Positions 1 to 64,000 of a stretch of 64,000 bases of DNA are shown here, in pieces. This stretch comes from an uncultured Bacilli bacterium (lineage in GTDB: Bacteria; Bacillota_I; Bacilli_A; RF39; UBA660): contig OZ007022.1 in assembly GCA_963931515.1 (NCBI GenBank), positions 589,747 through 653,746 of the forward strand. The letters are read 5' to 3'. The notes below the pieces were generated by a model. The model was not told where the DNA came from and searched no databases. It saw only the letters and a program-made list of their open reading frames with translations. A program made the translations under genes and the position numbers. Within the stretch, counting starts at the first letter, position 1. Each line of letters starts with the position of its first letter.

Positions 1-660
1 TTAAAAGCTCTTGAAGGAGATGCTGCTTACGAAGCTAAAATTGGTGAATTAATGGATGCTGTTGATTCATGGATTGAAACTCCAACTCGTGACAACGATA
101 AACCATTCTTAATGCCAATTGAAGACGTATTCACTATCACTGGACGTGGTACAGTTGTTACTGGACGTGTTGAACGTGGTGAATTAAAATTAAATGAAGA
201 AGTTGAAATCGTTGGTTTAAAACCTACTAAGAAAACAGTTGTTACTGGTATTGAAATGTTCAGAAAACAACTTGACTTTACTGAAGCAGGAGATAACACA
301 GGTTTATTACTTCGTGGTGTAAGCCGTGACGAAGTTGAACGTGGTCAAGTTATCGCTAAACCAGGATCAGTTACTCCACATACTAAGTTCAAAGCTCAAG
401 TTTATGTACTTAGTAAAGAAGAAGGTGGAAGACATACTCCATTCTTCAGTAACTATCGTCCACAATTTTACTTCCGTACAACTGATGTAACTGGTGTTAT
501 TGAATTACCTGAAGGTGTTGAAATGGTAATGCCTGGTGACAATGTTGAAATGACAGTAGAATTAATCGCACCAATCGCTATTGAAAATGGTACTAAATTC
601 TCTATCCGTGAGGGTGGTAGAACAGTTGGTGCTGGTAACGTTTCAGAAGTTATCGAATAA
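1..660 (+). CDS. tuf: elongation factor Tu, C-terminal part (5' end is upstream of the window)
   Basis: Frame-1 translation from base 1 ([18 protein letters not shown]...) runs into the listed ORF 52..660. EF-Tu domain II/III signatures are present ([35 protein letters not shown]). Stop codon at 658-660. Confidence 0.95.
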
Positions 661-674
661 TATTGTTTAATTTA

Positions 675-705
675 GTCAGAGATTTATTCTCTGGCTTTTT
701 ATTTA
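675..705 (+). terminator. rho-independent terminator downstream of tuf
   Basis: Hairpin gtcagaga-tttat-tctctggc followed by a T-run (ctttttattt). Confidence 0.65.
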
Positions 706-773
706 CAACTTTTGAAAAGTATTGCTTGTTATTTAATTATTAATGTTGTATCCTAATAATAGGAGGGTTTTAA

Positions 774-1142
774 ATGAAAAAAGAGGTGTTAAAGAAAGAA
801 GTAAAAAATTACGAGAGAAATGTGACAATTATTTTAGTTATTTTAACGGTTATTAGTTTAATTATTGATTTTTTAGCTTATACTGGAATGGTATATGGTG
901 ATGCTTCTTTTTATAATACTACAGCTATAAGAAGTGTTATAAATAGTGGCTGGTTTATGACAATTGTTTGGACCAATAATATTGCTATTTATATAACTAA
1001 TTTATTTTATTTTGCAGGTATTTTAGATTCTAAGCGTGATTTAATTGTTAAAATTTCTTTTGCTATATTTTCTGTTCTTTCAACGATTTTAATTAATCTA
1101 CAAATTGTAAATTTGATTGCTGATGCATTTGGGATGTTTTAA
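774..1142 (+). CDS. small hydrophobic membrane protein, unknown function
   Basis: ORF preceded by a strong RBS (taggagggttttaaATG). Product has several predicted TM segments. Confidence 0.5.
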   Translation: MKKEVLKKEVKNYERNVTIILVILTVISLIIDFLAYTGMVYGDASFYNTTAIRSVINSGWFMTIVWTNNIAIYITNLFYFAGILDSKRDLIVKISFAIFSVLSTILINLQIVNLIADAFGMF

Positions 1143-1184
1143 GAAAAAAATGGCACTTTAAATTTATATTTAGTCGTTTTCAAA

Positions 1185-1368
1185 AAATACGAAAATGATA
1201 TATCATAGAACAAAATACCAAAATAAATTTTGGTATTAGCTTACCTCACGGTAAGCTCTTTCTACTTCATAGCAGTCTTAGACTCCTCCATAGACCAGTA
1301 TCGGATAGTCGCTACCCTAATTATATCATTTATTTACCAAAATTTATTGATTAGATAGATTGATCTAG
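1185..1368 (-). ncRNA. putative omega-RNA (right-end element RNA) of the TnpB element, with guide taken from the adjacent flank
   Basis: The conserved structured segment downstream of the tnpB stop (agggtagcgactatccgatactggtctatggaggagtctaagactgctatgaagtagaaagagcttaccgtgaggtaagctaataccaaaatttattttggtattttgttctat) is identical in both copies and ends exactly where the flanks diverge. The guide would be the about 16-20 nt beyond base 1205. Confidence 0.45.
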
Positions 1369-2595
1369 ATATAACATATATTTTTCTAAACCTTTAAACA
1401 TTATATTAACTGCTGCATTATAATCACGAGTGTGCTTTGTATGACATACTGGACATTCCCATTTCCTTAACTTCAAATCTTTTACTTCTTTATTTTGATA
1501 ATCACATATACTGCATATCTGACTGCTTGGATAATATCTATCTATTTGTATTAATCTCTTATTATTCCAGTTAGCTTTATATTTAAGTACTCTGATGATT
1601 TCTGATATTGGGTTTTCATTTAAGCCTTTAGCTACATAGTGATTTTTCTGCATACTTTTTACATCTAAATTCTCAGTTACTATAATGTCATTCTCGTTTA
1701 TTAGTTTATTTGTTATATCATGTATCATATGTTTTCTTGCATTTCTTATTTTTTGATACAATCTTTGGATTTTTAGTTTCATCTTATATCTATTTTTACT
1801 TCCAGACTTACATCTAGATATTCCTCTTTGTAAACCTACCATTCTTTTTGTATTTAGTTTTATTTTGTTTTCTATCTTTTCATTAAATGATGTTACTATT
1901 AAATCTTTTATTCCTAAATCTATACCGATTATACTTGTTGGTACAAATGATGGCCTTATTAATTCTTCTTCGATTAAGACACTTACATAATATTTACCGG
2001 CATCTTTCTTAACTGCTGCACTTTTTAACTCACCAGGTATAATATTTTTATTTCTATATCCTCTTATCTTTACTTCTTTTAATTTTGGTAAAGTTATTGT
2101 TTTGTTTTTTAAATCTAGTTTTATGCTGTTATAATTATTACCTTTATAACTACTTTTAATATTATTAGTTTTATAACTTTCATGAACGCCTTTTGCTTTA
2201 AATCTAGGATAACCGTTTCCATTAAAAAATCTTTTATAAGCATCTTCTAAATTAAATAGACTTGTTCTTAAAGCGCAACTATCTACTTCTTTCAAAAACG
2301 GATATTCTTTTGAAAGTGATGGAATTAATTTTATTTGATCATATACACTTTTACTTTTTCCAGTTTTTTTATATTCTTTAATTTTATCATCCAAAAAATA
2401 ATTATATACAAACCTAGAGCATCCAATAGTTTTATTAATTAACTCTTCTTGCTTTTCAGTTGGATACATTCTAAATACATAGCCTTTTAGTATTTTCATA
2501 TCATCACCTTCAATCTTTGGTGTATTCAGTATATCACAAACATTTGTTCTTGTAAACATTTTTTTTACAAAGCAAATTCCTAGTATATAAAAAAT
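1205..2595 (-). mobile_element. IS200/IS605-family element, TnpB-only (IS1341-like), copy A
   Basis: Ends were defined by comparison with copy B (8513..9903). Identity starts about 37 nt upstream of the tnpB ATG (shared ...ttttttatatactaggaatttgctttgtaaaaaaaATG) and stops at ...ttttgttctat, after which the flanks diverge. No tnpA is present. Confidence 0.8.
1351..2559 (-). CDS. tnpB: TnpB RNA-guided endonuclease (IS605 OrfB family transposase accessory protein)
   Basis: 402 aa. RuvC-like motifs and a C-terminal zinc finger CxxC...CxxC (CSICDY...CPVCHTKHTRDYNAAVNI). Near-identical to ORF 8549..9757. Confidence 0.9.
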   Translation of the reverse strand: MFTRTNVCDILNTPKIEGDDMKILKGYVFRMYPTEKQEELINKTIGCSRFVYNYFLDDKIKEYKKTGKSKSVYDQIKLIPSLSKEYPFLKEVDSCALRTSLFNLEDAYKRFFNGNGYPRFKAKGVHESYKTNNIKSSYKGNNYNSIKLDLKNKTITLPKLKEVKIRGYRNKNIIPGELKSAAVKKDAGKYYVSVLIEEELIRPSFVPTSIIGIDLGIKDLIVTSFNEKIENKIKLNTKRMVGLQRGISRCKSGSKNRYKMKLKIQRLYQKIRNARKHMIHDITNKLINENDIIVTENLDVKSMQKNHYVAKGLNENPISEIIRVLKYKANWNNKRLIQIDRYYPSSQICSICDYQNKEVKDLKLRKWECPVCHTKHTRDYNAAVNIMFKGLEKYMLYLDQSI

Positions 2596-2737
2596 TAAAG
2601 TGGATTTGAAAGTTATAAGGATAATAATATTGATTATAATGAAAATAATTATTATGTACCAATAAGTTATATATGATATTAAGTGCTTGTAAATTAATTA
2701 CAAGTGCTTTTAATATTGGGTATTTCATTGACTTTTA

Positions 2738-2768
2738 TATGAAAAACCAATATAATTTTAAATAGTGA
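2738..2768 (+). promoter_or_regulatory. sigma-A-type promoter for hisS-aspS
   Basis: ttgact, 17 nt spacer, tataat just upstream of the hisS RBS (gaaaggatg). No T-box sequence (gggtggtaccgcg) was found in the leader. Confidence 0.5.
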
Positions 2769-2783
2769 AAGGATGTTTTTATT

Positions 2784-4064
2784 ATGTTACAAAAACCTAA
2801 AGGAACTTATGATATATATGGTGATAGAGCTTTGATGCAACTTTATTTTAGGAAGTTAGTGGAAGCTTTGATGGATAAATATAATGCTAAATATATTGAA
2901 ACTCCAATATTTGAAAGTAGTGAACTTTTTCATAGAGGAGTTGGTGAGACAACTGATATAGTAAGTAAGGAAACATATGATTTTAAAGATAGAGGAAATA
3001 GAGATTTAACTTTGAGACCAGAGGGTACTGCTGGTGTTGTTAGATGTTTTATAGAAAATAAATTATATGCAGAAAATTTACCTTTAAAAGCATGGTATAT
3101 GGGCCCAATGTTTAGATATGAAAGACCACAAGCTGGAAGACATAGAGAGTTTTATCAATTTGGGGTAGAAGCTTTTGGCTCTAATGATCCAATGATGGAT
3201 GCGGATATGATTAGTATTGTGGTTAATTTATTTAATATTTTAGGTTTAAAAGGTGTAAGTGTTAATATTAATACTTTAGGTGATAGTGAGTCTAGAGAAA
3301 ATTATAGGAAAGCGTTACTTGATTATTTTAAACCGTATTTGGATGATTTATGTGATGATTGTAGGAGAAGATATGAGAAGAATCCCCTTCGTATTTTAGA
3401 TTGCAAAGTTGATAGTAGTAATGAGATTATGAAAAATGCTCCAAAAATGACAGATTATTTGAATGATGAAAGTCGCAAGCATTTTGAGAAGGTTAAAGAA
3501 TATTTGGATACGATGGGAATTAGTTATAAGGTTAATCCAAATATTGTTAGAGGTTTAGATTACTATACTCATACAGTGTTTGAGGTTCAAGCTGATATAG
3601 AGGGATTTGGTTCTCAAAATACTTTAGCGGCTGGTGGTAGATATGATCATTTAGTTGAGTTTATTGGTGGACCTAGTGTGCCTGGTGTTGGTTTTGCGCT
3701 TGGGCTTGAGAGACTTTTTTTAGCACTACAGGCAGAAGGTATTGATATTAAAGAGATAGTATGCCCAGATGTTTATATTTTTAGTGCATCAGATGAACAA
3801 AAACCTTATGTTCTAAGTTTGGCTAATGATTTAAGAATGGCTGGATTTAATATAGAGATTGATTATGATGGCCATAATTTTAAAAGTAATTTTAAACAAG
3901 CTGATAAAGTGATGGCTAAATATATTGTTATAATTGGTGAGGAAGAGGTTAAAACAGAGGTTTTAACAGTTAAAAATAATGAGACAAAAGAAGAATATAA
4001 GATTAAATTAGAAGATATTATAGATTTTTTAGATGAAAAATTAGGTGATGATGATGAAAATTAA
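2784..4064 (+). CDS. hisS: histidyl-tRNA synthetase
   Basis: 426 aa. Class II aaRS HisRS motifs (RPEGTAGVVR, FRYERPQAGRHREFYQ, GGGRYD) and a C-terminal anticodon-binding domain. Confidence 0.92.
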   Translation: MLQKPKGTYDIYGDRALMQLYFRKLVEALMDKYNAKYIETPIFESSELFHRGVGETTDIVSKETYDFKDRGNRDLTLRPEGTAGVVRCFIENKLYAENLPLKAWYMGPMFRYERPQAGRHREFYQFGVEAFGSNDPMMDADMISIVVNLFNILGLKGVSVNINTLGDSESRENYRKALLDYFKPYLDDLCDDCRRRYEKNPLRILDCKVDSSNEIMKNAPKMTDYLNDESRKHFEKVKEYLDTMGISYKVNPNIVRGLDYYTHTVFEVQADIEGFGSQNTLAAGGRYDHLVEFIGGPSVPGVGFALGLERLFLALQAEGIDIKEIVCPDVYIFSASDEQKPYVLSLANDLRMAGFNIEIDYDGHNFKSNFKQADKVMAKYIVIIGEEEVKTEVLTVKNNETKEEYKIKLEDIIDFLDEKLGDDDEN

Positions 4065-5778
4065 TAATGCTAGTATAAGTAAGAAAAATGTTGGTGAAGT
4101 TGTTACTTTATATGGTTGGGTTAATAAGAAAAGAGATTTAGGTGGCCTTGTTTTTATTGATTTAAGAGATAGAAGTGGTCTTATTCAATTAGTGGTTAAT
4201 CCTGAAAGTGATGTATATGAACTTGCTAGTAGTTTAAAAAATGAATATGTTATTAAAGCTATTGGTGAAGTTGTTTTAAGAAAAGAAGCTAATAAGCATT
4301 TAAAAACAGGTGAAATTGAAATTAATATTCAAAGTATAGAGGTATTAAATAAAGCTGCAGAACTTCCTTTTGATTTGAATAATACAACAGCTTTAGAAGA
4401 TACTAGATTAAAATATCGTTATTTAGATTTGCGAAGGGAAGAACTTAAGAATAACTTAATGATTAAACATAAGGTTATGCAAGTGACAAGAAGTTATTTG
4501 AATTCATTGGAGTTTATGGAGATTGAAACACCTATTTTGTGTAAGTCTACACCTGAGGGGGCTAGAGATTATTTAGTACCTTCTAGAGTTAATAAGGGAT
4601 GTTTTTATGCTTTGCCACAATCACCACAACTTTTTAAGCAAATACTTATGATGAGTGGGATGGAAAGATATTATCAAATCGCGAGATGTTTTAGAGATGA
4701 GGATTTAAGAGCTGATAGACAGCCTGAGTTTACGCAGATTGATATGGAAATGAGTTTTGTAACCGAAGATGATGTTATGAGTGTGACTGAAGGGTTACTT
4801 TATAATATTTTTAAAGAAGTTAAAGGAATAGAAATTAAATTACCAATTGATAGAATGACTTATGAGAATGCTATTAATTTGTATGGAAGTGATAAGCCCG
4901 ATTTAAGGTTTGATAATCCAATTTACGATATTACTGATAATTTTAAGGAAAGTGAATTTAGTTTATTTAATAATATTATTAATGAGGGGGGTATTATTAA
5001 TGCACTTGTGTTTAATGCGGCTTTAAAGTATTCCCGAAAAGATATTGATAAGTTAACAGAATATGTTAAAACATATGGAGCTAAGGCTTTAGCATTCCTT
5101 AAATATAATGGTGAATTTACTGGTAGTATTGCGAAGTTTATTACTTCTGAAATTGGAGATGGTTTAGTTAAAACATTGGATTTAAAGGATAATGATTTGG
5201 TTTTAATTATTGCTGGAGATAAAAAAATGGTTAAAACAGCTTTGGGTGCTTTAAGGTGTAAAGTGGCAAAAGAGTTAGATTTAATCGATAAAGATAAGTA
5301 TGCGTTTACTTGGGTAACTGATTTTCCAATGTTTGAATATAGTGAAGAAGATGAAAGATATATTGCTTGTCATCATCCGTTTACGTTACCACAAGATGTT
5401 AATACTTTAAGTGATAAGGAACACGCTTTGGCTAAGGCATATGATATTGTTATTAATGGATATGAGGCTGGTGGTGGAAGTCTTAGAATTTATAATCCTG
5501 AGATGCAAGAAAAAGTTTTAAATGAACTTGGTTTTACTAGGGAAGATGCTGAAAGACAGTTTGGTTTTTTACTTAAAGCTTTAACTTATGGTTGTCCGCC
5601 TCATGGTGGTTTAGCTTTAGGACTTGAACGTTTAACAATGATTTTATGTGGTACTGAAAATATTCGTGATGTAATTGCATTTCCAAAAACAACAAGTGCT
5701 TCATGCTTAATGACTGAGGCTCCAAGTGATGTTAGTGAAAAGCAATTAAAAGAATTACATATAAAACTTAGTGACTAG
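4045..5778 (+). CDS. aspS: aspartyl-tRNA synthetase
   Basis: 577 aa. N-terminal OB fold and class II catalytic core (FRDEDLRADRQPEFTQIDMEMSF, GGGSLRI, GLERL). The start overlaps the hisS stop, consistent with an operon. Confidence 0.92.
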   Translation: MMMMKINNASISKKNVGEVVTLYGWVNKKRDLGGLVFIDLRDRSGLIQLVVNPESDVYELASSLKNEYVIKAIGEVVLRKEANKHLKTGEIEINIQSIEVLNKAAELPFDLNNTTALEDTRLKYRYLDLRREELKNNLMIKHKVMQVTRSYLNSLEFMEIETPILCKSTPEGARDYLVPSRVNKGCFYALPQSPQLFKQILMMSGMERYYQIARCFRDEDLRADRQPEFTQIDMEMSFVTEDDVMSVTEGLLYNIFKEVKGIEIKLPIDRMTYENAINLYGSDKPDLRFDNPIYDITDNFKESEFSLFNNIINEGGIINALVFNAALKYSRKDIDKLTEYVKTYGAKALAFLKYNGEFTGSIAKFITSEIGDGLVKTLDLKDNDLVLIIAGDKKMVKTALGALRCKVAKELDLIDKDKYAFTWVTDFPMFEYSEEDERYIACHHPFTLPQDVNTLSDKEHALAKAYDIVINGYEAGGGSLRIYNPEMQEKVLNELGFTREDAERQFGFLLKALTYGCPPHGGLALGLERLTMILCGTENIRDVIAFPKTTSASCLMTEAPSDVSEKQLKELHIKLSD

Positions 5779-5802
5779 GGGCTTTAGGGATAGGATGGTT
5801 AT

Positions 5803-6747
5803 ATGCAAGAACAAATGATTTATAATTTACTTAAAGATGAACTTATGATTCAAGATGAACCTTTACGAAAGTTAATTTGGGTTTTGGATAAGAATTTTTA
5901 TACCGATGGTGATTTCAAACAAAATATATTATTAATAGGTGAAAGAGGCAGTGGTAAGACGACTATGCTTAGAGAAACTGCTAAATTAATGGAGATACCA
6001 ATGGGTGAGGTATATAATATGTTTGTACCTAATGGTTTTAATGTCTCTTTATTTTATAACGGTGTTTCACAAATGATGAGTGATAGTGAGTCAGGCAAAG
6101 GTATTTTACTTTTACATGATTTTCAAGATAGTTTTATATATGGTTCTAGTGATGCTTTTAATTCAATGATTGCGTCTGGAACTATTGATTTGGGTGATGG
6201 TGTTTACTGGGATGTTTCTGATATTACTTTTGTTGGTGAGATAGATACTAATAATGTAGATGATTTATTTCCAAGAGAGTGTAATTATTTAGATGATTTA
6301 GAAAATAATAATTTTAAGTCACCTGTTTTAAATATGATTAAAGATTTTTTCTCACAGGATAATGTTGTTTATGAAGATGAAAATGGAAATAGAAATGTTA
6401 ATTTAGGATTTTATAATTATATTACTAAACAAATAAAAGAACGTTTTTTATCAAAAGTATGTTTAGATGTTTTTAACCGAAGAATTTTTATGGATAATAT
6501 GGGAAGTCAAGAGATAATGAAGGCTTTGAAATCACCTCATTCAGCCCTTAATTTATATAAAAACGATTTGACATACGAGTATATTAATTCAGATGAGTTT
6601 GTGAATAAAGTGGTGTATAATATTTTAGAAAGTGGAGAAGGGTTGCACTATTTGATGATGGCGATTGAGGAGGCTATTTCACATGATTGTAAGTATAATC
6701 ATAAGGTATTAAAAAAGGAATCTTTATTAGGTTTAAAGAATAAATGA
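5803..6747 (+). CDS. divergent P-loop ATPase with ClpX/HslU-like Walker A (paralog 1)
   Basis: 314 aa. NILLIGERGSGKTTMLRETAKLMEIPMGEV resembles the AAA+ Walker A region of ClpX/HslU, and the Walker B-like LLLHDF is degenerate. It is clearly paralogous to the next ORF. Confidence 0.6.
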   Translation: MQEQMIYNLLKDELMIQDEPLRKLIWVLDKNFYTDGDFKQNILLIGERGSGKTTMLRETAKLMEIPMGEVYNMFVPNGFNVSLFYNGVSQMMSDSESGKGILLLHDFQDSFIYGSSDAFNSMIASGTIDLGDGVYWDVSDITFVGEIDTNNVDDLFPRECNYLDDLENNNFKSPVLNMIKDFFSQDNVVYEDENGNRNVNLGFYNYITKQIKERFLSKVCLDVFNRRIFMDNMGSQEIMKALKSPHSALNLYKNDLTYEYINSDEFVNKVVYNILESGEGLHYLMMAIEEAISHDCKYNHKVLKKESLLGLKNK

Positions 6748-6762
6748 TTTTTGGGTGATTTT

Positions 6763-7692
6763 ATGGAAGTAAGAGAAGTTTATGATGAATTAAGAAAGTT
6801 ACTTTGTAATCAAGATAAAGCTTTAAAAGAGCTTGTATGGACAATTGCAAAAAATCAAAAGTTATCTAGGCCAAGAAATACTTTATTAGTTGGTGAACTT
6901 GGTAGTGGAAAAACGACGATTGTTCAGCTTACGGCAGCTAAAATGGATATACCGCTTGCAGAAGTATTTGGTTTTTGTACTGAAAGTGGCTTTAATAAGA
7001 ATGTTTTATTTGATGCATTTTGTAAATTATTTATGGAAAATAATAGAGAAGAGTGCAAGGGAATTGTTTTGATTCATGATATGAAAGATTGCTTTTTATA
7101 TGGAGGCTTTTCAGAATTAGAGTCTTTGATTACTTCAGCTTTTTTCACTTATGAAAATAATTTTTTTGATTTATCTCAGGTAATGTTTGTTGGAGAAATT
7201 GATGTAAATGGTTATGAAGATTGCTTTATTCCTAAGCCGATATATACGTTTGAAAATATTGATGATGCTATTTTATCTTTAGATTATAATGGTGATGAAG
7301 TTAAGAGAATAATTCAAGATTTACTTATGACTGATATTTCAACAGATGATATTGAAGAAGGTTATGATAGAAAATATAGAGAGGCAATAAAAAGAGCGTT
7401 TTTATCGGTTGAGTGCAATAAGACTTTTGGCAAAAAGATTTTCATGGATAATATGAAATTTGAAGATATTAAGAAGGCTATAGAATCCCCAATATCAGAA
7501 TTACAGATTTATAGTGATGATTTATGTGAAGAATATATTGCATCACCAGCCTTTATTAATTCAGTCGCACATCATATTAGCGAAAGTACGGTTGGACTTC
7601 ATGATATGGAAGATGCTGTTTTGGATACGGCTATATCTGATAATAAAAGAAAGGTAAAAGTGTTTAAAAATAATTCTTTATTGAAATTATAG
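6763..7692 (+). CDS. divergent P-loop ATPase (paralog 2, tandem duplicate of 5803..6747)
   Basis: About 310 aa. TLLVGELGSGKTTIVQLTAAKMDIPLAEV. Shares architecture and many motifs with the preceding ORF (FMDNMG/FMDNMK, ESPISELQIYSDDL versus KSPHSALNLYKNDL). ATG at 6763, and the ORF track extends to TTG 6751. Confidence 0.6.
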   Translation: MEVREVYDELRKLLCNQDKALKELVWTIAKNQKLSRPRNTLLVGELGSGKTTIVQLTAAKMDIPLAEVFGFCTESGFNKNVLFDAFCKLFMENNREECKGIVLIHDMKDCFLYGGFSELESLITSAFFTYENNFFDLSQVMFVGEIDVNGYEDCFIPKPIYTFENIDDAILSLDYNGDEVKRIIQDLLMTDISTDDIEEGYDRKYREAIKRAFLSVECNKTFGKKIFMDNMKFEDIKKAIESPISELQIYSDDLCEEYIASPAFINSVAHHISESTVGLHDMEDAVLDTAISDNKRKVKVFKNNSLLKL

Positions 7693-7694
7693 TT

Positions 7695-8492
7695 ATGGAA
7701 AAATATAAGGAAATTGAAAGAAGTATTATTAAAAAATTTAGGCCTTCAATTTGGCACAATTTTGTAAAATGTGTGAATGAATATGGATTGATAAATGAAA
7801 ATGACAAGATTGCGGTATGTATAAGTGGTGGTAAAGATTCCTTTTTGCTTGCAAAGTGTTTAGAAGAATTACAAAAACATGGCAAGGTGTAATTTTATTT
7901 AGAGTATATCATTATGAACCCGGGTTATACAGATGAGGTTTTAGTCAAAATTAAGAACAATTTAGATATTTTAAATATTAAGGCTCATATATTTGATAGT
8001 CCTATCTTTAAGATTGTTAGTAAGGAAAAAAATCCATGTTATTTATGTGCGAAAATGCGCAGGGGATATTTATATAGTTATGCACAGAATCTTGGATGTA
8101 ATAAGATAGCTTTAGGTCATCATTTTGACGATGCTTTAGAGACTATTATGATGAATTTAATTTATAATGGAATGTATGCTGGAATGATGCCTAAGATTAA
8201 AAGCGATAATTTTAATGGTATGGAGCTTATAAGACCTCTTTATTTTGTTAAAGAGGAAAGTATTTTAGATTGGTGTAGATATAATAATTTATCGTTTATT
8301 GATTGTGCGTGTAGTGTTACTAAAAAAGATTTAGGTAAGCGAAAAGAAATGAAAAAGTTAGTTAGAACGTTAAAAGAATATTATATTGATGCAGATAGGA
8401 ATATTTTTAATTCTATAAGTAATGTGAAATTAGATAAGGTTATTTCATATTTTGAAGAAGATGAAAAACATAATTTTTTAGATAGATATTAA
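7695..8492 (+). pseudogene. ttcA: TtcA-like tRNA 2-thiocytidine / PP-loop ATPase, interrupted by an in-frame TAA at 7890-7892
   Basis: ORFs 7695..7892 (SGGKDS PP-loop) and 7914..8492 (CxxC pairs) are in the same frame. Their combined translation aligns colinearly with TtcA across the stop (…LQKHGKV*FYLEYIIMNPGYTDEV…). This is either a nonsense mutation, a sequencing error, or re-initiation at M 7914. Confidence 0.55.
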
Positions 8493-8512
8493 CTGTAACG
8501 TATTGGTTATAG

Positions 8513-9903
8513 TTTTTTTATATACTAGGAATTTGCTTTGTAAAAAAAATGTTTACAAGAACAAATGTTTGTGATATACTGAATACACCAAAGATTGAAG
8601 GTGATGATATGAAAATACTAAAAGGCTATGTATTTAGAATGTATCCAACTGAAAAGCAAGAAGAGTTAATTAATAAAACTATTGGATGCTCTAGGTTTGT
8701 ATATAATTATTTTTTGGATGATAAAATTAAAGAATATAAAAAAACTGGAAAAAGTAAAAGTGTATATGATCAAATAAAATTAATTCCATCACTTTCAAAA
8801 GAATATCCGTTTTTGAAAGAAGTAGATAGTTGCGCTTTAAGAACAAGTCTATTTAATTTAGAAGATGCTTATAAAAGATTTTTTAATGGAAACGGTTATC
8901 CTAGATTTAAAGCAAAAGGCGTTCATGAAAGTTATAAAACTAATAATATTAAAAGTAGTTATAAAGGTAATAATTATAACAGCATAAAATTAGATTTAAA
9001 AAATAAAACAATAACTTTACCAAAATTAAAAGAAGTAAAGATAAGAGGATATAGAAATAAAAATATTATACCTGGTGAGTTAAAAAGTGCAGCAGTTAAG
9101 AAAGATGCCGGTAAATATTATGTAAGTGTCTTAACCAACGAAGAATTAATAAGGCCATCATTTGTACCAACAAGTATAATCGGTATAGATTTAGGAATAA
9201 AAGATTTAATAGTAACATCATTTAATGAAAAGATAGAAAACAAAATAAAACTAAATACAAAAAGAATGGTAGGTTTACAAAGAGGAATATCTAGATGTAA
9301 GTCTGGAAGTAAAAATAGATATAAGATGAAACTAAAAATCCAAAGATTGTATCAAAAAATAAGAAATGCAAGAAAACATATGATACATGATATAACAAAT
9401 AAACTAATAAACGAGAATGACATTATAGTAACTGAGAATTTAGATGTAAAAAGTATGCAGAAAAATCACTATGTAGCTAAAGGCTTAAATGAAAACCCAA
9501 TATCAGAAATCATCAGAGTACTTAAATATAAAGCTAACTGGAATAATAAGAGATTAATACAAATAGATAGATATTATCCAAGCAGTCAGATATGCAGTAT
9601 ATGTGATTATCAAAATAAAGAAGCAAAAGATTTGAAGTTAAGGAAATGGGAATGTCCAGTATGTCATACAAAGCACACTCGTGATTATAATGCAGCAGTT
9701 AATATAATGTTTAAAGGTTTAGAAAAATATATGTTATATCTAGATCAATCTATCTAATCAATAAATTTTGGTAAATAAATAATATAATTAGGGTAGCGAC
9801 TATCCGATACTGGTCTATGGAGGAGTCTAAGACTGCTATGAAGTAGAAAGAGCTTACCGTGAGGTAAGCTAATACCAAAATTTATTTTGGTATTTTGTTC
9901 TAT
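8513..9903 (+). mobile_element. IS200/IS605-family element, TnpB-only, copy B (inverted relative to copy A)
   Basis: About 1391 bp. Nearly identical to the reverse complement of 1205..2595. The flanks differ immediately outside these coordinates. Confidence 0.8.
8549..9757 (+). CDS. tnpB: TnpB RNA-guided endonuclease
   Basis: 402 aa. Differs from copy A at only about 3 residues (TNE versus IEE, A versus V). Confidence 0.9.
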   Translation: MFTRTNVCDILNTPKIEGDDMKILKGYVFRMYPTEKQEELINKTIGCSRFVYNYFLDDKIKEYKKTGKSKSVYDQIKLIPSLSKEYPFLKEVDSCALRTSLFNLEDAYKRFFNGNGYPRFKAKGVHESYKTNNIKSSYKGNNYNSIKLDLKNKTITLPKLKEVKIRGYRNKNIIPGELKSAAVKKDAGKYYVSVLTNEELIRPSFVPTSIIGIDLGIKDLIVTSFNEKIENKIKLNTKRMVGLQRGISRCKSGSKNRYKMKLKIQRLYQKIRNARKHMIHDITNKLINENDIIVTENLDVKSMQKNHYVAKGLNENPISEIIRVLKYKANWNNKRLIQIDRYYPSSQICSICDYQNKEAKDLKLRKWECPVCHTKHTRDYNAAVNIMFKGLEKYMLYLDQSI

Positions 9904-9923
9904 ATAAGTTCGGAAAATACTTG
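9740..9923 (+). ncRNA. putative omega-RNA scaffold plus guide of TnpB copy B
   Basis: Conserved right-end sequence ending ...ttttgttctat at 9903. The adjacent unique sequence ataagttcggaaaatacttg would be the guide. Confidence 0.45.
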
Positions 9924-9929
9924 CACGGT

Positions 9930-10290
9930 CAACCAACACTGAATATAAAATCAATATAGGAGTTCAAGAGGAGGTTAAAAACAAATTACAAAAATAAATT
10001 ACAATATTCCATAAGCTACAAGAATGAAACAGCTTAATTATGTAATAAGAGGCTTTATAAATTACTTTAAAATTGTAGATATGAAAGGTGTCATGAGGAA
10101 CATTACTAGTCATTTAAATAGCTGAATAAGATGTTTGCTTTGGAAACAATGGAAAACTTGTAAAGATAGACTAAACCGATTAATAAGACTTGGAATAGGT
10201 AAAGAAAAATTCAAAAGTTTAGCTTTTAGTTGGAAGAGTTATTGGAATAGCTCTATGCCGCTAATCTTACATATAGCAATATCTAAGTAG
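9930..10290 (+). pseudogene. remnant of a group II intron-encoded reverse transcriptase/maturase (C-terminal about 100 aa, one internal stop)
   Basis: Frame translation gives ...RMKQLNYVIRGFINYFKIVDMKGVMRNITSHLNS*IRCLLWKQWKTCKDRLNRLIRLGIGKEKFKSLAFSWKSYWNSSMPLILHIAISK*. This matches the conserved maturase/X-domain tail of LtrA-like IEPs (LNPIIRGWANYFK...WKQWKKPKTR...LIRLG...SPILHRALSN). No RT domain or intron domain V was seen. Confidence 0.6.
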
Positions 10291-10429
10291 GAGATTAAAA
10301 GTAAATTGATTAATTTTTTCTACTGGATTCTCTATATGAAAAAATTATATATCTATGATTTTTAATTATATTATTATACTTTAAAAAAAACAAATAGTAC
10401 GGTATAATATAGTGGAAATGGAGGGTATT

Positions 10430-11011
10430 ATGGCTAAAGAAAGAGAAGTTACGATTCTTAATATTGATGAGAAGGGTTTTGTAAGCAAGTTATTGAATAA
10501 TGGAGCAGTAAAAAAAGATGAATTTTTGCAAAGAAGATATACATATGACTTTAATCCGATATTGCCTAATAAATGGATTAGGCTTAGGACAAATGGTAAA
10601 AAAACGACTTTGACAATTAAGGAAATCAAAGATAAAACGGCTATAGATGGGACTATGGAGTTAGAAACAGTTGTGGGTGATTTTGATGTTATGAATGATA
10701 TTTTAAAGGAACTTGGATATAGATATCGTAATTATCAAGAAAATTACCGAATTATTTATTCTCTGGATAATGTAGAAATTTCTATTGATTCTTGGCCTTT
10801 GATACCAACATATGCCGAAATAGAGGGTAAAACAAATGAAGATGTTGTTATGGCTTTAGAAAAGCTTGGATATACTTTGGATGATGCAACTACTTTAGAT
10901 GTGACATCTATTTATAATGAAATATATGGTATTGATTTACTTAAAATAAAAGAATTAAAGTTTGAAGGGAGTAATCATGAAAGTATGCTACAATATAACA
11001 AGCAAATGTAA
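10430..11011 (+). CDS. CYTH-like (triphosphate tunnel metalloenzyme / CyaB-like) domain protein
   Basis: About 193 aa. Acidic E-x-E motifs near both termini (KEREV... and YAEIEGK), and the size and pattern are typical of CYTH. A -10 box tataat lies at 10403-10408 and the RBS ggaggg before ATG 10430. The ORF track lists an upstream GTG at 10412. Confidence 0.5.
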   Translation: MAKEREVTILNIDEKGFVSKLLNNGAVKKDEFLQRRYTYDFNPILPNKWIRLRTNGKKTTLTIKEIKDKTAIDGTMELETVVGDFDVMNDILKELGYRYRNYQENYRIIYSLDNVEISIDSWPLIPTYAEIEGKTNEDVVMALEKLGYTLDDATTLDVTSIYNEIYGIDLLKIKELKFEGSNHESMLQYNKQM

Positions 11012-11714
11012 TAGAAATTGCAGATATTGTTTTAAGTTTAATAGGGAAGATTTGACTTTAGAAGAAAATGAAAGAGTTTTAGATAATTTATTTAAACTAG
11101 GTGTGAAAAAGATTTCATGGACTGGTGGCGAACCTTTTTTATATAAAGATTTGCCTCATTTATTAAAGAAAAGTAAAGAATATGGAATTATTAATTCTGT
11201 TAATACCAATTTAACGACCGTTGATGTGGATAATTTGGAAGAAAAAATTCAAAATGTTGACCAGCTAATTATTTCTTTAGATTTTATTTCTGATGATTTG
11301 AATGAAAAATATGGTATAGGAAAAGATTATTATGCTCATGTTTCTAAAATTTTAAAAAAAATAAAACAAATTAATCCTGATATAATATTACAATTAAATA
11401 CAGTATTATTTAATGGCAATATTAATTTTATGGATGAGCTTTATGAGGAAATATGCAAGTATGATATAGATTATTGGAAGATAATTAGGTTTTTACCAAT
11501 TAGGGGCAAAGCTTATAAGGAGAAAGATAATTTATCAATAACAGACGAACAATTTGATGAATTTACTAGAAATTTTAAAAGTCGAAAACAGAATTTTGAA
11601 ATTATTATTCATGGTTTAAAAGAAATGGAAAGAAAACATATTATTGTTTTAAGTTCAGGTAAACTTATTTATAGTGAAAATGGTAAGGATGAAGAAATTA
11701 AGTCATTAATTTAA
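10977..11714 (+). CDS. viperin-like radical SAM enzyme (prokaryotic viperin homolog)
   Basis: About 245 aa. The CNRNCRYCF radical-SAM cluster sits in a VxYxxTxxCNxxCxxCF context, and a [13 protein letters not shown] SAM-binding motif is present. Colinear matches to viperin continue through the protein ([22 protein letters not shown] versus [39 protein letters not shown] versus [26 protein letters not shown]...[15 protein letters not shown] versus WKVFQCLLIEG...VIGDEEFERFLERHK). The start overlaps the end of the CYTH gene. Confidence 0.7.
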   Translation: [245 protein letters not shown]

Positions 11715-11729
11715 GGAAAGGATGCAAAA

Positions 11730-12623
11730 ATGGATAAGAATATCAATTTAAATTTATATCGAATTTTTTATGAAGTTGCACAATATCATAGTATTTCAGA
11801 TGCTGCAAAAAATATGTATTTGTCACAGCCAGCAATAAGTAAAGCAATTAAAAATTTAGAAAGTGAACTTAATGCAATGCTGTTTTATAGAACCTTAAAT
11901 GGTATTATTTTAACTGATAAAGGTAAGGAACTATATGGGTTAGTAGAAGAAGCTTTAGGAAATTTTAGACAAGCAGAGAAGAAGATGCTGGAAAATAAGA
12001 ATTTAGAAAAGGGTTCTTTATCTATTGGTGTAAGATCTAATGTGGCTTCATTTTATTTACTTGATAAGATTGCGACTTTTCATGAAAAATATAATAAGAT
12101 TGATATTGTTATTATTGATAGGCCTAGTAGTGAGTTACTTAGAATGCTTTCTAATAATGAACTTGATTTTGTTTTGGATTCTGTTTCGGCAAAAGATGAA
12201 TTAGATGGTTTTGATGTTAAACCTTTAGATACTTTTACGCATACTTTTATAGTTTTGCCCGATTTAAATATTTTACCTAAAAGAGAAAAATATCATTTAA
12301 AAGATTTAGAATCACTACCGTTAATATTGCCGGTTTCTCATAGTTCACATAGACAATATTTAAATAATTTAGCTAAAGAAAACAATACTGTTTTCAATAA
12401 TGTTCTTTCGATAGAAACAAGCGAACTTATTTATAGTATGGTAAAAAAAGGTCTTGGAATAGGTTATATTTTGAGAGATATGGTTAAGAGTGATATTGAA
12501 TGTGGTAATTTAAAAGAAATAAAAATATATGAGGAACTTCCTGAAATATCTTTAAATTTAATATGTAAAGAAAGAAATTTAACTGAAGCACCTAGACATT
12601 TTATAGATGAATATTTAAAATAA
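11730..12623 (+). CDS. LysR-family transcriptional regulator
   Basis: 297 aa. N-terminal HTH (ISDAAKNMYLSQPAISKAIKNLE) and a C-terminal substrate-binding domain. Confidence 0.85.
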   Translation: MDKNINLNLYRIFYEVAQYHSISDAAKNMYLSQPAISKAIKNLESELNAMLFYRTLNGIILTDKGKELYGLVEEALGNFRQAEKKMLENKNLEKGSLSIGVRSNVASFYLLDKIATFHEKYNKIDIVIIDRPSSELLRMLSNNELDFVLDSVSAKDELDGFDVKPLDTFTHTFIVLPDLNILPKREKYHLKDLESLPLILPVSHSSHRQYLNNLAKENNTVFNNVLSIETSELIYSMVKKGLGIGYILRDMVKSDIECGNLKEIKIYEELPEISLNLICKERNLTEAPRHFIDEYLK

Positions 12624-12787
12624 CATGAAAAAATGTTATTTTTTTATTACTTTTTTTGATAGCAATTACTAGAATGTATATAGTTTTAAAAACTTTTTAT
12701 ATGAATGATTATTAGTTATATTTGTATAAATTATTGGTATTTTTCTGGCAGTTTAATTTGTGATACATTTAAATTGGAGGAGGAAAT

Positions 12788-14266
12788 ATGTATAAGGTGA
12801 TTGCAATTAGTGGTTATTCTGGAAGTGGAAAAACTACTATAAGTGAAGAGCTATTAAAAAGGGGTAATGAGTTAGTTTACTTTGATTTTGGTTTTTTATT
12901 TAGACCACTTACTTATTATTTAATAAACGAATTATCTTTAGATGAAGACGGTATTAGAGAGTTTGTTTTAAGTGGAAAATTGCAGCAACAGATTGATCTT
13001 ACTTATAAAATTACCTGTAATAAAGTGGAAGTAGGAATTAATGGTAATTTTTATAGTTATGAGGTTTTAAACACCCCCAAAATGAATATGGATACAGTAA
13101 TGGTTGGATCAATTGTCGGTGATTCTTTAAATGATGCTTTAAGAAGTATAGTTGATGATTTAAAATGTGAAAGTAATGTTTTGCTTAATGCGAGAAGGCC
13201 AGTTGTTGCTTATCCAGAAGTGGATTATCATATTTTTTTAGAAACTGATTTTGATGAGAGAGTTAAAAGAAAAATGTTGATGAATGGTGAGAATTATGAA
13301 ATTACTTTAAAAAAGTTAAAAGAACGTGATCAAAAAGAGAAGGATAGCGGTTTTTGGAAAAAGTATGATTTTACCCAAACTATCGATACTACAAATTTAT
13401 CTAAGAATGATGTCTTAGAGAGAGTACTTGGGATTTTAAATGATGATTTTGCACACTTTAATAATTTGACATTGATTTTAGGCTCTTATATGTGTAATAA
13501 AAACTGTCCATATTGTATTGCTAAAAATAATCAAAAGTTTTCTACCTGCGATAATTTAGAATCTTTGGATGAAATTTTAAATGAACTTATGGAAAATAAT
13601 ATAAAATTTAAAAGATTTGTTCTCAGTGGAAATGGGGAACCATCATTTTATTCTTTAGAAGATTTAGAATTAATCAAAGAATGTTTAATCAAATATAGAA
13701 ATTTGTTTGAAATAGTTAGGGTACATTCTTCGGGTAATATATTTAGTGAGGAAGATAAATTTAACCTTTTTAATCTTACTGATTTACCGCTAGAGTTTGA
13801 AATTCTCAGAGTAGCATTAAATTCTGATGTTGATATGAAGGTACTTGGATATAGTGAGGATTATTTAAAGAGTTTATTATTTAGAAACGGTAATATAAAA
13901 TGCGATATTGCTTTGACGGATTATTTAGAATGTTCTGATCTGTCATTACAGTTAAATGATTTTTTAAAAAACAACCCATCAATTAAGAAGGTGAGATTCA
14001 AAAGGCTATTAGTTGGCGATAATGATACAACAAAGCAGGCAAAATGGGTTAAAGAACATTCACTTGATGAAGATGCTATTCAAAAGGTTATTTTAGAACT
14101 TGGTTTAACTTTAAAAGATGATATTTATCAATCAGATGATAGGAAAATTCTTTATAAAACAAGCGGAGATTATGATTTTGATTATGTAATAAATGATGGA
14201 AAGCTTCAAAATTATAAGAATGAAATAAGTAGGGTTAAAGTGCTTAGAAGGAAGCTAGGTGGTTAG
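12788..14266 (+). CDS. fusion protein: N-terminal cytidylate-kinase-like NMP kinase plus C-terminal viperin-like radical SAM domain
   Basis: 492 aa. The N-terminal domain has a P-loop IAISGYSGSGKTTI, FDFGFLFR (compare Cmk LDTGAMYR), and an NMP-binding/LID segment aligning with Cmk (NARRPVVAYPEVDYHIFLETDFDERVKRKM...LKERDQKEKDSG). The C-terminal domain has CNKNCPYC, a RFVLSGNGEPSF SAM-binding motif, and looser matches to the viperin core (LEFEILRVALNSDVDMKVLGYS). Confidence 0.65.
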   Translation: MYKVIAISGYSGSGKTTISEELLKRGNELVYFDFGFLFRPLTYYLINELSLDEDGIREFVLSGKLQQQIDLTYKITCNKVEVGINGNFYSYEVLNTPKMNMDTVMVGSIVGDSLNDALRSIVDDLKCESNVLLNARRPVVAYPEVDYHIFLETDFDERVKRKMLMNGENYEITLKKLKERDQKEKDSGFWKKYDFTQTIDTTNLSKNDVLERVLGILNDDFAHFNNLTLILGSYMCNKNCPYCIAKNNQKFSTCDNLESLDEILNELMENNIKFKRFVLSGNGEPSFYSLEDLELIKECLIKYRNLFEIVRVHSSGNIFSEEDKFNLFNLTDLPLEFEILRVALNSDVDMKVLGYSEDYLKSLLFRNGNIKCDIALTDYLECSDLSLQLNDFLKNNPSIKKVRFKRLLVGDNDTTKQAKWVKEHSLDEDAIQKVILELGLTLKDDIYQSDDRKILYKTSGDYDFDYVINDGKLQNYKNEISRVKVLRRKLGG

Positions 14267-14267
14267 G

Positions 14268-14978
14268 ATGAGGCAGATACTTAAATTTATTGGAACGGGT
14301 GGAGCTTTTTCTACAAAATATGTAAATAATTCTGCTTACTATTATTTAAAAAATGATGAAATACTTTTGTTTGACTCAGGAGAAACTGTTTTTCATGAAA
14401 TTTTAAAGTTAAATATTATAAATGAAAATATTAAAAGGGTTGATATTATTATTACTCATTTTCACAGTGACCATGTTGGTAGTTTAGGTAGTTTGGTGTT
14501 TTATTTAAGATTTAAAAAGGTAAGGGAAGTGAATATAATATTTCCGATTAAGAGAGTACCTTATATGTTATTAAATATATATGGTATTGATGAAAACCTT
14601 TATAATGTAAAAACACCTAAGGAGATAGAAGGATATTATATTAAAGAATATGAGCAATTACATGGCGATGTTAGTGATAATGGTAAAATTATACCAATGC
14701 CAAGTTATGGCTATCATGTAATTAGCGATAATGATAATTTCTTTTACAGTGGCGATACGTGCACCATAAGTGATATAATATTAGAGAAGTTTAAGAGTAA
14801 GAAAATTAAAGTTATGTATCACGAAGTGGCAACAGATGGTTATAAATCACATATGCAATTAGATGATTTGGCTAAATTAATTGAATTTGAAGATAGAAAG
14901 AGAATTTTCTGTATGCATATGGGTGATAATGTTGATGTTTTAAAAATTAAAAATTTAGGATTTGAAAGTGTGAGGTAA
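14268..14978 (+). CDS. metallo-beta-lactamase-fold hydrolase
   Basis: About 236 aa. HxHxDH motif (ITHFHSDHVGS) and downstream His/Asp ligands. Overlaps the stop of the preceding gene, so likely co-transcribed. Confidence 0.75.
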   Translation: MRQILKFIGTGGAFSTKYVNNSAYYYLKNDEILLFDSGETVFHEILKLNIINENIKRVDIIITHFHSDHVGSLGSLVFYLRFKKVREVNIIFPIKRVPYMLLNIYGIDENLYNVKTPKEIEGYYIKEYEQLHGDVSDNGKIIPMPSYGYHVISDNDNFFYSGDTCTISDIILEKFKSKKIKVMYHEVATDGYKSHMQLDDLAKLIEFEDRKRIFCMHMGDNVDVLKIKNLGFESVR

Positions 14979-14980
14979 TT

Positions 14981-15568
14981 ATGAAAGAAGAATTAGAAAT
15001 TTGTGTAAGGTCTTTGGTACCTTTTAATGAACTTTATGATGATATGATTAAAAAAGGTTTTCACGAACAAGAAAATTTTATTTTAAATGATATTTATATG
15101 GTTAAGGATGATGTGGAAGTATTTTTGGAAAACGAAGAAGTTATTTTTTCTAATTATGTTTTAATTAGAGAAACTGTTGGAAAAAGAAAAATGCTTGTTT
15201 TAAAGCATAAAGAAGTAAATGAAAATGGAGAGATAGTAAAACAAGAGTCAGTTAAATGCCCAATTACTGATATTCATAAGGCTTATGATTTTATGAAAGC
15301 TATCGGCTATAAAAAATTATTTGAAATAAGTGATCATAATGTTTTAATGAGTAATGGAAAAAACGAAATTTATATTCAAGATGTTAAAGGTATTGGAACT
15401 TATGTAGAGATGGAACAAAAGAATTTACTTTTAGAAAATAATAATGGCAATACGATTGATGAGATGAAAAATATTTTAAAGGAATATGATTTAAAAATTG
15501 ATGTAAGTGATTATTTTGTTAGAAAAGCCTATGATGCTTTAAAAGAAAATGTAGATTTAAGAAAATAA
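14981..15568 (+). CDS. second CYTH-like domain protein
   Basis: 195 aa. N-terminal EELEI and C-terminal YVEMEQK acidic motifs. Same size class as 10430..11011, but a different sequence. Confidence 0.45.
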   Translation: MKEELEICVRSLVPFNELYDDMIKKGFHEQENFILNDIYMVKDDVEVFLENEEVIFSNYVLIRETVGKRKMLVLKHKEVNENGEIVKQESVKCPITDIHKAYDFMKAIGYKKLFEISDHNVLMSNGKNEIYIQDVKGIGTYVEMEQKNLLLENNNGNTIDEMKNILKEYDLKIDVSDYFVRKAYDALKENVDLRK

Positions 15569-15804
15569 TGTGAAGTTTTGTAAAGATGCTAGAAAAAAAG
15601 ATATATATATGATATAATTTAATTGTCTAAAAGAAGAATACCGCTATGAAAAACCTACTAAGTATAACGATTGGGAATCTAATTCACTGGTGGTGTAGAA
15701 TACTTTAATTTATTAAAGGATCCTAAAGCTGGTGATGTGATGCCCACCTGGGAGATCAGGTTTTTAATTCGTTAAGGTTTCTCTTTTGGACTTTGCTTAT
15801 TTAT

Positions 15805-15845
15805 AACCCTTTGAATTTCTTTGATTTTCAAAGGGTTTTCTTTAT
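15805..15845 (+). terminator. strong rho-independent terminator
   Basis: Perfect 11-bp stem aaccctttgaa / ttcaaagggtt followed by ttctttat. Confidence 0.7.
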
Positions 15846-16020
15846 GGCTTTTTTTGTGGGAATATTTTTTTGTGCAATAATACTCACTTAATGCATAAAT
15901 TATTTTTGGCGGGCTACTTTATAGAATTTTTTTTCGATTTTTTATACTTTTTTGTACATTTTTATTGAATTTTGAATATTATTTGTTATAATAAGTAGCA
16001 CGACAGAAAGTGAGGAGTGT

Positions 16021-19000
16021 ATGAAAGTAAAAAACTGTCTAGGGGTGGCATGTTTACTACTAGCACTTTGTGTCAGCCTATTTTTAAATTTTGGAGTTAA
16101 CCATGATAATCCTAGTTTAAAAATGGCTTCAAATGAGAGCAATATAGCTCTTAATGGCAACCAGATTAACACAATATTTAATTCTAACCAGAATGGCATA
16201 CAGAAGTTAAGTACTTCACATTTTGTTCGTGAAGTAGGAAACTATAATTTGGCAGATTATTTGAATGAAAATAGTTATTTTACTATTGACGGCACAAAAG
16301 TTGATGAAGACTTTAAGGATACTGTCGAATATGGAGATGTTATTGACATTCATTTAGAGTGGTCTTTGCCAAATACAACAGATTGGACCACAGAAAATAC
16401 TTTTAGTTATGAACTTCCAGCTGGATTTACATTTACTAATGTCCAAAATGGAGTGATAAGAAATGGGGCCGAGGCTGTCGGTGTTTATACTATTTCTGGA
16501 AATCAAGTAACTATTAGGTATACTGATGAAGAGTTTTTAAAATTAAGTAATATTACTGGTACTTTAAATGTATCAGGTGAGATTACTGAAAGTGCTATAG
16601 GTGGTGGCGATGGAGGTAGGATTGATTTAGAAATTCCTGGTGTTGGAACAGTTATAATCAATGTTAAACCAACTAGTGCTTTAAGAATTCATAAATCAGT
16701 TGAAAAGATTGATACTGATACTTATGAGTTTAAAGTTGAAGTAACTGCGATAACTGATAATACCAATGTGGTCATTACTGATTCAATGGGTCAGTATTTA
16801 GAGCTTATCACTGATTCATTTAAGATTACAAAGGCTGATAGTAATCAAAATGTTCAAGATATGACTGATAAAATTAAACCTACTATTAATGGAACAACTG
16901 GCTTTGTTTATACAATTGATAAGTTAAATAAAGGTGATGTCGTAACCATAACTTATAGAGCCAATGTTTTAGATGGTGGATTTATTAGTAGCTCTACTGA
17001 TAATGATTTAAGAAATACAGCAAGAGTTAAAAGTGATGAACTTCCAAATGAAATTACAGCTACTGCGTTAGTTAGTACTTATAAAGCAGATGTATCTAAA
17101 GATGGTAGATATAATCTTAGTGATTATACTGCAGTTTGGACTATTACAGTAAAACCGGGAGAAAAAGGTGTAACGTTAAAAGACGTTATTGCTGATGGTC
17201 AAGAAATTACAGGTGATATAACAGTTACCGAAAGTGATGATAATGGTTCTAGTTATCATGATTCTGAATTAACTATTACAGCTGATGAGTTACAAAAAGG
17301 TTATACTTTTGCAGAAGATGCGACAGGACAAAAAGTATACAAAATTACATTTAAAACAAAAGCAACTGGTGAACAAACTGAGTTATATAACGAAGCTACA
17401 ATTTATGTTGGGGAAAATCATAGTGTATCTGATGATGCGACTGTTGGTCTTGTTCCTGGAGTAACTATTTCTAAATATGTTAAAAGTGCAGATGACAGGG
17501 AAGGAGTTATTCACTGGAATACAAAGGTAACAATACCTAATATCGATGGAAAACAAAAAAAGGTTTCCTTTAAAGATGTTTTAGGTGATGGCTTAACATT
17601 AGATGTAACTACTGTAAAAGTTAATGATACTTCTATTAATGAAACTACAAATCCTAAGCTAGAATATAATGCAAGTAAGACAGAATTTACAATTGATTTT
17701 GGTAATATTGAACCAGGTAAAGAGTTAAATATTTCTTATGATACGACATTTGATAACAGTGAATCAAAAACATTTTATAATACGTCTACTGTTACTGTAG
17801 ATGGTGAAGGAAAATCATCTACAGGTAAATATGAGTATAATAAGAAAGACAATTATATTCAAAAGTATTTGAATAATTTTAGCGATAACTTTAGTAAAAC
17901 AGGTATTGCTAGATGGGAGATTAAAATTGATAGGTTACCTAAAGATGTTAAGGATACTTATGTAACAGATACTATTCCTGATGGTATGGAATATGTGGAA
18001 GGCTCTGCAAAATTAGTGTTAAATTATAATCCTTATACAACTTATAAACTTGAACCAAAACTTGAAGATGGTAAGTTAATATTTGATTTAGATGATTATA
18101 TTGATGAGCTTAGTGCGAATAGTGCTGGAGCATCTATTTTCTACGATAGCAGGTTAACTGATATTTTTGCTGATCAAAAGACTTATACTAACAAGGCTAA
18201 TATTACAATTAATGATTATACATATCCAGATGTAGAAGCATCTATTACAGGTAAAGTTACTCAGTTACTTGATAAAACAGCAGTCTATAATACTTATACG
18301 GCACCAGAAGTAGAATATACTATAAAGGTTAATGAGGGTAAGGCTGATATTGTTAAAGATTCTGACACTTTAGTTTTGGATGATGAAATGGGTTCAGCTT
18401 TAGAATTTATTAGAGGAAGTTTAAAGATTAATGGTGAAGCTGCAGATCCTGATAGTTATGAATGGAATCAAGAGACTCATATGTTAACGCTTCATGTTCC
18501 TGACAGTGAATCATTAATAATCACATATAAGGCTAGAGTTACATTAAGTGCTGGCGAAGAGTTAAACGAAGATAATGCTTTTAATAAAGTTAATTTATTT
18601 GTTTATGATGAAAATTCCGCTGAAAGTAAATGGATTTTGAAAGGTGAAGTTTTAGAAAGCTCAGCTACTTCTTCAGGAAATTCACAAATGATTTATGTAT
18701 ATAAATATAAAGATGGTGATAAGAATACACCACTTGCTGATGTTGAGTTTAATTTATATGAATTAGGCTTTACTGGTAGTGGTAATACTTTTGAGTTAAC
18801 TGGTGAAGAAAATTTAGTTTCTACATTAAAAACTAAAGATGATGGATATGCTAGTTATAGTGGTATTAATTATGATAGTGTATATAAATTAGTTGAGTCT
18901 AAAACTGTAGATGGTTATATTTTAGATACGACGGTATATTACTTTGTATATCCAGGAAATGATGGAATTGAATATCCAGATAGTATTGAACAATATTATC

Positions 19001-20136
19001 AAGTAAAAACTTTTGAGGTTGGTAATGAATATTCAATGATTAATATAAATGTTACTAAGGTTTGGAATGATAATGACTATGAAAATAGACCTGATTCAAT
19101 TACAGTTTATTTAAAACGCAATAATGATTATGTTTATGAAAATGGTCAAAAGAAATCAGTTACTTTGAGTAGTAGTAATAATTGGCAAGCTTCTTTTGAA
19201 AGATTAGCTAAATATGATGAAAATCATAATCGTTATGATTATACTATAGAGGAAGCGGTACCAGAACATTATAATGAAGAGTATAGTAGTGAAAGTACAG
19301 TTGATGATAAAAACTACACTATTACTAATACCCTTGAAGATAGTAATTTGACTATTAGTAAGGTTGTAGCTGGTAATGCTGGTGAGACTGATAGATACTT
19401 TACTTTTAAAGTTATTTTAACAGATAAAAATGGCAATCCTTTAGAAGAGTCTTTCCATTATACTGGTTCTAAAGAGGGCTTTATAAAATCTGGTGATACT
19501 ATTAAGTTAAAACATGGTGAATCGATTACGATTAATGGACTTCCTTACGGAACTTTATATGAAGTTACAGAGTTAGAGGCTAATAGTGACAGATATGAAA
19601 CTACAGCTACTAATGATAAAGGAAAAATTACTTTTGACGAAAACAAGGTAGTATTTACGAATACGAAAAATGAAGGAAGTTTAACTATCGATAAAACTGT
19701 TGGTGGTAATAGTGGTGAGACTGATAGATACTTTAATTTTAAAGTTATATTATACGATGAAAATGGTGAAGTTTTAGAAGGTGAATATAAATACATTGGA
19801 AGTAAAACTGGCACTATTAAATCTGGTGATATAATTAAATTAAAACATGGTGAGTCTATTACGATTATTGGTTTACCAGTAGGAGCAAGCTATAAAGTTA
19901 CCGAACTTGAAGCAGATAGTGATGGTTATAAGACATCAGTTACTAATGATGGTGGAGTTATTGGCTTAGAAGGAAATGTTAGTTCATTTATGAATTACAA
20001 AGATGTGTTTGAAAAACCATATCAGAAAGCTAATATTCCACAAACTGGTGGTAGTGATAATACGTCACTTTATGGAATTTTAACTATAGCTTTTGGAATG
20101 CTCAGTGTTTATTTATTAAAAAGAAAACATGCTTAG
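16021..20136 (+). CDS. sortase-anchored surface adhesin with Cna-B-type and SpaA-like isopeptide domains
   Basis: 1371 aa. N-terminal signal peptide. A Cna-B-type domain (VTKVWNDNDYENRPDSITVYLKRN...). Two tandem roughly 110-aa modules (..GETDRYFTFKVIL...IKLKHGESITI..). A C-terminal sorting signal IPQTGG plus a hydrophobic stretch and KRKHA. A promoter (ttgaat, 16 nt spacer, tataat) and RBS gaggag lie upstream. Confidence 0.85.
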   Translation: MKVKNCLGVACLLLALCVSLFLNFGVNHDNPSLKMASNESNIALNGNQINTIFNSNQNGIQKLSTSHFVREVGNYNLADYLNENSYFTIDGTKVDEDFKDTVEYGDVIDIHLEWSLPNTTDWTTENTFSYELPAGFTFTNVQNGVIRNGAEAVGVYTISGNQVTIRYTDEEFLKLSNITGTLNVSGEITESAIGGGDGGRIDLEIPGVGTVIINVKPTSALRIHKSVEKIDTDTYEFKVEVTAITDNTNVVITDSMGQYLELITDSFKITKADSNQNVQDMTDKIKPTINGTTGFVYTIDKLNKGDVVTITYRANVLDGGFISSSTDNDLRNTARVKSDELPNEITATALVSTYKADVSKDGRYNLSDYTAVWTITVKPGEKGVTLKDVIADGQEITGDITVTESDDNGSSYHDSELTITADELQKGYTFAEDATGQKVYKITFKTKATGEQTELYNEATIYVGENHSVSDDATVGLVPGVTISKYVKSADDREGVIHWNTKVTIPNIDGKQKKVSFKDVLGDGLTLDVTTVKVNDTSINETTNPKLEYNASKTEFTIDFGNIEPGKELNISYDTTFDNSESKTFYNTSTVTVDGEGKSSTGKYEYNKKDNYIQKYLNNFSDNFSKTGIARWEIKIDRLPKDVKDTYVTDTIPDGMEYVEGSAKLVLNYNPYTTYKLEPKLEDGKLIFDLDDYIDELSANSAGASIFYDSRLTDIFADQKTYTNKANITINDYTYPDVEASITGKVTQLLDKTAVYNTYTAPEVEYTIKVNEGKADIVKDSDTLVLDDEMGSALEFIRGSLKINGEAADPDSYEWNQETHMLTLHVPDSESLIITYKARVTLSAGEELNEDNAFNKVNLFVYDENSAESKWILKGEVLESSATSSGNSQMIYVYKYKDGDKNTPLADVEFNLYELGFTGSGNTFELTGEENLVSTLKTKDDGYASYSGINYDSVYKLVESKTVDGYILDTTVYYFVYPGNDGIEYPDSIEQYYQVKTFEVGNEYSMININVTKVWNDNDYENRPDSITVYLKRNNDYVYENGQKKSVTLSSSNNWQASFERLAKYDENHNRYDYTIEEAVPEHYNEEYSSESTVDDKNYTITNTLEDSNLTISKVVAGNAGETDRYFTFKVILTDKNGNPLEESFHYTGSKEGFIKSGDTIKLKHGESITINGLPYGTLYEVTELEANSDRYETTATNDKGKITFDENKVVFTNTKNEGSLTIDKTVGGNSGETDRYFNFKVILYDENGEVLEGEYKYIGSKTGTIKSGDIIKLKHGESITIIGLPVGASYKVTELEADSDGYKTSVTNDGGVIGLEGNVSSFMNYKDVFEKPYQKANIPQTGGSDNTSLYGILTIAFGMLSVYLLKRKHA

Positions 20137-20803
20137 AAAAGTACCTGTAATATTATGTTTAGTTATTTGTCTAATATTTTTAAGTTTATTTACTTGGGAG
20201 TCTTTAGACAAGAAAGAAGGGGAGACATTTTATAGAAATGTGCTCCCCTCAACTAATATAAAGGATATAAATAAATTAGAAAATGAGTATGAAGGAGCTA
20301 CTGGTTATATTGATATTCCTAATACAAGCATTAGTTATCCAATTATGCAAGGTGAGGATAATTCATATTATTTAAAACATTTACCAAATGGTGATAGAAA
20401 TAAAATGGGATCTATATTTTTAGATTACCGAAACAATGGGTTTAATGATAAGAATACGATTATATATGGTCATAATTTTAATAACGGTACAATGTTTAGT
20501 GATTTACTTAATTATAAGTCTTTTGAATTTTATAAGAATCATTCAAATTATAAGATTTATACTAGTGATAAAGTAATTGAGGTTGCTATTTTTGCTGTTT
20601 ATATAGCGGATGCTACTAAGGATGAGTTACCAATTAATTTTGAGTCTACTGATTTTGAAGATTATTTAGATATGGTATTGGAAAGTAATTTGATAAATAG
20701 TGAAGTTAGTATTGATAGTGAAGATAATTTAATTACTTTATGTACGTGTAGTAATGGTTCTTGGAAAAATAGACTAATAGTTAGTGGTAAAGTTTTAAAT
20801 TAA
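20129..20803 (+). CDS. sortase (class B/C-like) dedicated to the upstream adhesin
   Basis: 224 aa. N-terminal TM anchor, catalytic His (IIYGHNF), TLCTC active-site Cys motif, and a conserved Arg near the C-terminus. Its start overlaps the adhesin stop. Confidence 0.8.
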   Translation: MLRKVPVILCLVICLIFLSLFTWESLDKKEGETFYRNVLPSTNIKDINKLENEYEGATGYIDIPNTSISYPIMQGEDNSYYLKHLPNGDRNKMGSIFLDYRNNGFNDKNTIIYGHNFNNGTMFSDLLNYKSFEFYKNHSNYKIYTSDKVIEVAIFAVYIADATKDELPINFESTDFEDYLDMVLESNLINSEVSIDSEDNLITLCTCSNGSWKNRLIVSGKVLN

Positions 20804-20810
20804 AAAGGAA

Positions 20811-21764
20811 TTAGTTTTTTGCTAATTCCTTTATTCTTTCAGTATTTTTAAAGTTTGTTTTGGCAATTTCATTTAATATGTTTTCACTATATTTTTTGAC
20901 TAGTTTAGCTCCAATTTCATCAACTATAGGTCCAGCACCTTTTGGTAAGTTTTGATTATATTTTTTAGATAGTTTATCGAATTCTTTGATGAAAATATAT
21001 CTACTGATGATGGCTGAACAAGCAACTGATAGACATTGATCTTCAGCTTTAGTAATAAATGTAATGTTTCTTTGAATGTTTGGTGTTTGTTTTAAATAAT
21101 TATAATATACATATTTTTCAGCAAATTGGTCGACAACAATATAATCGTAGTTTGGATATTTTTTAGTCATTTCTAATAGTGCTTTATTATGTAATATGGC
21201 TTTCATAGCATTCATATTATAAGTTGTATGTTTTTCATTATATTCTTTATTTGATAAGGTCATGGTGTAATAAGGTATTTTTTTTATAATTTGTGGAGTT
21301 ATTTTTAAAATTTGTTCATCAGTTAATTTTTTAGAATCTTTGACTCCTAAATTTTCTAAGAATGGTATGTTTTCTTTAGTGACATAAGAAGCGGTAACAA
21401 CGATTGGTCCAAAAAAGTCACCAGTTCCAACTTCGTCTGAACCAATGGTGTTTGCATAGTAGACTTTAGAATTTTTTTTGGTTTCTTTCTTTTTTTCTCC
21501 GGCTATTTTCATGTCAACCTTTTTATCAGGATTTAAGTTTTTTTCCATTTGTGACCATAGATTTGCATCAATATCGGCACTTATACCTTGAAAGACTACT
21601 TTACCTGATTGATATAAAGTGACAACTGTGTCTGCTTCATCAGCTTGAAAAACAGCATATGGTGGAGTTTTTAAACGTTTTTTATCTTCGAAATATTCGT
21701 TCATTTTATTCATGGTATTTTCACTAACTTTTAAAGTTATTGTTTTAACTGGTTCTTTTTTCAT
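20811..21764 (-). CDS. rnhC: ribonuclease HIII
   Basis: 317 aa. N-terminal TBP-like domain plus an RNase HII/HIII catalytic domain (IGSDEVGTGDFFGPIVV). Confidence 0.85.
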   Translation of the reverse strand: MKKEPVKTITLKVSENTMNKMNEYFEDKKRLKTPPYAVFQADEADTVVTLYQSGKVVFQGISADIDANLWSQMEKNLNPDKKVDMKIAGEKKKETKKNSKVYYANTIGSDEVGTGDFFGPIVVTASYVTKENIPFLENLGVKDSKKLTDEQILKITPQIIKKIPYYTMTLSNKEYNEKHTTYNMNAMKAILHNKALLEMTKKYPNYDYIVVDQFAEKYVYYNYLKQTPNIQRNITFITKAEDQCLSVACSAIISRYIFIKEFDKLSKKYNQNLPKGAGPIVDEIGAKLVKKYSENILNEIAKTNFKNTERIKELAKN

Positions 21765-21866
21765 CTAATCACCTGTAAATATTTTATCATATTTCTTGTA
21801 TTATCACAATAAAGGCTTTACTTTTTGAAATTAAATGTAATATAATTATGTTAAAGGAGAATAGAT

Positions 21867-22586
21867 ATGAATATTACAGATATTTTAATTATTATTTTTA
21901 TTTTGCTTGGAGCTTTTGTAGGGGCTAAACAAGGATTTACCAAAGCTCTTGTTAGTTTTTTGGGAATTATTATAGTTGTAGTTCTTGCTTATTTTTTGAA
22001 AAATCCAGTTAGTGAGCTTTTAATGAGTTTTTGTCCTTTCTTTAGTTTTGGTGGTATAATTAAAGGGGTAACTGTTTTAAATATTGCAGTGTATGAAGTT
22101 ATTGCTTTTATAGTTGTATTTTTCATTTTAATGGCAATTTTAAATGCGTTATTATTTGCGACTGGAATTTTTGAAACCATTTTAAAATTTACAATTATTT
22201 TAGGAGTTCCTTCAACGATATTAGGGGCGATTATTGGAGCTATTAAGAATTATGTTATTGTATTTTTTGTTTTATATTTGCTTTCGATGCCAAATTTTGT
22301 CGATGTTGATTTTGTCAAGAATTCGACTTATCGTGAGCCAATATTAAAAAATACGCCGCTTCTTTCAAATATTGCGGGTACTTCACTTGAGGTTTTAGAT
22401 GAATTTAAGGGTTTGGCTGATAAATACACAGATAGTACAGATACAAATTCTTATAATTTAGAGACGTTAGATGTATTTTTGAAATATAAAATAGTTACTG
22501 TAGATACAGTTAAAAAGTTGAGTGATAGTGGTAAAATAAAAATTGATGGTATTGAAACCGTTTTAAGTAAGTATGAGGAGGAATAG
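21867..22586 (+). CDS. cvpA: CvpA-family membrane protein
   Basis: 239 aa polytopic membrane protein. The rnhC/cvpA neighbourhood is conserved in Firmicutes. Confidence 0.6.
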   Translation: MNITDILIIIFILLGAFVGAKQGFTKALVSFLGIIIVVVLAYFLKNPVSELLMSFCPFFSFGGIIKGVTVLNIAVYEVIAFIVVFFILMAILNALLFATGIFETILKFTIILGVPSTILGAIIGAIKNYVIVFFVLYLLSMPNFVDVDFVKNSTYREPILKNTPLLSNIAGTSLEVLDEFKGLADKYTDSTDTNSYNLETLDVFLKYKIVTVDTVKKLSDSGKIKIDGIETVLSKYEEE

Positions 22587-22588
22587 TT

Positions 22589-22885
22589 ATGGAAATAATT
22601 AAGGGTAATTTGGATAATTTTGATAGTGTTGCTAGTAAAGGAGATGTACTTGTAGATTTTTTTGCGACATGGTGCGGTCCTTGTAAGATGCTTTCACCAG
22701 AGCTTGAAGAAATTAAAGATAGAGTGCAGATTATGAAGGTAGACATTGATGAAAACTTAGAACTTTGTAAAAGGTTTGGAGTTATGAGTGTTCCTACACT
22801 TATCTATTTTAAAAAAGATGGTACATATACGATGCATATTGGTTATATGTCTAGTGATGAAATTTTGACTTTTATTCAGAAATAA
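22589..22885 (+). CDS. trxA: thioredoxin
   Basis: 98 aa with the WCGPCK active site. Confidence 0.9.
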   Translation: MEIIKGNLDNFDSVASKGDVLVDFFATWCGPCKMLSPELEEIKDRVQIMKVDIDENLELCKRFGVMSVPTLIYFKKDGTYTMHIGYMSSDEILTFIQK

Positions 22886-22915
22886 AACTATTAGGTGGTT
22901 TTTTCCTAATAGTTT

Positions 22916-23416
22916 TTAGTTATTTTTGACAGAAAGAATTATTTCTTTATCCATACTAATTTTATGATATTTGATATGACATTTATCAAATAAAGTACGT
23001 GATGCGATATTATTTTCTGATTTTGCATATTTATCATTTAAGTAGATGACTTCTTTAATGCCTGATTGAATGATTAATTTAGCGCATTCATTGCATGGAA
23101 ATAAATCGACATATAATTTGGCATTTTCTAAGTCTTTTTTTGAGCCACGGTAATTTAATATGGCGTTTAGTTCAGCGTGGCAGACGTATGGGTATTTAGT
23201 GTTTAGATTTTCTCCTTCGCGGTTCCATGGAAAATCATCGTCGTGAAAACCATTAGGTGCGCCATTATAACCGATTGAAAGGATTCTATTATCATCACTG
23301 ACAATGCATGCGCCAACTCTGGTTGATGGGTCTTTACTTCTTAAGGCGCTTAATTCAGTGATAGCCATAAAATATTCGTCCCAAGTTAAATAATCTTCTC
23401 TTTTTTTTGAATTCAT
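22916..23416 (-). CDS. dCMP deaminase (ComEB-like cytidine/deoxycytidylate deaminase)
   Basis: 166 aa. Zinc-binding HAE and PCxxC motifs ([17 protein letters not shown]). Confidence 0.85.
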
Positions 23417-23886
23417 TTTATCACCTCTTGAATTATTGTATCATATTTTTATTAGATTGAATTAAAAAGAAAATTCCCGTAAAATTATAAAAGAACATTT
23501 AAAAGAGTAAAATCCCAAAATGAAAAGGATTTTTTAGGAAAAAATTGTAAAAATCAAAAAAATATGATAATATATAGAACATTAAATGAAATTATTGCAT
23601 GCAAAAAAGTGTACGACCTTTAGTCTTTTCGCGACTAAGTTCCCGCACATGAGTCAATATGATTGGCTTGTTTGCCAACGAATAAGCGGATTATAAAATC
23701 TGCCCATTCGTTGATAGTTAAATATTTTCATTTAAAATATCAATTATAAATTTGAGTTGTTGTATTGCAACTTGAGAAGATGATTCAGTAGAAGATTCAT
23801 CTGTTAATTCATTTAAAATATCTTGAAGAAAATATATTAAATCTTGAATATTAAAAGTACCTAATAATGAATCTGAGTAGATAATA

Positions 23887-25116
23887 TTATTTTTCATTAT
23901 TGACTCCTAATATTGCTTTTTTGGTTAAACATACATCATCAGGAGAGATGTATGAACAGTTCAAAGATTTAATTAATTCAGGATATTTTTTTAATGTAAG
24001 TTCATAAGGTGTTTTGCCATCTAATGAATCTCTAGGAATATTATTGATAGTGTCTTCTAATCTTTGAATTTGTTCAGTAGTCATATCATCAAAAGATGTT
24101 CCTTTAGGAAAAATATCTCTTATATATTTGTGATTTTTTTCAATAGTACCTTTTTGCCAAGAAGAGTAAGGTTTACAATAGAAAACATTAGTTTTTTTAA
24201 CCCCAGTTTCATAATCGTATTCGATGTGTAATGGATCAAAAAACTCAGAGCCATTATCTGTCAGTACAATTCTAAAAACTTTAGAATATAGTTTAATACT
24301 AAGTTTACTTTTAAATAAATCAAATTGATAATTAACAGATTGAACATTTTTCTTATCAAGTAATCTAATAAACATGAATTTAGTATCTTTTATAATAATA
24401 GTAAGGAGTACTTTTATACTTTCTTTATTGCCTTCAACAGTATCCATTTCACATATATTCATATTAGGGTGTTTTAAAACAAAATTGAGATAATCATTAT
24501 AAGTACGACCTTTTAATAAAGCTAATTTTCTTTTGTATTGTTTTTCTTCTAATTCATCTTTCTTTTTTCTAGGCTTGTAGCTAACCTTTTTAGGCAAATC
24601 TATATTTTTGAGTGAAAAAACACCGATATTAACATATTTATAAAAAGTCACCTTTGAAAAATACAATATGTCAGAATGATTAGAGTATACTTGATTTACA
24701 CTTTGTTTTTGCTTTTTAATAAGTGGGACAATAGCATGTTCAATTTCATCAATAATTTCAGGAGTAATATCAATACCTTGTCTAGAAGTAACTAAAGTTT
24801 CCTCATAGTGTTTTTGAGCGACTGAAGCATTATAATATAACTTATGCTTATTACACTTGTTCTTAAAAGGACAACAATTGCACACATAAGGCTTATCCTT
24901 TAATTTAGGACATTTTTTTTCTGCTTCACTAATACCTTTAGAATCAAAAGGGTCATAGTAATAACTTTTGACATATCTGTTTCTTTTAATTTCCTTAGAT
25001 ATAGTAGTTCGATCTTTATTTATAGCTTTACCAATAGAAGTAAAGTTATACTTTTTACCAATCATATACTCGATAGTCTCTCTTTGTTCTTTTAATAATT
25101 GATTATATTTAGTCAT
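23887..25116 (-). CDS. IS30-family DDE transposase with an extra Cys-rich segment
   Basis: N-terminal HTH and DDE core (LTDNGSEF, SSWQKGTIEKNHKYIRDIFPKG). Start is probably MTKYNQ at 25116, with RBS ggaggt upstream. The ORF track extends to 25170. Confidence 0.8.
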   Translation of the reverse strand: MTKYNQLLKEQRETIEYMIGKKYNFTSIGKAINKDRTTISKEIKRNRYVKSYYYDPFDSKGISEAEKKCPKLKDKPYVCNCCPFKNKCNKHKLYYNASVAQKHYEETLVTSRQGIDITPEIIDEIEHAIVPLIKKQKQSVNQVYSNHSDILYFSKVTFYKYVNIGVFSLKNIDLPKKVSYKPRKKKDELEEKQYKRKLALLKGRTYNDYLNFVLKHPNMNICEMDTVEGNKESIKVLLTIIIKDTKFMFIRLLDKKNVQSVNYQFDLFKSKLSIKLYSKVFRIVLTDNGSEFFDPLHIEYDYETGVKKTNVFYCKPYSSWQKGTIEKNHKYIRDIFPKGTSFDDMTTEQIQRLEDTINNIPRDSLDGKTPYELTLKKYPELIKSLNCSYISPDDVCLTKKAILGVNNEK

Positions 25117-25261
25117 TTTAAAAATACCTCCAACTAGATGACAAACAAACCAATGACATATATAGTACACTTAAAATTAAAAAAAGCAAATTAATAAATA
25201 TTATAAGTAATTTAATAACAAGCAAAGGTGAACTTTGCTTGTAACATTTATTATATTATTT

Positions 25262-25320
25262 GAAAAGAGATGTCAATGGTCTAGATAAACTCACTTCGTC
25301 CGCCATTGACATCTCTTTTC
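25262..25320. repeat. perfect 18-bp inverted repeat with a 23-nt spacer
   Basis: gaaaagagatgtcaatgg ...23 nt... ccattgacatctcttttc. Lies inside the IS30 element upstream of its transposase gene and is not followed by a T-run. Confidence 0.6.
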
Positions 25321-25431
25321 ACAACTAAATTCTCGTATAAAATAAAACGGGAACTTTCTAATTTAATTAATACATATTTTTATTATTTTGAATAATATGG
25401 TTTTTCTGATATAATATTTGTTGGTGATATT

Positions 25432-25905
25432 ATGAAAAAATTATATGGTTTTACTTTAGGAACTATATTATTGGACCAAATTATAAAAAATCTATTATTG
25501 TTTTTTATGAGTTTTGGTCAGTCGATGACGGTAATTCCTGGTTTTTTTAGTATTACTTTGATTGGAAACACGGGGGCGGCGTTTAGTATTTTGAGTTCTA
25601 ATACGCTTTTGCTTATAGTTATTTCTATTATTGTTTTAAATGTAATATATTTTTGGTTTGTAAAAGGAAAAAAGTTAAGCGATTTTGAACAGGTAGCATT
25701 TGGTTTGTTAATTGGGGGAATTATAGGCAATTTAATTGATAGGATTTTGCATATGCAGGTGATTGATTATTTGGATTTTAATATTTTTGGCTATAATTTT
25801 CCGGTATTTAATTTAGCTGATATTGCAATTGTGGTTTCGATGGTTTTGATTGCTATTCAGATGATAAAAGGTGATAAAAATGAAGTATCAAGTAAAGGAA
25901 AATGA
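25432..25905 (+). CDS. lspA: lipoprotein signal peptidase II
   Basis: 157 aa. Conserved LspA motifs (FNLADIAIVV, catalytic Asp residues). A promoter (ttgaat, 16 nt spacer, tataat) lies just outside the IS30 end. Confidence 0.85.
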   Translation: MKKLYGFTLGTILLDQIIKNLLLFFMSFGQSMTVIPGFFSITLIGNTGAAFSILSSNTLLLIVISIIVLNVIYFWFVKGKKLSDFEQVAFGLLIGGIIGNLIDRILHMQVIDYLDFNIFGYNFPVFNLADIAIVVSMVLIAIQMIKGDKNEVSSKGK

Positions 25906-26755
25906 TATTAGATTAGATATATTTTTAACTGATGTTTTGGATGTTAGCCGTAGTCAAGTTACTAAGATGATTAAGGCTAATGAGATATTAGTCAATGATA
26001 AAATAGTAAAAGCTGGGTTTATGCTTAAGAATGGTGACGAGGTTACTGTTAATCATACTGAAGTAGAAGGTGTGGTTCCAGAAAAAATGGATTTAGATAT
26101 TGTTTATGAAGATGATGATGTTATTGTGGTTAATAAGGCTAATGGGGTAGTTGTACATCCTGGAGCTGGTAATCATAGTGGCACTTTAGTTAATGGGCTT
26201 TTATATCATACTAAGCTTAGTGATGTGAATGGCGATGAGAGACCTGGTATTGTACATAGAATAGATGCTTATACGACAGGTTTACTTATGGTGGCTAAAA
26301 ATAATAAAGCTCATGAGATTTTGGCTGAGGAACTTGCTTTGAAAAAAACTTATAGAAAATATGTAGCTTTAGTTTGGGGCGTTATTACTAGTGATTCTGG
26401 AGAGATAGATGCTCCGATTGGAAGGAGTAATAATGACCGTAAGAAGATGTCTATTCGAGCTGATGGTAAGGAAGCGGTTACTCATTTTAAGGTTTTGAAA
26501 AGATATGAGAAGGCAACTTTAATTGAACTTAGATTGGAAACGGGAAGAACTCATCAAATTAGGGTACATATGGATTATATTGGGCATCCAGTGGTTAATG
26601 ATCCGGTTTATGGTAATCGTAAATTATTTGATGATAGTGGACAGTGTTTACATGCAAAAGAACTTGGATTTGTTCATCCAAGGACTGGAGAATATATGCA
26701 GTTTGATAGTGAACTTCCGGAATGTTTTTTAAATATTTTAAAAAAATTTGAGTAG
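25871..26755 (+). CDS. rluD: RluA-family 23S rRNA pseudouridine synthase (RluD-like)
   Basis: 294 aa. S4 domain plus the catalytic motif HRIDAYTTGLLMVAKN. Confidence 0.85.
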   Translation: MIKMKYQVKENDIRLDIFLTDVLDVSRSQVTKMIKANEILVNDKIVKAGFMLKNGDEVTVNHTEVEGVVPEKMDLDIVYEDDDVIVVNKANGVVVHPGAGNHSGTLVNGLLYHTKLSDVNGDERPGIVHRIDAYTTGLLMVAKNNKAHEILAEELALKKTYRKYVALVWGVITSDSGEIDAPIGRSNNDRKKMSIRADGKEAVTHFKVLKRYEKATLIELRLETGRTHQIRVHMDYIGHPVVNDPVYGNRKLFDDSGQCLHAKELGFVHPRTGEYMQFDSELPECFLNILKKFE

Positions 26756-26763
26756 GTGATGAT

Positions 26764-27906
26764 ATGAACGAGATAGTAATTGATAAAAAAGAAGAACTTG
26801 TTATGAAATTATTACATTATTTTATTACTGAAAGAGGATATAATCCGGTAATAATTAGAGGGGTCAAGGATGAAATATGGCTTGAGAATTTAGAAGATGA
26901 TTATAAAATTGTCAGGATAGTTTCTGGTTATATTCATAATAATGAGCAGTTTAAGTTTGATATTTTTAAAACTAAGAGTCTGCTTAAGACAATAAAAAAG
27001 AAAACATTATCATTTAAAATTAATGCTTTAAGTATTTTTGTTAATTTGGGGGATAATGTTGATATATCAGAGTTTGATAATACACCAAATATCAAGTTTG
27101 CAAATATTCATGAGGCATCTGATTTGGATAAGTATCGTTTTGTTACCTCCGCTTTTCCTGATATTACTAAGGATATGGATTTTAAGGAAAAGGGTTTGGA
27201 ATTATTTATGAAGATTACTAGTGATATCAATAAGAAAAATGAGGGTGATGCGAAGATGAACGAGGATGTGTTTAGACCTAAGAAACCGGTTATTACTTAT
27301 GCTTTGATTATTATTAATGTGTTGGTATTTATATTATCGGTATTTAATGATAGTATTTTACCGATGTTTGCAGTTAATAGGGAACTTATTGTTAATTTTG
27401 GACAATATTATAGATTAATTACTGGTATGTTTTTACATGGTAGTATTTTGCATTTGCTATTTAATATGTACGCATTATATATAATTGGAATGCAACTCGA
27501 GAGTTTTCTTGGTAAGGCTAAATATTTAATTGTTTATTTACTTTCTGGAATAGGGGCTTCAATGTTATCAATTTTCTTTAGTAATAGTTTTAGTGTTGGA
27601 GCTTCAGGTGCAATATTTGGTTTGATGGGTGCTTTGCTTTATTTTGGATATCATTATCGTGTTTATTTGGATAGTGTGGTTAAGTCGCAGATTATTCCTT
27701 TGATTGTGCTTAATTTGATTTTAGGTTTTACTTTATCTGGTATTGATAACTGGGCACATATTGGAGGTTTAGTTAGTGGAATTTTAGCAACTATGGCGGT
27801 TGGTGTTAAATATAAATCAACGAAGTTTGAAATGATTAATGGAATTATTTTGTACTTGATATATATTGTATTTATTGGATATATGGTTTTTGTGCGTGGT
27901 GTTTAA
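26764..27906 (+). CDS. rhomboid-family intramembrane serine protease with an N-terminal cytoplasmic domain
   Basis: 380 aa. GASGAIFGLMGA (catalytic Ser) and a downstream catalytic His in a TM helix (AHIGG). Confidence 0.8.
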   Translation: MNEIVIDKKEELVMKLLHYFITERGYNPVIIRGVKDEIWLENLEDDYKIVRIVSGYIHNNEQFKFDIFKTKSLLKTIKKKTLSFKINALSIFVNLGDNVDISEFDNTPNIKFANIHEASDLDKYRFVTSAFPDITKDMDFKEKGLELFMKITSDINKKNEGDAKMNEDVFRPKKPVITYALIIINVLVFILSVFNDSILPMFAVNRELIVNFGQYYRLITGMFLHGSILHLLFNMYALYIIGMQLESFLGKAKYLIVYLLSGIGASMLSIFFSNSFSVGASGAIFGLMGALLYFGYHYRVYLDSVVKSQIIPLIVLNLILGFTLSGIDNWAHIGGLVSGILATMAVGVKYKSTKFEMINGIILYLIYIVFIGYMVFVRGV

Positions 27907-27920
27907 AAAATCTAATGAAT

Positions 27921-28775
27921 TTAATTTTCATTAGATTTTATTTTTTTTGTAAATATTTTGCATTCTTGTTCTGCTTTTTCAAATGGTTTTTTAATTTCAT
28001 AGATGATGGCTTGATGTTGATTTTTGGATAGGGTTAAATGTGGGCTTACTGTTTTTTCTTCTTGCATTATTTCTGATTGATTGTTAGTAAATTCATTATT
28101 TTTTTTATTAGTGATTTTATTTTCTTTTTCTATTTGGTGAGTATTTTGATTTGCAGTATTAGTTTCATTGAATTCTACTTGCTTTTTATATTTATCAGCA
28201 TATTCTTTGATATTTATGGCTTGCAAGGGGATAGTTCCAAGACTTAGGGCGGTACTTATGGCAAGTAATGTTTCATTTGTAATACCAGCAATATTTAAGT
28301 TTTGAATGGCTAGGGCTAGATAGCCTAATATTAGGGCAATAGATAGAGGCCATATTTTAACTTTCCCTAGAAAGTTACTTTTAGGCTGTCCGCCAGCGGC
28401 TAATAATTTACCGTTGATGAAGGCAATTACACCTTCTAATGCACCGTTAGCTGCGAATATTGGCAGGATTGGTAAGATGCCGATTATTAAAACTATTGAA
28501 AATATTTTATCAGAAATGGCGTCTAACATTGCTCCTTCTTTTGTTTCTTCTTTGGCTATTACTCTAGCGGTTAGTCCATCTAAAAAATCAGATAGTGCTA
28601 GAAAAGTGATGTTTCCAAATAATAGTGGTAGGGGAGTGCCTGTATATGCCATAACTGGTATGGCTATTCCGCCAATTACTCTTGAGAATGAAAGCCAATT
28701 TGGAATTAGTGATAGTTTATTATCAGGATTAAATAATCCTTTAGCAAATGTTTTTATGGTACTTTTTATTGTGTC
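27921..28775 (-). CDS. CDP-alcohol phosphatidyltransferase (PgsA-like) with a low-complexity N/K/Q-rich C-terminal tail
   Basis: DFLDGLTARV...GAMLDAISDKIF matches the D-G-x2-A-R-x8-G-x3-D-x3-D motif. Probable start is MDTIKS at 28775, and the ORF track extends to 28847. Confidence 0.75.
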   Translation of the reverse strand, partial: DTIKSTIKTFAKGLFNPDNKLSLIPNWLSFSRVIGGIAIPVMAYTGTPLPLLFGNITFLALSDFLDGLTARVIAKEETKEGAMLDAISDKIFSIVLIIGILPILPIFAANGALEGVIAFINGKLLAAGGQPKSNFLGKVKIWPLSIALILGYLALAIQNLNIAGITNETLLAISTALSLGTIPLQAINIKEYADKYKKQVEFNETNTANQNTHQIEKENKITNKKNNEFTNNQSEIMQEEKTVSPHLTLSKNQHQAIIYEIKKPFEKAEQECKIFTKKIKSNEN

Positions 28776-28934
28776 CATGAAATCCCTCCAACGTTCTATA
28801 TATTTTAACACAACTTTTGATATAAGTAAATTGGTTAGTTGTGTCAAATATTGTATAATAATAAGATGGTAGTCATGTACTTTGATATTAATATTTGATA
28901 TAATTATATTAGGATAATTAGGAGGGCATGGAAT

Positions 28935-31900
28935 ATGAAAAGACGATATGTAAATTTATTTTTTATAATTTTTTCAATGTTTATTTTTATGCCTTTTAGT
29001 AAGGTAGAAGCTGCTTCTACTTATACAGTTGAAATGGTGGCTAATCAAACTGGTAATAAAGTTGTTGGAAGTTATAGTAGTTATAGTGCGGCTTTAAATG
29101 CGATGAATAGTCAAAATTCGACGGCTAGTAGTGTGGCTACAATTTATAGGGATGGTGTGCCTGTAAATAGCGAATATGCTATTTTTAAGTTTAAACCTGG
29201 TAGTACATATAATTTGTATGGTGGTACTACTTCTAATACTGCTTATACTGCGGTTCATGGTTCTTATGGGACAGATGCAGCATTGCTTGATTATAATAGT
29301 GTTAATGGTAGAGTTAAATTAATGATAAGCGGTTATGTTGGGTGGACAGATGTTTCTAATGGGGTAGTAACACCTATTTCTTTGCTTGGTATTAATGGTA
29401 ATGTTATTAACGTTCCAGGAGGGTTAGGAATTAGAATTAGAAAAACACCTTCACTTTCGGGGTCAGTAATTACTCAGGTTGGTACAACAACTAATTTTAG
29501 TTATACAGAGACTAGACAAGCTGATGGTTATACGTGGTATAAGGTTAGTTATAATGGTAGTGATGCTTGGATTGCTAAAACTGATAGTGTGGCAGTTCTT
29601 ACTGGTAGTAATGGTCTTGGCACATATTATGAAAGAAATACGAGTACAAATAATTTGATTCACCATTTTACTTATTATAATGGTAGTGGATATGGAGATA
29701 CTTTTTCTAATTTAGGAACAGCTCCTACTTATTTAACACCTGGTGTTAGATATTATAGTTTTGATGGTAACTATTTTTATTCAAGTTTGACAACAATGCT
29801 TGATGATTATAGAAATGGTAAATATGCAAGTAGTGTGAATGCGAATAGTCCACATTATGCTTATTATTTATATTTATCAAGTCATTCTGTGACTGGATAT
29901 ACGGCTGCGGATTTTGATAATATTATTGCAAGTAAAGGTTATACAGCATCTACTTCTAAGATGTATGGCGCTGGTCAATATTTTAAGGAAGCAGAGGCTA
30001 CATATGGCCAAAATGCACTTATGATGTTTGGTACGGCAATGAATGAGAGTGCGAGTGGTACTAGTAGGATTGCAATGGATAAGAATAATTTATTTGGTTA
30101 TGGAGCGGCAGATAGTTGTGCTTATGACTGCGCTTATTCTTATAATAGTGTTAGAGATTCAATTATGGATTATGCACAAAAAACTGGTAGTAGTTATTCA
30201 CTTGCAACCGGGAAATATTATTATGGAAGTCATTATGGTAATAAGTCAAGTGGCCGAAATGTTAAATATGCGACTGACCCATATTGGGGCGAGAAACAGG
30301 CAAGCAATTCATTTAATAATGATAAGAATTATGGAGGTAAAGATTTTAACTCTAGTACAATAGGGGTTGTTAAAAAAGGATTGGCTAATGTATGGGTTTT
30401 TGGAAGTCCTGAAAGAACTAATGCAGCTCATATTTATACATTAAAAAATCCTAATAATAATGAAACGGTTTATGATATGTCTGTTAATGTTGTTGATAAA
30501 GTTGTTGGACTTAATGGAGTAGAATTTTATAAAATATATACTGATTTGCCGGCTAGTGATAATCAACTTTATGGTTATATACCAGTAGAAGAAGTATATG
30601 TTTCAAATACTCAACCGGTAATTAATGTTTCTGATAAAACAATTACTAAAGGGACTTTCTTTTATCCTTTAGAAGGTGTTACAGCTAGTGATGCTGAAAA
30701 TGGGGATTTAACTAGTAAAATTACTTTTGAAAGTGAGGTTAAGTCATATATTGAAGGTTCTTATAAGGTTACTTATACGGTTTTAGATAATAGTAATTTT
30801 CATGTGAGTAAAACAATAACTGTTAATGTTGTTTCTGATGATCTTCCAGAAATTACAGCTAGTGACAGAGAAATAAAACAGTTTAGTGAATTTAATTATA
30901 TGGATGGTGTAAGTGCTAAAGCTCATGATGGAACGGATTTAACTGATGATGTAACTTATGAAGAAACTGTTAATACTGATGTTGCTGCTATTTATGAAGT
31001 TACTTATAAAGTTAAGGATTTTGAGGGTAATGAGGTTAGTAAGACTATTAAAGTAACAGTTATTCCTAATGAAAAACCGATTATTAATGCTTCTGATAAG
31101 GAAATTTATTTGAATAGTGATTTTGATTATTTAGAAGGAGTTACAGCTAGTGATGCTGAAGATGGAGAGATTAAAGATATTGAATATAGTGGAGAAGTTA
31201 AAACTGATGTAGTTGGTGATTATCCGATAACTTATACTGTTAAAGATAAAAATGGTCAAATAACTACTAAAACTATTATGGTTAAAGTTATCGTAAATCA
31301 AGTTCCGGTGATAAATGCTTCTGATAAAACAATTTATCTAAATAGTAATTTTGATCCAAAGGAAGGGGTAACAGCTTACGATAATGAAGACGGACCAATT
31401 ACTGATATTAAAGTTGAGAAGAATGAAGTAAAAACAGATCAATTAGGTACATATGATGTAACTTATTCGGTAACTGATTCTTATGGTCAAAAAGTTAATA
31501 AAACTATTAAAGTTACAGTTAGTGAGAAAGTATTAGAAGAGAAAGATGGATTATTCTATATTGATTATTTGAATATCGTTAATGGAAAACTAGAATTAAA
31601 AGGTTATAATACAATAAAGGGCATTGATAATGATTTAAATCAAAAAATAGAATATAAAGTGATTTTGGAAAATATTGATAATGGTAAAACATATGAACAA
31701 TATGCTACAAGAATTACTGATGATGAAGATATTTTGTTTGATGTTTATAGTTCTGATGGAAAAAATTATAAATATTCATGGTTTACATTCGATTTCGATT
31801 TTTCTGAATTGCCAGCTGGAAATTATACGGCATCAATCATGTCGATTGGAGAAGATTATTATTCCGAAAATGTAATTAATAACAAAACTAATAGTACACA

Positions 31901-32468
31901 GATTACTAATTTTGCTAGTGATAAATATGTGACTATTAGAAATAATTATAACTATGATTCTAGTCCAATAGAATTTATTATTCGTGATGAAAAACTAGCT
32001 GACAAAACAGTCGGAAGTTATTATAATCAATTTGATAATTATATAGATTTTAATTTTACTAATGATAATAAGTTGCACTTAAGAGGAATGTCATATTCTT
32101 ATGGAATGAATTTATCTAGCAGTTCAAATGTGACAAGGAAAATAATTTTTGAAAATCAAGATACATATAAAACATATGTTAAAGATTTAGGCTCTGTAAC
32201 TAATGGTGATTATAGTGCACCTTTACCAGTAAGTGATGGACTAGATAAAACAAGGGCTTGGTATGATAACAACCTAGATATTTCTGATATTCCAAAAGGT
32301 AATTATACAATTTATATTACTACAAGTACTAATTTGACTGATATTTCAGAATTTACTGAGAAATTAGGTAGAAACCTTGATGATGTTAAAACCACAATTG
32401 ATGGTAAGAAGTATAGTTTTAGCATTAATTTTTCTAAAAATAGTAGAATTGAAATGAAAGTTGAATAA
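28935..32468 (+). CDS. secreted cell-wall hydrolase: GH73 N-acetylglucosaminidase domain plus four Ig-like (DUF5011-type) repeats and C-terminal repeats
   Basis: 1177 aa with a signal peptide. GH73 glucosaminidase core (MMFGTAMNESASGTS...LFGYGA...YATDPYWG). Four roughly 80-aa repeats (PVINASDKTIYLNSNFD...EGVTASDAEDG...YTV.D..G). Terminator atcgcaga-ttatt-ttctgcgat plus T-run at 32470-32498. Confidence 0.8.
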   Translation: MKRRYVNLFFIIFSMFIFMPFSKVEAASTYTVEMVANQTGNKVVGSYSSYSAALNAMNSQNSTASSVATIYRDGVPVNSEYAIFKFKPGSTYNLYGGTTSNTAYTAVHGSYGTDAALLDYNSVNGRVKLMISGYVGWTDVSNGVVTPISLLGINGNVINVPGGLGIRIRKTPSLSGSVITQVGTTTNFSYTETRQADGYTWYKVSYNGSDAWIAKTDSVAVLTGSNGLGTYYERNTSTNNLIHHFTYYNGSGYGDTFSNLGTAPTYLTPGVRYYSFDGNYFYSSLTTMLDDYRNGKYASSVNANSPHYAYYLYLSSHSVTGYTAADFDNIIASKGYTASTSKMYGAGQYFKEAEATYGQNALMMFGTAMNESASGTSRIAMDKNNLFGYGAADSCAYDCAYSYNSVRDSIMDYAQKTGSSYSLATGKYYYGSHYGNKSSGRNVKYATDPYWGEKQASNSFNNDKNYGGKDFNSSTIGVVKKGLANVWVFGSPERTNAAHIYTLKNPNNNETVYDMSVNVVDKVVGLNGVEFYKIYTDLPASDNQLYGYIPVEEVYVSNTQPVINVSDKTITKGTFFYPLEGVTASDAENGDLTSKITFESEVKSYIEGSYKVTYTVLDNSNFHVSKTITVNVVSDDLPEITASDREIKQFSEFNYMDGVSAKAHDGTDLTDDVTYEETVNTDVAAIYEVTYKVKDFEGNEVSKTIKVTVIPNEKPIINASDKEIYLNSDFDYLEGVTASDAEDGEIKDIEYSGEVKTDVVGDYPITYTVKDKNGQITTKTIMVKVIVNQVPVINASDKTIYLNSNFDPKEGVTAYDNEDGPITDIKVEKNEVKTDQLGTYDVTYSVTDSYGQKVNKTIKVTVSEKVLEEKDGLFYIDYLNIVNGKLELKGYNTIKGIDNDLNQKIEYKVILENIDNGKTYEQYATRITDDEDILFDVYSSDGKNYKYSWFTFDFDFSELPAGNYTASIMSIGEDYYSENVINNKTNSTQITNFASDKYVTIRNNYNYDSSPIEFIIRDEKLADKTVGSYYNQFDNYIDFNFTNDNKLHLRGMSYSYGMNLSSSSNVTRKIIFENQDTYKTYVKDLGSVTNGDYSAPLPVSDGLDKTRAWYDNNLDISDIPKGNYTIYITTSTNLTDISEFTEKLGRNLDDVKTTIDGKKYSFSINFSKNSRIEMKVE

Positions 32469-32567
32469 ATCGCAGATTATTTTCTGCGATTTTTAAATAC
32501 ATATAAAGTTTACAAAAAGTTATTTACAATAATATCTGTGTATGATATATTCATATTATGAAAGTAG

Positions 32568-33203
32568 ATGATGTCATTGGAAAAATTACGCAACGATTTA
32601 AAGTTAAATGATTACGTTCGAATTGTAAAAATAAATAACTATATTAAAGTTTTAAATTATCAAAAGAAAAATTTAGAAACCTTAAGAAATAATTTTAAGC
32701 AGTACATTAATCAAAATAGGCAATTAATATTAAATAAATCAACACTATATAGTGCTAAAATAACATCGAAAACGCTTAATAAAATTATTTATCCTGCACC
32801 ATATTTTAATCATTATAGTACTGATTATATTGATAATTTAAATGCTGCATGTCATTTAAAAGAATTATTTGAAAACGCTGTTTATGTTGATACTATAAAG
32901 CCTATGAAAAAGAAGAAATATAATTATAATGAGCTTGGATATTTACATTTTGTATGTCCTATTTTAATGAATAATAAATATTATAAAGCTTTAATTACGG
33001 TTAAAGAGAAAGTTGCTTCTAAGATTCTTTACATAGTGTCAGTGGAGCTTTTTGAAATAAAACAATTAAATAGCGATAAAATTTTAGTTAAAGATTTGTT
33101 TAAAAATATAAAATTATGGAATTATGATGATGAAAATTATGATATTTATAATAATAGGGATTATATTTGTGATGGTGAAGTTTTAATTTGGAATTTTTTT
33201 TGA
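32568..33203 (+). CDS. hypothetical protein
   Basis: 211-aa ORF with an upstream promoter-like sequence. No recognisable motifs. Confidence 0.4.
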   Translation: MMSLEKLRNDLKLNDYVRIVKINNYIKVLNYQKKNLETLRNNFKQYINQNRQLILNKSTLYSAKITSKTLNKIIYPAPYFNHYSTDYIDNLNAACHLKELFENAVYVDTIKPMKKKKYNYNELGYLHFVCPILMNNKYYKALITVKEKVASKILYIVSVELFEIKQLNSDKILVKDLFKNIKLWNYDDENYDIYNNRDYICDGEVLIWNFF

Positions 33204-33284
33204 TATTTTGCATAAAAAAATTGGAAATGCTCAGGCACAAGTAGAAAACTTCTGCATTTATGAGACATTTCCAGTAAATTAATT

Positions 33285-33428
33285 ATAACAGAATGTTTTG
33301 TTTGTGACAATGCTTTTAATGAAAATAGTTATATATTATTTTTTTGGACTCGAAAAAGATAATTCAAATATTAATGAATTATCTTTTTTAGAATTATTTA
33401 TTTATAATTGTTATTGTTATTGTATCAC
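33285..33428. repeat. 144-bp direct repeat (left copy) flanking IS1634-family element 1. Long target-site duplication.
   Basis: Identical to 35496..35639. The IS lies exactly between the two copies. Confidence 0.85.
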
Positions 33429-35495
33429 CCGAGTTTTACAATTGACCATTTAAGAAAGATAAAGTTTGCCTATATTTTATATAGCTTTTTTTATGTCAAG
33501 TTTTTGTTATTTTTATATTGTGTAATCGTGTGAAATATGGTATAATGTTTACAAGGTAGTGATAGTATGGCTATATTTCTTAAAAAAAGCAAATTCAAAA
33601 ATGGAAGAACTTTTCTCTCAATTGTCAATGGGTATTATGACCCCATTTCTAAAAATTCTAAGCAGAAAACTATAGAAAAAATTGGATTTTTAGACGATTT
33701 AGAAAAAAAATATAATGACCCTATTAATTTCTTTGCTAATAAGGCTAAACAGCTAAACGATGAAAATGCAAAAAAACAAATTATAACTAAAAATATTGAT
33801 TTAAACGAAGAATTGTCGACAAACGATAACAAGTATAATATAGGATATATTTTTTTAAAATATTTATACACTGAACTTGGTCTTGACACCTTCTTTGCTA
33901 ATAAACAAAAAAAAGTAAATGTGAGTTATAATTTTAATAAAATTTTTTCACTTCTAGTTTTCTCTCGAATTCTTTTTCCTGGCTCAAAAAAAGAAACTTT
34001 TAATAATAGACAAATATTCTTTGAACCATTTAATAAATTTGAATTACACGATATATATCGTGCTTTAGATTATTTCGCTTCTTATAAAGAAGATATAGAG
34101 ACACTTTTATGGAAAAGCACTAAAGATACTTATGGTAGAGATGTCTCTCGAACTTACTACGACTGTACAAACTACTATTTTGAAATTAATTATAATGATG
34201 AAGATTTAGTCGACGAAGAAGGAAATGTTATTGAAAAAGGTTATCGGAAAAGAGGTCCTGAAAAAAATCATAGACCTGATCCAATTGTTGAATTAGGCTT
34301 ACTGATGGATGCTACCGATATTCCTCTTGCTTACGATTTGTTTCCAGGAAATGAATCGGAAAAATTATCTTTAAGACCTATAGTTAAAAGGACTAAAAGT
34401 AAATTCGGTATTCAAAGAACTGTTGTAGTTGCTGACCGTGGCTTAAACACCTCTGACAACATATATTTTTTAGCTGGTAAAAACAACAAAAAAAATTCTG
34501 ATGGTTATATATATGGTCAAAGTGTTAGAGGCGCTGATGCTGAATTTAAAGCTTGGGTACTAAATCAAAAAGATTACATCGATGATCCAATTTACGATAA
34601 AGATGGTAATCCAGTTATGTTTAGATCTATGAAATTTAATAAAGATGGCAAACTCATTGGATACGAAAAAAAACAAGCTTATTTTAAACACAAATCTAGA
34701 ATATATCCAAAAGAAATTACCATTAAACGTGATGGCAAAAGAAATACTAAAGTTAGAACAGATCAAAAACAAATGGTTTATTATTCTAAAAAGTACGCAG
34801 ATAAACAAAAACACGACCGCAATCAAATGATTGAAAGAGCCAAAGATATTATCAATAATCCTAAAAAATATGACAGAGTATCTTGTAAAGGCGCTAAAAG
34901 TTATATTAATAATATCAAATTTGTTAAATCAACCGGTGAAATTGCTGATGGACTAGACTTATCTTTGAAAGAAGATTTAATTAAAGAAGAAGAAAAATAT
35001 GATGGATATTACTCTATTGTTACCAGCGAATTTAAGATGAGTGATGCTGAATTACGTGATAAATATAGAGGATTATCTAAAATTGAAGAAACATTTAAAG
35101 TCACAAAAACTGAATTAGAAACTAGGCCTGTGTTTGTTTGGACAAAAGAACATATAGAAGCTCATTTCATTACCTGTTTTGTTTCATTAGTAATAGTAAG
35201 GCTTCTAGAAATTAAGACAAAAAACAAATATTCAGTAAGAAAATTAATTGATTCAATGGTTAATTTTTCCGCAGAATTAGATACCGAAAATATCTACAAA
35301 TTATTTGGGGCTAACGATATAATCCTTGACTTAATTGACCAATATAATCTTAATGGTTTATTTAAAAAATACATGCCTAGAGAAAAAATTAAAAAAATTT
35401 TAAAATATTGAAAATTTTAAATATTACACAAGATACAAAAAATGCGTATTTCCTTATAAAATAAGGGATTACGCGTTTTTGCTGTAAAACTCAAG
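33429..35495 (+). mobile_element. IS1634-family insertion sequence, element 1
   Basis: About 2067 bp. Terminal inverted repeats cc-GAGTTTTACA at the left end and the reverse complement ctt-GAGTTTTACA at the right end. Bounded exactly by the 144-bp direct repeats. Encodes a 614-aa transposase. Confidence 0.8.
33567..35411 (+). CDS. IS1634-family (IS4-related) DDE transposase
   Basis: 614 aa. N-terminus KKSKFKNGRTFLSIV. Motifs YYDCTNYYFE, PDPIVELGLLMDATDIPLAYDLFPGN and EAHFITCFVSLVIVRLLE are typical of the family. An internal terminator hairpin lies downstream at about 35430-35480. Confidence 0.85.
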   Translation: MAIFLKKSKFKNGRTFLSIVNGYYDPISKNSKQKTIEKIGFLDDLEKKYNDPINFFANKAKQLNDENAKKQIITKNIDLNEELSTNDNKYNIGYIFLKYLYTELGLDTFFANKQKKVNVSYNFNKIFSLLVFSRILFPGSKKETFNNRQIFFEPFNKFELHDIYRALDYFASYKEDIETLLWKSTKDTYGRDVSRTYYDCTNYYFEINYNDEDLVDEEGNVIEKGYRKRGPEKNHRPDPIVELGLLMDATDIPLAYDLFPGNESEKLSLRPIVKRTKSKFGIQRTVVVADRGLNTSDNIYFLAGKNNKKNSDGYIYGQSVRGADAEFKAWVLNQKDYIDDPIYDKDGNPVMFRSMKFNKDGKLIGYEKKQAYFKHKSRIYPKEITIKRDGKRNTKVRTDQKQMVYYSKKYADKQKHDRNQMIERAKDIINNPKKYDRVSCKGAKSYINNIKFVKSTGEIADGLDLSLKEDLIKEEEKYDGYYSIVTSEFKMSDAELRDKYRGLSKIEETFKVTKTELETRPVFVWTKEHIEAHFITCFVSLVIVRLLEIKTKNKYSVRKLIDSMVNFSAELDTENIYKLFGANDIILDLIDQYNLNGLFKKYMPREKIKKILKY

Positions 35496-35639
35496 ATAAC
35501 AGAATGTTTTGTTTGTGACAATGCTTTTAATGAAAATAGTTATATATTATTTTTTTGGACTCGAAAAAGATAATTCAAATATTAATGAATTATCTTTTTT
35601 AGAATTATTTATTTATAATTGTTATTGTTATTGTATCAC
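35496..35639. repeat. 144-bp direct repeat (right copy). Contains the true 3' end of gene 35605..37680.
   Basis: Identical to 33285..33428. Confidence 0.85.
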
Positions 35640-37680
35640 AACTAGAAACCATTGAACCAGGGTTATGACTATAACTACATACAGCACCATTACTTGTATT
35701 GCCATTTGGACAACTTGTTACATAATTACATTTAATGTTTAATTTATTATTATTTGCTGTATTTTTCATAATTGCACAAGTTTCACCGCCATTACTTCCA
35801 GCGCCACCAGCAGTAAATTTGTAAGTGTTACATGTAGGAGTGGATGGAGTATTTGTTCCATTACCTGAATTGTTTCCAGACGAATTAGAACCGCTTGAAG
35901 AATTTCCATTAGATGGTCTAGAAGTATTTGACGATGAACTAGAAGAACTATTTTTGTTTGATGAGCTAGATGTATTTTTATTAGATGTAGCAATAGTTAT
36001 GGTTATTGTATCTCCTTTGGCTATTTGCGTGCCTGAGGCAATGCTTTGACTAATTACTTTACCGGAATCTACTTTGGTTGAATATTCTTCTTTAAATGAG
36101 CAAGAAATACCTAAATTATTACATTCGGTTTGGACTGTTGATTTTGTTTTGTTTTTGAAATCTGGTACGGTTATAGCAATTCCTTTAGAAACGTATACTG
36201 TAATTGTATCTTCTATGTTAATATTTGCACCTTCTTCGATAGAAGTTTTAATAATTTTATCTTTTTCTACATTATCATTGAATTCTTCTTTGATTTCGTA
36301 TTTTATTCCGTTGGTGTCAGCCCAACTTTTGAAATCATTGATATTATCAAATTTTTTCATAGTTAATGGACCTTTTGAGAATATAACATCAACTGTAGTA
36401 CCTTCTTCTATGATGTCTCCTTCTTTGTAATTACTTTCAATGACTCTACCTGATTTTATTTTGCTATCGTATCTGTCTGAATAGTTTATTTGAATGTTAT
36501 TTTCTACCATCCATTTTGTAACATAGGCCATAGTTTTATTTTTTAAATCAGGCACTTTAATTTCTTTTCCTTTAGAAATTGTTAAGGTAATTTTATCATC
36601 TGGATTAACAGTTGTGCCTTCTTTTGGATTACTACTAATTACATGACCTTTTTCAACTTTGTCTGAAAATTCATATTTTAATTCATATAGGATGCCGTTT
36701 CTTCCTAAGTATACTGATGCTCTAAGTAGGCTTTGGCCTGTTAAATCTTTAAGTTTGATAGGGGATAGGGTATCTTTACTTCCTAAAGAGGCGGTAAAGA
36801 TTATGGCATCGCTTCTTTTGATAGTTCCGGTTTTACTTTGTCTTATAATAGTATCTTTATCTACGTTTGTATTTTCTTCAAAATTGATAGCAACATTGTT
36901 TAAAAAGTTTTCTTCGACGAAATTTAAAACGTCATCAACATTCCAACCTGTCATATCGGCTAGGATAACATCTTTATTATAGTCTGGTCCGTTTGAAACA
37001 ACAAAGTTAACGTTACTTAGATTTTTTGTTAAAGTTTCGGCTTTTTCGCTTTGACTTATGACACTATATTTTTTTGTAGTATCACTATATTCGAAGTCTT
37101 GGTCTGTTTTAACATTATTTTCTTCAGTCCAGTTAATTGCTTTTGTTAAGTTTTTGCTTTCGAAGTTTGGTAAGTAACTTTGTTTTGGTAAGTTTATTAT
37201 ATTTGTCATATATAGCCCATTAAAGGCGATTGCTCCAACGACAAGTAAAGATGTTATTATTGTTGGGGCAGATTTGTTTTTGAAAAATGACTTTTTAAAA
37301 CTGATAAGAAAACAGGTAACAATGATTAGAAGAAAAAAAGCATTTATAATTTGATATATTTGATTTATCTTATTTGATGAATCAATTATTAGATAGAAGA
37401 AAGCAATTATGGTAATAACATATGTAATGGAAAGCAAAATGTTGGCGGCTTTTGGTTTAGTTATAGTTTCAGTATTTTCTATTTTTGCTTGATTTTCTCT
37501 TTTTCTTGGATTTTTATATATGTTTTTTTTGTTGTCTTCAAATAAAATATTTTTTAATTCTTTTCTTTTTTCATCTAATTCTTTTTCTTTTTCAAGTTGT
37601 TTTTCTTTTAATTCTTCTTCAAATTTTTTTCTTTCAGTTCTTGACGTGTACGCAGTATTATTCATGTTTTTATTTTCCAT
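35605..37680 (-). CDS. PASTA-repeat membrane protein with no kinase or transpeptidase domain. N-terminal coiled-coil cytoplasmic region and a C-terminal Ser-rich then Cys-rich tail.
   Basis: 691 aa. Lys/Glu-rich N-terminus, 3 TM helices, and at least 4 PASTA-like roughly 65-aa repeats (..VPDLKNKT....GTTV...I.SKG). A poly-Ser/Asn linker and a final about 90 aa with 8 or more Cys. Confidence 0.6.
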   Translation of the reverse strand: MENKNMNNTAYTSRTERKKFEEELKEKQLEKEKELDEKRKELKNILFEDNKKNIYKNPRKRENQAKIENTETITKPKAANILLSITYVITIIAFFYLIIDSSNKINQIYQIINAFFLLIIVTCFLISFKKSFFKNKSAPTIITSLLVVGAIAFNGLYMTNIINLPKQSYLPNFESKNLTKAINWTEENNVKTDQDFEYSDTTKKYSVISQSEKAETLTKNLSNVNFVVSNGPDYNKDVILADMTGWNVDDVLNFVEENFLNNVAINFEENTNVDKDTIIRQSKTGTIKRSDAIIFTASLGSKDTLSPIKLKDLTGQSLLRASVYLGRNGILYELKYEFSDKVEKGHVISSNPKEGTTVNPDDKITLTISKGKEIKVPDLKNKTMAYVTKWMVENNIQINYSDRYDSKIKSGRVIESNYKEGDIIEEGTTVDVIFSKGPLTMKKFDNINDFKSWADTNGIKYEIKEEFNDNVEKDKIIKTSIEEGANINIEDTITVYVSKGIAITVPDFKNKTKSTVQTECNNLGISCSFKEEYSTKVDSGKVISQSIASGTQIAKGDTITITIATSNKNTSSSSNKNSSSSSSSNTSRPSNGNSSSGSNSSGNNSGNGTNTPSTPTCNTYKFTAGGAGSNGGETCAIMKNTANNNKLNIKCNYVTSCPNGNTSNGAVCSYSHNPGSMVSSCDTITITIINK

Positions 37681-37696
37681 ATTATCACCTATAATA

Positions 37697-37815
37697 ATTA
37701 TACATGAAACGGGAAATTATTAATATATTTTTGGGATTTATTTTTCTTTTATTTGACTATTTTTGACAAAGAAAAAAGATGTTTTATACATCTTTATGCT
37801 ATGTGACGTTTTATT
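37697..37815. repeat. 119-bp direct repeat (left copy) flanking IS1634-family element 2
   Basis: Identical to 39815..39933. Confidence 0.85.
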
Positions 37816-39814
37816 CCCATCTTTGACACTTTTAAGAAAAAATACAGGATTAGGCTTTATAAAACCTAGTTTTTTTTATTATTTAGTATTGCGTACTTAA
37901 TTCGTAAGTGATATAATGTAATTAAGGTAGTGATGTTATGAGACTTAAAATGACCAAAACAAAAAGTAATACTACTTATTGTATTATTGGTGACTATAAA
38001 AATTCTAAAGGCAAAAGATCCTCTTATGTTTATGAAGCATTGGGCAATGATGAAAAATTAAAGGAGCGTTTTGGTTCAGAACATACTATGGACAAACTGC
38101 AAGAATATATCAATTCTTTAAATCAAATGATAAAAGATGGTAAAGAACTTCCAGTTCATATAACTTTAAATCCAAATAAGCAAATTGAAAAAGATATTAA
38201 TCGTGCCTTTTTTTCTGGACATATATTTTTAAGAAAAATTTACTATGATTTAGGAATTGATAAAATCTGTGAAAATATTAAAAAGAAATACAAATTTACT
38301 TTTGATATAAATAAGATAGTTGAATGTTTACTCTATTCACGTATTATATGGCCATCATCTAAACTATCTACATTTGAACAATCTAAACAATTAATTGGAA
38401 GTTATGATTTTGAATTACAACACGTTTATAGAACCTTATCCTATCTATCAAAAGAGATAGATAATATTCAAAAAGAATTATTTGATTACAGTAATAAAAT
38501 AATTGATAGAAATTATAAAGTCATATATTATGATTGTACAAACTACTTCTTTTATACAGAGGAAAACGATTTTCAAAGGTATGGTATAAGCAAACAACAT
38601 CAACCACATCCACTTGTACAAATGGGATTATTTATGGATGCAGATGGATACCCTTTTGCCATGAATATAAATCCTGGTAATACTTCTGAGACTAAAACTA
38701 TGATTCCAACAGAAAAAGAATTTTTGAAGAAATACAATATGAAAGGCAGTAATATAATTGTATGTACCGATGCAGCTATGTGTACTGATGAAATTAAAAA
38801 GTTTAATGTTAAAGAAGGTAGAGGCTTTGTAATAACTCAATCAATAAAAAAATTAAGTGATGAACTACAAAAGTTCGCTTTAGATAAAAATGGATGGCGT
38901 ATTTTAGGAAATTTGATGGATATTTACAATTTGGAAGATATTGAAAAAAATGAAGAGCTTAAAAAGAAATATTACAATACTATTTTTTATAAAGAAATAG
39001 AATGTGAAACCAAATCAGTTAAACAAGCTTTAATAGTAACCTTTTCATTTAAATACCAAGCATATCAACATAAGCTCAAAACCCATCAATTGGAAAGAGC
39101 CAGAAAAATGGTTGAAGAAGCTAATAGGAAAAACAAAAATGTTACAAAGAAAAAAGATATTGAAAAAATTAAATCTAGTAAAAATCAAAATGACCCTAAA
39201 AGATTTGTCAAAGAAATAAAGACCACTGATACAGGAGAAGTTGCTTGTAATATAGAATATATAATTGATGAAGAGATTTATAAAAATGAAGAAAAATATA
39301 ATGGCTTATACGGAATAACAACAAATTTAATTGATGACACCGAGACAATTATCAAAGTTATGAATGGTAGATGGGAAATAGAAGAATCGTTTAGAATTAT
39401 GAAAGATGACTTCGATTCTGGGACAGTACACTTATCAAGAGAAGATAGAATCAAAGGCCATTTTATAACTTGTTTTTTAGCCTTATTTATTTACAGATAT
39501 TTAGAACATAAATTAAATGACAAATATACAGTTAGTGAAATAATATTAAAACTACAAGAAATGAAATTATTAGAACATAAAGGAAAAGGTTTTGAGCCAA
39601 TACAAACTAGAGATAATTTAACTGATGATTTACACAGCTTTTTAGGCATTAAAACAGACACAGAAATAATAACTTATAAAAAAATTAAAAAAATTTTTGA
39701 TGAACAAGAAAATAAAATTTAGGTACGCATTTTTTCTGAAATTAAAAAGTCCTATTTTCCCTTGAAATTAAAGGGATTAGGACTTTTTAATTTCTTACAA
39801 GTGTCAAACTTGAG
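37816..39814 (+). mobile_element. IS1634-family insertion sequence, element 2 (distinct from element 1)
   Basis: About 1999 bp. Terminal IRs TTTGACACTTtTAAGAA (left) and the reverse complement TTTGACACTTgTAAGAA (right). Bounded exactly by the 119-bp direct repeats. Confidence 0.8.
37938..39722 (+). CDS. IS1634-family DDE transposase (about 30% similar to that of element 1)
   Basis: 594 aa. YYDCTNYFFY, HPLVQMGLFMDADGYPFAMNINPGN, KGHFITCFLALFIYRYLE. Confidence 0.85.
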   Translation: MRLKMTKTKSNTTYCIIGDYKNSKGKRSSYVYEALGNDEKLKERFGSEHTMDKLQEYINSLNQMIKDGKELPVHITLNPNKQIEKDINRAFFSGHIFLRKIYYDLGIDKICENIKKKYKFTFDINKIVECLLYSRIIWPSSKLSTFEQSKQLIGSYDFELQHVYRTLSYLSKEIDNIQKELFDYSNKIIDRNYKVIYYDCTNYFFYTEENDFQRYGISKQHQPHPLVQMGLFMDADGYPFAMNINPGNTSETKTMIPTEKEFLKKYNMKGSNIIVCTDAAMCTDEIKKFNVKEGRGFVITQSIKKLSDELQKFALDKNGWRILGNLMDIYNLEDIEKNEELKKKYYNTIFYKEIECETKSVKQALIVTFSFKYQAYQHKLKTHQLERARKMVEEANRKNKNVTKKKDIEKIKSSKNQNDPKRFVKEIKTTDTGEVACNIEYIIDEEIYKNEEKYNGLYGITTNLIDDTETIIKVMNGRWEIEESFRIMKDDFDSGTVHLSREDRIKGHFITCFLALFIYRYLEHKLNDKYTVSEIILKLQEMKLLEHKGKGFEPIQTRDNLTDDLHSFLGIKTDTEIITYKKIKKIFDEQENKI

Positions 39815-39933
39815 ATTATACATGAAACGGGAAATTATTAATATATTTTTGGGATTTATTTTTCTTTTATTTGACTATTTTTGACAAAGAAAAAAGATGT
39901 TTTATACATCTTTATGCTATGTGACGTTTTATT
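39815..39933. repeat. 119-bp direct repeat (right copy). Contains the 3' end of gene 39912..40559.
   Basis: Identical to 37697..37815. Confidence 0.85.
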
Positions 39934-40559
39934 AATTTTAATGCTTTTGTACGATATGGTTTATGAGTTAATGGGTTATTCATTTTTGTGTCTATGGTTG
40001 CTAGTGTAACATTGTCTTTTCTTGCTGATAAATCTTGTAGATATTCTTTTGGTATGAAAGCGTCGTCTTTTGAGTAAATGATTAGTGTTGGAACATTAAT
40101 TTTTTCAATAGCTACTTTAGCGAGCTGTTGAGTTTTGTTAAAAACAATTAATGATTTTATTTTATCATTATTTGTTTTAGTTTTTTGTTCGCCATATGGT
40201 CTTTGCAAAGTTGATTTTATTTTTTCATTTTTTTGTTTTTCTAGTTCTTCTTCAGTATAATTTCCGAATTGTGGGGAAATTAGAATTAAACTTTTTACCT
40301 TAGGGGTTTTTGCTGTTGTTAAAACTCCTAAGTTACATCCCATTGAGTGACAGATTAAATTAGCTGGTTGTCCCATTGGGTTAGCTTTTCTAAAACTGTC
40401 TTGAAGTGCAACGTTTAAGTTTCTGGTTGATGTTAAAGGTAATGTTGCGTAATTTTCAAAAACAGGAGTTAGACTAACATTATTTTCTTTGAAAAATCTT
40501 TTAATTTCATCTAATTCATTAATATCGGTTAATAATCCTTTGTAATATAAATTGTACAT
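39912..40559 (-). CDS. alpha/beta-hydrolase-fold esterase/lipase-like protein
   Basis: Nucleophile elbow HSMGC and the pattern of beta-strand hydrophobics. Probable start is MYNLYYKG at 40559, with RBS aggagg and a promoter ttgcgg, 18 nt spacer, tataat. The ORF track extends to 40667. Confidence 0.6.
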   Translation of the reverse strand: MYNLYYKGLLTDINELDEIKRFFKENNVSLTPVFENYATLPLTSTRNLNVALQDSFRKANPMGQPANLICHSMGCNLGVLTTAKTPKVKSLILISPQFGNYTEEELEKQKNEKIKSTLQRPYGEQKTKTNNDKIKSLIVFNKTQQLAKVAIEKINVPTLIIYSKDDAFIPKEYLQDLSARKDNVTLATIDTKMNNPLTHKPYRTKALKLIKRHIA

Positions 40560-40789
40560 TTTTATTCCTCCTTTAGTTATTTTATTATAACATGCGGCGG
40601 ACAACGTCCGCAACCTAAAAAATCTTAAGCATAAACTTAAGACTTTTTTAAGCAAACCACTATTCAAACGTTTGCTAAAGCAGTATAATAACTGCCACGA
40701 GCTTTATATCTCAATATGATTATCGGAAGCTACGTCTTTTAAAAAAGATTTCCTTCCAGAGCAGTGACGTTGTTTAGGAGTGATTTGCT

Positions 40790-42334
40790 ATGAATATATT
40801 AAAACAAAATGAAAAAAATATCAAGGGGATTTTGACAGGTTTTGATAGAATTGTTATTAATGGCTTTTCTAGGCAGTTAAATAACTGTCGTCAATTTCTT
40901 TTTTACATGATTCAAAATAATTGTGATTTAGTAAATTTTAATGATTTTGCTTTAGAACATACTAATTCTTTATGTAACCATATTGATAATATTATTAAAG
41001 AAAATAATATACCTTATAAATATATTAATTCTTCAAAATCAAGTAAAAACGAAATAGCTAGAAAACTTTATGAAGAAAATCCAGTTAATGAAGGACTAGT
41101 ATGTGCCATTGCTTCCATGGAAGTTTGTGATACTATGACTGTTAAAGGTAATAAACAAACTCAAAAATTAGAAGTTACTAGGCGTTCTACTAAATGTAAG
41201 CATTATTATCTATATATGATTGACAAAGATTTTGGCTGGATGTATTTAAAAATTCAAACTTGGTTTCCTTTTAATGTTCAAATTTATTTGAATGGTAGAG
41301 AATATATTTGTAAACAGTTAGATAAAGAAAATATCCATTATGAAAGATATAATAACTGTTTAATAGATATAGATGATATTGAAAAAGCTCAAGAAATTTC
41401 TGACCATCTTCATAATATGAATTTAGAAAGAAAGTTTGATGGTATAGTTTCTAAATACAATAATATACTTCCTAGATTTGAAAAACATTTAGGTCATGGA
41501 TACTTTTGGACTGTATTTGAATGTGAATATGCGACCGATATTATGTTTAAGACAAGGGAACATTTAGAAAATATTTTCCCGTCTCTAGTCGAAAAAGCAT
41601 TCTTTACTTTCAAATGTGATGACATTATGAGTTTCTTTGGAAGAAAGCTTCATCATTTGTTTCAGGGAGAAGTAGTCTCCGATTCTAGAAAACGTTATCA
41701 AGGATTTCGTATTAAACACAAGATGAAGTCTAATCAAATTAAAATGTATGATAAATATTCTTGTTTAAGAATTGAAACAACCATCAATGATCCTCATGAA
41801 TTCAAAATTTGGAAATACAAATATGATGAAGATACTGGTGAAGCTATAGATGGTAGTGGTCATTGGGTCCCTATGGGTAAAAGTATATCTAATTTATATA
41901 GATATGCCGAAGTCAGTAAAGCTACTAATACAAGATATATAAATGCTTTACCTAATGCAGTTGATACTGTTACTCCAGTAAAAGAAATTGAAAGCATTTC
42001 TAAAACTATCATCGTTAATGATAGAAAAGTTAGTGGATTTAATATTTTATCTAAAGATGATTCTAATCTTTTAGATGTTATTGCTTCTGGAGACTTTATT
42101 GTAAATGGTATTACTAATAAAACTTTAAGATGTAGATATTTTAAAAATGAAGACATTAATTCTATAAGAATTAGAAATAAAACAACTAGATTATTAAGCA
42201 AATTAAAAAGTCATGGTATTTTAAAGAAAGTAAACCATTCTTCAAAATATTATGTTACATCTAAAGGTAGAAAAATTTTAAATTCTATTATTTCTTTTAA
42301 AAACATTGATTTGCCTTTAATCTATAATCAATAA
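40790..42334 (+). CDS. hypothetical 514-aa protein. Possible transposase-like or nucleic-acid-binding protein (C-terminal wHTH-like KYYVTSKGRKIL).
   Basis: Intact ORF with an RBS-like ggagtg and a terminator hairpin aagccg-ttttacac-cggctt at 42362-42389. The segment YSCLRIETTINDPHEFK faintly resembles the IS4-family Y-x2-R-x3-E-x6-K motif. Confidence 0.45.
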   Translation: MNILKQNEKNIKGILTGFDRIVINGFSRQLNNCRQFLFYMIQNNCDLVNFNDFALEHTNSLCNHIDNIIKENNIPYKYINSSKSSKNEIARKLYEENPVNEGLVCAIASMEVCDTMTVKGNKQTQKLEVTRRSTKCKHYYLYMIDKDFGWMYLKIQTWFPFNVQIYLNGREYICKQLDKENIHYERYNNCLIDIDDIEKAQEISDHLHNMNLERKFDGIVSKYNNILPRFEKHLGHGYFWTVFECEYATDIMFKTREHLENIFPSLVEKAFFTFKCDDIMSFFGRKLHHLFQGEVVSDSRKRYQGFRIKHKMKSNQIKMYDKYSCLRIETTINDPHEFKIWKYKYDEDTGEAIDGSGHWVPMGKSISNLYRYAEVSKATNTRYINALPNAVDTVTPVKEIESISKTIIVNDRKVSGFNILSKDDSNLLDVIASGDFIVNGITNKTLRCRYFKNEDINSIRIRNKTTRLLSKLKSHGILKKVNHSSKYYVTSKGRKILNSIISFKNIDLPLIYNQ

Positions 42335-42528
42335 TCTAATTCTATATTTGTATTTTAAAAAGCCGTTTTACACCGGCTTATCTTTGCGTGGAATATCAAA
42401 TATTCTTGCTATTTTTGATTGTTTTTAGATATAAATATCATAAATATGTGATTATGATACAAAATATTCTTTTTTATTTTAAAGTTGGTGGTAAATTTTA
42501 TGCTTTTTTGTTATACTTATTATGAGAA

Positions 42529-43641
42529 GTGTTGATAATTGGAGGGTTTATTGTGAAACATCGTGTGAGATATTGTGATTTATTGAGATTTATAGCAATT
42601 ATTTCGGTTATTTTGATACATGTGGTTGCTGATTTTAGACAGTTATATTTACTAGAAAATAGAAATTATTATTTTTTATTTACAATAGTAGATAGCTTGG
42701 CAAGAACTGGTGTGCCTTTATTTTTTATGTTTACGGGGATGTTTTTGCTTAATAGTAAAAAGGAAGAAAAATATAGTGAATTTGTTAAAAAAACAATTAA
42801 GAAATTAGTTATTCCACTTATTGCTGTGTCATTTATTTATTATATATATGATTGTTGGGCTTTAGAAAGTACTTCATTTTCTTTATTTGATTTTGTTACA
42901 GGACTTTATAGTAATAAAATTAAGTATCATTTGTGGTATATGTATAGTATTATTTTAATTTATTTATTAATACCATTTTTGAGGGTAGGGATTCAACATT
43001 TAAAGAAAAAGGAACTTAGAAATTTAATTATTTTAATATTTGTATTAGGTTTTTGTACATCTACTTTGACTCAATTTTGTACTTATTTTGAGCTTCCAAC
43101 TTTTGAGGGAATTAGTTATCCTACAATTTTAACACAAATTAATTATTTATTTTTAGGTTATTATTTATATAAATATAAGGTGGCAGAAAGATTAAGAAGA
43201 CCGCTTTATGTACTTGGTATTATTTCGTTTATATGTATACCAATTTTAGATTATATTTTAATGACAGGTGTACGTTGGGAGCCATTTTCACCGCCCGAGA
43301 GAATTTTTCCGTTTTTTATGACGATTGCTTTATTTGTTTTTGTTAAGGAAAATTACGATAAGTGGCTTGTAAGTGAGAAGTTAGAAAAATTTTTTGCTTT
43401 ATTGGCATCTCTTTCTTTGCATATTTATTTGTTACATGTACTTGTATTAGAATTTTCTCGTAAGGTTATTTATTATTTTATAACTCCAGTAGGGTTATGG
43501 CAAAATTTATTGATGTTTATATGTTTACTTTTAATTACGAGTGTAGGGACCTTTGCTTTGTCTTATACTCTCAAAAAAATTATTTTGTTTTGTAAAGAAA
43601 AAGTGAATAAAAAAATTGATAATAGTTTGGTTAGTGTTTAA
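42529..43641 (+). CDS. acyltransferase family 3 (polysaccharide O-acyltransferase) membrane protein
   Basis: 370-aa polytopic protein with the family-typical N-terminal pattern (LRFIAIISVILIHV...ARTGVPLFFMFTGMFL). Confidence 0.75.
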   Translation: MLIIGGFIVKHRVRYCDLLRFIAIISVILIHVVADFRQLYLLENRNYYFLFTIVDSLARTGVPLFFMFTGMFLLNSKKEEKYSEFVKKTIKKLVIPLIAVSFIYYIYDCWALESTSFSLFDFVTGLYSNKIKYHLWYMYSIILIYLLIPFLRVGIQHLKKKELRNLIILIFVLGFCTSTLTQFCTYFELPTFEGISYPTILTQINYLFLGYYLYKYKVAERLRRPLYVLGIISFICIPILDYILMTGVRWEPFSPPERIFPFFMTIALFVFVKENYDKWLVSEKLEKFFALLASLSLHIYLLHVLVLEFSRKVIYYFITPVGLWQNLLMFICLLLITSVGTFALSYTLKKIILFCKEKVNKKIDNSLVSV

Positions 43642-43656
43642 GGATGAGTGATTTTA

Positions 43657-44622
43657 ATGAAAAAAATATCTTTGGTTGTTCCTTGTTATAATGAACAAGA
43701 GGTTATTAATTTATTTTATGATGAAATTCAAAAGATAAAAAATGAATTTGAAGAAGTAGAGTTTGAAATTATATTTGTTAATGATGGTTCTAATGATAAA
43801 ACTTTAGAATTAATGCGAAAATTAGCTGAAAATAATGATGTTAGATATATTTCTTTTTCGCGTAATTTTGGTAAAGAGGCGGCAATGTATGCTGGACTTG
43901 AAATATCTACTGGTGATTATGTGGCTATTATGGATGCTGATTTACAAGATCCACCAGTTTTATTGAAAGAGATGTATGAGATTTTGGAATCCGGTGAATA
44001 TGACAGTGTGGCAACAAGGAGAGTGACTCGTAAAGGAGAACCTGCAATAAGAAGTTTTTTTGCAAGGTTATATTATAAAATAATAAACAAAATTTCTAAA
44101 ACAGAAATAGTTGATGGGACACGTGATTTTAGGTTAATGACTAGACAAATGGTTAATGCTGTTTTGGAAGTAAGAGAATATAATAGATTTTCTAAAGGTA
44201 TTTTCTCTTGGGTTGGTTTTAGAACTAAATGGATTGAATATGAGAATGTTGAAAGAGTTGCAGGGGAGACAAAATGGTCTTTTTGGAAGTTATTTTTATA
44301 TTCTTTAGATAGTATTGTTGCTTTTTCAACTGCACCATTATCAATTGCGTCTGTAATGGGAATTTTATTTTGTTTTATTGCATTTTTTATGATAGTTTTT
44401 GTGATTGTTAGGACTCTTATATATGGTGACCCAACGAGTGGTTGGCCAAGTATGGTATGTATTATGTTTTTTATAGGAGGGGTTCAACTTCTTTGTGTGG
44501 GAATTATTGGACAATATTTATCTAAAACTTATTTAGAAGTAAAAAAAAGGCCAATATATATAATTGCTGAGACTGAGAAAGATAAATTAAAAATTAAGGA
44601 GGATGAAGTTAATGGTAGATAA
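43657..44622 (+). CDS. GT2 polyprenyl-phosphate glycosyltransferase (GtrB/CsbB-like)
   Basis: SLVVPCYNEQEV, DGSNDKT, DADLQDPP, and two C-terminal TM helices. Confidence 0.85.
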   Translation: MKKISLVVPCYNEQEVINLFYDEIQKIKNEFEEVEFEIIFVNDGSNDKTLELMRKLAENNDVRYISFSRNFGKEAAMYAGLEISTGDYVAIMDADLQDPPVLLKEMYEILESGEYDSVATRRVTRKGEPAIRSFFARLYYKIINKISKTEIVDGTRDFRLMTRQMVNAVLEVREYNRFSKGIFSWVGFRTKWIEYENVERVAGETKWSFWKLFLYSLDSIVAFSTAPLSIASVMGILFCFIAFFMIVFVIVRTLIYGDPTSGWPSMVCIMFFIGGVQLLCVGIIGQYLSKTYLEVKKRPIYIIAETEKDKLKIKEDEVNGR

Positions 44623-46096
44623 AATCAAGAAATTATTTAATACAAAGATATCGTCAAAGAATTTGTATAGAATTGCTTTATGCGCATTTATTGTATCTTT
44701 AATTCCGTTAGTGGTTATTGCTTTTTATAATTTCCCAAGTGCAGATGATTATAGTTTTACTATAGATATTTATAAAGCACTTAATAGTGATGGATTGCTT
44801 GGATTTATTAAAGCGATTTTTGATAATGTTAAACATTTTTATTTTAATTGGCAAGGAACGTTTACAGCAATTACAATTATGTCTATGCAACCATCTTTAT
44901 TTGGTGTTGAATGGTATTTTTTAACAACATTTATTCTTTTAGGATTCTTTATTTGGGGAACTTTTTATTTGTGTAAGGTAATATGTAATGATTATTTAAA
45001 GTTAGATAAGTATTATTATAAGATAATTGCTATTTTGATTTTAACAGTATGTATTCAAGGATTGCCATCGTTAGTACAAGGATTTTATTGGTGGAACGGG
45101 GCAATTTATTATACACTTTTCTTTTCATTTTCTTTATTTCAAATTGGTCATATCTTAAAATATTTGAAATATGGTAAGAGGAAAAATTATATTTTAGCTT
45201 TAATATTAACTTTTATGGTTGCTGGTAGTAATTATGTAACTGTTTCTAACCAAGTTATTATGATGAGTATTTTACTTATTTATTTGTTTGTGAAGAAACA
45301 TCCTAAAAGATATCAGATGCTTGGTTTGCTCGGAGTTTTGTATATTACGGCTGGATTCAATATGCTTGCACCAGGTAATTCAGTGAGACAATCACAAAAT
45401 ACTAATATGGGATTATTTTCAGCAATTTTCGCTTCTATAGAAGCTTTTACTGGAAACGTTGTTGGTTGGTGTAATTTTTATAATTTGGCTTATATTTTAG
45501 CGGTTGTTTTGCTTTTATCTAAGTCATATGAGAAAGTTAATATTTCTTTTAAGCATCCTTTTGCAATAACGATACTTATTTGTGGAATCTTATCAGCTTT
45601 ATATATGGCACCGCTTTATGCAATGTCTAATACTGGAGCTGGAAGACTTTTAAATATTATATATTATAGTTATATTTGGGGTTTTATTATTCTTATTTAT
45701 TATTGGGTTGGTTATTTTAGAAGTGTTTTGTTTACAGATAAGAAATTAAAGAAAGTTGAAAATGATTTTAGTACTATTTTGTTTAATAAGGGAAATGTGT
45801 TTCTTGGTATGTTTGTTTTAGTTAATGTGATGTGGATTTTTGGTTATCATGATAATATTTCTTCTTATGTAGCTTTTAGGTCAATTAAAAATGGTGAAGC
45901 AGCTCAGTATAAAACCGAGATGAATGAAAGATATGATTTATATTTGGATAAGGACGTTGATGTGGTTAAAGTTAAACCTTTAACTGTACGCCCTAAGGCG
46001 ATATTTTCTTCAGATATTACGGTTAATCCTGATTATTGGGTAAATGATGCGGTTAGACAATATTTTGGCAAGAAGAAAGTTTATGTGGAGGAGTAG
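44603..46096 (+). CDS. polytopic membrane protein, probable GT-C-type glycosyltransferase partner of the GtrB-like enzyme
   Basis: 497 aa with 10 or more TM segments. Start overlaps the GtrB-like stop. Confidence 0.5.
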   Translation: MKLMVDKIKKLFNTKISSKNLYRIALCAFIVSLIPLVVIAFYNFPSADDYSFTIDIYKALNSDGLLGFIKAIFDNVKHFYFNWQGTFTAITIMSMQPSLFGVEWYFLTTFILLGFFIWGTFYLCKVICNDYLKLDKYYYKIIAILILTVCIQGLPSLVQGFYWWNGAIYYTLFFSFSLFQIGHILKYLKYGKRKNYILALILTFMVAGSNYVTVSNQVIMMSILLIYLFVKKHPKRYQMLGLLGVLYITAGFNMLAPGNSVRQSQNTNMGLFSAIFASIEAFTGNVVGWCNFYNLAYILAVVLLLSKSYEKVNISFKHPFAITILICGILSALYMAPLYAMSNTGAGRLLNIIYYSYIWGFIILIYYWVGYFRSVLFTDKKLKKVENDFSTILFNKGNVFLGMFVLVNVMWIFGYHDNISSYVAFRSIKNGEAAQYKTEMNERYDLYLDKDVDVVKVKPLTVRPKAIFSSDITVNPDYWVNDAVRQYFGKKKVYVEE

Positions 46097-46105
46097 ATGA
46101 TTTAG

Positions 46106-47047
46106 ATGAAGATTTTATATGTAGTTATACCTTGTTATAATGAAGAGGCAGTTTTAGAAGAAACGACTAAACAAATTAGTAAAAAAATGCAAGAACTTAT
46201 AATAAATAAAAAAATTAATAAGCAAAGTAGAGTTTTATATGTTGATGATGGTTCTAAGGATAACACTTGGAGTTTGATTGAAAAAATTCATAAAGATAAT
46301 TCTTTGTTTTGTGGGTTTTCGCTTTCTAGAAATAGGGGACATCAAAATGCTTTATTAGCTGGTTTAATGTATGCAAAAAAAGAGGCAGATGTAGTTATAA
46401 GTATGGATGCTGATTTACAAGATGACATTAATGCGATAGATGAAATGCTTGATAAGTTTTATGCAGGCTGTGATGTGGTTTATGGAGTTAGAAGTAGTAG
46501 GAAAAAAGATACATTTTTTAAAAGAACTACGGCTTTAGGATATTATAAGTTCCTAAAGTTTATGGGTGTTGAAATTGTCTATAATCATGCAGATTATCGT
46601 TTAACTTCTAAAAGAGTTTTGGATGAGTTGGAAAGATATGATGAAGTAAATTTGTTTTTGCGTGGCGTTTTTCCATTAATTGGTTTTAAACATGATGTTG
46701 TTTATTATGAAAGACATGAGAGATTTGCAGGTGAATCTAAATATCCGCTTAAGAAGATGCTTCATTTTGCTTGGGACGGTATTACGTCTTTTAGTATAAA
46801 ACCAATAAGAATGGTTTTAACGGTTGGAATTATAATGTTTATTATTAGTTTGTTTGTAATGATTTATTGTTTAATTATTAAATTATGTGGTTCTGCTGTA
46901 TCTGGATGGACATTTATTGTTTGTTCTATTTGGCTTTTGGCAGGTGTGCAGATGCTTTCTATTGGTTTAATAGGTGAATATATTGGAAAAATTTATGGGG
47001 AAACTAAACATAGACCGAAATATATTATAGATAAAATTTTGAAATAA
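46106..47047 (+). CDS. GT2 polyprenyl-phosphate glycosyltransferase (second GtrB-like)
   Basis: VIPCYNEEAV, DDGSKDNT, DADLQDD, and C-terminal TM helices. Terminator at about 47065-47090. Confidence 0.85.
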   Translation: MKILYVVIPCYNEEAVLEETTKQISKKMQELIINKKINKQSRVLYVDDGSKDNTWSLIEKIHKDNSLFCGFSLSRNRGHQNALLAGLMYAKKEADVVISMDADLQDDINAIDEMLDKFYAGCDVVYGVRSSRKKDTFFKRTTALGYYKFLKFMGVEIVYNHADYRLTSKRVLDELERYDEVNLFLRGVFPLIGFKHDVVYYERHERFAGESKYPLKKMLHFAWDGITSFSIKPIRMVLTVGIIMFIISLFVMIYCLIIKLCGSAVSGWTFIVCSIWLLAGVQMLSIGLIGEYIGKIYGETKHRPKYIIDKILK

Positions 47048-47147
47048 TTTTTGTTGTAATTTATTAAAAAGCCTTTATTGGCTTTTTATTTTATATATGA
47101 TATAATGAATAAGACAATATATTACATTTTTTGAAAGGTGGATAATA

Positions 47148-48323
47148 ATGGATTATGATTTTATTGTTGTGGGTGCAGGTTTTGCAGGTGCAACGATTGC
47201 AGAGAGGATTGCTAATGGTTTAAATAAAAAAGTATTAGTAATTGATAAAAGAGATAACATTGGGGGAAATATGTATGATTATATTGATGAAAATGGTATT
47301 TTAGTTCATAGATATGGTCCACATTTATTCCATACAAATTTAGAGAATGTTTATAATTATTTGAAACAATTTGGTGAGTGGTTTTTTTATGAACACAGAG
47401 TTCTTGGTAAAGTTAATAATAAAATTGTACCAATTCCTTTTAATATTATTTCTATTGAAAAGAGTTTTGATAAAGATAAAGCTAATAAGTTAATTTCAAT
47501 TTTAAAAAATGATTTTGGTATGGAAAAGAAAATACCAATATTGGAACTTCGTAAGTATCCGGATAAGGATATAAATGAACTTGCGGAGTATATTTATAAA
47601 AATGTATTTTTATATTATACAATGAAACAGTGGGGACAAATGCCAGATGAGATTGATCCTAATGTTACAAATAGGGTTCCAGTGTTTATTTCGAAGGATG
47701 ACCGTTATTTTCAAGATAAATATCAGTTTATGCCTAGGGGTGGGTATACAAAAATATTTGATAAAATGTTAGATAGTAATAATATTGAGATTAGATTAGG
47801 CGTGGATGCAAAGGATATTTTGTCGGTTAAAAATGATAAAATATATTTTGAAGGTAAAGAGTATAGTGGTAAAGTCATTTATACTGGCGCACTTGATGAG
47901 TTTTTTGATTATGAATTTGGGTCTTTACCTTATAGGTCTTTAGAATTTGAATTTGAAACGATTAATAATGAATATTTTCAAGAGGTTGGAACAGTTAATT
48001 ATCCAACTAAGGAAGATAAATTTACAAGAATTACTGAATTTAAACATATGACAATGGAAAACGCAAAAACAAAAAAGACTACAATCATGCGTGAATATCC
48101 TTGCGTTTATGATAGAAACAGTGATAAAGCAAATATTCCATATTATCCAATAGTTAATGATGATAATATGAGCTTATATAATAAATATTTAGAGAAAGCT
48201 TCTAAAATTAATAATTTTTATTTGATAGGAAGGCTTGCTCAATACAAGTATTTTAATATGGATTTGGTTATTAATGAAGCATTAAAATTATTTGAAAAAT
48301 TAAAGGAGGAAAATGATGGCTAA
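47148..48323 (+). CDS. glf: UDP-galactopyranose mutase
   Basis: 391 aa. FAD Rossmann fold GAGFAGAT and conserved Glf motifs (YGPHLFHT, YNxKQWG). Confidence 0.9.
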   Translation: MDYDFIVVGAGFAGATIAERIANGLNKKVLVIDKRDNIGGNMYDYIDENGILVHRYGPHLFHTNLENVYNYLKQFGEWFFYEHRVLGKVNNKIVPIPFNIISIEKSFDKDKANKLISILKNDFGMEKKIPILELRKYPDKDINELAEYIYKNVFLYYTMKQWGQMPDEIDPNVTNRVPVFISKDDRYFQDKYQFMPRGGYTKIFDKMLDSNNIEIRLGVDAKDILSVKNDKIYFEGKEYSGKVIYTGALDEFFDYEFGSLPYRSLEFEFETINNEYFQEVGTVNYPTKEDKFTRITEFKHMTMENAKTKKTTIMREYPCVYDRNSDKANIPYYPIVNDDNMSLYNKYLEKASKINNFYLIGRLAQYKYFNMDLVINEALKLFEKLKEENDG

Positions 48324-49332
48324 AGTATCAATTATTGTTCCTATTTATAACGTTGAAAAGTATTTGTCTAAATGTTTAGATAGTTTAATTAATCAGACAT
48401 TTAAAGATATTGAAATTTGGGCAATTAGTGATGGTTCACCTGATAATAGTGTATCAATTATTAAAGAATATGCTAAAAAAGACGACAGAGTTAAATGTAT
48501 TGAAAAAGAAAATGGAGGATATGGCTCTGTTTTAGAGTATGCTATTAAAAATATTACGACTGAATATTTCTTGATTTGTGATCCAGATGATTGGTTAACT
48601 GAAGATGCTATTGAGATTCTTTATAAGGCGGCAGATAAATATGAATTAGATTTTGTGCGTGGGGCTTATTATAATGTTTATTCAAATGATGGTGAAAAAG
48701 AATTTCAAAGTGGTATGACTTATCCTAATGTTTTTAAACCAGAGGCAAATAAAGTGTATACTGATGATATAAATAGATTTTTGTTTATGTCTGATAGTCC
48801 ACATGCAAAACTTTATAAAACAAGTTTAGCTAAACATATCAAATTTCCTCATAAGGTAAGTTATACTGATGGAATTTTACATAAATTATATATTCCAGTT
48901 ATTAAAAGTGCGATGTATATTGATAAGCCACTTGCTTATTATCTCGTTGATAGAGAAGGCAATACGGTTACAGATGCTAAACCTAAAATAGCTGATGATC
49001 ATAAAGCAGTTTTTGATTCTATGATGGAACAGTATTATACTTTAGAAGGAAATAAAGAAATGTTACTTTACCGTTATTTCCTACAGTATGTTTATATGAA
49101 TTCGGAAATAGCAAGAATTGCTGATGAAAAAATATATAAACAAAAAAGAGAACTTGCATTTGATATGCTTAAAGTGCTATCAAAAAATCGTTCAGAGATT
49201 TATCCTTATTTAAAATATGAAACATCTCGTAAAAGAACAGCTTATAAATTACTTTTAAATCCATTAACTTCTAGAATAACATTTTTATATTTTTCTAAGA
49301 GAATATATAATAATTTACATGGTGGTAAATAA
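48313..49332 (+). CDS. GT2 glycosyltransferase
   Basis: SIIVPIYNVEKYL..DSLINQTF, DGSPD, CDPDD. Confidence 0.8.
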   Translation: MMAKVSIIVPIYNVEKYLSKCLDSLINQTFKDIEIWAISDGSPDNSVSIIKEYAKKDDRVKCIEKENGGYGSVLEYAIKNITTEYFLICDPDDWLTEDAIEILYKAADKYELDFVRGAYYNVYSNDGEKEFQSGMTYPNVFKPEANKVYTDDINRFLFMSDSPHAKLYKTSLAKHIKFPHKVSYTDGILHKLYIPVIKSAMYIDKPLAYYLVDREGNTVTDAKPKIADDHKAVFDSMMEQYYTLEGNKEMLLYRYFLQYVYMNSEIARIADEKIYKQKRELAFDMLKVLSKNRSEIYPYLKYETSRKRTAYKLLLNPLTSRITFLYFSKRIYNNLHGGK

Positions 49333-50783
49333 TGAAAAAAAGCAGAGTTTCAGTTAATTACATTTATAATGTTTTATATCAAATTTTAACATTCTTAACT
49401 CCTATTATTACGGCTCCTATTTTGACTAGAACATTAGGAGCTTCTAATATTGGAATTTATGATTATACTTATTCTGTAGTTAATTGGTTTATTTTGTTTG
49501 GAATGCTTGGTGTAACTTTATATGGTAATAAAGAGATTGCTAAAGCATCAACGACTAATGATAAAAATGTGATATCAAAAGTTTTTAGTCAAGTTTTTAC
49601 TATGCAAATGATTACCGTATTTTTGTCTTTAATATTATTCCTTATTATTTTTGGTTTTACAAATTTTGAATATAAAGAAGTTTATTTGTTTCAAGGAATT
49701 TTAATCTTTGCAAATGCATTTGAAATTTCTTGGTTATATGTAGGATTAGAAAATTTTAAACGTGTTACTATTCGTAATTTTATAATAAAAATTATTACTG
49801 TTCTAGGAATAATCTTCTTGATTAAAGACACAAATGATTTAATTTTATATACAATATTAATTGGTATTACAACTTTATTTGGTTGCCTTTCTTTATTTGT
49901 TAATATTAAAGATATTGTACATTATGTAAGACCAACATTTAAGGAAATTATAGGCCATATTAAAGGTTCTTTGGTTTTATTTATTCCGCAGATAGCTACA
50001 AGTGTTTATTCAATTTTTTCAAAAACTATGATTGGAATGTTATATCCAAATATTGATGAGGTTGGTTTTTATAATTATGCATATAAATTAATTACGATGG
50101 TTTTATATTTAGTTACAACTATCGGAACGGTGATGCTTCCTCATGTGGTTAGTACTATTGCATCTGGACAAGAGGAAAAGGCGAAAGATATGACTAATAA
50201 AACCTTAAAGATTGCATTATGTTTATCTTTTCCACTTGCTATTGGTTTTGCTGTTATAGCTCCATATTTTATACCATGGTTTTTAACTGAAGAATTTACT
50301 AAAACTGGATATATGATTTCTATTTTAGCACCTACGATTATTTTTATTTCAGTTACTAATGTTTTTGGAACACAATATTTAATACCTTTTGATAAGGTAA
50401 GGCAATATACTATTTCGATAGTGTGTGGAAGTGTTGTTAATATAATCAGCAATTTAATTTTAATACCTAAATTGGGTGGTTATGGTGCGGCAATAAGTGC
50501 AGTTATAACAGAATTTTCTGTCTTAGTAGTTCAGTATATATTTGTTCATAAGATATTTCAATTTGATGGAGTTTTATCTAAGGCAATTAAATATTTTGCC
50601 TCAGCTGTAATAATGGGGGCTATTTTGTTTGTGATTGGTCATTATATGGGTATTGGTTTACTTACTAATATTGTACAATTTGTTGTTGGAGTTATTATTT
50701 ATTTGATAATTTTATTTATTACAAAAGATGAAATATTGACATTTTTGTTTCAAAAAACAAAAGAAATGGTTTTAAGAAAATAG
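49332..50783 (+). CDS. wzx: Wzx-type polysaccharide flippase (MOP superfamily)
   Basis: 483 aa, 12-14 TM segments, typical flippase N-terminus. Confidence 0.75.
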   Translation: MKKSRVSVNYIYNVLYQILTFLTPIITAPILTRTLGASNIGIYDYTYSVVNWFILFGMLGVTLYGNKEIAKASTTNDKNVISKVFSQVFTMQMITVFLSLILFLIIFGFTNFEYKEVYLFQGILIFANAFEISWLYVGLENFKRVTIRNFIIKIITVLGIIFLIKDTNDLILYTILIGITTLFGCLSLFVNIKDIVHYVRPTFKEIIGHIKGSLVLFIPQIATSVYSIFSKTMIGMLYPNIDEVGFYNYAYKLITMVLYLVTTIGTVMLPHVVSTIASGQEEKAKDMTNKTLKIALCLSFPLAIGFAVIAPYFIPWFLTEEFTKTGYMISILAPTIIFISVTNVFGTQYLIPFDKVRQYTISIVCGSVVNIISNLILIPKLGGYGAAISAVITEFSVLVVQYIFVHKIFQFDGVLSKAIKYFASAVIMGAILFVIGHYMGIGLLTNIVQFVVGVIIYLIILFITKDEILTFLFQKTKEMVLRK

Positions 50784-50796
50784 TTAGGATGATTAT

Positions 50797-51750
50797 ATGA
50801 AAATTAGTGTGATTGTTCCAGTTTATAATGTTTATGATTATTTGGACAAGTGTTTAAATTCTTTGGTTAATCAAAGTGATAATGATTTTGAAGTTATAAT
50901 TGTAAATGATGGTTCGACGGATAATAGTCAGGAAATTATTGATAAGTATGTGAGTGAGAATGCTAATATGAAATCTTTTATTAAAGAAAATGGTGGGCTT
51001 TCTTCTGCTCGTAATTATGGTCTTTCTAAGGCAACAGGAGAGTATGTACTATTTTTGGATAGTGATGATTACTATGAACCAAATACAATTGAAATTATGA
51101 AAAAGGAAGCATTATCTGGCGATGATATAATTATTTTTAGAATATTTATTGATGAAAATAATGAGATAAAAAAGAGTATGATTGAGATGGAAAAGTTTAT
51201 TTTTAATGATAACATTTCACCATCTAAACGATTACTTTTATATAATCCGTCGGCTTGTGATAAGATGTTTAGAAAGAGTTTATTTGATAATATTTCTTTC
51301 ATTACAGGCAAATATTATGAAGATTTAGGAACAATACCATTACTTGCTATATATACTGATAAAATTAAGTTTACTGATTATTATTTGTATCATTATTTTA
51401 AAAGAGAAAATTCAATTATGAATAAAATTAATTATAATACTAAATTAGAAGATATTTTCTTTATTGTTAATCGAATTACGGTTTGGTATGAAGAAAATAA
51501 TTTAGCTAATGAGTTTAAAGAGGAAATTGAATATATATATATTCATCATTTACTTAGGGCTGCAAGTATTAGATTTTTAAATTATGAAAGATATGATATG
51601 ATTGATAAAATTAGAAAAATTATGAAAGAGAAATATCCTAATTTTACTAAAAATAAATATTTTAAAAAATATGGTTTTAAAAGAAAATTAATGTGTAGAT
51701 TAATATATAAAGGAAATTATAATTTGATTAAGAAATTAAGAGGAATATAG
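50797..51750 (+). CDS. GT2 glycosyltransferase
   Basis: ISVIVPVYNVYDYL, DGSTDNS, DSDD. Confidence 0.8.
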   Translation: MKISVIVPVYNVYDYLDKCLNSLVNQSDNDFEVIIVNDGSTDNSQEIIDKYVSENANMKSFIKENGGLSSARNYGLSKATGEYVLFLDSDDYYEPNTIEIMKKEALSGDDIIIFRIFIDENNEIKKSMIEMEKFIFNDNISPSKRLLLYNPSACDKMFRKSLFDNISFITGKYYEDLGTIPLLAIYTDKIKFTDYYLYHYFKRENSIMNKINYNTKLEDIFFIVNRITVWYEENNLANEFKEEIEYIYIHHLLRAASIRFLNYERYDMIDKIRKIMKEKYPNFTKNKYFKKYGFKRKLMCRLIYKGNYNLIKKLRGI

Positions 51751-51759
51751 GTGGTATTT

Positions 51760-54138
51760 ATGCAAAATAAGATTTTTAACAAATGGTTACCGATATTTAT
51801 TTTTATACAGCCATTGTTTGATGTATTAACATCATTTATGACGGTTGTTGGTATAAGTGTTACTGTTGGAATTTTAGTAAAGATGTTGATACTATTTTTA
51901 ATGAGTATTTATTTGATTTTTTTTGATAAATATAAAAGACACTATAATTTTATTTATTTTGGTTTGATTATTGTTTTATGTTTAGGAAATATGTATTTTA
52001 ATTTAGATATTTTAAAATCTCATTTTTCTGAGTATGCCGGATATTTAATGAAATATGTGTATTTTTCTTTAGTTTTACTATATTTTATTAAGTGGTATAA
52101 GAATGGCAATTCTATTAAATTACATGAATTTCGTTTACCGTTTTTTATTTTAGCTTTAGTTTTTTTCCTTTCTTGGATAACTGATACGGCTTTTGATACT
52201 TATTTACCTAATAGTGGAAAAGATGGTTCTTCTGGTTGGTTTTTTTCAGGAAATGAAATTGGGGCTTTACTTAGTATAATTTTTCCTATTGTTTTATTTA
52301 ATGGATTACATAATCCAAACAGTCACAAGTGGGAGAATATTTTAACTATTATTATTGGTATTGCTTTACTTTTACTTGGTACAAAAGTTGGATTACTTGG
52401 ATATTTTATTACTATTGTTGGATATTTAGTTTATCGTCTTATTGCTTTTAAAAAGATAAAATTAGATTCTAAATTTTTTATAGTTTTAATTTGCTTATGT
52501 ATTTCTGGTTTAATGTGGCCTAATATTCCAGCTGTTTACAATACAGCCCAACGATATGAAAGCTTAGAAATTGACGATGAAATGATTACTGATGTAGAAA
52601 GAGATGAAAGAATTAATTTCTTGATTTATAGTGGTCGTAATGGTTATATTGCTAAAATGGTACAATTACGTAAAGATATTTCAATTGGCGAAAGATTATT
52701 TGGTAAATTTTATGAACGAGAAGATAAAACTTTATTTATTACTGAGCAAGATCCTTTTGATATTTATTTCTTGTTTGGGATATTAGGAATTATTATTTTG
52801 TTTGTTCCTTTGTTATATGTTTTATTTAGCTCTTTGAAAATTTGTTTTAAAGAGATTAAGATTAGATTCTTTGATATTGAGACTGCTATGTGTTTGCTTA
52901 GCATTATTTTAGCGCTTGGAGTTTCAACTATGTCTGGACACACTTCATTAGCGCCATCTGTTAGTACTTTTATGATTTTGATTCTTGTTAATTTTTATAT
53001 TAGATGTAGAGAATCTCTTGATGAAGATGGCAAAGTAAGAGTATTGATTGGTACTGTACATATGGAAATTGGTGGCATTGAGAAGACATTAGTTAATCTA
53101 CTTAAGAGAATTGACTATAAAAAGTATAAGATTGATGTATTTTTGTTAAAACCAGAAGGGGCATTTTTAAAATATTTACCACAGAATGTTAATATTATTA
53201 CTCCTTATGACGGAAGTGTTATGCGGCGAATAGTGCTTAGTAATAATATTGTTTGTAAAGCTATAAAACATTTATTATTTAATTATTATACTGGTTCTTG
53301 GTTTTCAACTAACAAAAAATATGATGTAGCTATTTCTTATGCCGGTTATTATCCATTTGTTGATTCTTATATTGGTTCTAGTATTGCTTCAAAGAAACTT
53401 ATTTGGTTGCATACAGATATTGATTATGCTTATAAACATGATGAGAAATATCGTAAGAAATTTGATCGCACTAAATTTAAGTATGATAAATTTGATATAA
53501 TTGTTGGTGTTAGTGAGGGCGTCAAAGAAAGTTTTGAGAAGGTTTTACCTGAATATAAGTCTAAAACTACTTATATATGGAATATTATTGATTTTGCTTT
53601 AAATAGTGAAAAAAGCTCTGTTACACTTGATGGGAAATACAATATTGTATGTATAGGTAGATTATGTAAACAGAAACGTTTTGATAAAGTTGTTGAGGTT
53701 GCTTCTACTTTACCTAGTGATGTAAAAATTTATATTGTAGGTGGAGGAGAGTTATTTGATTCTTTGCAACATTTAATTAAAGAAAAAGGACTTGAAGATA
53801 AAGTTATATTATTGGGTGAATGCCAGAATATACAATCTATATTAAAACAAGCGAATTTGCTACTTTCAGTTTCTGATTATGAAGGATTACCGACAGTTTT
53901 AATGGAATCACTTATTTGCATGGTGCCAATTGTTGCGACAGAAGTTTGTGGTAATACAGATATTTATAAATATATTGCTCCTAAAGGTAGTATGACAATT
54001 TGTAAAAATAATATCCCATCTATATCTAAAACGATAATTAAAGTTTATAACGGACCTAAACATAAGCGTTTTAAATTTGATTTGAATAATTATAATAAAG
54101 AAAATATGAATAAGTTTTATAAGACTATAGGAGATTAG
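51760..54138 (+). CDS. fusion of an O-antigen-ligase/Wzy-like polytopic membrane domain with a C-terminal GT4 glycosyltransferase
   Basis: 795 aa. The N-terminal roughly 430 aa is polytopic with a Wzy_C-like large loop. The C-terminal roughly 360 aa has the GT4 EX7E motif (EGLPTVLMESLICMVPIVATE). Confidence 0.65.
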   Translation: MQNKIFNKWLPIFIFIQPLFDVLTSFMTVVGISVTVGILVKMLILFLMSIYLIFFDKYKRHYNFIYFGLIIVLCLGNMYFNLDILKSHFSEYAGYLMKYVYFSLVLLYFIKWYKNGNSIKLHEFRLPFFILALVFFLSWITDTAFDTYLPNSGKDGSSGWFFSGNEIGALLSIIFPIVLFNGLHNPNSHKWENILTIIIGIALLLLGTKVGLLGYFITIVGYLVYRLIAFKKIKLDSKFFIVLICLCISGLMWPNIPAVYNTAQRYESLEIDDEMITDVERDERINFLIYSGRNGYIAKMVQLRKDISIGERLFGKFYEREDKTLFITEQDPFDIYFLFGILGIIILFVPLLYVLFSSLKICFKEIKIRFFDIETAMCLLSIILALGVSTMSGHTSLAPSVSTFMILILVNFYIRCRESLDEDGKVRVLIGTVHMEIGGIEKTLVNLLKRIDYKKYKIDVFLLKPEGAFLKYLPQNVNIITPYDGSVMRRIVLSNNIVCKAIKHLLFNYYTGSWFSTNKKYDVAISYAGYYPFVDSYIGSSIASKKLIWLHTDIDYAYKHDEKYRKKFDRTKFKYDKFDIIVGVSEGVKESFEKVLPEYKSKTTYIWNIIDFALNSEKSSVTLDGKYNIVCIGRLCKQKRFDKVVEVASTLPSDVKIYIVGGGELFDSLQHLIKEKGLEDKVILLGECQNIQSILKQANLLLSVSDYEGLPTVLMESLICMVPIVATEVCGNTDIYKYIAPKGSMTICKNNIPSISKTIIKVYNGPKHKRFKFDLNNYNKENMNKFYKTIGD

Positions 54139-54149
54139 TTTGAAAAATA

Positions 54150-55800
54150 AAAATAGAAATTATTGCACGACAAAAAGAGTTTTAGTTCACCAAATTTTAG
54201 AAATTTGGAGAAATTAAACAATAAGTTCTTTGAAAATAGTTTAATTATTTGCAGGATTAAGATTAAGGATAGAAGTATCTATTCCAAGTTTAGATAATGT
54301 TTTAATAGCATTATCAATAATTTGTTCACGTTTAGATTCGAAAACAGCTTCGGGAATGTCTGAATAATTAATATCAATGGGATTAAAAGTTTCACCAGTT
54401 TGAAAAATTTTATAAATACAAGTAAGCATCATTCTAGCAATAGCAATAATAGCTTTCTTGTGTCCACGTCTTTTCCTAATTTTAAGATATTTGTTTCTAA
54501 AGTATGGTTCTTTAGTAGATTTAATAGCCGCATTGGCACACTGAACTAAAATAGGTTTAAGATAAACTCCGGCTCGAGAAACTTTGGTAGATTTCTTCTT
54601 ACCGGCACTCTCATTATTTTGAGGGGTAAGACCAGCCCAGTTACAAAGCTTTTTAGAAGTGGAAAAAGCAGACATATCAATACCTATTTCAGAAACAATG
54701 ACCTTGGCAGAGTTATCAGAAATACCAGGAACAGTTTTAGCTAAATCTACATATACTTGATATTCAGAAGAAATTAATCTGTCTACTTCTTCGTCGATAG
54801 AGGAAACAGTATTTTGAATTGATTCCAAATGAATTCTAGAAGATTTAATTTTAACAATAGTAGAATCAGGTATACAAAAACCTTTGATTGATGTTATAAT
54901 ATCATCAGATTTTGTTTTAGCGGATTTACAAAGAAGAGTTTTAATAACTTCTTCATTAAAATTTTCGGGTTTATCTAAAGATAAAATATAATCAAGTATA
55001 TTGGAAGCAGATTTACCAAAGATATCTGATAAGACAGAATCTAAAGTAATATTAGAGATGGTAAGAGAATTTTGAATACGGTTTTTTTCAGAAGAAGCCA
55101 TATTAACAAGCTTAACGCGATATCTTAAAAGTTCTCTTAAACATCTAGTAGATTTAGGTGGAATAAAAGACTGTGGACAAAGATCATGTTTGAATAAATC
55201 GGTAATCCAAATAGAATCTTTCTTATCAGTCTTTTTTCCTTTGACCGCTTTAATATATTTTGGATTAGCGACAACAACATTGAAATCATCTTCTAAAATA
55301 TTAAATATAGGAATCCAATACTTACCAGTAGATTCCATACAAACATCATGACAATTGTTAGATATTAGCCACCTTTTAAAAGAATTAATATCTTTGTTAT
55401 GTGTATAGAAGTTTTTGGTTTGATAAGTAGTTATTCCATGATTATCAGTAGTACCAATAGAAGCAACAATGAATCTCTTGTGAACATCAACACCACAGCA
55501 AATAGGACGAACTATTTTAAGCATAAAAACAACTCCTTTAAAATGTAAATAATAAAGAAGCATTGACTGAAAATCCAGGCACTGAACATCAAGGATAATT
55601 CCAATGATTAGTTTACGGACTCGAAGTACCACTTATTTGTGCTTGAGAAGGATAATCTACACATGTTAAAATACAGACTTATTGTCAAAGAGGTGACAAT
55701 TTCTACTCACCTCGCCGTGCTTTGTAGTTGCTTCTTTAAATTTACAATGAGATATTATATATTAAAAATTAAAATAAATAAAATATTTTTCATAGCGATT
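54150..55800 (-). mobile_element. IS110-family insertion sequence (ends not defined; the family lacks obvious IRs)
   Basis: Transposase gene occupies an intergenic gap inside the polysaccharide locus. Boundaries are approximate. Confidence 0.4.
54241..55524 (-). CDS. IS110-family transposase
   Basis: N-terminal DEDD domain (GVDVHK...) and C-terminal Transposase_20 HhH (VPGISDNSAKVIVSEIG...NWAGLTPQNNESAGKKKS). Start is MLKIV at 55524 with RBS aaggag. The ORF track extends to 55632. Confidence 0.85.
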   Translation of the reverse strand: MLKIVRPICCGVDVHKRFIVASIGTTDNHGITTYQTKNFYTHNKDINSFKRWLISNNCHDVCMESTGKYWIPIFNILEDDFNVVVANPKYIKAVKGKKTDKKDSIWITDLFKHDLCPQSFIPPKSTRCLRELLRYRVKLVNMASSEKNRIQNSLTISNITLDSVLSDIFGKSASNILDYILSLDKPENFNEEVIKTLLCKSAKTKSDDIITSIKGFCIPDSTIVKIKSSRIHLESIQNTVSSIDEEVDRLISSEYQVYVDLAKTVPGISDNSAKVIVSEIGIDMSAFSTSKKLCNWAGLTPQNNESAGKKKSTKVSRAGVYLKPILVQCANAAIKSTKEPYFRNKYLKIRKRRGHKKAIIAIARMMLTCIYKIFQTGETFNPIDINYSDIPEAVFESKREQIIDNAIKTLSKLGIDTSILNLNPANN

Positions 55801-55841
55801 TGTGTCGGAGCGACATAGTCGCGAACGAAATGGAGGTTAAA

Positions 55842-56918
55842 ATGAAAAAAATGATAATTTATATGCCAAAATTGTCGATTGGTGGTATGGAAAAGGCTCT
55901 GATTAATTTACTTAATTATAGTTCTTTGACTAAAAAATATCATATTACACTTTTTCTTGGATATTTAGTTCAAAAAGAATATTTAGATATGGTGCCTAAA
56001 GATGTTGAAGTTTATTTGTGTTGTAAAGGTAAATGGAATATTTTTGGCAAGATAATTACTTATTTTAAAATGATGCTTAAAAAATTAAAGGTTAGTTTGA
56101 AATTTGAAAAATATGATGTTGCTATTTCTTATGCATATCAACATCCTATTTTGGCTAGTTTAGCAAGAAAGAGTTCTGAAAATAATATTATGTTTATTCA
56201 TAATAATTTAAGATTAAAATACGGTGATAATTCAAAGCGTGTTAAGAAAATGAAATTTGATAAGTTTAATAAAGTTGTTTGTGTTAGTAACGATGCTATG
56301 GAAGCTTTTATGGAATTATATCCAAATTTTTGTGGTAAAATAATAGTTGTTAATAATTTATTAGATGGTAAAAGCATCATTGAAAAATCTTTAGAGAAAG
56401 TAGAATTTAATTATCAAAAACCTGTATTTATTACAGTAGCGCGTTGTGAAGAGAAAGCAAAGAAAATTTCTAGAATTATTAAAGCCAGCAAGAGATTAAG
56501 TGAGAATTATAAATTTTCTGTTATAATTGTTGGTGATGGTGATGATTTTGAAATGTATAAAAATATGATTTCTGAACTTTCTTTGAATGATATTGTTTTT
56601 ATGCTTGGCAGAAAGGTTAATCCTTATCCATATATCAGAAATGCTTCAGCTTTGGTGTTATCATCAGAATATGAAGGCTACGGTATAGTAATAGACGAGG
56701 CTAGAATTTTGGGGGTACCGGTTATTTCTACTGATGTGGCTGATGCTAAAGAAATTTTAAATGAAGGTTTTGGAATACTATGTGAGAATTCTGAAGATGG
56801 GGTATATAATGGCATGAAGAAATTTTTAGATGATGGATATAAATTAGGAAATGCATTTAATTATGAGATATTTAATAGCCAAATGGATAAAAAGTTAGAA
56901 GAGTTTATTGAAGAATAG
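55842..56918 (+). CDS. GT4 glycosyltransferase
   Basis: EX7E motif (EGYGIVIDEARILGVPVISTD). Start is MKKMIIYMP, with RBS ggagg. Confidence 0.8.
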   Translation: MKKMIIYMPKLSIGGMEKALINLLNYSSLTKKYHITLFLGYLVQKEYLDMVPKDVEVYLCCKGKWNIFGKIITYFKMMLKKLKVSLKFEKYDVAISYAYQHPILASLARKSSENNIMFIHNNLRLKYGDNSKRVKKMKFDKFNKVVCVSNDAMEAFMELYPNFCGKIIVVNNLLDGKSIIEKSLEKVEFNYQKPVFITVARCEEKAKKISRIIKASKRLSENYKFSVIIVGDGDDFEMYKNMISELSLNDIVFMLGRKVNPYPYIRNASALVLSSEYEGYGIVIDEARILGVPVISTDVADAKEILNEGFGILCENSEDGVYNGMKKFLDDGYKLGNAFNYEIFNSQMDKKLEEFIEE

Positions 56919-56929
56919 TAGGCGATATA

Positions 56930-57400
56930 ATGAAAAAGAAAAAAGTTTTATTTATTTGTAGTGTTGGTGGGCATTTAACGCAAATGCTTCAGTTAAAAAG
57001 CTTATTTAAAAAATATAATTATTTATTTGTAACTGAGAAAACAGATGTTACAGTTAGTTTAAAAGAAAAATATAATATGCGTTTTTTTAGATATTGTAAT
57101 GGTCAAAATTTTATTAAATATTTTTTCATTAATGTTATAAACGCTTTTAATGCAATTTATACATTTATTAGATTTAGACCTGATGTGATTGTTAGTACAG
57201 GGGCTAATACTTCTGTTCCAATGTGTTATTTAGGAAGATTATTTGGCAAAAAAGTAATTTTTATTGAAAGTTTTGCTAAGAATAAAGGAAAAACTTTGTC
57301 GGGGAAATTGGTTTATCCTATTGCGACAACGTTTGTTGTACAATGGAAAAGTATGCTTGATTATTATCCTAAAGCTGTTTATTGGGGTGGAATATATTAA
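56930..57400 (+). CDS. Alg14-like / Cps14F-PssD-family glycosyltransferase subunit
   Basis: 156 aa. LFICSVGGHLTQM motif and an overall Alg14-like pattern. Confidence 0.7.
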   Translation: MKKKKVLFICSVGGHLTQMLQLKSLFKKYNYLFVTEKTDVTVSLKEKYNMRFFRYCNGQNFIKYFFINVINAFNAIYTFIRFRPDVIVSTGANTSVPMCYLGRLFGKKVIFIESFAKNKGKTLSGKLVYPIATTFVVQWKSMLDYYPKAVYWGGIY

Positions 57401-58854
57401 TGAAAAAAAATTTTTTAATTGTTTTTTTGGTATTTCTTTTTGGGACAATTATTACATTTCTTACTTTGTTACCGTCTTATAATATAGATGGATATTGTAA
57501 TTTAAAAATTGGATTTATTGATTATTCGACAATTTTTTTAGCATCGGGTAGATTTGTTAGCACAATATTTTATTGTTTATTTGGGTTGTTACATTTTTCG
57601 TTTGAAATTGTGTCTATTTTTTCTATTTTGTTATCTAATTTGTTTTTATCTTTATCGGTTTTTGTGATATATCATTTTATAAATAAAGATAAAAATTATA
57701 AATTATTTTTTAAAGCTTTAATATTAGTTGGATCATTGTTAATATTTTATAATCCTTTTATATTAGAATTTCTTTTATTTGAAGAGTCATTTAGTATGTG
57801 CTTCGGAATTTTATTAGTATCATTAGCTGCTTGTTATATTAACAAAAATTCTAAAAAAAATCTTCTGATAAGTTTATTTTTGTTATTTGTAGCTACTGGG
57901 TGTTATCAAGGAGTATTATGCCTTTTTATTCCACTAGCTATTGTTTTATATTATAGTTGTAATTTTGATTTTAAAGATGTTTTTAAATTTTTGCTTAAAT
58001 GCATTGTTGTTTATGCTGTAGCATATATATTGTCATATTTATTTGTATTATTAGTGAATTTTTTATTAAATACGCAATCTGAAAAAGTAGGGAGCATTGA
58101 TTTTAAAACTAATTTTTTGTTTTTATATAAGAATGTTAAGAATTTGCTAATTACATTTAGTGATTATATTGATTATAAAATTTTTTATATTGTTTTTTTT
58201 GTTATTCTCATTTCTATTTTGCTTTTAACTATTAAAAATTTTAAATATTATTATAAAACCTATATTTATATCATTTTGTTATTAATTGGTAATATTGTGG
58301 TTTGTGTTGGACCTTATATATTGATGGATTCTAATAATGTTTATATTTGTGCGAGGATGTGTATAGGTTTAACTGCAATTATTGGAATGCTATTATTGCT
58401 TGTTGTTAAAATGGAGATTAACAGTAATGTATTTTATTATATTATGATTTTTATTTCAATTTGTTTTCTTTTAATTGTCGGAATAAATTATTATTCTATT
58501 TCTTATGATGGCTATAGTAGATTTGTCAAGGATAAACAATATGCTATTGGTGTACAAAATAGAATTAGTCAATATGAAAAAGAAAACAATATTAAGATTA
58601 AAAACATATATTTTCATCGGGATATTAATCCAACATATAAATATGATTTGAATGATACTGCTTATACTGTTACAATATTAAGTAATAATTGGGGATTTGA
58701 ATGTGGAATTAATGGAATTAATAAAAAGCAATATATTATTAAAAATATGTCGGAAGAAGATTATTTAAAGTATTTTGATGGGCTAAATTTTGATGAATTG
58801 AATGTTAAACAATTTGTATTTAAAAAAGATAGTCTTTATTTATTGTTATATTAA
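57400..58854 (+). CDS. polytopic membrane protein (Wzy-like polymerase or GT-C candidate)
   Basis: About 485 aa, 12 or more TM helices. TAATG stop-start overlap with the Alg14-like gene. Confidence 0.5.
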   Translation: MKKNFLIVFLVFLFGTIITFLTLLPSYNIDGYCNLKIGFIDYSTIFLASGRFVSTIFYCLFGLLHFSFEIVSIFSILLSNLFLSLSVFVIYHFINKDKNYKLFFKALILVGSLLIFYNPFILEFLLFEESFSMCFGILLVSLAACYINKNSKKNLLISLFLLFVATGCYQGVLCLFIPLAIVLYYSCNFDFKDVFKFLLKCIVVYAVAYILSYLFVLLVNFLLNTQSEKVGSIDFKTNFLFLYKNVKNLLITFSDYIDYKIFYIVFFVILISILLLTIKNFKYYYKTYIYIILLLIGNIVVCVGPYILMDSNNVYICARMCIGLTAIIGMLLLLVVKMEINSNVFYYIMIFISICFLLIVGINYYSISYDGYSRFVKDKQYAIGVQNRISQYEKENNIKIKNIYFHRDINPTYKYDLNDTAYTVTILSNNWGFECGINGINKKQYIIKNMSEEDYLKYFDGLNFDELNVKQFVFKKDSLYLLLY

Positions 58855-58866
58855 GGAGTTGGTCAA

Positions 58867-60840
58867 ATGATATTGGTTACGTTAGGAACACAAAAGCAGA
58901 ATTTTTATAGATTGTTAGATGCTATAGAAAAATTAAAAACAAAAGAAAAAATAGTAGTACAAGCTGGATGGTCTGCAGATTATAAAAGTGATAAAATGGA
59001 AATATTTGATTTTATCAGTTATGATGAGATGGAAAAGTATATTGATGAGGCTAGCTTGATTATTACTCATGGTGGTACAGGCTCTATTGTTATGCCACTT
59101 CAACATAATAAAAAGGTTATTGCGGCTCCTAGACTTGAAAAATATGGAGAGCATGTAAATGATCATCAAACGGAAATAGTTAATGTGTTTAGTGATGAAG
59201 GACATATTTTAGCTTTTAATGATGGTGATGATTTGCAAGAGATTTATGATAAGTCTAAAAAATTTAAACCAGTTCCTTATAAAAGTAATACAGAACAGTT
59301 TGTAAAAGAATTAGATAAAGAAATTAATCAGAAAAAGGATAAAATACGTTTTTGGCCATCTGCAGTTTTATTATTTTTAATATTTCTTTTGATTAGTTTA
59401 TGGGTACCGTATTGTGGTGATGATTGGACTAATAATATACTTGGATTAGATTCAATTGTAGATTATTTTAGGGTTGCTTATCAAAAGTATTTAGATGTTG
59501 AAGGTCGATTTTTTAGCCGGATATTTGTACTTATTTTTACTCATTATAAGTTTTTATGGGCAATTATTAATGCTTTAATGATTTCGGGGATATTTGTTTT
59601 AATTAATAAGATTATAAAAAATAAAAATAACAAATTTATTCGTTTTTTGACGTTTACTTTATTTGTATTTATTTCTAATGAAATATTGCGTCAAGTTATT
59701 GTATGGCCTACTGGTAGTGCAACTTATATGTTTCCAATGTTTTTAACTATTATATTTTTATATTTTAATAATAATATTTGGGAAAATGATTATAAAATTT
59801 CTAACTTAAAATTTATTGTTTCTTTGATAATGATTATGATTGTATCTATGTCAATTGAAACGGTTAGCGTAGCTATGGTATTTATTACTTTGTTTATATT
59901 CGTGTATGTATTTTGGAAGACCAAAAAGTTTGATATAAAGAGGTTTATTTGTTTTTTGATTTCTTTAATTGGGTTTATTTTAATGCGTGTAAGTCCTGGT
60001 GCTACATTGAGGCTTGCTGATACAGGATTTAGTAATATTGGTTTTGTTGATATGATGCAAACTAGTATTCCTAAGTTTGTAGAGTATACATATTTGACAA
60101 ATATTGTTTTAATAATACTTATGGTTTTTGTTTGTTATTTGGTTTTAAAAAATAATAAAGTTAAATATTTATTTGTTAAAATGTTAGCGCTTGGAGTTAT
60201 TCCGCTTTTAACTGTAATTATGAGTGCTTATAAGTTTTGTAGATTATATTTAGGCTTCGAAGTTAATATTCTAAATAAGGGATTATTTTTAGTCAATTCT
60301 TCTAATGTTGTAATAATTATTTATTGGTTATTTTTTACATTTGCTTTTATATATTTAATTTATAGATATATTAATGAATCTAATAAGATAAAAATATTGT
60401 TTTATACATTTATTGGCTATTTAGCAAATGCTGCGATGTTATTTTCTCCAATTTGGGGAGGTAGAACTACTTCGTTTACAGTAGTTATGCTTTTTATTGT
60501 ATGTATGCTTATTATAAATAATTATAAGGCTGATTTATTTAATAATACTTTATTTAAAAGAAGCTTAGTCATAATAACAGTTTTATGGATTTTGTGTATG
60601 TTGATTTTATATTATAATGTTTATTTACAAAATAAAAATAGAGAATTAACGATTGAAAAACAGGTGGCTGAAAATTCAAAAGCTGTAACTTTGGAGTTAT
60701 TGCCTGAGTATGCTTTACACACGGCGAATGCTTGGAATAATTGGCATCAATCAATGTTAAAATCTTATTATGGTATTGATGATGATGTACAATTAAATAG
60801 GAAAGTAGTAAAATATAGATACAATTTATTTTATAAATAG
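58867..60840 (+). CDS. Alg13-like (GT28 C-terminal domain, Cps14G/PssE-family) glycosyltransferase subunit fused to a large polytopic membrane domain
   Basis: 657 aa. The N-terminal 160 aa has MILVTLGTQ...ITHGGTGS (Alg13-like). The rest has 12 or more TM helices. A bidirectional terminator aaaatcgcc-gtagttat-ggcgatttt lies at 60862-60890. Confidence 0.65.
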   Translation: MILVTLGTQKQNFYRLLDAIEKLKTKEKIVVQAGWSADYKSDKMEIFDFISYDEMEKYIDEASLIITHGGTGSIVMPLQHNKKVIAAPRLEKYGEHVNDHQTEIVNVFSDEGHILAFNDGDDLQEIYDKSKKFKPVPYKSNTEQFVKELDKEINQKKDKIRFWPSAVLLFLIFLLISLWVPYCGDDWTNNILGLDSIVDYFRVAYQKYLDVEGRFFSRIFVLIFTHYKFLWAIINALMISGIFVLINKIIKNKNNKFIRFLTFTLFVFISNEILRQVIVWPTGSATYMFPMFLTIIFLYFNNNIWENDYKISNLKFIVSLIMIMIVSMSIETVSVAMVFITLFIFVYVFWKTKKFDIKRFICFLISLIGFILMRVSPGATLRLADTGFSNIGFVDMMQTSIPKFVEYTYLTNIVLIILMVFVCYLVLKNNKVKYLFVKMLALGVIPLLTVIMSAYKFCRLYLGFEVNILNKGLFLVNSSNVVIIIYWLFFTFAFIYLIYRYINESNKIKILFYTFIGYLANAAMLFSPIWGGRTTSFTVVMLFIVCMLIINNYKADLFNNTLFKRSLVIITVLWILCMLILYYNVYLQNKNRELTIEKQVAENSKAVTLELLPEYALHTANAWNNWHQSMLKSYYGIDDDVQLNRKVVKYRYNLFYK

Positions 60841-60902
60841 GATTTTGTGTAATTGATTATAAAAATCGCCGTAGTTATGGCGATTTTTATATTTAAGTGT
60901 TA

Positions 60903-61853
60903 TTATTTTGTCTTTGTTTGGTTATCTATAATTTCTTTTGCTATATAGATTGGTCTTTTTTTTGTTTCAACATATGTTCTTGCTAAATATTCACCAATTA
61001 TTCCGATACACAGTAGTTGAATGCCACCTAATAGTAAGATTAATGCTACGATAGTTGCGTATCCTTCAATATTAATTTGATATAATAATTTTTGAATTAT
61101 TACTATGATTAGATAAATAATTGATAAAAATGAGAAAAATAGCCCTAGAATTGTAGCTAGGTGAAGTGGAGATGTAGAAAACGAAATAATGCCATTTATA
61201 GCATATTTGAATAAATTATAAAATGACCATTTAGTAGTACCTTGAAATCTTTTTTCAACTTTGTAGGGCATATAATAAACGTTGTATCCAATCCATGAGA
61301 AAATTCCTTTAGAAAATCTATAATATTCATTAACCTCTAAAATTGATTTTACTACATTTTTTCTGAAGGTTCTAAAATCACTTGCTCCGTTAATAAATTC
61401 TGTTTCTGACATTTTATTAATTATTTTATAAAAACTACGTTTAAAGAATTTTAGAATTTTACTCTCTTTTCTTTCTTTTTGATATGTAGTTATAATATCG
61501 TATTCTGGATGTGTTTCTAGGAAATTAACCATTTTTAAAACATATTTAGGGTTTTGCTGTAAATCGGCATCTATAATATTAACGTAATTTCCTTTTGCTT
61601 CTTTTAAACCTGCATATATTGCCGCTTCTTTACCAAAATTCCTTGAAAAATTAATGATTTTAATGTTAAGCCTTTTATTTGTGGCTATTTTTTTTAGTTC
61701 AGTTAAAGTGTTGTCTTTACTCCCATCATTTATAAAGATAATTTCATATATATATTTTTTTTTGAATGTTTCATTTATTTTTTTAGTTAGTTCAGTTACG
61801 TTTTTTTCTTCGTTATAACAAGGTACTATAATGGAAAGTTGCATAATTCTCAC
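60903..61853 (-). CDS. GT2 polyprenyl-phosphate glycosyltransferase (third GtrB-like)
   Basis: SIIVPCYNEEKNV, DGSKDNT, DADLQQNP, C-terminal TM helices. Confidence 0.85.
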   Translation of the reverse strand: MRIMQLSIIVPCYNEEKNVTELTKKINETFKKKYIYEIIFINDGSKDNTLTELKKIATNKRLNIKIINFSRNFGKEAAIYAGLKEAKGNYVNIIDADLQQNPKYVLKMVNFLETHPEYDIITTYQKERKESKILKFFKRSFYKIINKMSETEFINGASDFRTFRKNVVKSILEVNEYYRFSKGIFSWIGYNVYYMPYKVEKRFQGTTKWSFYNLFKYAINGIISFSTSPLHLATILGLFFSFLSIIYLIIVIIQKLLYQINIEGYATIVALILLLGGIQLLCIGIIGEYLARTYVETKKRPIYIAKEIIDNQTKTK

Positions 61854-62045
61854 TCCTTTATATTTTTATTGTAACAGAACGCTGTTTTGATGTCTAGTAA
61901 TTTAAAATTAACCCTTAAATAAAGCATATAAAAATAACTTTATTTGAAGAAATGTTTGTTTTTTGCCTTATATTAATATACAATTAAATAGAAAAGTGGT
62001 AAAATATATATACGATTAGTTTTATAGATAGAAAAGAGGTATTAT

Positions 62046-63371
62046 ATGAGAGTTGCAGTTGCAGGAACTGGTTATGTGGGACTTGTTACAGGTGTAGCGC
62101 TTGCTCATATTGGGCATAATGTAACCTGTGTTGATGTTGATAGAGAAAAAGTAGAGAAAATGAAAAAAGGAATTAGTCCAATCTATGAACAAGATTTAGA
62201 AGAATTAATGTCTAAAAATAGAGAGAGACTAGAGTATACTTTGGATTATAAAAGGGCATATAAGGATGCAGATGTAATTATTATTGGAGTAGGTACTCCA
62301 GAGAGGGAAGATGGTTCAGCAAATTTGGATTATGTATATTCAGTATGTGAGCAGATTGCAGAATCTTTGGAACAAGATTGTGTTGTTGTTTTAAAATCAA
62401 CAGTACCGATTGGAACAAATGATGAAATTGAAAAGAAATTAAATGAAGATGTGAGAGAAGGAATTAAAGTTTATGTTGCAAGTAATCCTGAGTTTTTAGC
62501 TCAAGGGACAGCAGTTCATGATACTTTATATGCTTCTAGAATTGTAGTTGGTACGGAGGATGATTTTGCAGCTAATGTTATGCAAAAAATGTATGAACCT
62601 TTAACCAAAGAACCTTATAATGTACCTTATTTACATACTTCAAGAAGAAGTGCTGAAATGATAAAATATGCGTCTAATGATTTTTTAGCTTTGAAGATAT
62701 CTTATATTAATGAAATTGCAAATTTATGCAAGAAATTAGGAGCTAATATAGAAGAAGTTACTAAAGGTATGGGTTATGATTCTAGAATTGGTAATAAGTT
62801 TTTAAAAGCTGGTATTGGTTATGGTGGTTCTTGTTTTCCTAAAGATACTAAAGCGTTACATTGGCTTGGACAAATTGAAGGTGTAGAACTCGAGACTATT
62901 CAAGCGTGTATTAGTGTTAATAAAAAACAAAAATTAGTATTGTTTAATGAGCTACTTCATGATTTTAATGAAGGAATTGAGGGTAAAGACATTGCTGTAT
63001 TAGGACTTACTTTTAAACCTGGTACTGATGATTTAAGAGATGCACCATCTATTGATAATATTTCTATGCTTCTTGATTATGGTGTTAATGTTAAAGCTTA
63101 TGATCCAATTTCAATTGAAAATTTTAAAAGGAAAATTAGCTTTAAATTGTCAGATGATGGTGTTAAAGGTAAAATTGCTTTTTTTGATAATATTGATGAT
63201 ACAATTAAGGATGCAGATGCGGTTATGATTATGACTGAATGGCCAGAAATTGTAAACTATGATATTAAGAAATATAAAAAACTTATGAAAACTCCTAGAG
63301 TTTATGATGGAAGAAATTGCTATAAGTTAGAAGATACTAAGGATATAATTTATAGTTCGATTGGTAGATAG
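62046..63371 (+). CDS. ugd: UDP-glucose 6-dehydrogenase
   Basis: 441 aa. N-terminal NAD-binding GTGYVG, catalytic GGSCFPKD, C-terminal UDP-binding domain. Confidence 0.9.
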   Translation: MRVAVAGTGYVGLVTGVALAHIGHNVTCVDVDREKVEKMKKGISPIYEQDLEELMSKNRERLEYTLDYKRAYKDADVIIIGVGTPEREDGSANLDYVYSVCEQIAESLEQDCVVVLKSTVPIGTNDEIEKKLNEDVREGIKVYVASNPEFLAQGTAVHDTLYASRIVVGTEDDFAANVMQKMYEPLTKEPYNVPYLHTSRRSAEMIKYASNDFLALKISYINEIANLCKKLGANIEEVTKGMGYDSRIGNKFLKAGIGYGGSCFPKDTKALHWLGQIEGVELETIQACISVNKKQKLVLFNELLHDFNEGIEGKDIAVLGLTFKPGTDDLRDAPSIDNISMLLDYGVNVKAYDPISIENFKRKISFKLSDDGVKGKIAFFDNIDDTIKDADAVMIMTEWPEIVNYDIKKYKKLMKTPRVYDGRNCYKLEDTKDIIYSSIGR

Positions 63372-63520
63372 TTACTAAAAGAAGATTTCTTTTAGTAACT
63401 ATTTTATAAAATTTGATATTTAATGTGTTTAAATAAGAATAAATTGTGGCTGATTAAACTTTGATTTATAAAATTAGATTTTGTTTATTTTTATAAAGTT
63501 TAATTCAGGGGGTACTGTAA

Positions 63521-64000
63521 ATGAAAGTAAGACAATCAAATTATGAATTAATGCGTATAGTATCAATGCTTTTAATTATTATTTATCATATATTAATACA
63601 TGGTAATGTATTGAATCATACTACTGGTGTTTTAAATTTTATTTTTTTATTACTTATATGTATAACATTAGTACATGTAAATTCGTTTGTATTAGTTACA
63701 GGTTATTTTAATTATGACAAAGAGTTTAAATGGAAGAAGTTTTGGAATATTTTTTTACAAGCGTGGTTTTATCAGATAATAATAGTTATAATTTTATTAG
63801 TAACAGGATTGCTTAGTATAGGCGGAAGTTATACTTTGATTAATGTTTTATCACCGTTAAATTATAATTATTGGTTTATTGTTTGCTATTTGATGTTATA
63901 TTTAGTTACACCATTTTTAAATAGATTAATTATTAATATTTCGCAAAAAGAGCATAAAAAGTTAATAATATTATTGTTTTGCTTGTTTTGTGTAATTCCT
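63521..64000 (+). CDS. acyltransferase family 3 membrane protein, N-terminal part (continues beyond the window)
   Basis: MRIVSMLLIIIYHILIHG... is the typical AT3 N-terminus. Not in the ORF track because no stop occurs before the window end. Confidence 0.6.
   Translation, partial: MKVRQSNYELMRIVSMLLIIIYHILIHGNVLNHTTGVLNFIFLLLICITLVHVNSFVLVTGYFNYDKEFKWKKFWNIFLQAWFYQIIIVIILLVTGLLSIGGSYTLINVLSPLNYNYWFIVCYLMLYLVTPFLNRLIINISQKEHKKLIILLFCLFCVIP

Follow-up and report, generated by a model that had tools for sequence, protein, structure and literature searches.

We identified a six-gene operon in uncultured gut Bacilli that is real, conserved in gene order and dispensable. It consists of six co-oriented open reading frames on the + strand (O1–O6), spanning positions 10430–15568 of the window, the whole 64,000-nt stretch of DNA that was analysed. 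The combination matches no described system, and we judge it to be a variant of viperin-type nucleotide chemistry; its product is probably a modified cytidine-derived molecule. The sequence-only reading had likewise not recognised the combination, and our literature searches returned neither a description of it nor a source naming any of the six proteins.

The genes form two blocks (Table 1). Unit 1 encodes a CYTH protein (O1), a radical SAM enzyme (O2) and a LysR-type regulator (O3), and unit 2 encodes a Cmk-radical SAM fusion (O4), an MBL-fold protein (O5) and a divergent CYTH protein (O6). The six genes had been described as tightly packed and co-oriented. This holds inside each block, where O1 runs 35 nt into O2 and the spacings O2-O3, O4-O5 and O5-O6 are 15, 1 and 2 nt, but not across the 164-nt gap between O3 and O4. 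The longest ORF of O1 begins at 10412, and in public gene calls it starts with the ATG at 10430; comparison with homologues placed the true start of O2 at the ATG at 10977, not at 10962. The domains previously claimed for O1, O3, O4 and O5 were all found. For O6, the sole family model pointing to a CYTH-like character was TIGR00318, at a score below its cutoff.

Table 1. Features of the operon, with positions in the window and supporting evidence.
Feature	Position	Strand	Evidence
Promoter-like site (TTTAAA-17-TATAAT) upstream of unit 1	10380–10408	+	Consensus scan alone
O1, CYTH/triphosphate-tunnel metalloenzyme, 193 aa	10430–11011	+	PF01928, 27 bits (cutoff 23.2)
O2, viperin-like radical SAM enzyme ("mini-viperin"), 245 aa	10977–11714	+	NF038283 viperin_w_prok; PADLOC pVip
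O3, LysR-type transcriptional regulator, 297 aa	11730–12623	+	HTH_1 and LysR_substrate domains
Conserved intergenic region between units	12624–12787	+	Eight-locus alignment; presumed LysR target
O4, Cmk-radical SAM fusion	12788–14266	+	PF02224, 1e-12, plus radical SAM
O4 N-terminal Cmk-fold nucleoside-monophosphate kinase, residues 1–225	12788–13462	+	
O4 C-terminal radical SAM domain (O4b), viperin-type fold, CNKNCPYC, GNGEP	13463–14266	+	
O5, MBL-fold class II phosphodiesterase-like, 236 aa, HFHSDH motif	14268–14978	+	Lactamase_B, 40.7 bits
O6, divergent CYTH-like protein, 195 aa	14981–15568	+	TIGR00318, 41 bits, full length, below cutoff

Around ten species of uncultured gut Bacilli share this gene order, with protein identities of 53–98% (L004, L016, L017, L018, L020, L023/24 and L029). 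Since the six genes recur in this order in at least eight divergent loci, the cluster is not a product of chance, and the proposal that they form a conserved unit is upheld. In L028 the halves stand in the opposite order, and L019 and L022 carry only the second one. Identity of O1 holds at 52–66% in loci where the other detected cluster proteins drop to about 32–47%. The operon is accessory rather than core, as had been suspected, because several close relatives have lost O1–O5 by clean deletion, with a 54-nt remnant of O5 left behind. O6 survives without O1–O5 in L050 and L066–L069, so that a separate role for this protein is possible. The distribution of the operon is sporadic, and the host genomes measure about 1.5 Mb.

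Between the two units, the 164-nt region contains blocks that are invariant across eight loci although the proteins are 53–98% identical. It includes a weak hairpin and a T-run after O3, conserved A/T-rich motifs and, by consensus scan, a promoter-like site at 12656–12684; its putative function is regulatory. The promoter-like site upstream of unit 1 is weak evidence because such sites are rarer than in shuffled sequence. O3 and O2 stay together in all full clusters, and L071, a locus that lacks O4 and O5, has them linked as well.

Within the clade the position of the cluster is constant, between ttcA and 6S RNA/rnhB, and its flanks consist of housekeeping genes in every lineage examined, with the flanking genes themselves varying between lineages. 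An IS605-type TnpB gene (8549–9757) does adjoin the cluster as noted earlier, but it is missing from the corresponding site in L016, L017 and L020 and is therefore an incidental, strain-level insertion. Rfam detected no group II intron in the whole window at the gathering score or in 8400–10450 at E ≤ 1, in disagreement with the intron debris reported before. With an incidental insertion element, no intron found and housekeeping flanks throughout, the proposed defence-island setting was abandoned. The cluster encodes no transporter for an exported product. A LysR regulator together with uniformly housekeeping flanks is unusual for anti-phage systems.

Viperin is the closest relative of both radical SAM domains among characterised enzymes, in line with the initial assignment, and they share with viperin and pVip a partial (beta-alpha)6 barrel as well as the motifs CxxxCxxC and GGEP. 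The best NCBIfam family for O2 was by far viperin_w_prok (128.9 bits, versus 66 bits for MoaA), and a clean assignment of the radical SAM ORFs to QueE, NrdG or MoaA was not obtained. O2 matched the PADLOC pVip models at 6.5e-39 over about 87% of the model, its top nine PDB sequence matches were viperins or viperin-like enzymes, and its predicted structure (pLDDT 94) retrieved viperins as the top 18 Foldseek matches (TM 0.84–0.87). Its score nevertheless falls below the curated cutoff of 180 bits, whereas a true pVip (P0153) scores 282 bits. O4b, a distant paralogue of O2, also has viperin as its best structural match but does not reach that cutoff either and went undetected by viperin HMMs; its family is rare and unnamed, and at E ≤ 1e-10 we counted 84 representatives in 1.84 billion proteins, with 31 loci among 185,579 species genomes. 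In alignments, both O2 and O4b lack the conserved C-terminal tail of viperins. Judged by sequence, neither is a canonical prokaryotic viperin.

We mapped pocket residues by sequence alignment, not superposition, using the roles of basic residues and a tyrosine that mouse viperin-CTP structure papers reportedly describe. On this mapping, all four of the basic residues with which viperin handles its triphosphate substrate, and also a tyrosine used likewise, are kept in O4b. In O2, Lys is replaced by Gln or Glu, Arg by a variable residue and Tyr by His; with two basic residues and the tyrosine lost, ddhNTP synthesis cannot simply be assumed. The proposed viperin mechanism relies on this tyrosine for proton and electron transfer (PMC9642334).

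These comparisons bear on whether the operon is a classical pVip defence system, in which O2 and/or O4b would turn Cmk-supplied CTP into ddhCTP to terminate phage transcripts, and the CYTH and MBL proteins would limit self-toxicity or recycle the analogue. The O2 profile matches fit this scheme, as do the sporadic, dispensable character of the operon and the presence of a linked or fused nucleoside-monophosphate kinase (CMPK2- or Cmk-type), an arrangement known for viperins (PADLOC model PDLC02905). We consider it unlikely, however, given the sub-cutoff score of O2, the missing tails and the His in place of the tyrosine. The PADLOC pVip-kinase fusion model was not matched by O4, and, unlike pVips, the cluster has two paralogous enzymes per operon, a LysR regulator and no defence-island context. 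CYTH proteins and a phosphoesterase also accompany its radical SAM enzymes in every case, and a persistent triphosphatase partner would destroy the active triphosphate.

The remaining enzymes are predicted to act on phosphates. The O1 profile found the triphosphatase SaTTM as nearest solved relative (58.6 bits), versus a mere 19 bits for genuine class IV cyclases, which disfavours O1 as a cyclase; its conserved residues are ExEx[T/R/K], KWIRLR, ExE, D and ExE, with the acidic and basic ones invariant. O6 conserves ExE...R...K.K...ExE and matched the CYTH protein PH1819 at 29 bits. For O5, the PDB matches were 7fct (96 bits over the full length) and three Apyc1 structures, 7u2r (67 bits), 7t28 (64 bits) and 7u2s (44 bits), and the Apyc1 model gave 46.1 bits, under its cutoff of 50. 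RNase Z models matched the N-terminal part of O5, and the alignment with the RNase Z chain 1y44 (320 aa) was limited to the first ~80 residues, whereas small cyclic-nucleotide phosphodiesterases align along the full length. The nearest relatives of O5 are class II cyclic-nucleotide phosphodiesterases, Apyc1 included. Apyc1 enzymes hydrolyse cyclic mononucleotides, and the 5'-NMP released (PMC9117128) is a substrate for kinases. The kinase domain of O4 has a complete Cmk fold and an intact P-loop, but carries ARR where Cmk has the GRD motif, so that its cytidine specificity is not assured.

Alternatively, one or both CYTH proteins could work as class IV-type cyclases, producing a pyrimidine nucleotide in cyclic and possibly modified form. 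O5 would convert this to the 5'-NMP, which the Cmk domain would re-phosphorylate, and the LysR protein would be the receptor. TIGR00318 (cyaB) is the best NCBIfam model for O1 and O6, and the kinship of O5 and the match between phosphodiesterase product and kinase substrate would suit such a loop. We regard it as improbable: both CYTH proteins are under the cyaB cutoff, O1 is nearer a triphosphatase, CYTH proteins annotated as cyclases are mostly phosphatases (PMC8233210), no effector is encoded, the MBL protein is exchanged in related loci for enzymes that are not cyclic-nucleotide specific, and the two radical SAM enzymes are left without a role. Least likely is housekeeping nucleotide salvage or RNA/tRNA modification or repair in a reduced-genome bacterium, to which the ttcA neighbour, the fixed site in housekeeping surroundings, the small host genomes, the RNase Z-like part of O5, CYTH as RNA triphosphatase and the kinase could point, but against which the clean deletions, the rarity of the O4b family, the inconstant flanks, the full-length phosphodiesterase match of O5 and the complete Cmk fold of O4 speak.

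Pairing of a viperin-fold radical SAM enzyme with a CYTH protein recurs for both paralogous families in related loci (L033, L036, L043, L047 and L071), whereas the phosphoesterase varies: MBL is replaced by PHP in L027, L031 and L032, by HD plus a HAD-like hydrolase in L043 and by NUDIX in L008. P0150 is a fusion of an O2-like radical SAM domain with a dGTPase-type triphosphohydrolase, and in L049 a CYTH-Cmk fusion adjoins a radical SAM gene. A constant radical SAM-CYTH pair with a changing phosphoesterase suggests that a nucleotide is first modified by radical chemistry and then has its phosphates trimmed; just as well, these exchangeable phosphoesterases could protect the cell from a toxic NTP analogue instead of catalysing biosynthetic steps.

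We therefore favour, while rating it a little short of probable, a LysR-controlled accessory operon of two "viperin-fold radical SAM + CYTH" units that uses radical chemistry to modify a pyrimidine nucleotide, most likely of cytidine, before trimming its phosphates. The Cmk domain would phosphorylate CMP or a CMP-like monophosphate and supply the fused O4b, which would begin a 5'-deoxyadenosyl-radical reaction on the sugar, either a viperin-like dehydration or a related elimination. The substrate of O1 and O6 may be the product's triphosphate or liberated inorganic triphosphate, and O5 would remove or open the remaining phosphate ester. The outcome would be a modified nucleoside, monophosphate or cyclic intermediate and not merely a chain-terminating NTP. 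O2, with its altered pocket, may act on a related, probably less phosphorylated, substrate, and O3 would sense a pathway metabolite and control unit 2 through the intergenic region. The Cmk-radical SAM and CYTH-Cmk fusions, which link the parts, the 5'-NMP product of the phosphodiesterases closest to O5 and the triphosphatase kinship of O1 argue for this scheme; counting against it are the guessed substrate and product, the ARR motif of the Cmk domain, the solitary survival of O6, the lack of an encoded transporter and, for an antiviral role, the LysR regulator and the housekeeping flanks.

Similar logic is seen in oxetanocin A biosynthesis, where the B12-dependent radical SAM enzyme OxsB and the HD phosphohydrolase OxsA act on deoxyadenosine phosphates, remodelling the sugar and stripping phosphates to yield a nucleoside-analogue antimetabolite. 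That pathway, plasmid-borne in Bacillus, differs in its cobalamin-dependent class, its purine substrate and its lack of CYTH and kinase. Like Pycsar/Apyc1, the cluster has a protein of the MBL class II phosphodiesterase group and a cytidine-nucleotide theme, but it contains no Pycsar-type cyclase or effector, and its CYTH proteins are nearer triphosphatases. Canonical eukaryotic viperins fused to a domain predicted to be a triphosphatase or cyclase, with no function reported, provide a parallel (Shomar et al, 10.1101/2023.09.13.557418), although here the association is recurrent, bacterial and operonic, between separate genes for CYTH proteins and truncated radical SAM enzymes. Ophion, an anti-jumbo-phage system of Gammaproteobacteria, combines the radical SAM enzyme OpnA with the PHP protein OpnB and the PRTase OpnC (10.1101/2025.09.30.679545). 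By description, OpnA is likewise kin to, yet phylogenetically separate from, pVips, and a PHP protein is encoded in clostridial versions of the present module; however, our cluster has no PRTase, and Ophion has no CYTH, Cmk or LysR.

In these gut Bacilli, a conditional function is the likeliest one for the operon's product, either antiviral, as in viperins, or antagonism through a nucleoside analogue; the biological role may be antiviral, antimicrobial or signalling.

The six co-oriented genes grouped in the sequence-only reading are present on the + strand between 10430 and 15568, with gene starts refined from public gene calls and homologue lengths (see table). A conserved 164-nt intergenic region divides them into unit 1 (O1-O2-O3) and unit 2 (O4-O5-O6). 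The G+C content of the window is ~27%, and the nearest genomes are those of uncultured gut Bacilli with ~1.5-Mb chromosomes, named Candidatus Coprosoma, Candidatus Ventrenecus or "uncultured Bacilli".

Features of the cluster and its surroundings (positions in the window)
Feature	Position	Strand	Remarks
TnpB, IS605 family, two copies	8549-9757; 1351-2559	+; -	
Tandem ~313-aa paralogues	5803-6747; 6751-7692	+	~35% identical mutually; position conserved throughout clade
ttcA-like gene (PF01171), split	7695-7892 and 7914-8492	+	ORFs of 65 aa and 192 aa
O1, CYTH	10430-11011	+	193 aa; start as publicly annotated on the identical contigs L001-L003
O2, viperin-like radical SAM	10977-11714	+	245 aa; overlaps O1 by 35 nt; start from homologue lengths
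O3, LysR	11730-12623	+	ORF
O4, Cmk-radical SAM fusion	12788-14266	+	ORF
O5, MBL fold	14268-14978	+	ORF
O6, CYTH-like	14981-15568	+	ORF
6S RNA	15621-15796	+	RF00013, 53.6 bits, above gathering score; immediately downstream of O6
SpaA/Cna_B surface protein (1371 aa) and sortase	16021-20803	+	a further variable insert at this locus
IS30-like transposase (by-eye call), 427 aa	23887-25170	-	flanked by dCMP deaminase gene (22916-23416) and lspA (25432-25905)

The best family for O2 by far is NF038283 (viperin_w_prok), at 128.9 bits against a curated cutoff of 180, and its MoaA score is 66.5 bits. The NF038283 match ends at model position 250 of 281. On the same model a genuine pVip that we recovered as a distant match and used as a control (P0153) scored 281.9 bits, and O4 scored 18 bits, confined to the cluster motif. 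The PADLOC pVip models match O2 at 6.5e-39, so automatic tools would probably label it a viperin. Its top nine PDB sequence matches are viperins or viperin-like enzymes, and the 18 best structural matches of its predicted model (pLDDT 94) are all viperins, with TM scores of 0.84-0.87 at 23-27% identity. The radical SAM domain of O4 (residues 226-492, termed O4b) is scarcely detected by sequence HMMs. The radical SAM motifs, CNRNCRYC and GGEPF in O2 and CNKNCPYC and GNGEP in O4b, are invariant in our alignments (A1, A2 and A3), and the closest fold is the viperin-type partial (beta-alpha)6 barrel. Profile-profile comparison matched the two families over their full length (96.5% probability, E 8.8e-10), which makes them two distant paralogues with a viperin-type fold.

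We then compared individual residues in a sequence alignment (A9) of O2, O4b, the true pVip P0153 and human viperin, the last being a sequence that agrees with the landmarks C83/C87/C90 and the C-terminal W361. P0153 and human viperin share the viperin tail (SILD...GxDE..FLKRGGxY...W); the O2 and O4b families terminate just past the beta-hairpin and lack this barrel-closing C-terminal extension. According to published work, the barrel and the C-terminal extension are common to all viperins. The initial description of a viperin-like pair stands for fold and motifs; both proteins fall under the NF038283 cutoff and have no C-terminal tail, and neither is a canonical viperin. We take the basic residues that bind the triphosphate in viperin to be K119, K219, R244 and K246 (human numbering, from the mouse viperin-CTP structures), and Y301 to be its conserved proton/electron-donor tyrosine. 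O2 retains K119, N221 and K246; position K219 is Q/E, R244 is Y/C/K/R and Y301 is H. In O4b all four basic positions are retained despite its greater overall divergence, and a Tyr lies nearby. From these residues, the kinase-fused enzyme looks suited to a triphosphate substrate, whereas O2, the more viperin-like overall, looks to have a remodelled pocket. For viperin catalysis, a conserved tyrosine has been proposed to donate the proton and electron (PMC9642334).

Of the accessory proteins, O1 is a CYTH protein (PF01928, 27 bits versus a cutoff of 23.2). Its tunnel residues are invariant in the alignment (KWIRLR, K, ExE, R, E, D and ExE), and its N-terminal motif is ExEx[T/R], with K in L071. 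A Pfam search with O6 returned no match; the CYTH model TIGR00318 aligned it end to end below the cutoff, and it matched the CYTH protein PH1819 weakly. Conserved in O6 are ExE...R...K.K...ExE and an N-terminal ExEx[C/T]. O3 is a LysR regulator, with both the helix-turn-helix domain (HTH_1, PF00126, 65 bits) and the substrate-binding domain (PF03466, 103 bits), and O5 has the MBL fold with an HFHSDH motif. The kinase domain of O4 (12788-13462) matches PF02224 above cutoff and has the Cmk fold and a P-loop. It scores 49.9 bits on the Cmk equivalog model TIGR00017, whose cutoff is 135.55, and the GRD of bona fide Cmk is replaced by ARR, invariant family-wide (consensus NARRP). Its nucleotide specificity may therefore differ from that of Cmk.

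The O4b family is rare. When 5.8 billion proteins were searched by word index, O4 matched ~63 clusters and O2 ~62, all of them unnamed; none of the six proteins has a name in any source. An O4b profile run exhaustively with HMMER against 1.84 billion representatives returned 313 proteins at E<=1e-3, 84 at <=1e-10 and 47 at <=1e-30; the nearest outgroups were not canonical viperins. The nearest outgroups of O2 (P0126 and P0141-P0148) score no better on viperin than on MoaA. Among 185,579 species genomes, O4b relatives are encoded at 31 loci.

The six window proteins were compared with all fetched loci by tblastn. The full gene order recurs in L004, L016, L017, L018, L020, L023/24 and L029 at 53-98% identity. 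In L028 both halves are present in swapped order, and L019 and L022 have unit 2 without unit 1. All six ORFs remain intact across this range of divergence, which indicates, at the level of sequence comparison, that the whole set is under selection.

In the window clade (L016, L017, L020 and L021) the operon occupies a fixed site, following hisS-aspS, the two ~313-aa paralogues and ttcA, and followed by 6S RNA, rnhB and cvpA. In several close relatives O1-O5 are missing and an intact O6 lies directly after ttcA (L050, where O6 is 92.7% identical, and L066-L069). Similarity to the window restarts at 14927 in L066 and L067, 54 nt inside the 3' end of O5, and at 14972 in L050. The O5 remnant means that O1-O5 were deleted, apparently with different end points, and it rules out an insertion of O1-O5 beside a resident O6; an insertion is also disfavoured since O4-O5-O6 travel together in unrelated loci. 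At 90% identity the O6 cluster has 133 members versus 60-69 for O2-O4, which fits O6 outliving the other genes. Judged from these loci, the operon in the window clade is vertically inherited yet dispensable, and has been lost repeatedly. This bears out its assignment as accessory rather than core.

The surroundings agree less well with the initial picture of a defence island. Other lineages have different flanks, mostly housekeeping genes (Mur ligases, tRNA synthetases, MutS, UvrC, exonuclease VII, PPDK). A PADLOC and Pfam scan of 42 flanking proteins at seven other loci found no defence cluster, each PADLOC family being matched by a single protein only, and the window clade has aspS, ttcA, 6S RNA and rnhB as neighbours. 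The proposed group II intron debris beside the cluster was not recovered by Rfam, either in the whole window at the gathering score or in 8400-10450 at E<=1, and the 650 nt between the upstream TnpB and O1 are without any Rfam match. The adjacent IS605 element, cited as a sign of an accessory island, is present in some genomes only: the site of the upstream TnpB is empty in L016, L017 and L020, and we rejected it as a mobile-island marker for this reason. The SpaA/sortase pair is found in the window, L016, L066 and L067 and is absent between O6 and rnhB in L017, L021 and L050. A phage origin of the cluster was likewise rejected: searching 50,697 phage records by tblastn with O4b and O2 yielded weak partial matches only (<=32% identity), a BFVD fold search gave generic kinase and radical SAM matches only, and PHROGs gave nothing specific.

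Several further features of the site were recorded. A promoter-like site (15590-15618) precedes the 6S RNA gene, which contains a terminator-like hairpin (15746-15761). The ttcA gene is intact in L050, L066 and L067 (264-265 aa), and its split in the window represents either a frameshift/pseudogene or an assembly error. The tandem ~313-aa paralogues have no Pfam match, and the second contains a P-loop-like GELGSGKTT. The dCMP deaminase gene and lspA, separated in the window by the IS30-like gene, are directly adjacent in L017, L021 and L050.

Smaller related loci keep the pairing of a viperin-fold radical SAM protein with a CYTH protein. A stand-alone O4b-like gene adjoins an O1-like CYTH gene (52% identity) in L033, L036 and L043; L047 combines O4b-like and CYTH proteins with a thymidylate-synthase-like protein and Fic; in L049 a radical SAM gene comes after the gene for a CYTH-Cmk fusion; and L071 has an O2-like protein, LysR and two CYTH proteins without O4 or O5. 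The phosphoesterase slot, filled by MBL in the window, is taken by PHP in L027, L031 and L032, by NUDIX in L008-L010 and L026, and by HD together with a HAD-like hydrolase in L043. Fusions extend the list: P0150 joins an O2-like domain to a dGTPase-type triphosphohydrolase, and P0216 and P0217 join O4b-like domains to weak nucleoside-deoxyribosyltransferase-like regions. The theme common to these loci is radical chemistry on a phosphorylated nucleoside together with enzymes handling tri-, di- or monophosphates.

Some of the more divergent loci have unusual neighbours. In L008-L010 and L026 (~8001-10937, Clostridium-like MAG) a 559-aa Cmk-radical SAM fusion, ~40-45% identical across the two domains, is found with the NUDIX hydrolase and an Endonuclease_NS_2 protein; the insert sits within the dcw cell-division cluster, with PBP/PASTA genes on one side and murE on the other. 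In L031 (Clostridium MAG) the gene immediately upstream of the Cmk-radical SAM gene encodes a 220-aa RelA/SpoT-type small synthetase (7189-7848). L037, L039 and L042 (8001-9660) carry O4b-like proteins of a more distant subfamily (331 aa, 33-36% identity). The next gene in L037 and L042 encodes a ~230-aa class II tRNA-synthetase-core protein; in L039 this assignment is by size and position only. The L037 pair is flanked by genes for a small MMR_HSR1-type GTPase and a Der/EngA-type GTPase. A phage-like contig with many small unannotated ORFs (L011-L013, 8001-10674) encodes a 462-aa protein with an O4b-like N-terminal half (29% identity), adjoined by an adenylosuccinate-synthetase homologue, and may represent a viral nucleotide-modification pathway.

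The suspicion that this is not a described system held up, as literature searches aimed at viperin+CYTH, CYTH+radical SAM, a Cmk-radical SAM fusion or viperin+triphosphatase found no description of such a combination. Conceptually nearest are pVip with its associated kinase, eukaryotic viperin-triphosphatase fusions and Ophion, an anti-phage system of radical SAM, PHP and PRTase proteins. Shomar et al. (10.1101/2023.09.13.557418) report viperins of eukaryotes that are fused to a "triphosphatase or cyclase domain". In our assessment the cluster is a new, conserved arrangement of several enzymes around putative viperin-type nucleotide chemistry, and it includes a rare new radical SAM family.

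In the mechanism that we propose as the most economical, the Cmk domain would boost the supply of pyrimidine nucleotide to the fused radical SAM domain, and O4b, and separately O2, would initiate a 5'-deoxyadenosyl-radical reaction on the sugar. The CYTH enzymes would work on the product's triphosphate or on freed inorganic triphosphate, and the MBL enzyme (elsewhere PHP, HD, NUDIX or HAD) would complete the phosphate trimming. LysR, co-transcribed with unit 1, would probably control unit 2 via the conserved intergenic region. Partners that cleave triphosphates or phosphoesters are always present, which suggests that the cluster either yields a dephosphorylated end product, as in nucleoside-antibiotic pathways, or restrains a toxic intermediate. 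The textbook pVip picture is different, the triphosphate itself being the weapon; a classical ddhCTP defence of this kind is a weaker reading beside such partners.

A cyclic-nucleotide loop, with a CYTH cyclase, an MBL phosphodiesterase and recycling by Cmk, is also weaker. O5 matches 7fct (96 bits) and Apyc1 7u2r (67 bits) over its full length, and Apyc1 7t28 and 7u2s less well; on the Apyc1 model PF23023 it scores 46.1 bits against a cutoff of 50, with the N-terminal part alone matched. Class II phosphodiesterases of the 7fct/Apyc1 group open cyclic mononucleotides to 5'-NMPs (PMC9117128). On the class IV CyaB cyclase model TIGR00318 (cutoff 57.95 bits) O1 scores 43.2 and O6 41.2, both missing the cutoff, and among solved structures O1 is most closely related to SaTTM from Sulfolobus (58.6 bits with the O1 profile, versus 19.5 for the class IV cyclase 3n0y). 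SaTTM is a proven triphosphatase and yields no cyclic nucleotide (PMC8233210). A housekeeping or RNA-level role, which the neighbouring genes might call to mind, is likewise weaker for an operon whose O1-O5 several close relatives have lost.

A bolder version of the radical SAM and phosphate-trimming pathway is that the tail-less, CYTH-paired O2 and O4b families carry out radical chemistry other than 3'-dehydration, for example a C4'-radical 5'-side elimination yielding PPPi and a 4',5'-didehydro nucleoside; we consider this unlikely. Inorganic triphosphate is the classic CYTH substrate. If the bolder version is true, a new class of nucleoside antimetabolites or antivirals would be produced in gut commensals by an unrecognised two-enzyme module, also found with PHP, HD, NUDIX and dGTPase partners.

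Viperin is among the few immune enzymes common to animals and bacteria, and its products are antiviral nucleoside leads. In this operon of uncultured gut bacteria the viperin scaffold has been trimmed, duplicated and repeatedly tied to triphosphate-tunnel enzymes and phosphoesterases. An automatic "pVip" label on O2 would mask both the larger system and the changes in the active site. The CYTH family is widespread and, to our knowledge, its physiological substrates are largely unknown; the recurrent pairing with radical SAM enzymes would supply a concrete partner in metabolism for CYTH proteins. Should the products be other than ddhNTPs, the operon would widen radical SAM nucleotide chemistry and possibly provide new nucleoside analogues.

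Follow-up and report, generated by a model that had tools for sequence, protein, structure and literature searches.

The window, by which we mean the whole 64-kb stretch of gut-bacterial DNA that was analysed, carries a plus-strand cluster of six genes in the order CYTH1, short viperin-like gene, LysR, kinase-radical SAM fusion, Apyc1-like MBL and CYTH2. The first of them (10412..11011, +) encodes a CYTH/triphosphate-tunnel-metalloenzyme (TTM) protein, with Pfam CYTH at 27 bits, TIGR00318 cyaB at 43 bits and PDB matches to the TTM structures 1yem and 7ns8; it overlaps the next gene and is syntenic in loci L004-L017. It is followed by the gene of a short viperin-family radical SAM protein of 245 aa (10977..11714, +), recognised by viperin_w_prok, PADLOC pVip and PDB matches, and by that of a LysR-family regulator (11730..12623, +; Pfam HTH_1 and LysR_substrate), which is the most conserved gene of the cluster, with 64-97% identity in syntenic loci. 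The kinase-radical SAM (rSAM) fusion gene (12788..14266, +) encodes 492 aa in one uninterrupted frame that joins a Cmk-like kinase domain to a radical SAM domain; its start codon is ATG, with a GGAGG Shine-Dalgarno site 6-7 nt 5' of it. An MBL-fold hydrolase of the Apyc1/YhfI type (14268..14978, +, with an alternative GTG start at 14259) begins 1 nt past the stop codon of the fusion, and a CYTH/CyaB-like protein (14981..15568, +), matching TIGR00318 over its full length with 41 bits, completes the cluster.

The MBL protein is probably a nucleotide phosphodiesterase, as its PDB matches (7fct, E 2e-26; Apyc1 7u2r/7t28, E 1e-17) and its Pfam Anti-Pycsar_Apyc1 score of 46 bits, slightly below the cutoff of 50, suggest. 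It resembles Apyc1 and YhfI over its full length and carries the HxHxDH motif, but differs from them in being chromosomal and in sharing its operon with a kinase-rSAM gene. Its gene follows the fusion in 14 loci, and CYTH2 is found 3' of kinase-rSAM genes in Bacilli and Clostridia loci alike. The order of the cluster is kept down to 52-56% identity, with a permuted version in locus L016. In close relatives the cluster is set among housekeeping genes, and since the flanking genes vary between more distant genomes, it moves as a unit. The promoter scan was uninformative at 27% GC (34 sigma-70-like sites, against 45 in shuffled sequence), and the sole plus-strand terminator-like site falls within a 6S RNA gene.

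Conservation of the fusion and identity of its kinase domain

A previous reading of this DNA, made from the sequence only, had proposed that kinase and radical SAM domains are joined in one polypeptide, and the present analysis confirms that the predicted single-protein fusion is real and conserved. Both domains score above their Pfam gathering thresholds, Cytidylate_kin over residues 5-216 (48.6 bits, GA 26) and Radical_SAM (PF04055) over residues 234-313 (30.7 bits, GA 29.5), the latter with the three-Cys motif in place. No interruption was found at the junction of the domains: the interdomain linker (residues 217-226; 13436..13465, +) contains neither a stop codon nor a long homopolymer, and it stays in frame across the orthologue alignment with a length variation of 0-10 residues. 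Moreover, 11 contigs from several independent assemblies encode an identical 492-aa protein in the same gene order, and the database search for the same architecture recovered about 48 clusters of full-length orthologues (484-559 aa, 39-88% identity) in which both domains are retained. The identical copies, the divergent orthologues and the clean junction together effectively rule out a frameshift or assembly artefact merging two adjacent genes, a reading whose probability we regard as negligible even though some relatives (L016, L018) do encode the domains separately.

Those relatives are informative in another respect. In L016 the linker is replaced by a TAA stop codon, a Shine-Dalgarno site and an ATG, so that kinase and rSAM are separate adjacent genes, and the two domains are likewise on separate genes in L018. 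In Clostridia (L015, L020 and P0082) the kinase is joined to CYTH instead, with a standalone rSAM gene adjoining. A fusion that is conserved, and yet split or re-shuffled elsewhere, is Rosetta-stone evidence for the reading that we prefer below.

The N-terminal domain (residues 1-216; 12788..13435, +) has the bacterial-type cytidylate-kinase fold, as the earlier reading had recognised. Its PF02224 match spans 208 of the 211 profile positions, Foldseek aligns it with Cmk structures (4die, 2cmk) at TMt 0.81-0.83, and the P-loop GYSGSGKTT (G9-T17; nt 12812-12838, +) and the motif FDFGFLFR are both present. Residues K15, R39, R136, R158/R161, R180, D181 and E184 are invariant in the orthologue alignment, and the phosphate-binding set of Cmk is conserved as K15, R39 (=R41), R136 (=R131), R161/K162 (=R157/R158) and R180 (=R181). 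The likeness to the Cmk of E. coli (1kdo/2cmk) and of M. abscessus (4die) thus covers the fold with its NMP-binding insert, the P-loop and the equivalent arginines. The differences are that the fusion kinase is 17-23% identical to these enzymes, that it scores 49.9 bits against the TIGR00017 equivalog cutoff of 135.55 bits, that it is attached to a radical SAM domain and that its cytosine contacts are replaced. In the alignment to 1kdo, the cytosine-recognition residues S36, R110, D132 and R188 of E. coli Cmk correspond to F34, N115, a gap beside R137, and S187, respectively, and the fusion family keeps F34 and R137 without exception. Since all four contact positions are substituted, the CMP/UMP specificity implied by the earlier reading cannot be assumed. 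As judged from these alignments, the domain truly has the fold of a bacterial Cmk and retains the residues for phosphotransfer, and its base pocket is not of the CMP-kinase type; alternatively to a new specificity, the changes in the pocket could reflect a loss of NMP specificity.

The radical SAM family and its nucleotide-enzyme partners

The radical SAM domain (residues 227-492; 13466..14266, +) carries the CX3CX2C motif as CNKNCPYC (C236/C240/C243; nt 13493-13516, +) and the SAM motif SGNGE (nt 13625-13639, +; SGNGEPS covers residues 280-286), while roughly its last 120 residues are peculiar to the family. The three-Cys cluster and SAM motif had been claimed before, and both are present and invariant in the family. 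Across fused and standalone homologues the invariant positions are C236, C240, C243, G281-E284, R311, S315, G316, D349, Y359 and W420. Only three cysteines are invariant, and the SPASM/auxiliary-cluster cysteine set is absent. The domain differs from MoaA and the SPASM-type enzymes (MoaA 1tv7, SuiB 5v1q, SkfB 6efn) in lacking a second Fe-S cluster as well as the SPASM/twitch cysteines, and it falls far below every cutoff of those families. The AF2 model of the domain has a pLDDT of 92.8. With its invariant CX3CX2C and SGNGE motifs, the domain is plausible as a catalytically active enzyme with a single cluster. It had further been proposed that covalent fusion channels the nucleotide substrate from one domain to the other. 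The full-length AF2 model has a pTM of 0.58, so a fixed interdomain geometry is not predicted and a fixed interface or channel is without support. In the same model pLDDT dips to 62-69 in the blocks of residues 231-250, just past the linker, which cover the Cys-motif loop.

The family is rare, with 322 matches among 1.84 billion representatives, and neither the family nor the fusion architecture was found described in a full-text literature search. NMP kinases, CYTH triphosphatases, NDT-like N-glycosidases and NTP pyrophosphatases recur across lineages as its fusion partners or neighbours. NDT-like domains are fused to rSAM in both orders (P0111 and P0118 versus P0132), and further rSAM-NDT proteins of the P0063 type, e.g. 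L074, were assigned by motif only. Neighbours of the rSAM genes include CYTH plus P-loop kinase, Ham1 and PnuC, as well as NUDIX and PHP domains, and a PRA-PH/MazG-like domain as a weak, sub-threshold match. Standalone homologues occur in small-genome gut Alphaproteobacteria, Gastranaerophilales, Bacilli and CPR bacteria. Genes that share their operons encode a PnuC-family transporter, an NDT-like protein, CYTH-kinase, Ham1, an HxGH nucleotidyltransferase and an NrtR-type regulator. Homologues are present on phage contigs too. Because the recurrent partners, fused or adjacent, are nucleotide enzymes, a nucleotide as the substrate of the rSAM domain is well supported by gene context.

Fold searches differ on the nearest structural neighbour of the domain. 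The peptide epimerase EpeE and PflA lead its Foldseek matches, and weak NCBIfam matches of about 21 bits are obtained with NrdG2 and with the TatD-linked rSAM family. Such matches would be expected if the domain acted on a protein or peptide, for instance by activating a glycyl-radical enzyme, as an NrdG-like activase or in peptide maturation, the fusion to a kinase being incidental. We consider this very improbable, however: a conserved glycyl-radical enzyme, RNR or precursor peptide was not found nearby, the recurrent partners, several of them covalently fused, are all nucleotide enzymes, and the cysteines of SPASM and auxiliary clusters are missing.

Relationship to viperins

The sequence-only reading had also described the C-terminal domain as viperin-like and counted two viperin paralogs at the locus. 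As far as the upstream gene is concerned, a place in the neighbourhood of the viperin family is supported. The ORF 10977..11714 scores 128.7 bits with viperin_w_prok (NF038283; cutoff 180), the alignment ending at model position 250 of 281, and NF038283 is the best-scoring family in all 18 of its orthologues. It also scores 132 bits with PADLOC pVip, matches positions 182-430 of the PADLOC profile PDLC02905, and finds viperins as its best PDB sequence matches (E 4e-17). By these profile matches it is a short or truncated relative of the viperin family, not a close paralogue of the fusion rSAM, with which it shares 23% identity over 102 aa (E 0.018). A C-terminal beta-hairpin ('SSGK' / 'SGDY') shared by both rSAM proteins was considered and rejected, as hhalign of the C-terminal halves gave a probability of 1%.

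For the fusion rSAM domain itself, viperin membership was assessed with NF038283 (cutoff 180), TIGR04278 (cutoff 450) and the PADLOC pVip models, and every viperin HMM threshold was failed. It scores 18.0 bits with NF038283, over residues 235-298 only, and 16-18 bits with pVip, in matches confined to the Cys motif; among 25 members of the family, the best E-value against pVip is 5.6e-6. Viperin was found neither by phmmer of the domain against the PDB nor among the best 50 structures in Foldseek, and hhalign against the viperin-like family aligned 126 N-terminal columns only, leaving unmatched the second, substrate-binding half together with the C-terminal extension. The CX3CX2C and GGE-type SAM motifs are generic to the superfamily and not specific to viperin. 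Compared with viperin (RSAD2/pVip), the alignable regions end at about residue 298, and the fusion rSAM instead carries its own C-terminal part of 120 residues. In addition, the rSAM family has fewer invariant basic residues than the six of the viperin triphosphate site, and an NTP substrate is hence not assured. Taken by sequence, the domain is not a viperin and belongs to a rare family.

A kinase-viperin fusion as such would not be new. PADLOC holds a 'Viperin-kinase fusion' model (PDLC02905), and 18 eukaryotic viperin-kinase fusions have been reported (10.1101/2023.09.13.557418), but none of the 25 family members matches the PADLOC model at E <= 0.01, and the kinase here, whose base pocket is replaced, belongs to the bacterial Cmk type (PF02224). 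The HMM scores rule out membership in viperins or in the known pVip-kinase fusions. Accepting the upstream viperin-family gene, one may still picture a canonical prokaryotic viperin, a ddhCTP/ddhUTP synthase whose own CMP/UMP kinase supplies CTP/UTP, the two viperin paralogues acting on different substrates in anti-phage defence. This we judge improbable, given the profile and Foldseek results above, a C-terminal half unrelated to that of the viperin-like neighbour and the replacement of all cytosine-binding residues of Cmk; the embedded LysR gene and the PnuC/NrtR-linked relatives are, besides, atypical of defence islands.

Proposed mechanism and biological role

With the domain identities, the intact motifs, the conserved fusion and operon and the linkage to nucleotide enzymes as the observed basis, we infer a substrate, a reaction and a biological role. 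Our preferred reading, held with modest confidence, is that the fusion is a nucleotide enzyme with two activities from a rare family, that its kinase and rSAM domains carry out consecutive steps of one pathway, and that it forms the core of a LysR-linked operon. Since the base pocket is invariantly remodelled and the ATP- and phosphate-binding residues are intact, the kinase probably phosphorylates an NMP other than ordinary CMP, possibly a modified NMP. The rSAM domain would reductively cleave SAM, and the resulting 5'-deoxyadenosyl radical would attack the same nucleotide; if viperin and MoaA-type chemistry are a guide, the attack would most likely be at the ribose. The steps may proceed in either order, the kinase feeding the radical enzyme or activating its NMP product. 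The short viperin-family enzyme, the two CYTH enzymes and the Apyc1-like phosphodiesterase would then adjust or strip the phosphates of the product, and the likeliest output would be a modified nucleotide or nucleoside analogue, for antiviral defence or for nucleoside metabolism.

A more far-reaching proposal, which we put forward tentatively and think somewhat doubtful as a whole, is that the C-terminal domain defines an undescribed nucleotide-directed rSAM family with chemistry unlike that of viperin, and that in gut bacteria and their phages repeated gene fusions have coupled this family to NMP kinases, NDT-like N-glycosidases, CYTH and NTP pyrophosphatases. Together with the short viperin, the two CYTH proteins and the Apyc1-like phosphodiesterase, it would produce a novel modified nucleotide or nucleoside, which could function in immunity, as an antimetabolite or as an intermediate of salvage.

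The same enzymology could also serve a housekeeping role, in which an exogenous nucleoside from the gut is salvaged or broken down and no inhibitory analogue is made. The nucleoside phosphate would be trapped or activated by the kinase and altered in its sugar or base by the rSAM domain, with the CYTH and MBL proteins recycling phosphates. The operons of the standalone homologues, with PnuC, NDT-like, CYTH-kinase, Ham1, HxGH nucleotidyltransferase and NrtR genes, agree with such a role, as do the LysR regulator as best-conserved gene of the cluster and the housekeeping genes around the locus in close relatives. However, none of the partners searched for in the 64-kb window (PnuC, NDT, Ham1, NrtR, CofE-like) was found, and the absence of the first three speaks against salvage. 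So do the viperin-family gene and the Apyc1-like enzyme of the cluster, both tied to phage-host conflict, the movement of the cluster as a unit with differing flanks in more distant genomes, and the homologues on phage contigs. We therefore regard salvage as unlikely, albeit the alternative to be taken most seriously.

Viperin and CMPK2 are the paradigm of an antiviral nucleotide being produced by a radical SAM enzyme that a kinase assists. That logic of kinase plus radical SAM recurs here on one polypeptide, with a different and very rare rSAM family and with a Cmk of rebuilt base pocket. The fused and split variants offer a ready-made experimental system. Should the product be a new nucleotide analogue, it would broaden the chemistry known from nucleotide-based immunity or from antimetabolite production, and the fusion would be a candidate enzyme for the chemoenzymatic synthesis of nucleoside analogues. 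The PnuC- and NDT-like links in small-genome gut bacteria, in turn, may point to an unrecognised route of nucleoside salvage in the gut microbiome.

The kinase-radical SAM fusion and its gene cluster

The ORF at 12788-14266 (+) runs in one frame through 492 codons behind a strong ribosome-binding site (GGAGG, 6-7 nt upstream of the ATG), and inspection of the domain junction (nt 13436-13465) revealed neither a stop codon nor a long homopolymer. Pfam assigned residues 5-216 of its product to Cytidylate_kin (48.6 bits; GA 26) and residues 234-313 to Radical_SAM (30.7 bits; GA 29.5). Several independent assemblies encode the identical protein with the same neighbours, on 11 contigs in all, and among 5.8 billion clusters searched there are about 48 orthologue clusters of full length (484-559 aa, 39-88% identity) that keep the same architecture. 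The covalent fusion proposed in the sequence-only reading is thus genuine and not an artefact, and every motif quoted there was found in the protein. In an alignment of 25 of the ~48 orthologue clusters, the residues expected for catalysis are invariant in both domains. In the kinase these are G9, G14, K15, R39, R136, R137, R158, R161, R180, D181 and E184; in the radical SAM domain they are C236, C240, C243 and S280-E284. These orthologues come from uncultured gut Bacillota ("uncultured Bacilli", Candidatus Coprosoma, Candidatus Ventrenecus) with chromosomes of ~1.5 Mb, and more distant forms are found in Clostridia.

All genes of the cluster lie on the plus strand: a CYTH protein (CYTH1, 10412-11011) overlapping the gene of a 245-aa viperin-family radical SAM protein (10977-11714), a LysR regulator (11730-12623), a 164-nt spacer that includes a promoter-like site as well as an AT-rich hairpin carrying a T-run, the fusion, an MBL-fold hydrolase of Apyc1/YhfI type (14268-14978) and a second CYTH/CyaB-like protein (CYTH2, 14981-15568). 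The MBL protein shows full-length similarity to 7fct (E 2e-26) and to the phage anti-Pycsar nuclease Apyc1 (7u2r, E 1e-17); this chromosomal Apyc1-like gene lies between the kinase-radical SAM gene and the CyaB-like CYTH gene, a possible pairing of cyclase and phosphodiesterase. Directly downstream of CYTH2 is a full-length 6S/SsrS RNA gene (15621-15796, +; Rfam RF00013, 53.6 bits; gathering score 46.4). No terminator-like hairpin occurs on the plus strand of the region other than one within this gene (15746-15761).

Two inverted copies of a 402-aa IS605-family OrfB/TnpB (1351-2559, -, and 8549-9757, +) are 99% identical (398/401 residues), with HTH_OrfB_IS605, OrfB_IS605 and Cas12f1-like_TNB domains, and the ~6 kb between them include an aspartyl-tRNA synthetase gene. 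The second copy, at 8549, directly precedes the cluster; L005, a relative with 76% identity, has no 402-aa ORF at that position, so this copy may have inserted recently. After the cluster, 16021-20803 (+) encodes a 1371-aa SpaA/Cna_B-type LPXTG surface protein and a sortase; in the sister assemblies L002 and L003 the large gene is broken up or far shorter, which suggests that this locus is variable or poorly assembling.

Identity of the two domains

The N-terminal half of the fusion model aligns with the full extent of bacterial Cmk structures at 17-23% identity (Foldseek; TMt 0.83 for 4die and ~0.8 for 2cmk and 1kdo), and in the PDB phmmer matched this domain to Cmk entries only. Residue alignment showed that the P-loop lysine of E. 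coli Cmk is retained, that its phosphate-binding arginines R41, R131, R157/R158 and R181 are kept as R39, R136, R161/K162 and R180, and that D185 corresponds to the invariant E184. None of the four cytosine-contact residues of E. coli Cmk is kept: S36 aligns with F34, R110 with N115, D132 with a gap that precedes R137, and R188 with S187; F34 and R137 are invariant across the family. The NCBIfam Cmk equivalog scores 49.9 bits against a cutoff of 135.6. These features make the domain a Cmk-fold phosphotransferase, probably an active one, for which specificity towards CMP/UMP cannot be assumed.

Both the three-cysteine cluster motif and the SAM motif are complete in the radical SAM domain, so the objection foreseen in the sequence-only reading, a C-terminal domain lacking these motifs, does not arise. 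By sequence, the domain is no viperin: NF038283 reaches 18 bits (cutoff 180) and the PADLOC pVip models 16-18 bits, in each case over residues 235-298 only, none of 25 family members matches the PADLOC "Viperin-kinase fusion" profile, and the best phmmer match in the PDB is Mmp10 (E 0.14). The upstream 245-aa protein, by contrast, is indeed closest to viperin, though short. Its best PDB sequence matches are viperins (E 4e-17 to 1e-12), PADLOC pVip gives 132 bits, and viperin_w_prok is the best family for 18 of 18 orthologues, the window copy scoring 128.7 bits, below the cutoff of 180. The alignment to this model stops at position 250 of 281, and all 62 relatives detected are 220-268 aa long (nearly all 244-250 aa). 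The two proteins share 23% identity over 102 residues (BLASTP, E 0.018); profile-profile alignment covers the N-terminal 126 columns only and finds their C-terminal halves unrelated (probability 1%), leaving the earlier suggestion of two viperin paralogues unsupported. Exhaustive HMM searching with the domain profile yielded only 322 proteins at E <= 1e-3 among 1.84 billion representatives, 46 of them at E <= 1e-30, the next tier being unclassified radical SAM proteins of 270-300 aa with weak scores to MoaA and viperin models. As judged from these comparisons, the domain represents a small, distinct, nameless and uncharacterised family.

Rearrangements and the wider radical SAM family

When the seven window proteins were compared with 83 related loci by tblastn, the complete six-gene order was found in L004-L006, L008, L011, L012 and L017, with fusion identity down to 52-56%; flanking genes differ in more distant genomes. 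The order is permuted in L016. In L007 and L010 the fusion is accompanied by the MBL and CYTH2 genes, with no viperin-like gene nearby. Many contigs carrying fusion orthologues are equal in size to those carrying short-viperin orthologues, suggesting that both genes lie on the same contigs. In L016 the kinase and radical SAM domains are separate genes, with TAA, a Shine-Dalgarno sequence and ATG between them, and in L018 they lie in different frames; L014 and L018 have an additional NUDIX hydrolase. In Clostridia (loci L015 and L020, protein P0082) the Cmk-like domain is fused to CYTH and the radical SAM domain is an adjoining gene, followed by a second CYTH and a PHP phosphoesterase. The occurrence of the domains fused, split and re-combined across loci is evidence of the classical Rosetta-stone kind for kinase, CYTH and radical SAM acting in one pathway.

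Homologues of ~273 aa that stand alone (30-38% identity) are found in gut Alphaproteobacteria, Gastranaerophilales, Bacilli, Clostridia and a CPR bacterium. Their conserved operon (L023-L083, e.g., L023 6549-10816 and L033 8934-13165, in small-genome gut Alphaproteobacteria, Gastranaerophilales, Bacilli and Clostridia) encodes a PnuC-family transporter (126 bits), a 170-aa NDT-like protein, the radical SAM protein, a CYTH and P-loop kinase fusion and Ham1, in some cases also an HxGH nucleotidyltransferase, a CofE-like ligase and an NrtR-type regulator, and resembles a module, so far undescribed, for the salvage or modification of nucleosides. The NDT-like domain is also fused to radical SAM in both orders, N-terminally in proteins P0111 and P0118 and C-terminally in P0132; P0063 and L074 show apparent C-terminal NDT fusions by motif only, and Pfam detects no NDT domain in P0063.

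Homologues are present on six phage contigs, in two of which the gene adjoins a truncated seryl-tRNA-synthetase-like class II core of ~222-230 aa (tRNA-synt_2b, 43.9 bits; IMG/VR contigs L084, 5986-7474, and L086, 5702-7459); the same pair occurs in some Bacilli MAGs (L064/L072, 9977-11669). In L086 the radical SAM gene appears split into two ORFs, and a small PRA-PH/MazG-like gene gives a weak match below threshold. P0060 seems, by eye from the alignment, to share a PRA-PH/MazG-like all-alpha extension, of which Pfam detects none. The Candidatus Uhrbacteria (CPR) contig L073 (3688-5530) carries two tandem standalone paralogues of 320 and 304 aa, with GC content far above that of the gut homologues.

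Proposed function and relation to known systems

A nucleotide substrate for the radical SAM domain is well supported, because every recurrent partner of the family binds or hydrolyses nucleosides or nucleotides and no glycyl-radical enzyme, precursor peptide or SPASM cysteine set was found with it. The best-supported reading of the fusion is a bifunctional enzyme that would carry out an NMP-kinase step and a 5'-deoxyadenosyl-radical step consecutively on one nucleotide, while the CYTH and MBL, PHP or NUDIX partners may adjust its phosphate state. The kinase could act first, as CMPK2 does for viperin, or the radical enzyme could make a modified NMP that the kinase then activates, an order that would account for a base pocket altered in the same way throughout the family. 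In the full-length AF2 model the domains are well folded (pLDDT 86.9), the pTM is only 0.58 and there is no evidence of a fixed interface or channel, leaving the substrate channelling proposed earlier unsupported.

As for the biological role, the viperin-family neighbour, the Apyc1-type enzyme in the cluster and the relatives on phage contigs point to phage-host conflict, and the highly conserved LysR regulator embedded in the cluster, the PnuC/NrtR-linked relatives and the housekeeping genes flanking the cluster in close relatives point to nucleoside metabolism.

Kinase-viperin pairs and fusions are already known: 484 kinases near viperins, 18 eukaryotic viperin-kinase fusions and four viperin fusions to a triphosphatase/cyclase domain have been reported (10.1101/2023.09.13.557418), and PADLOC has a dedicated viperin-kinase fusion model. 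The present protein shares their kinase and radical SAM logic but differs in its radical SAM family and its Cmk-type kinase, and no description of it was found in full-text literature searches. The fusion as such stands on firm ground, and its radical SAM family is both rare and uncharacterised.
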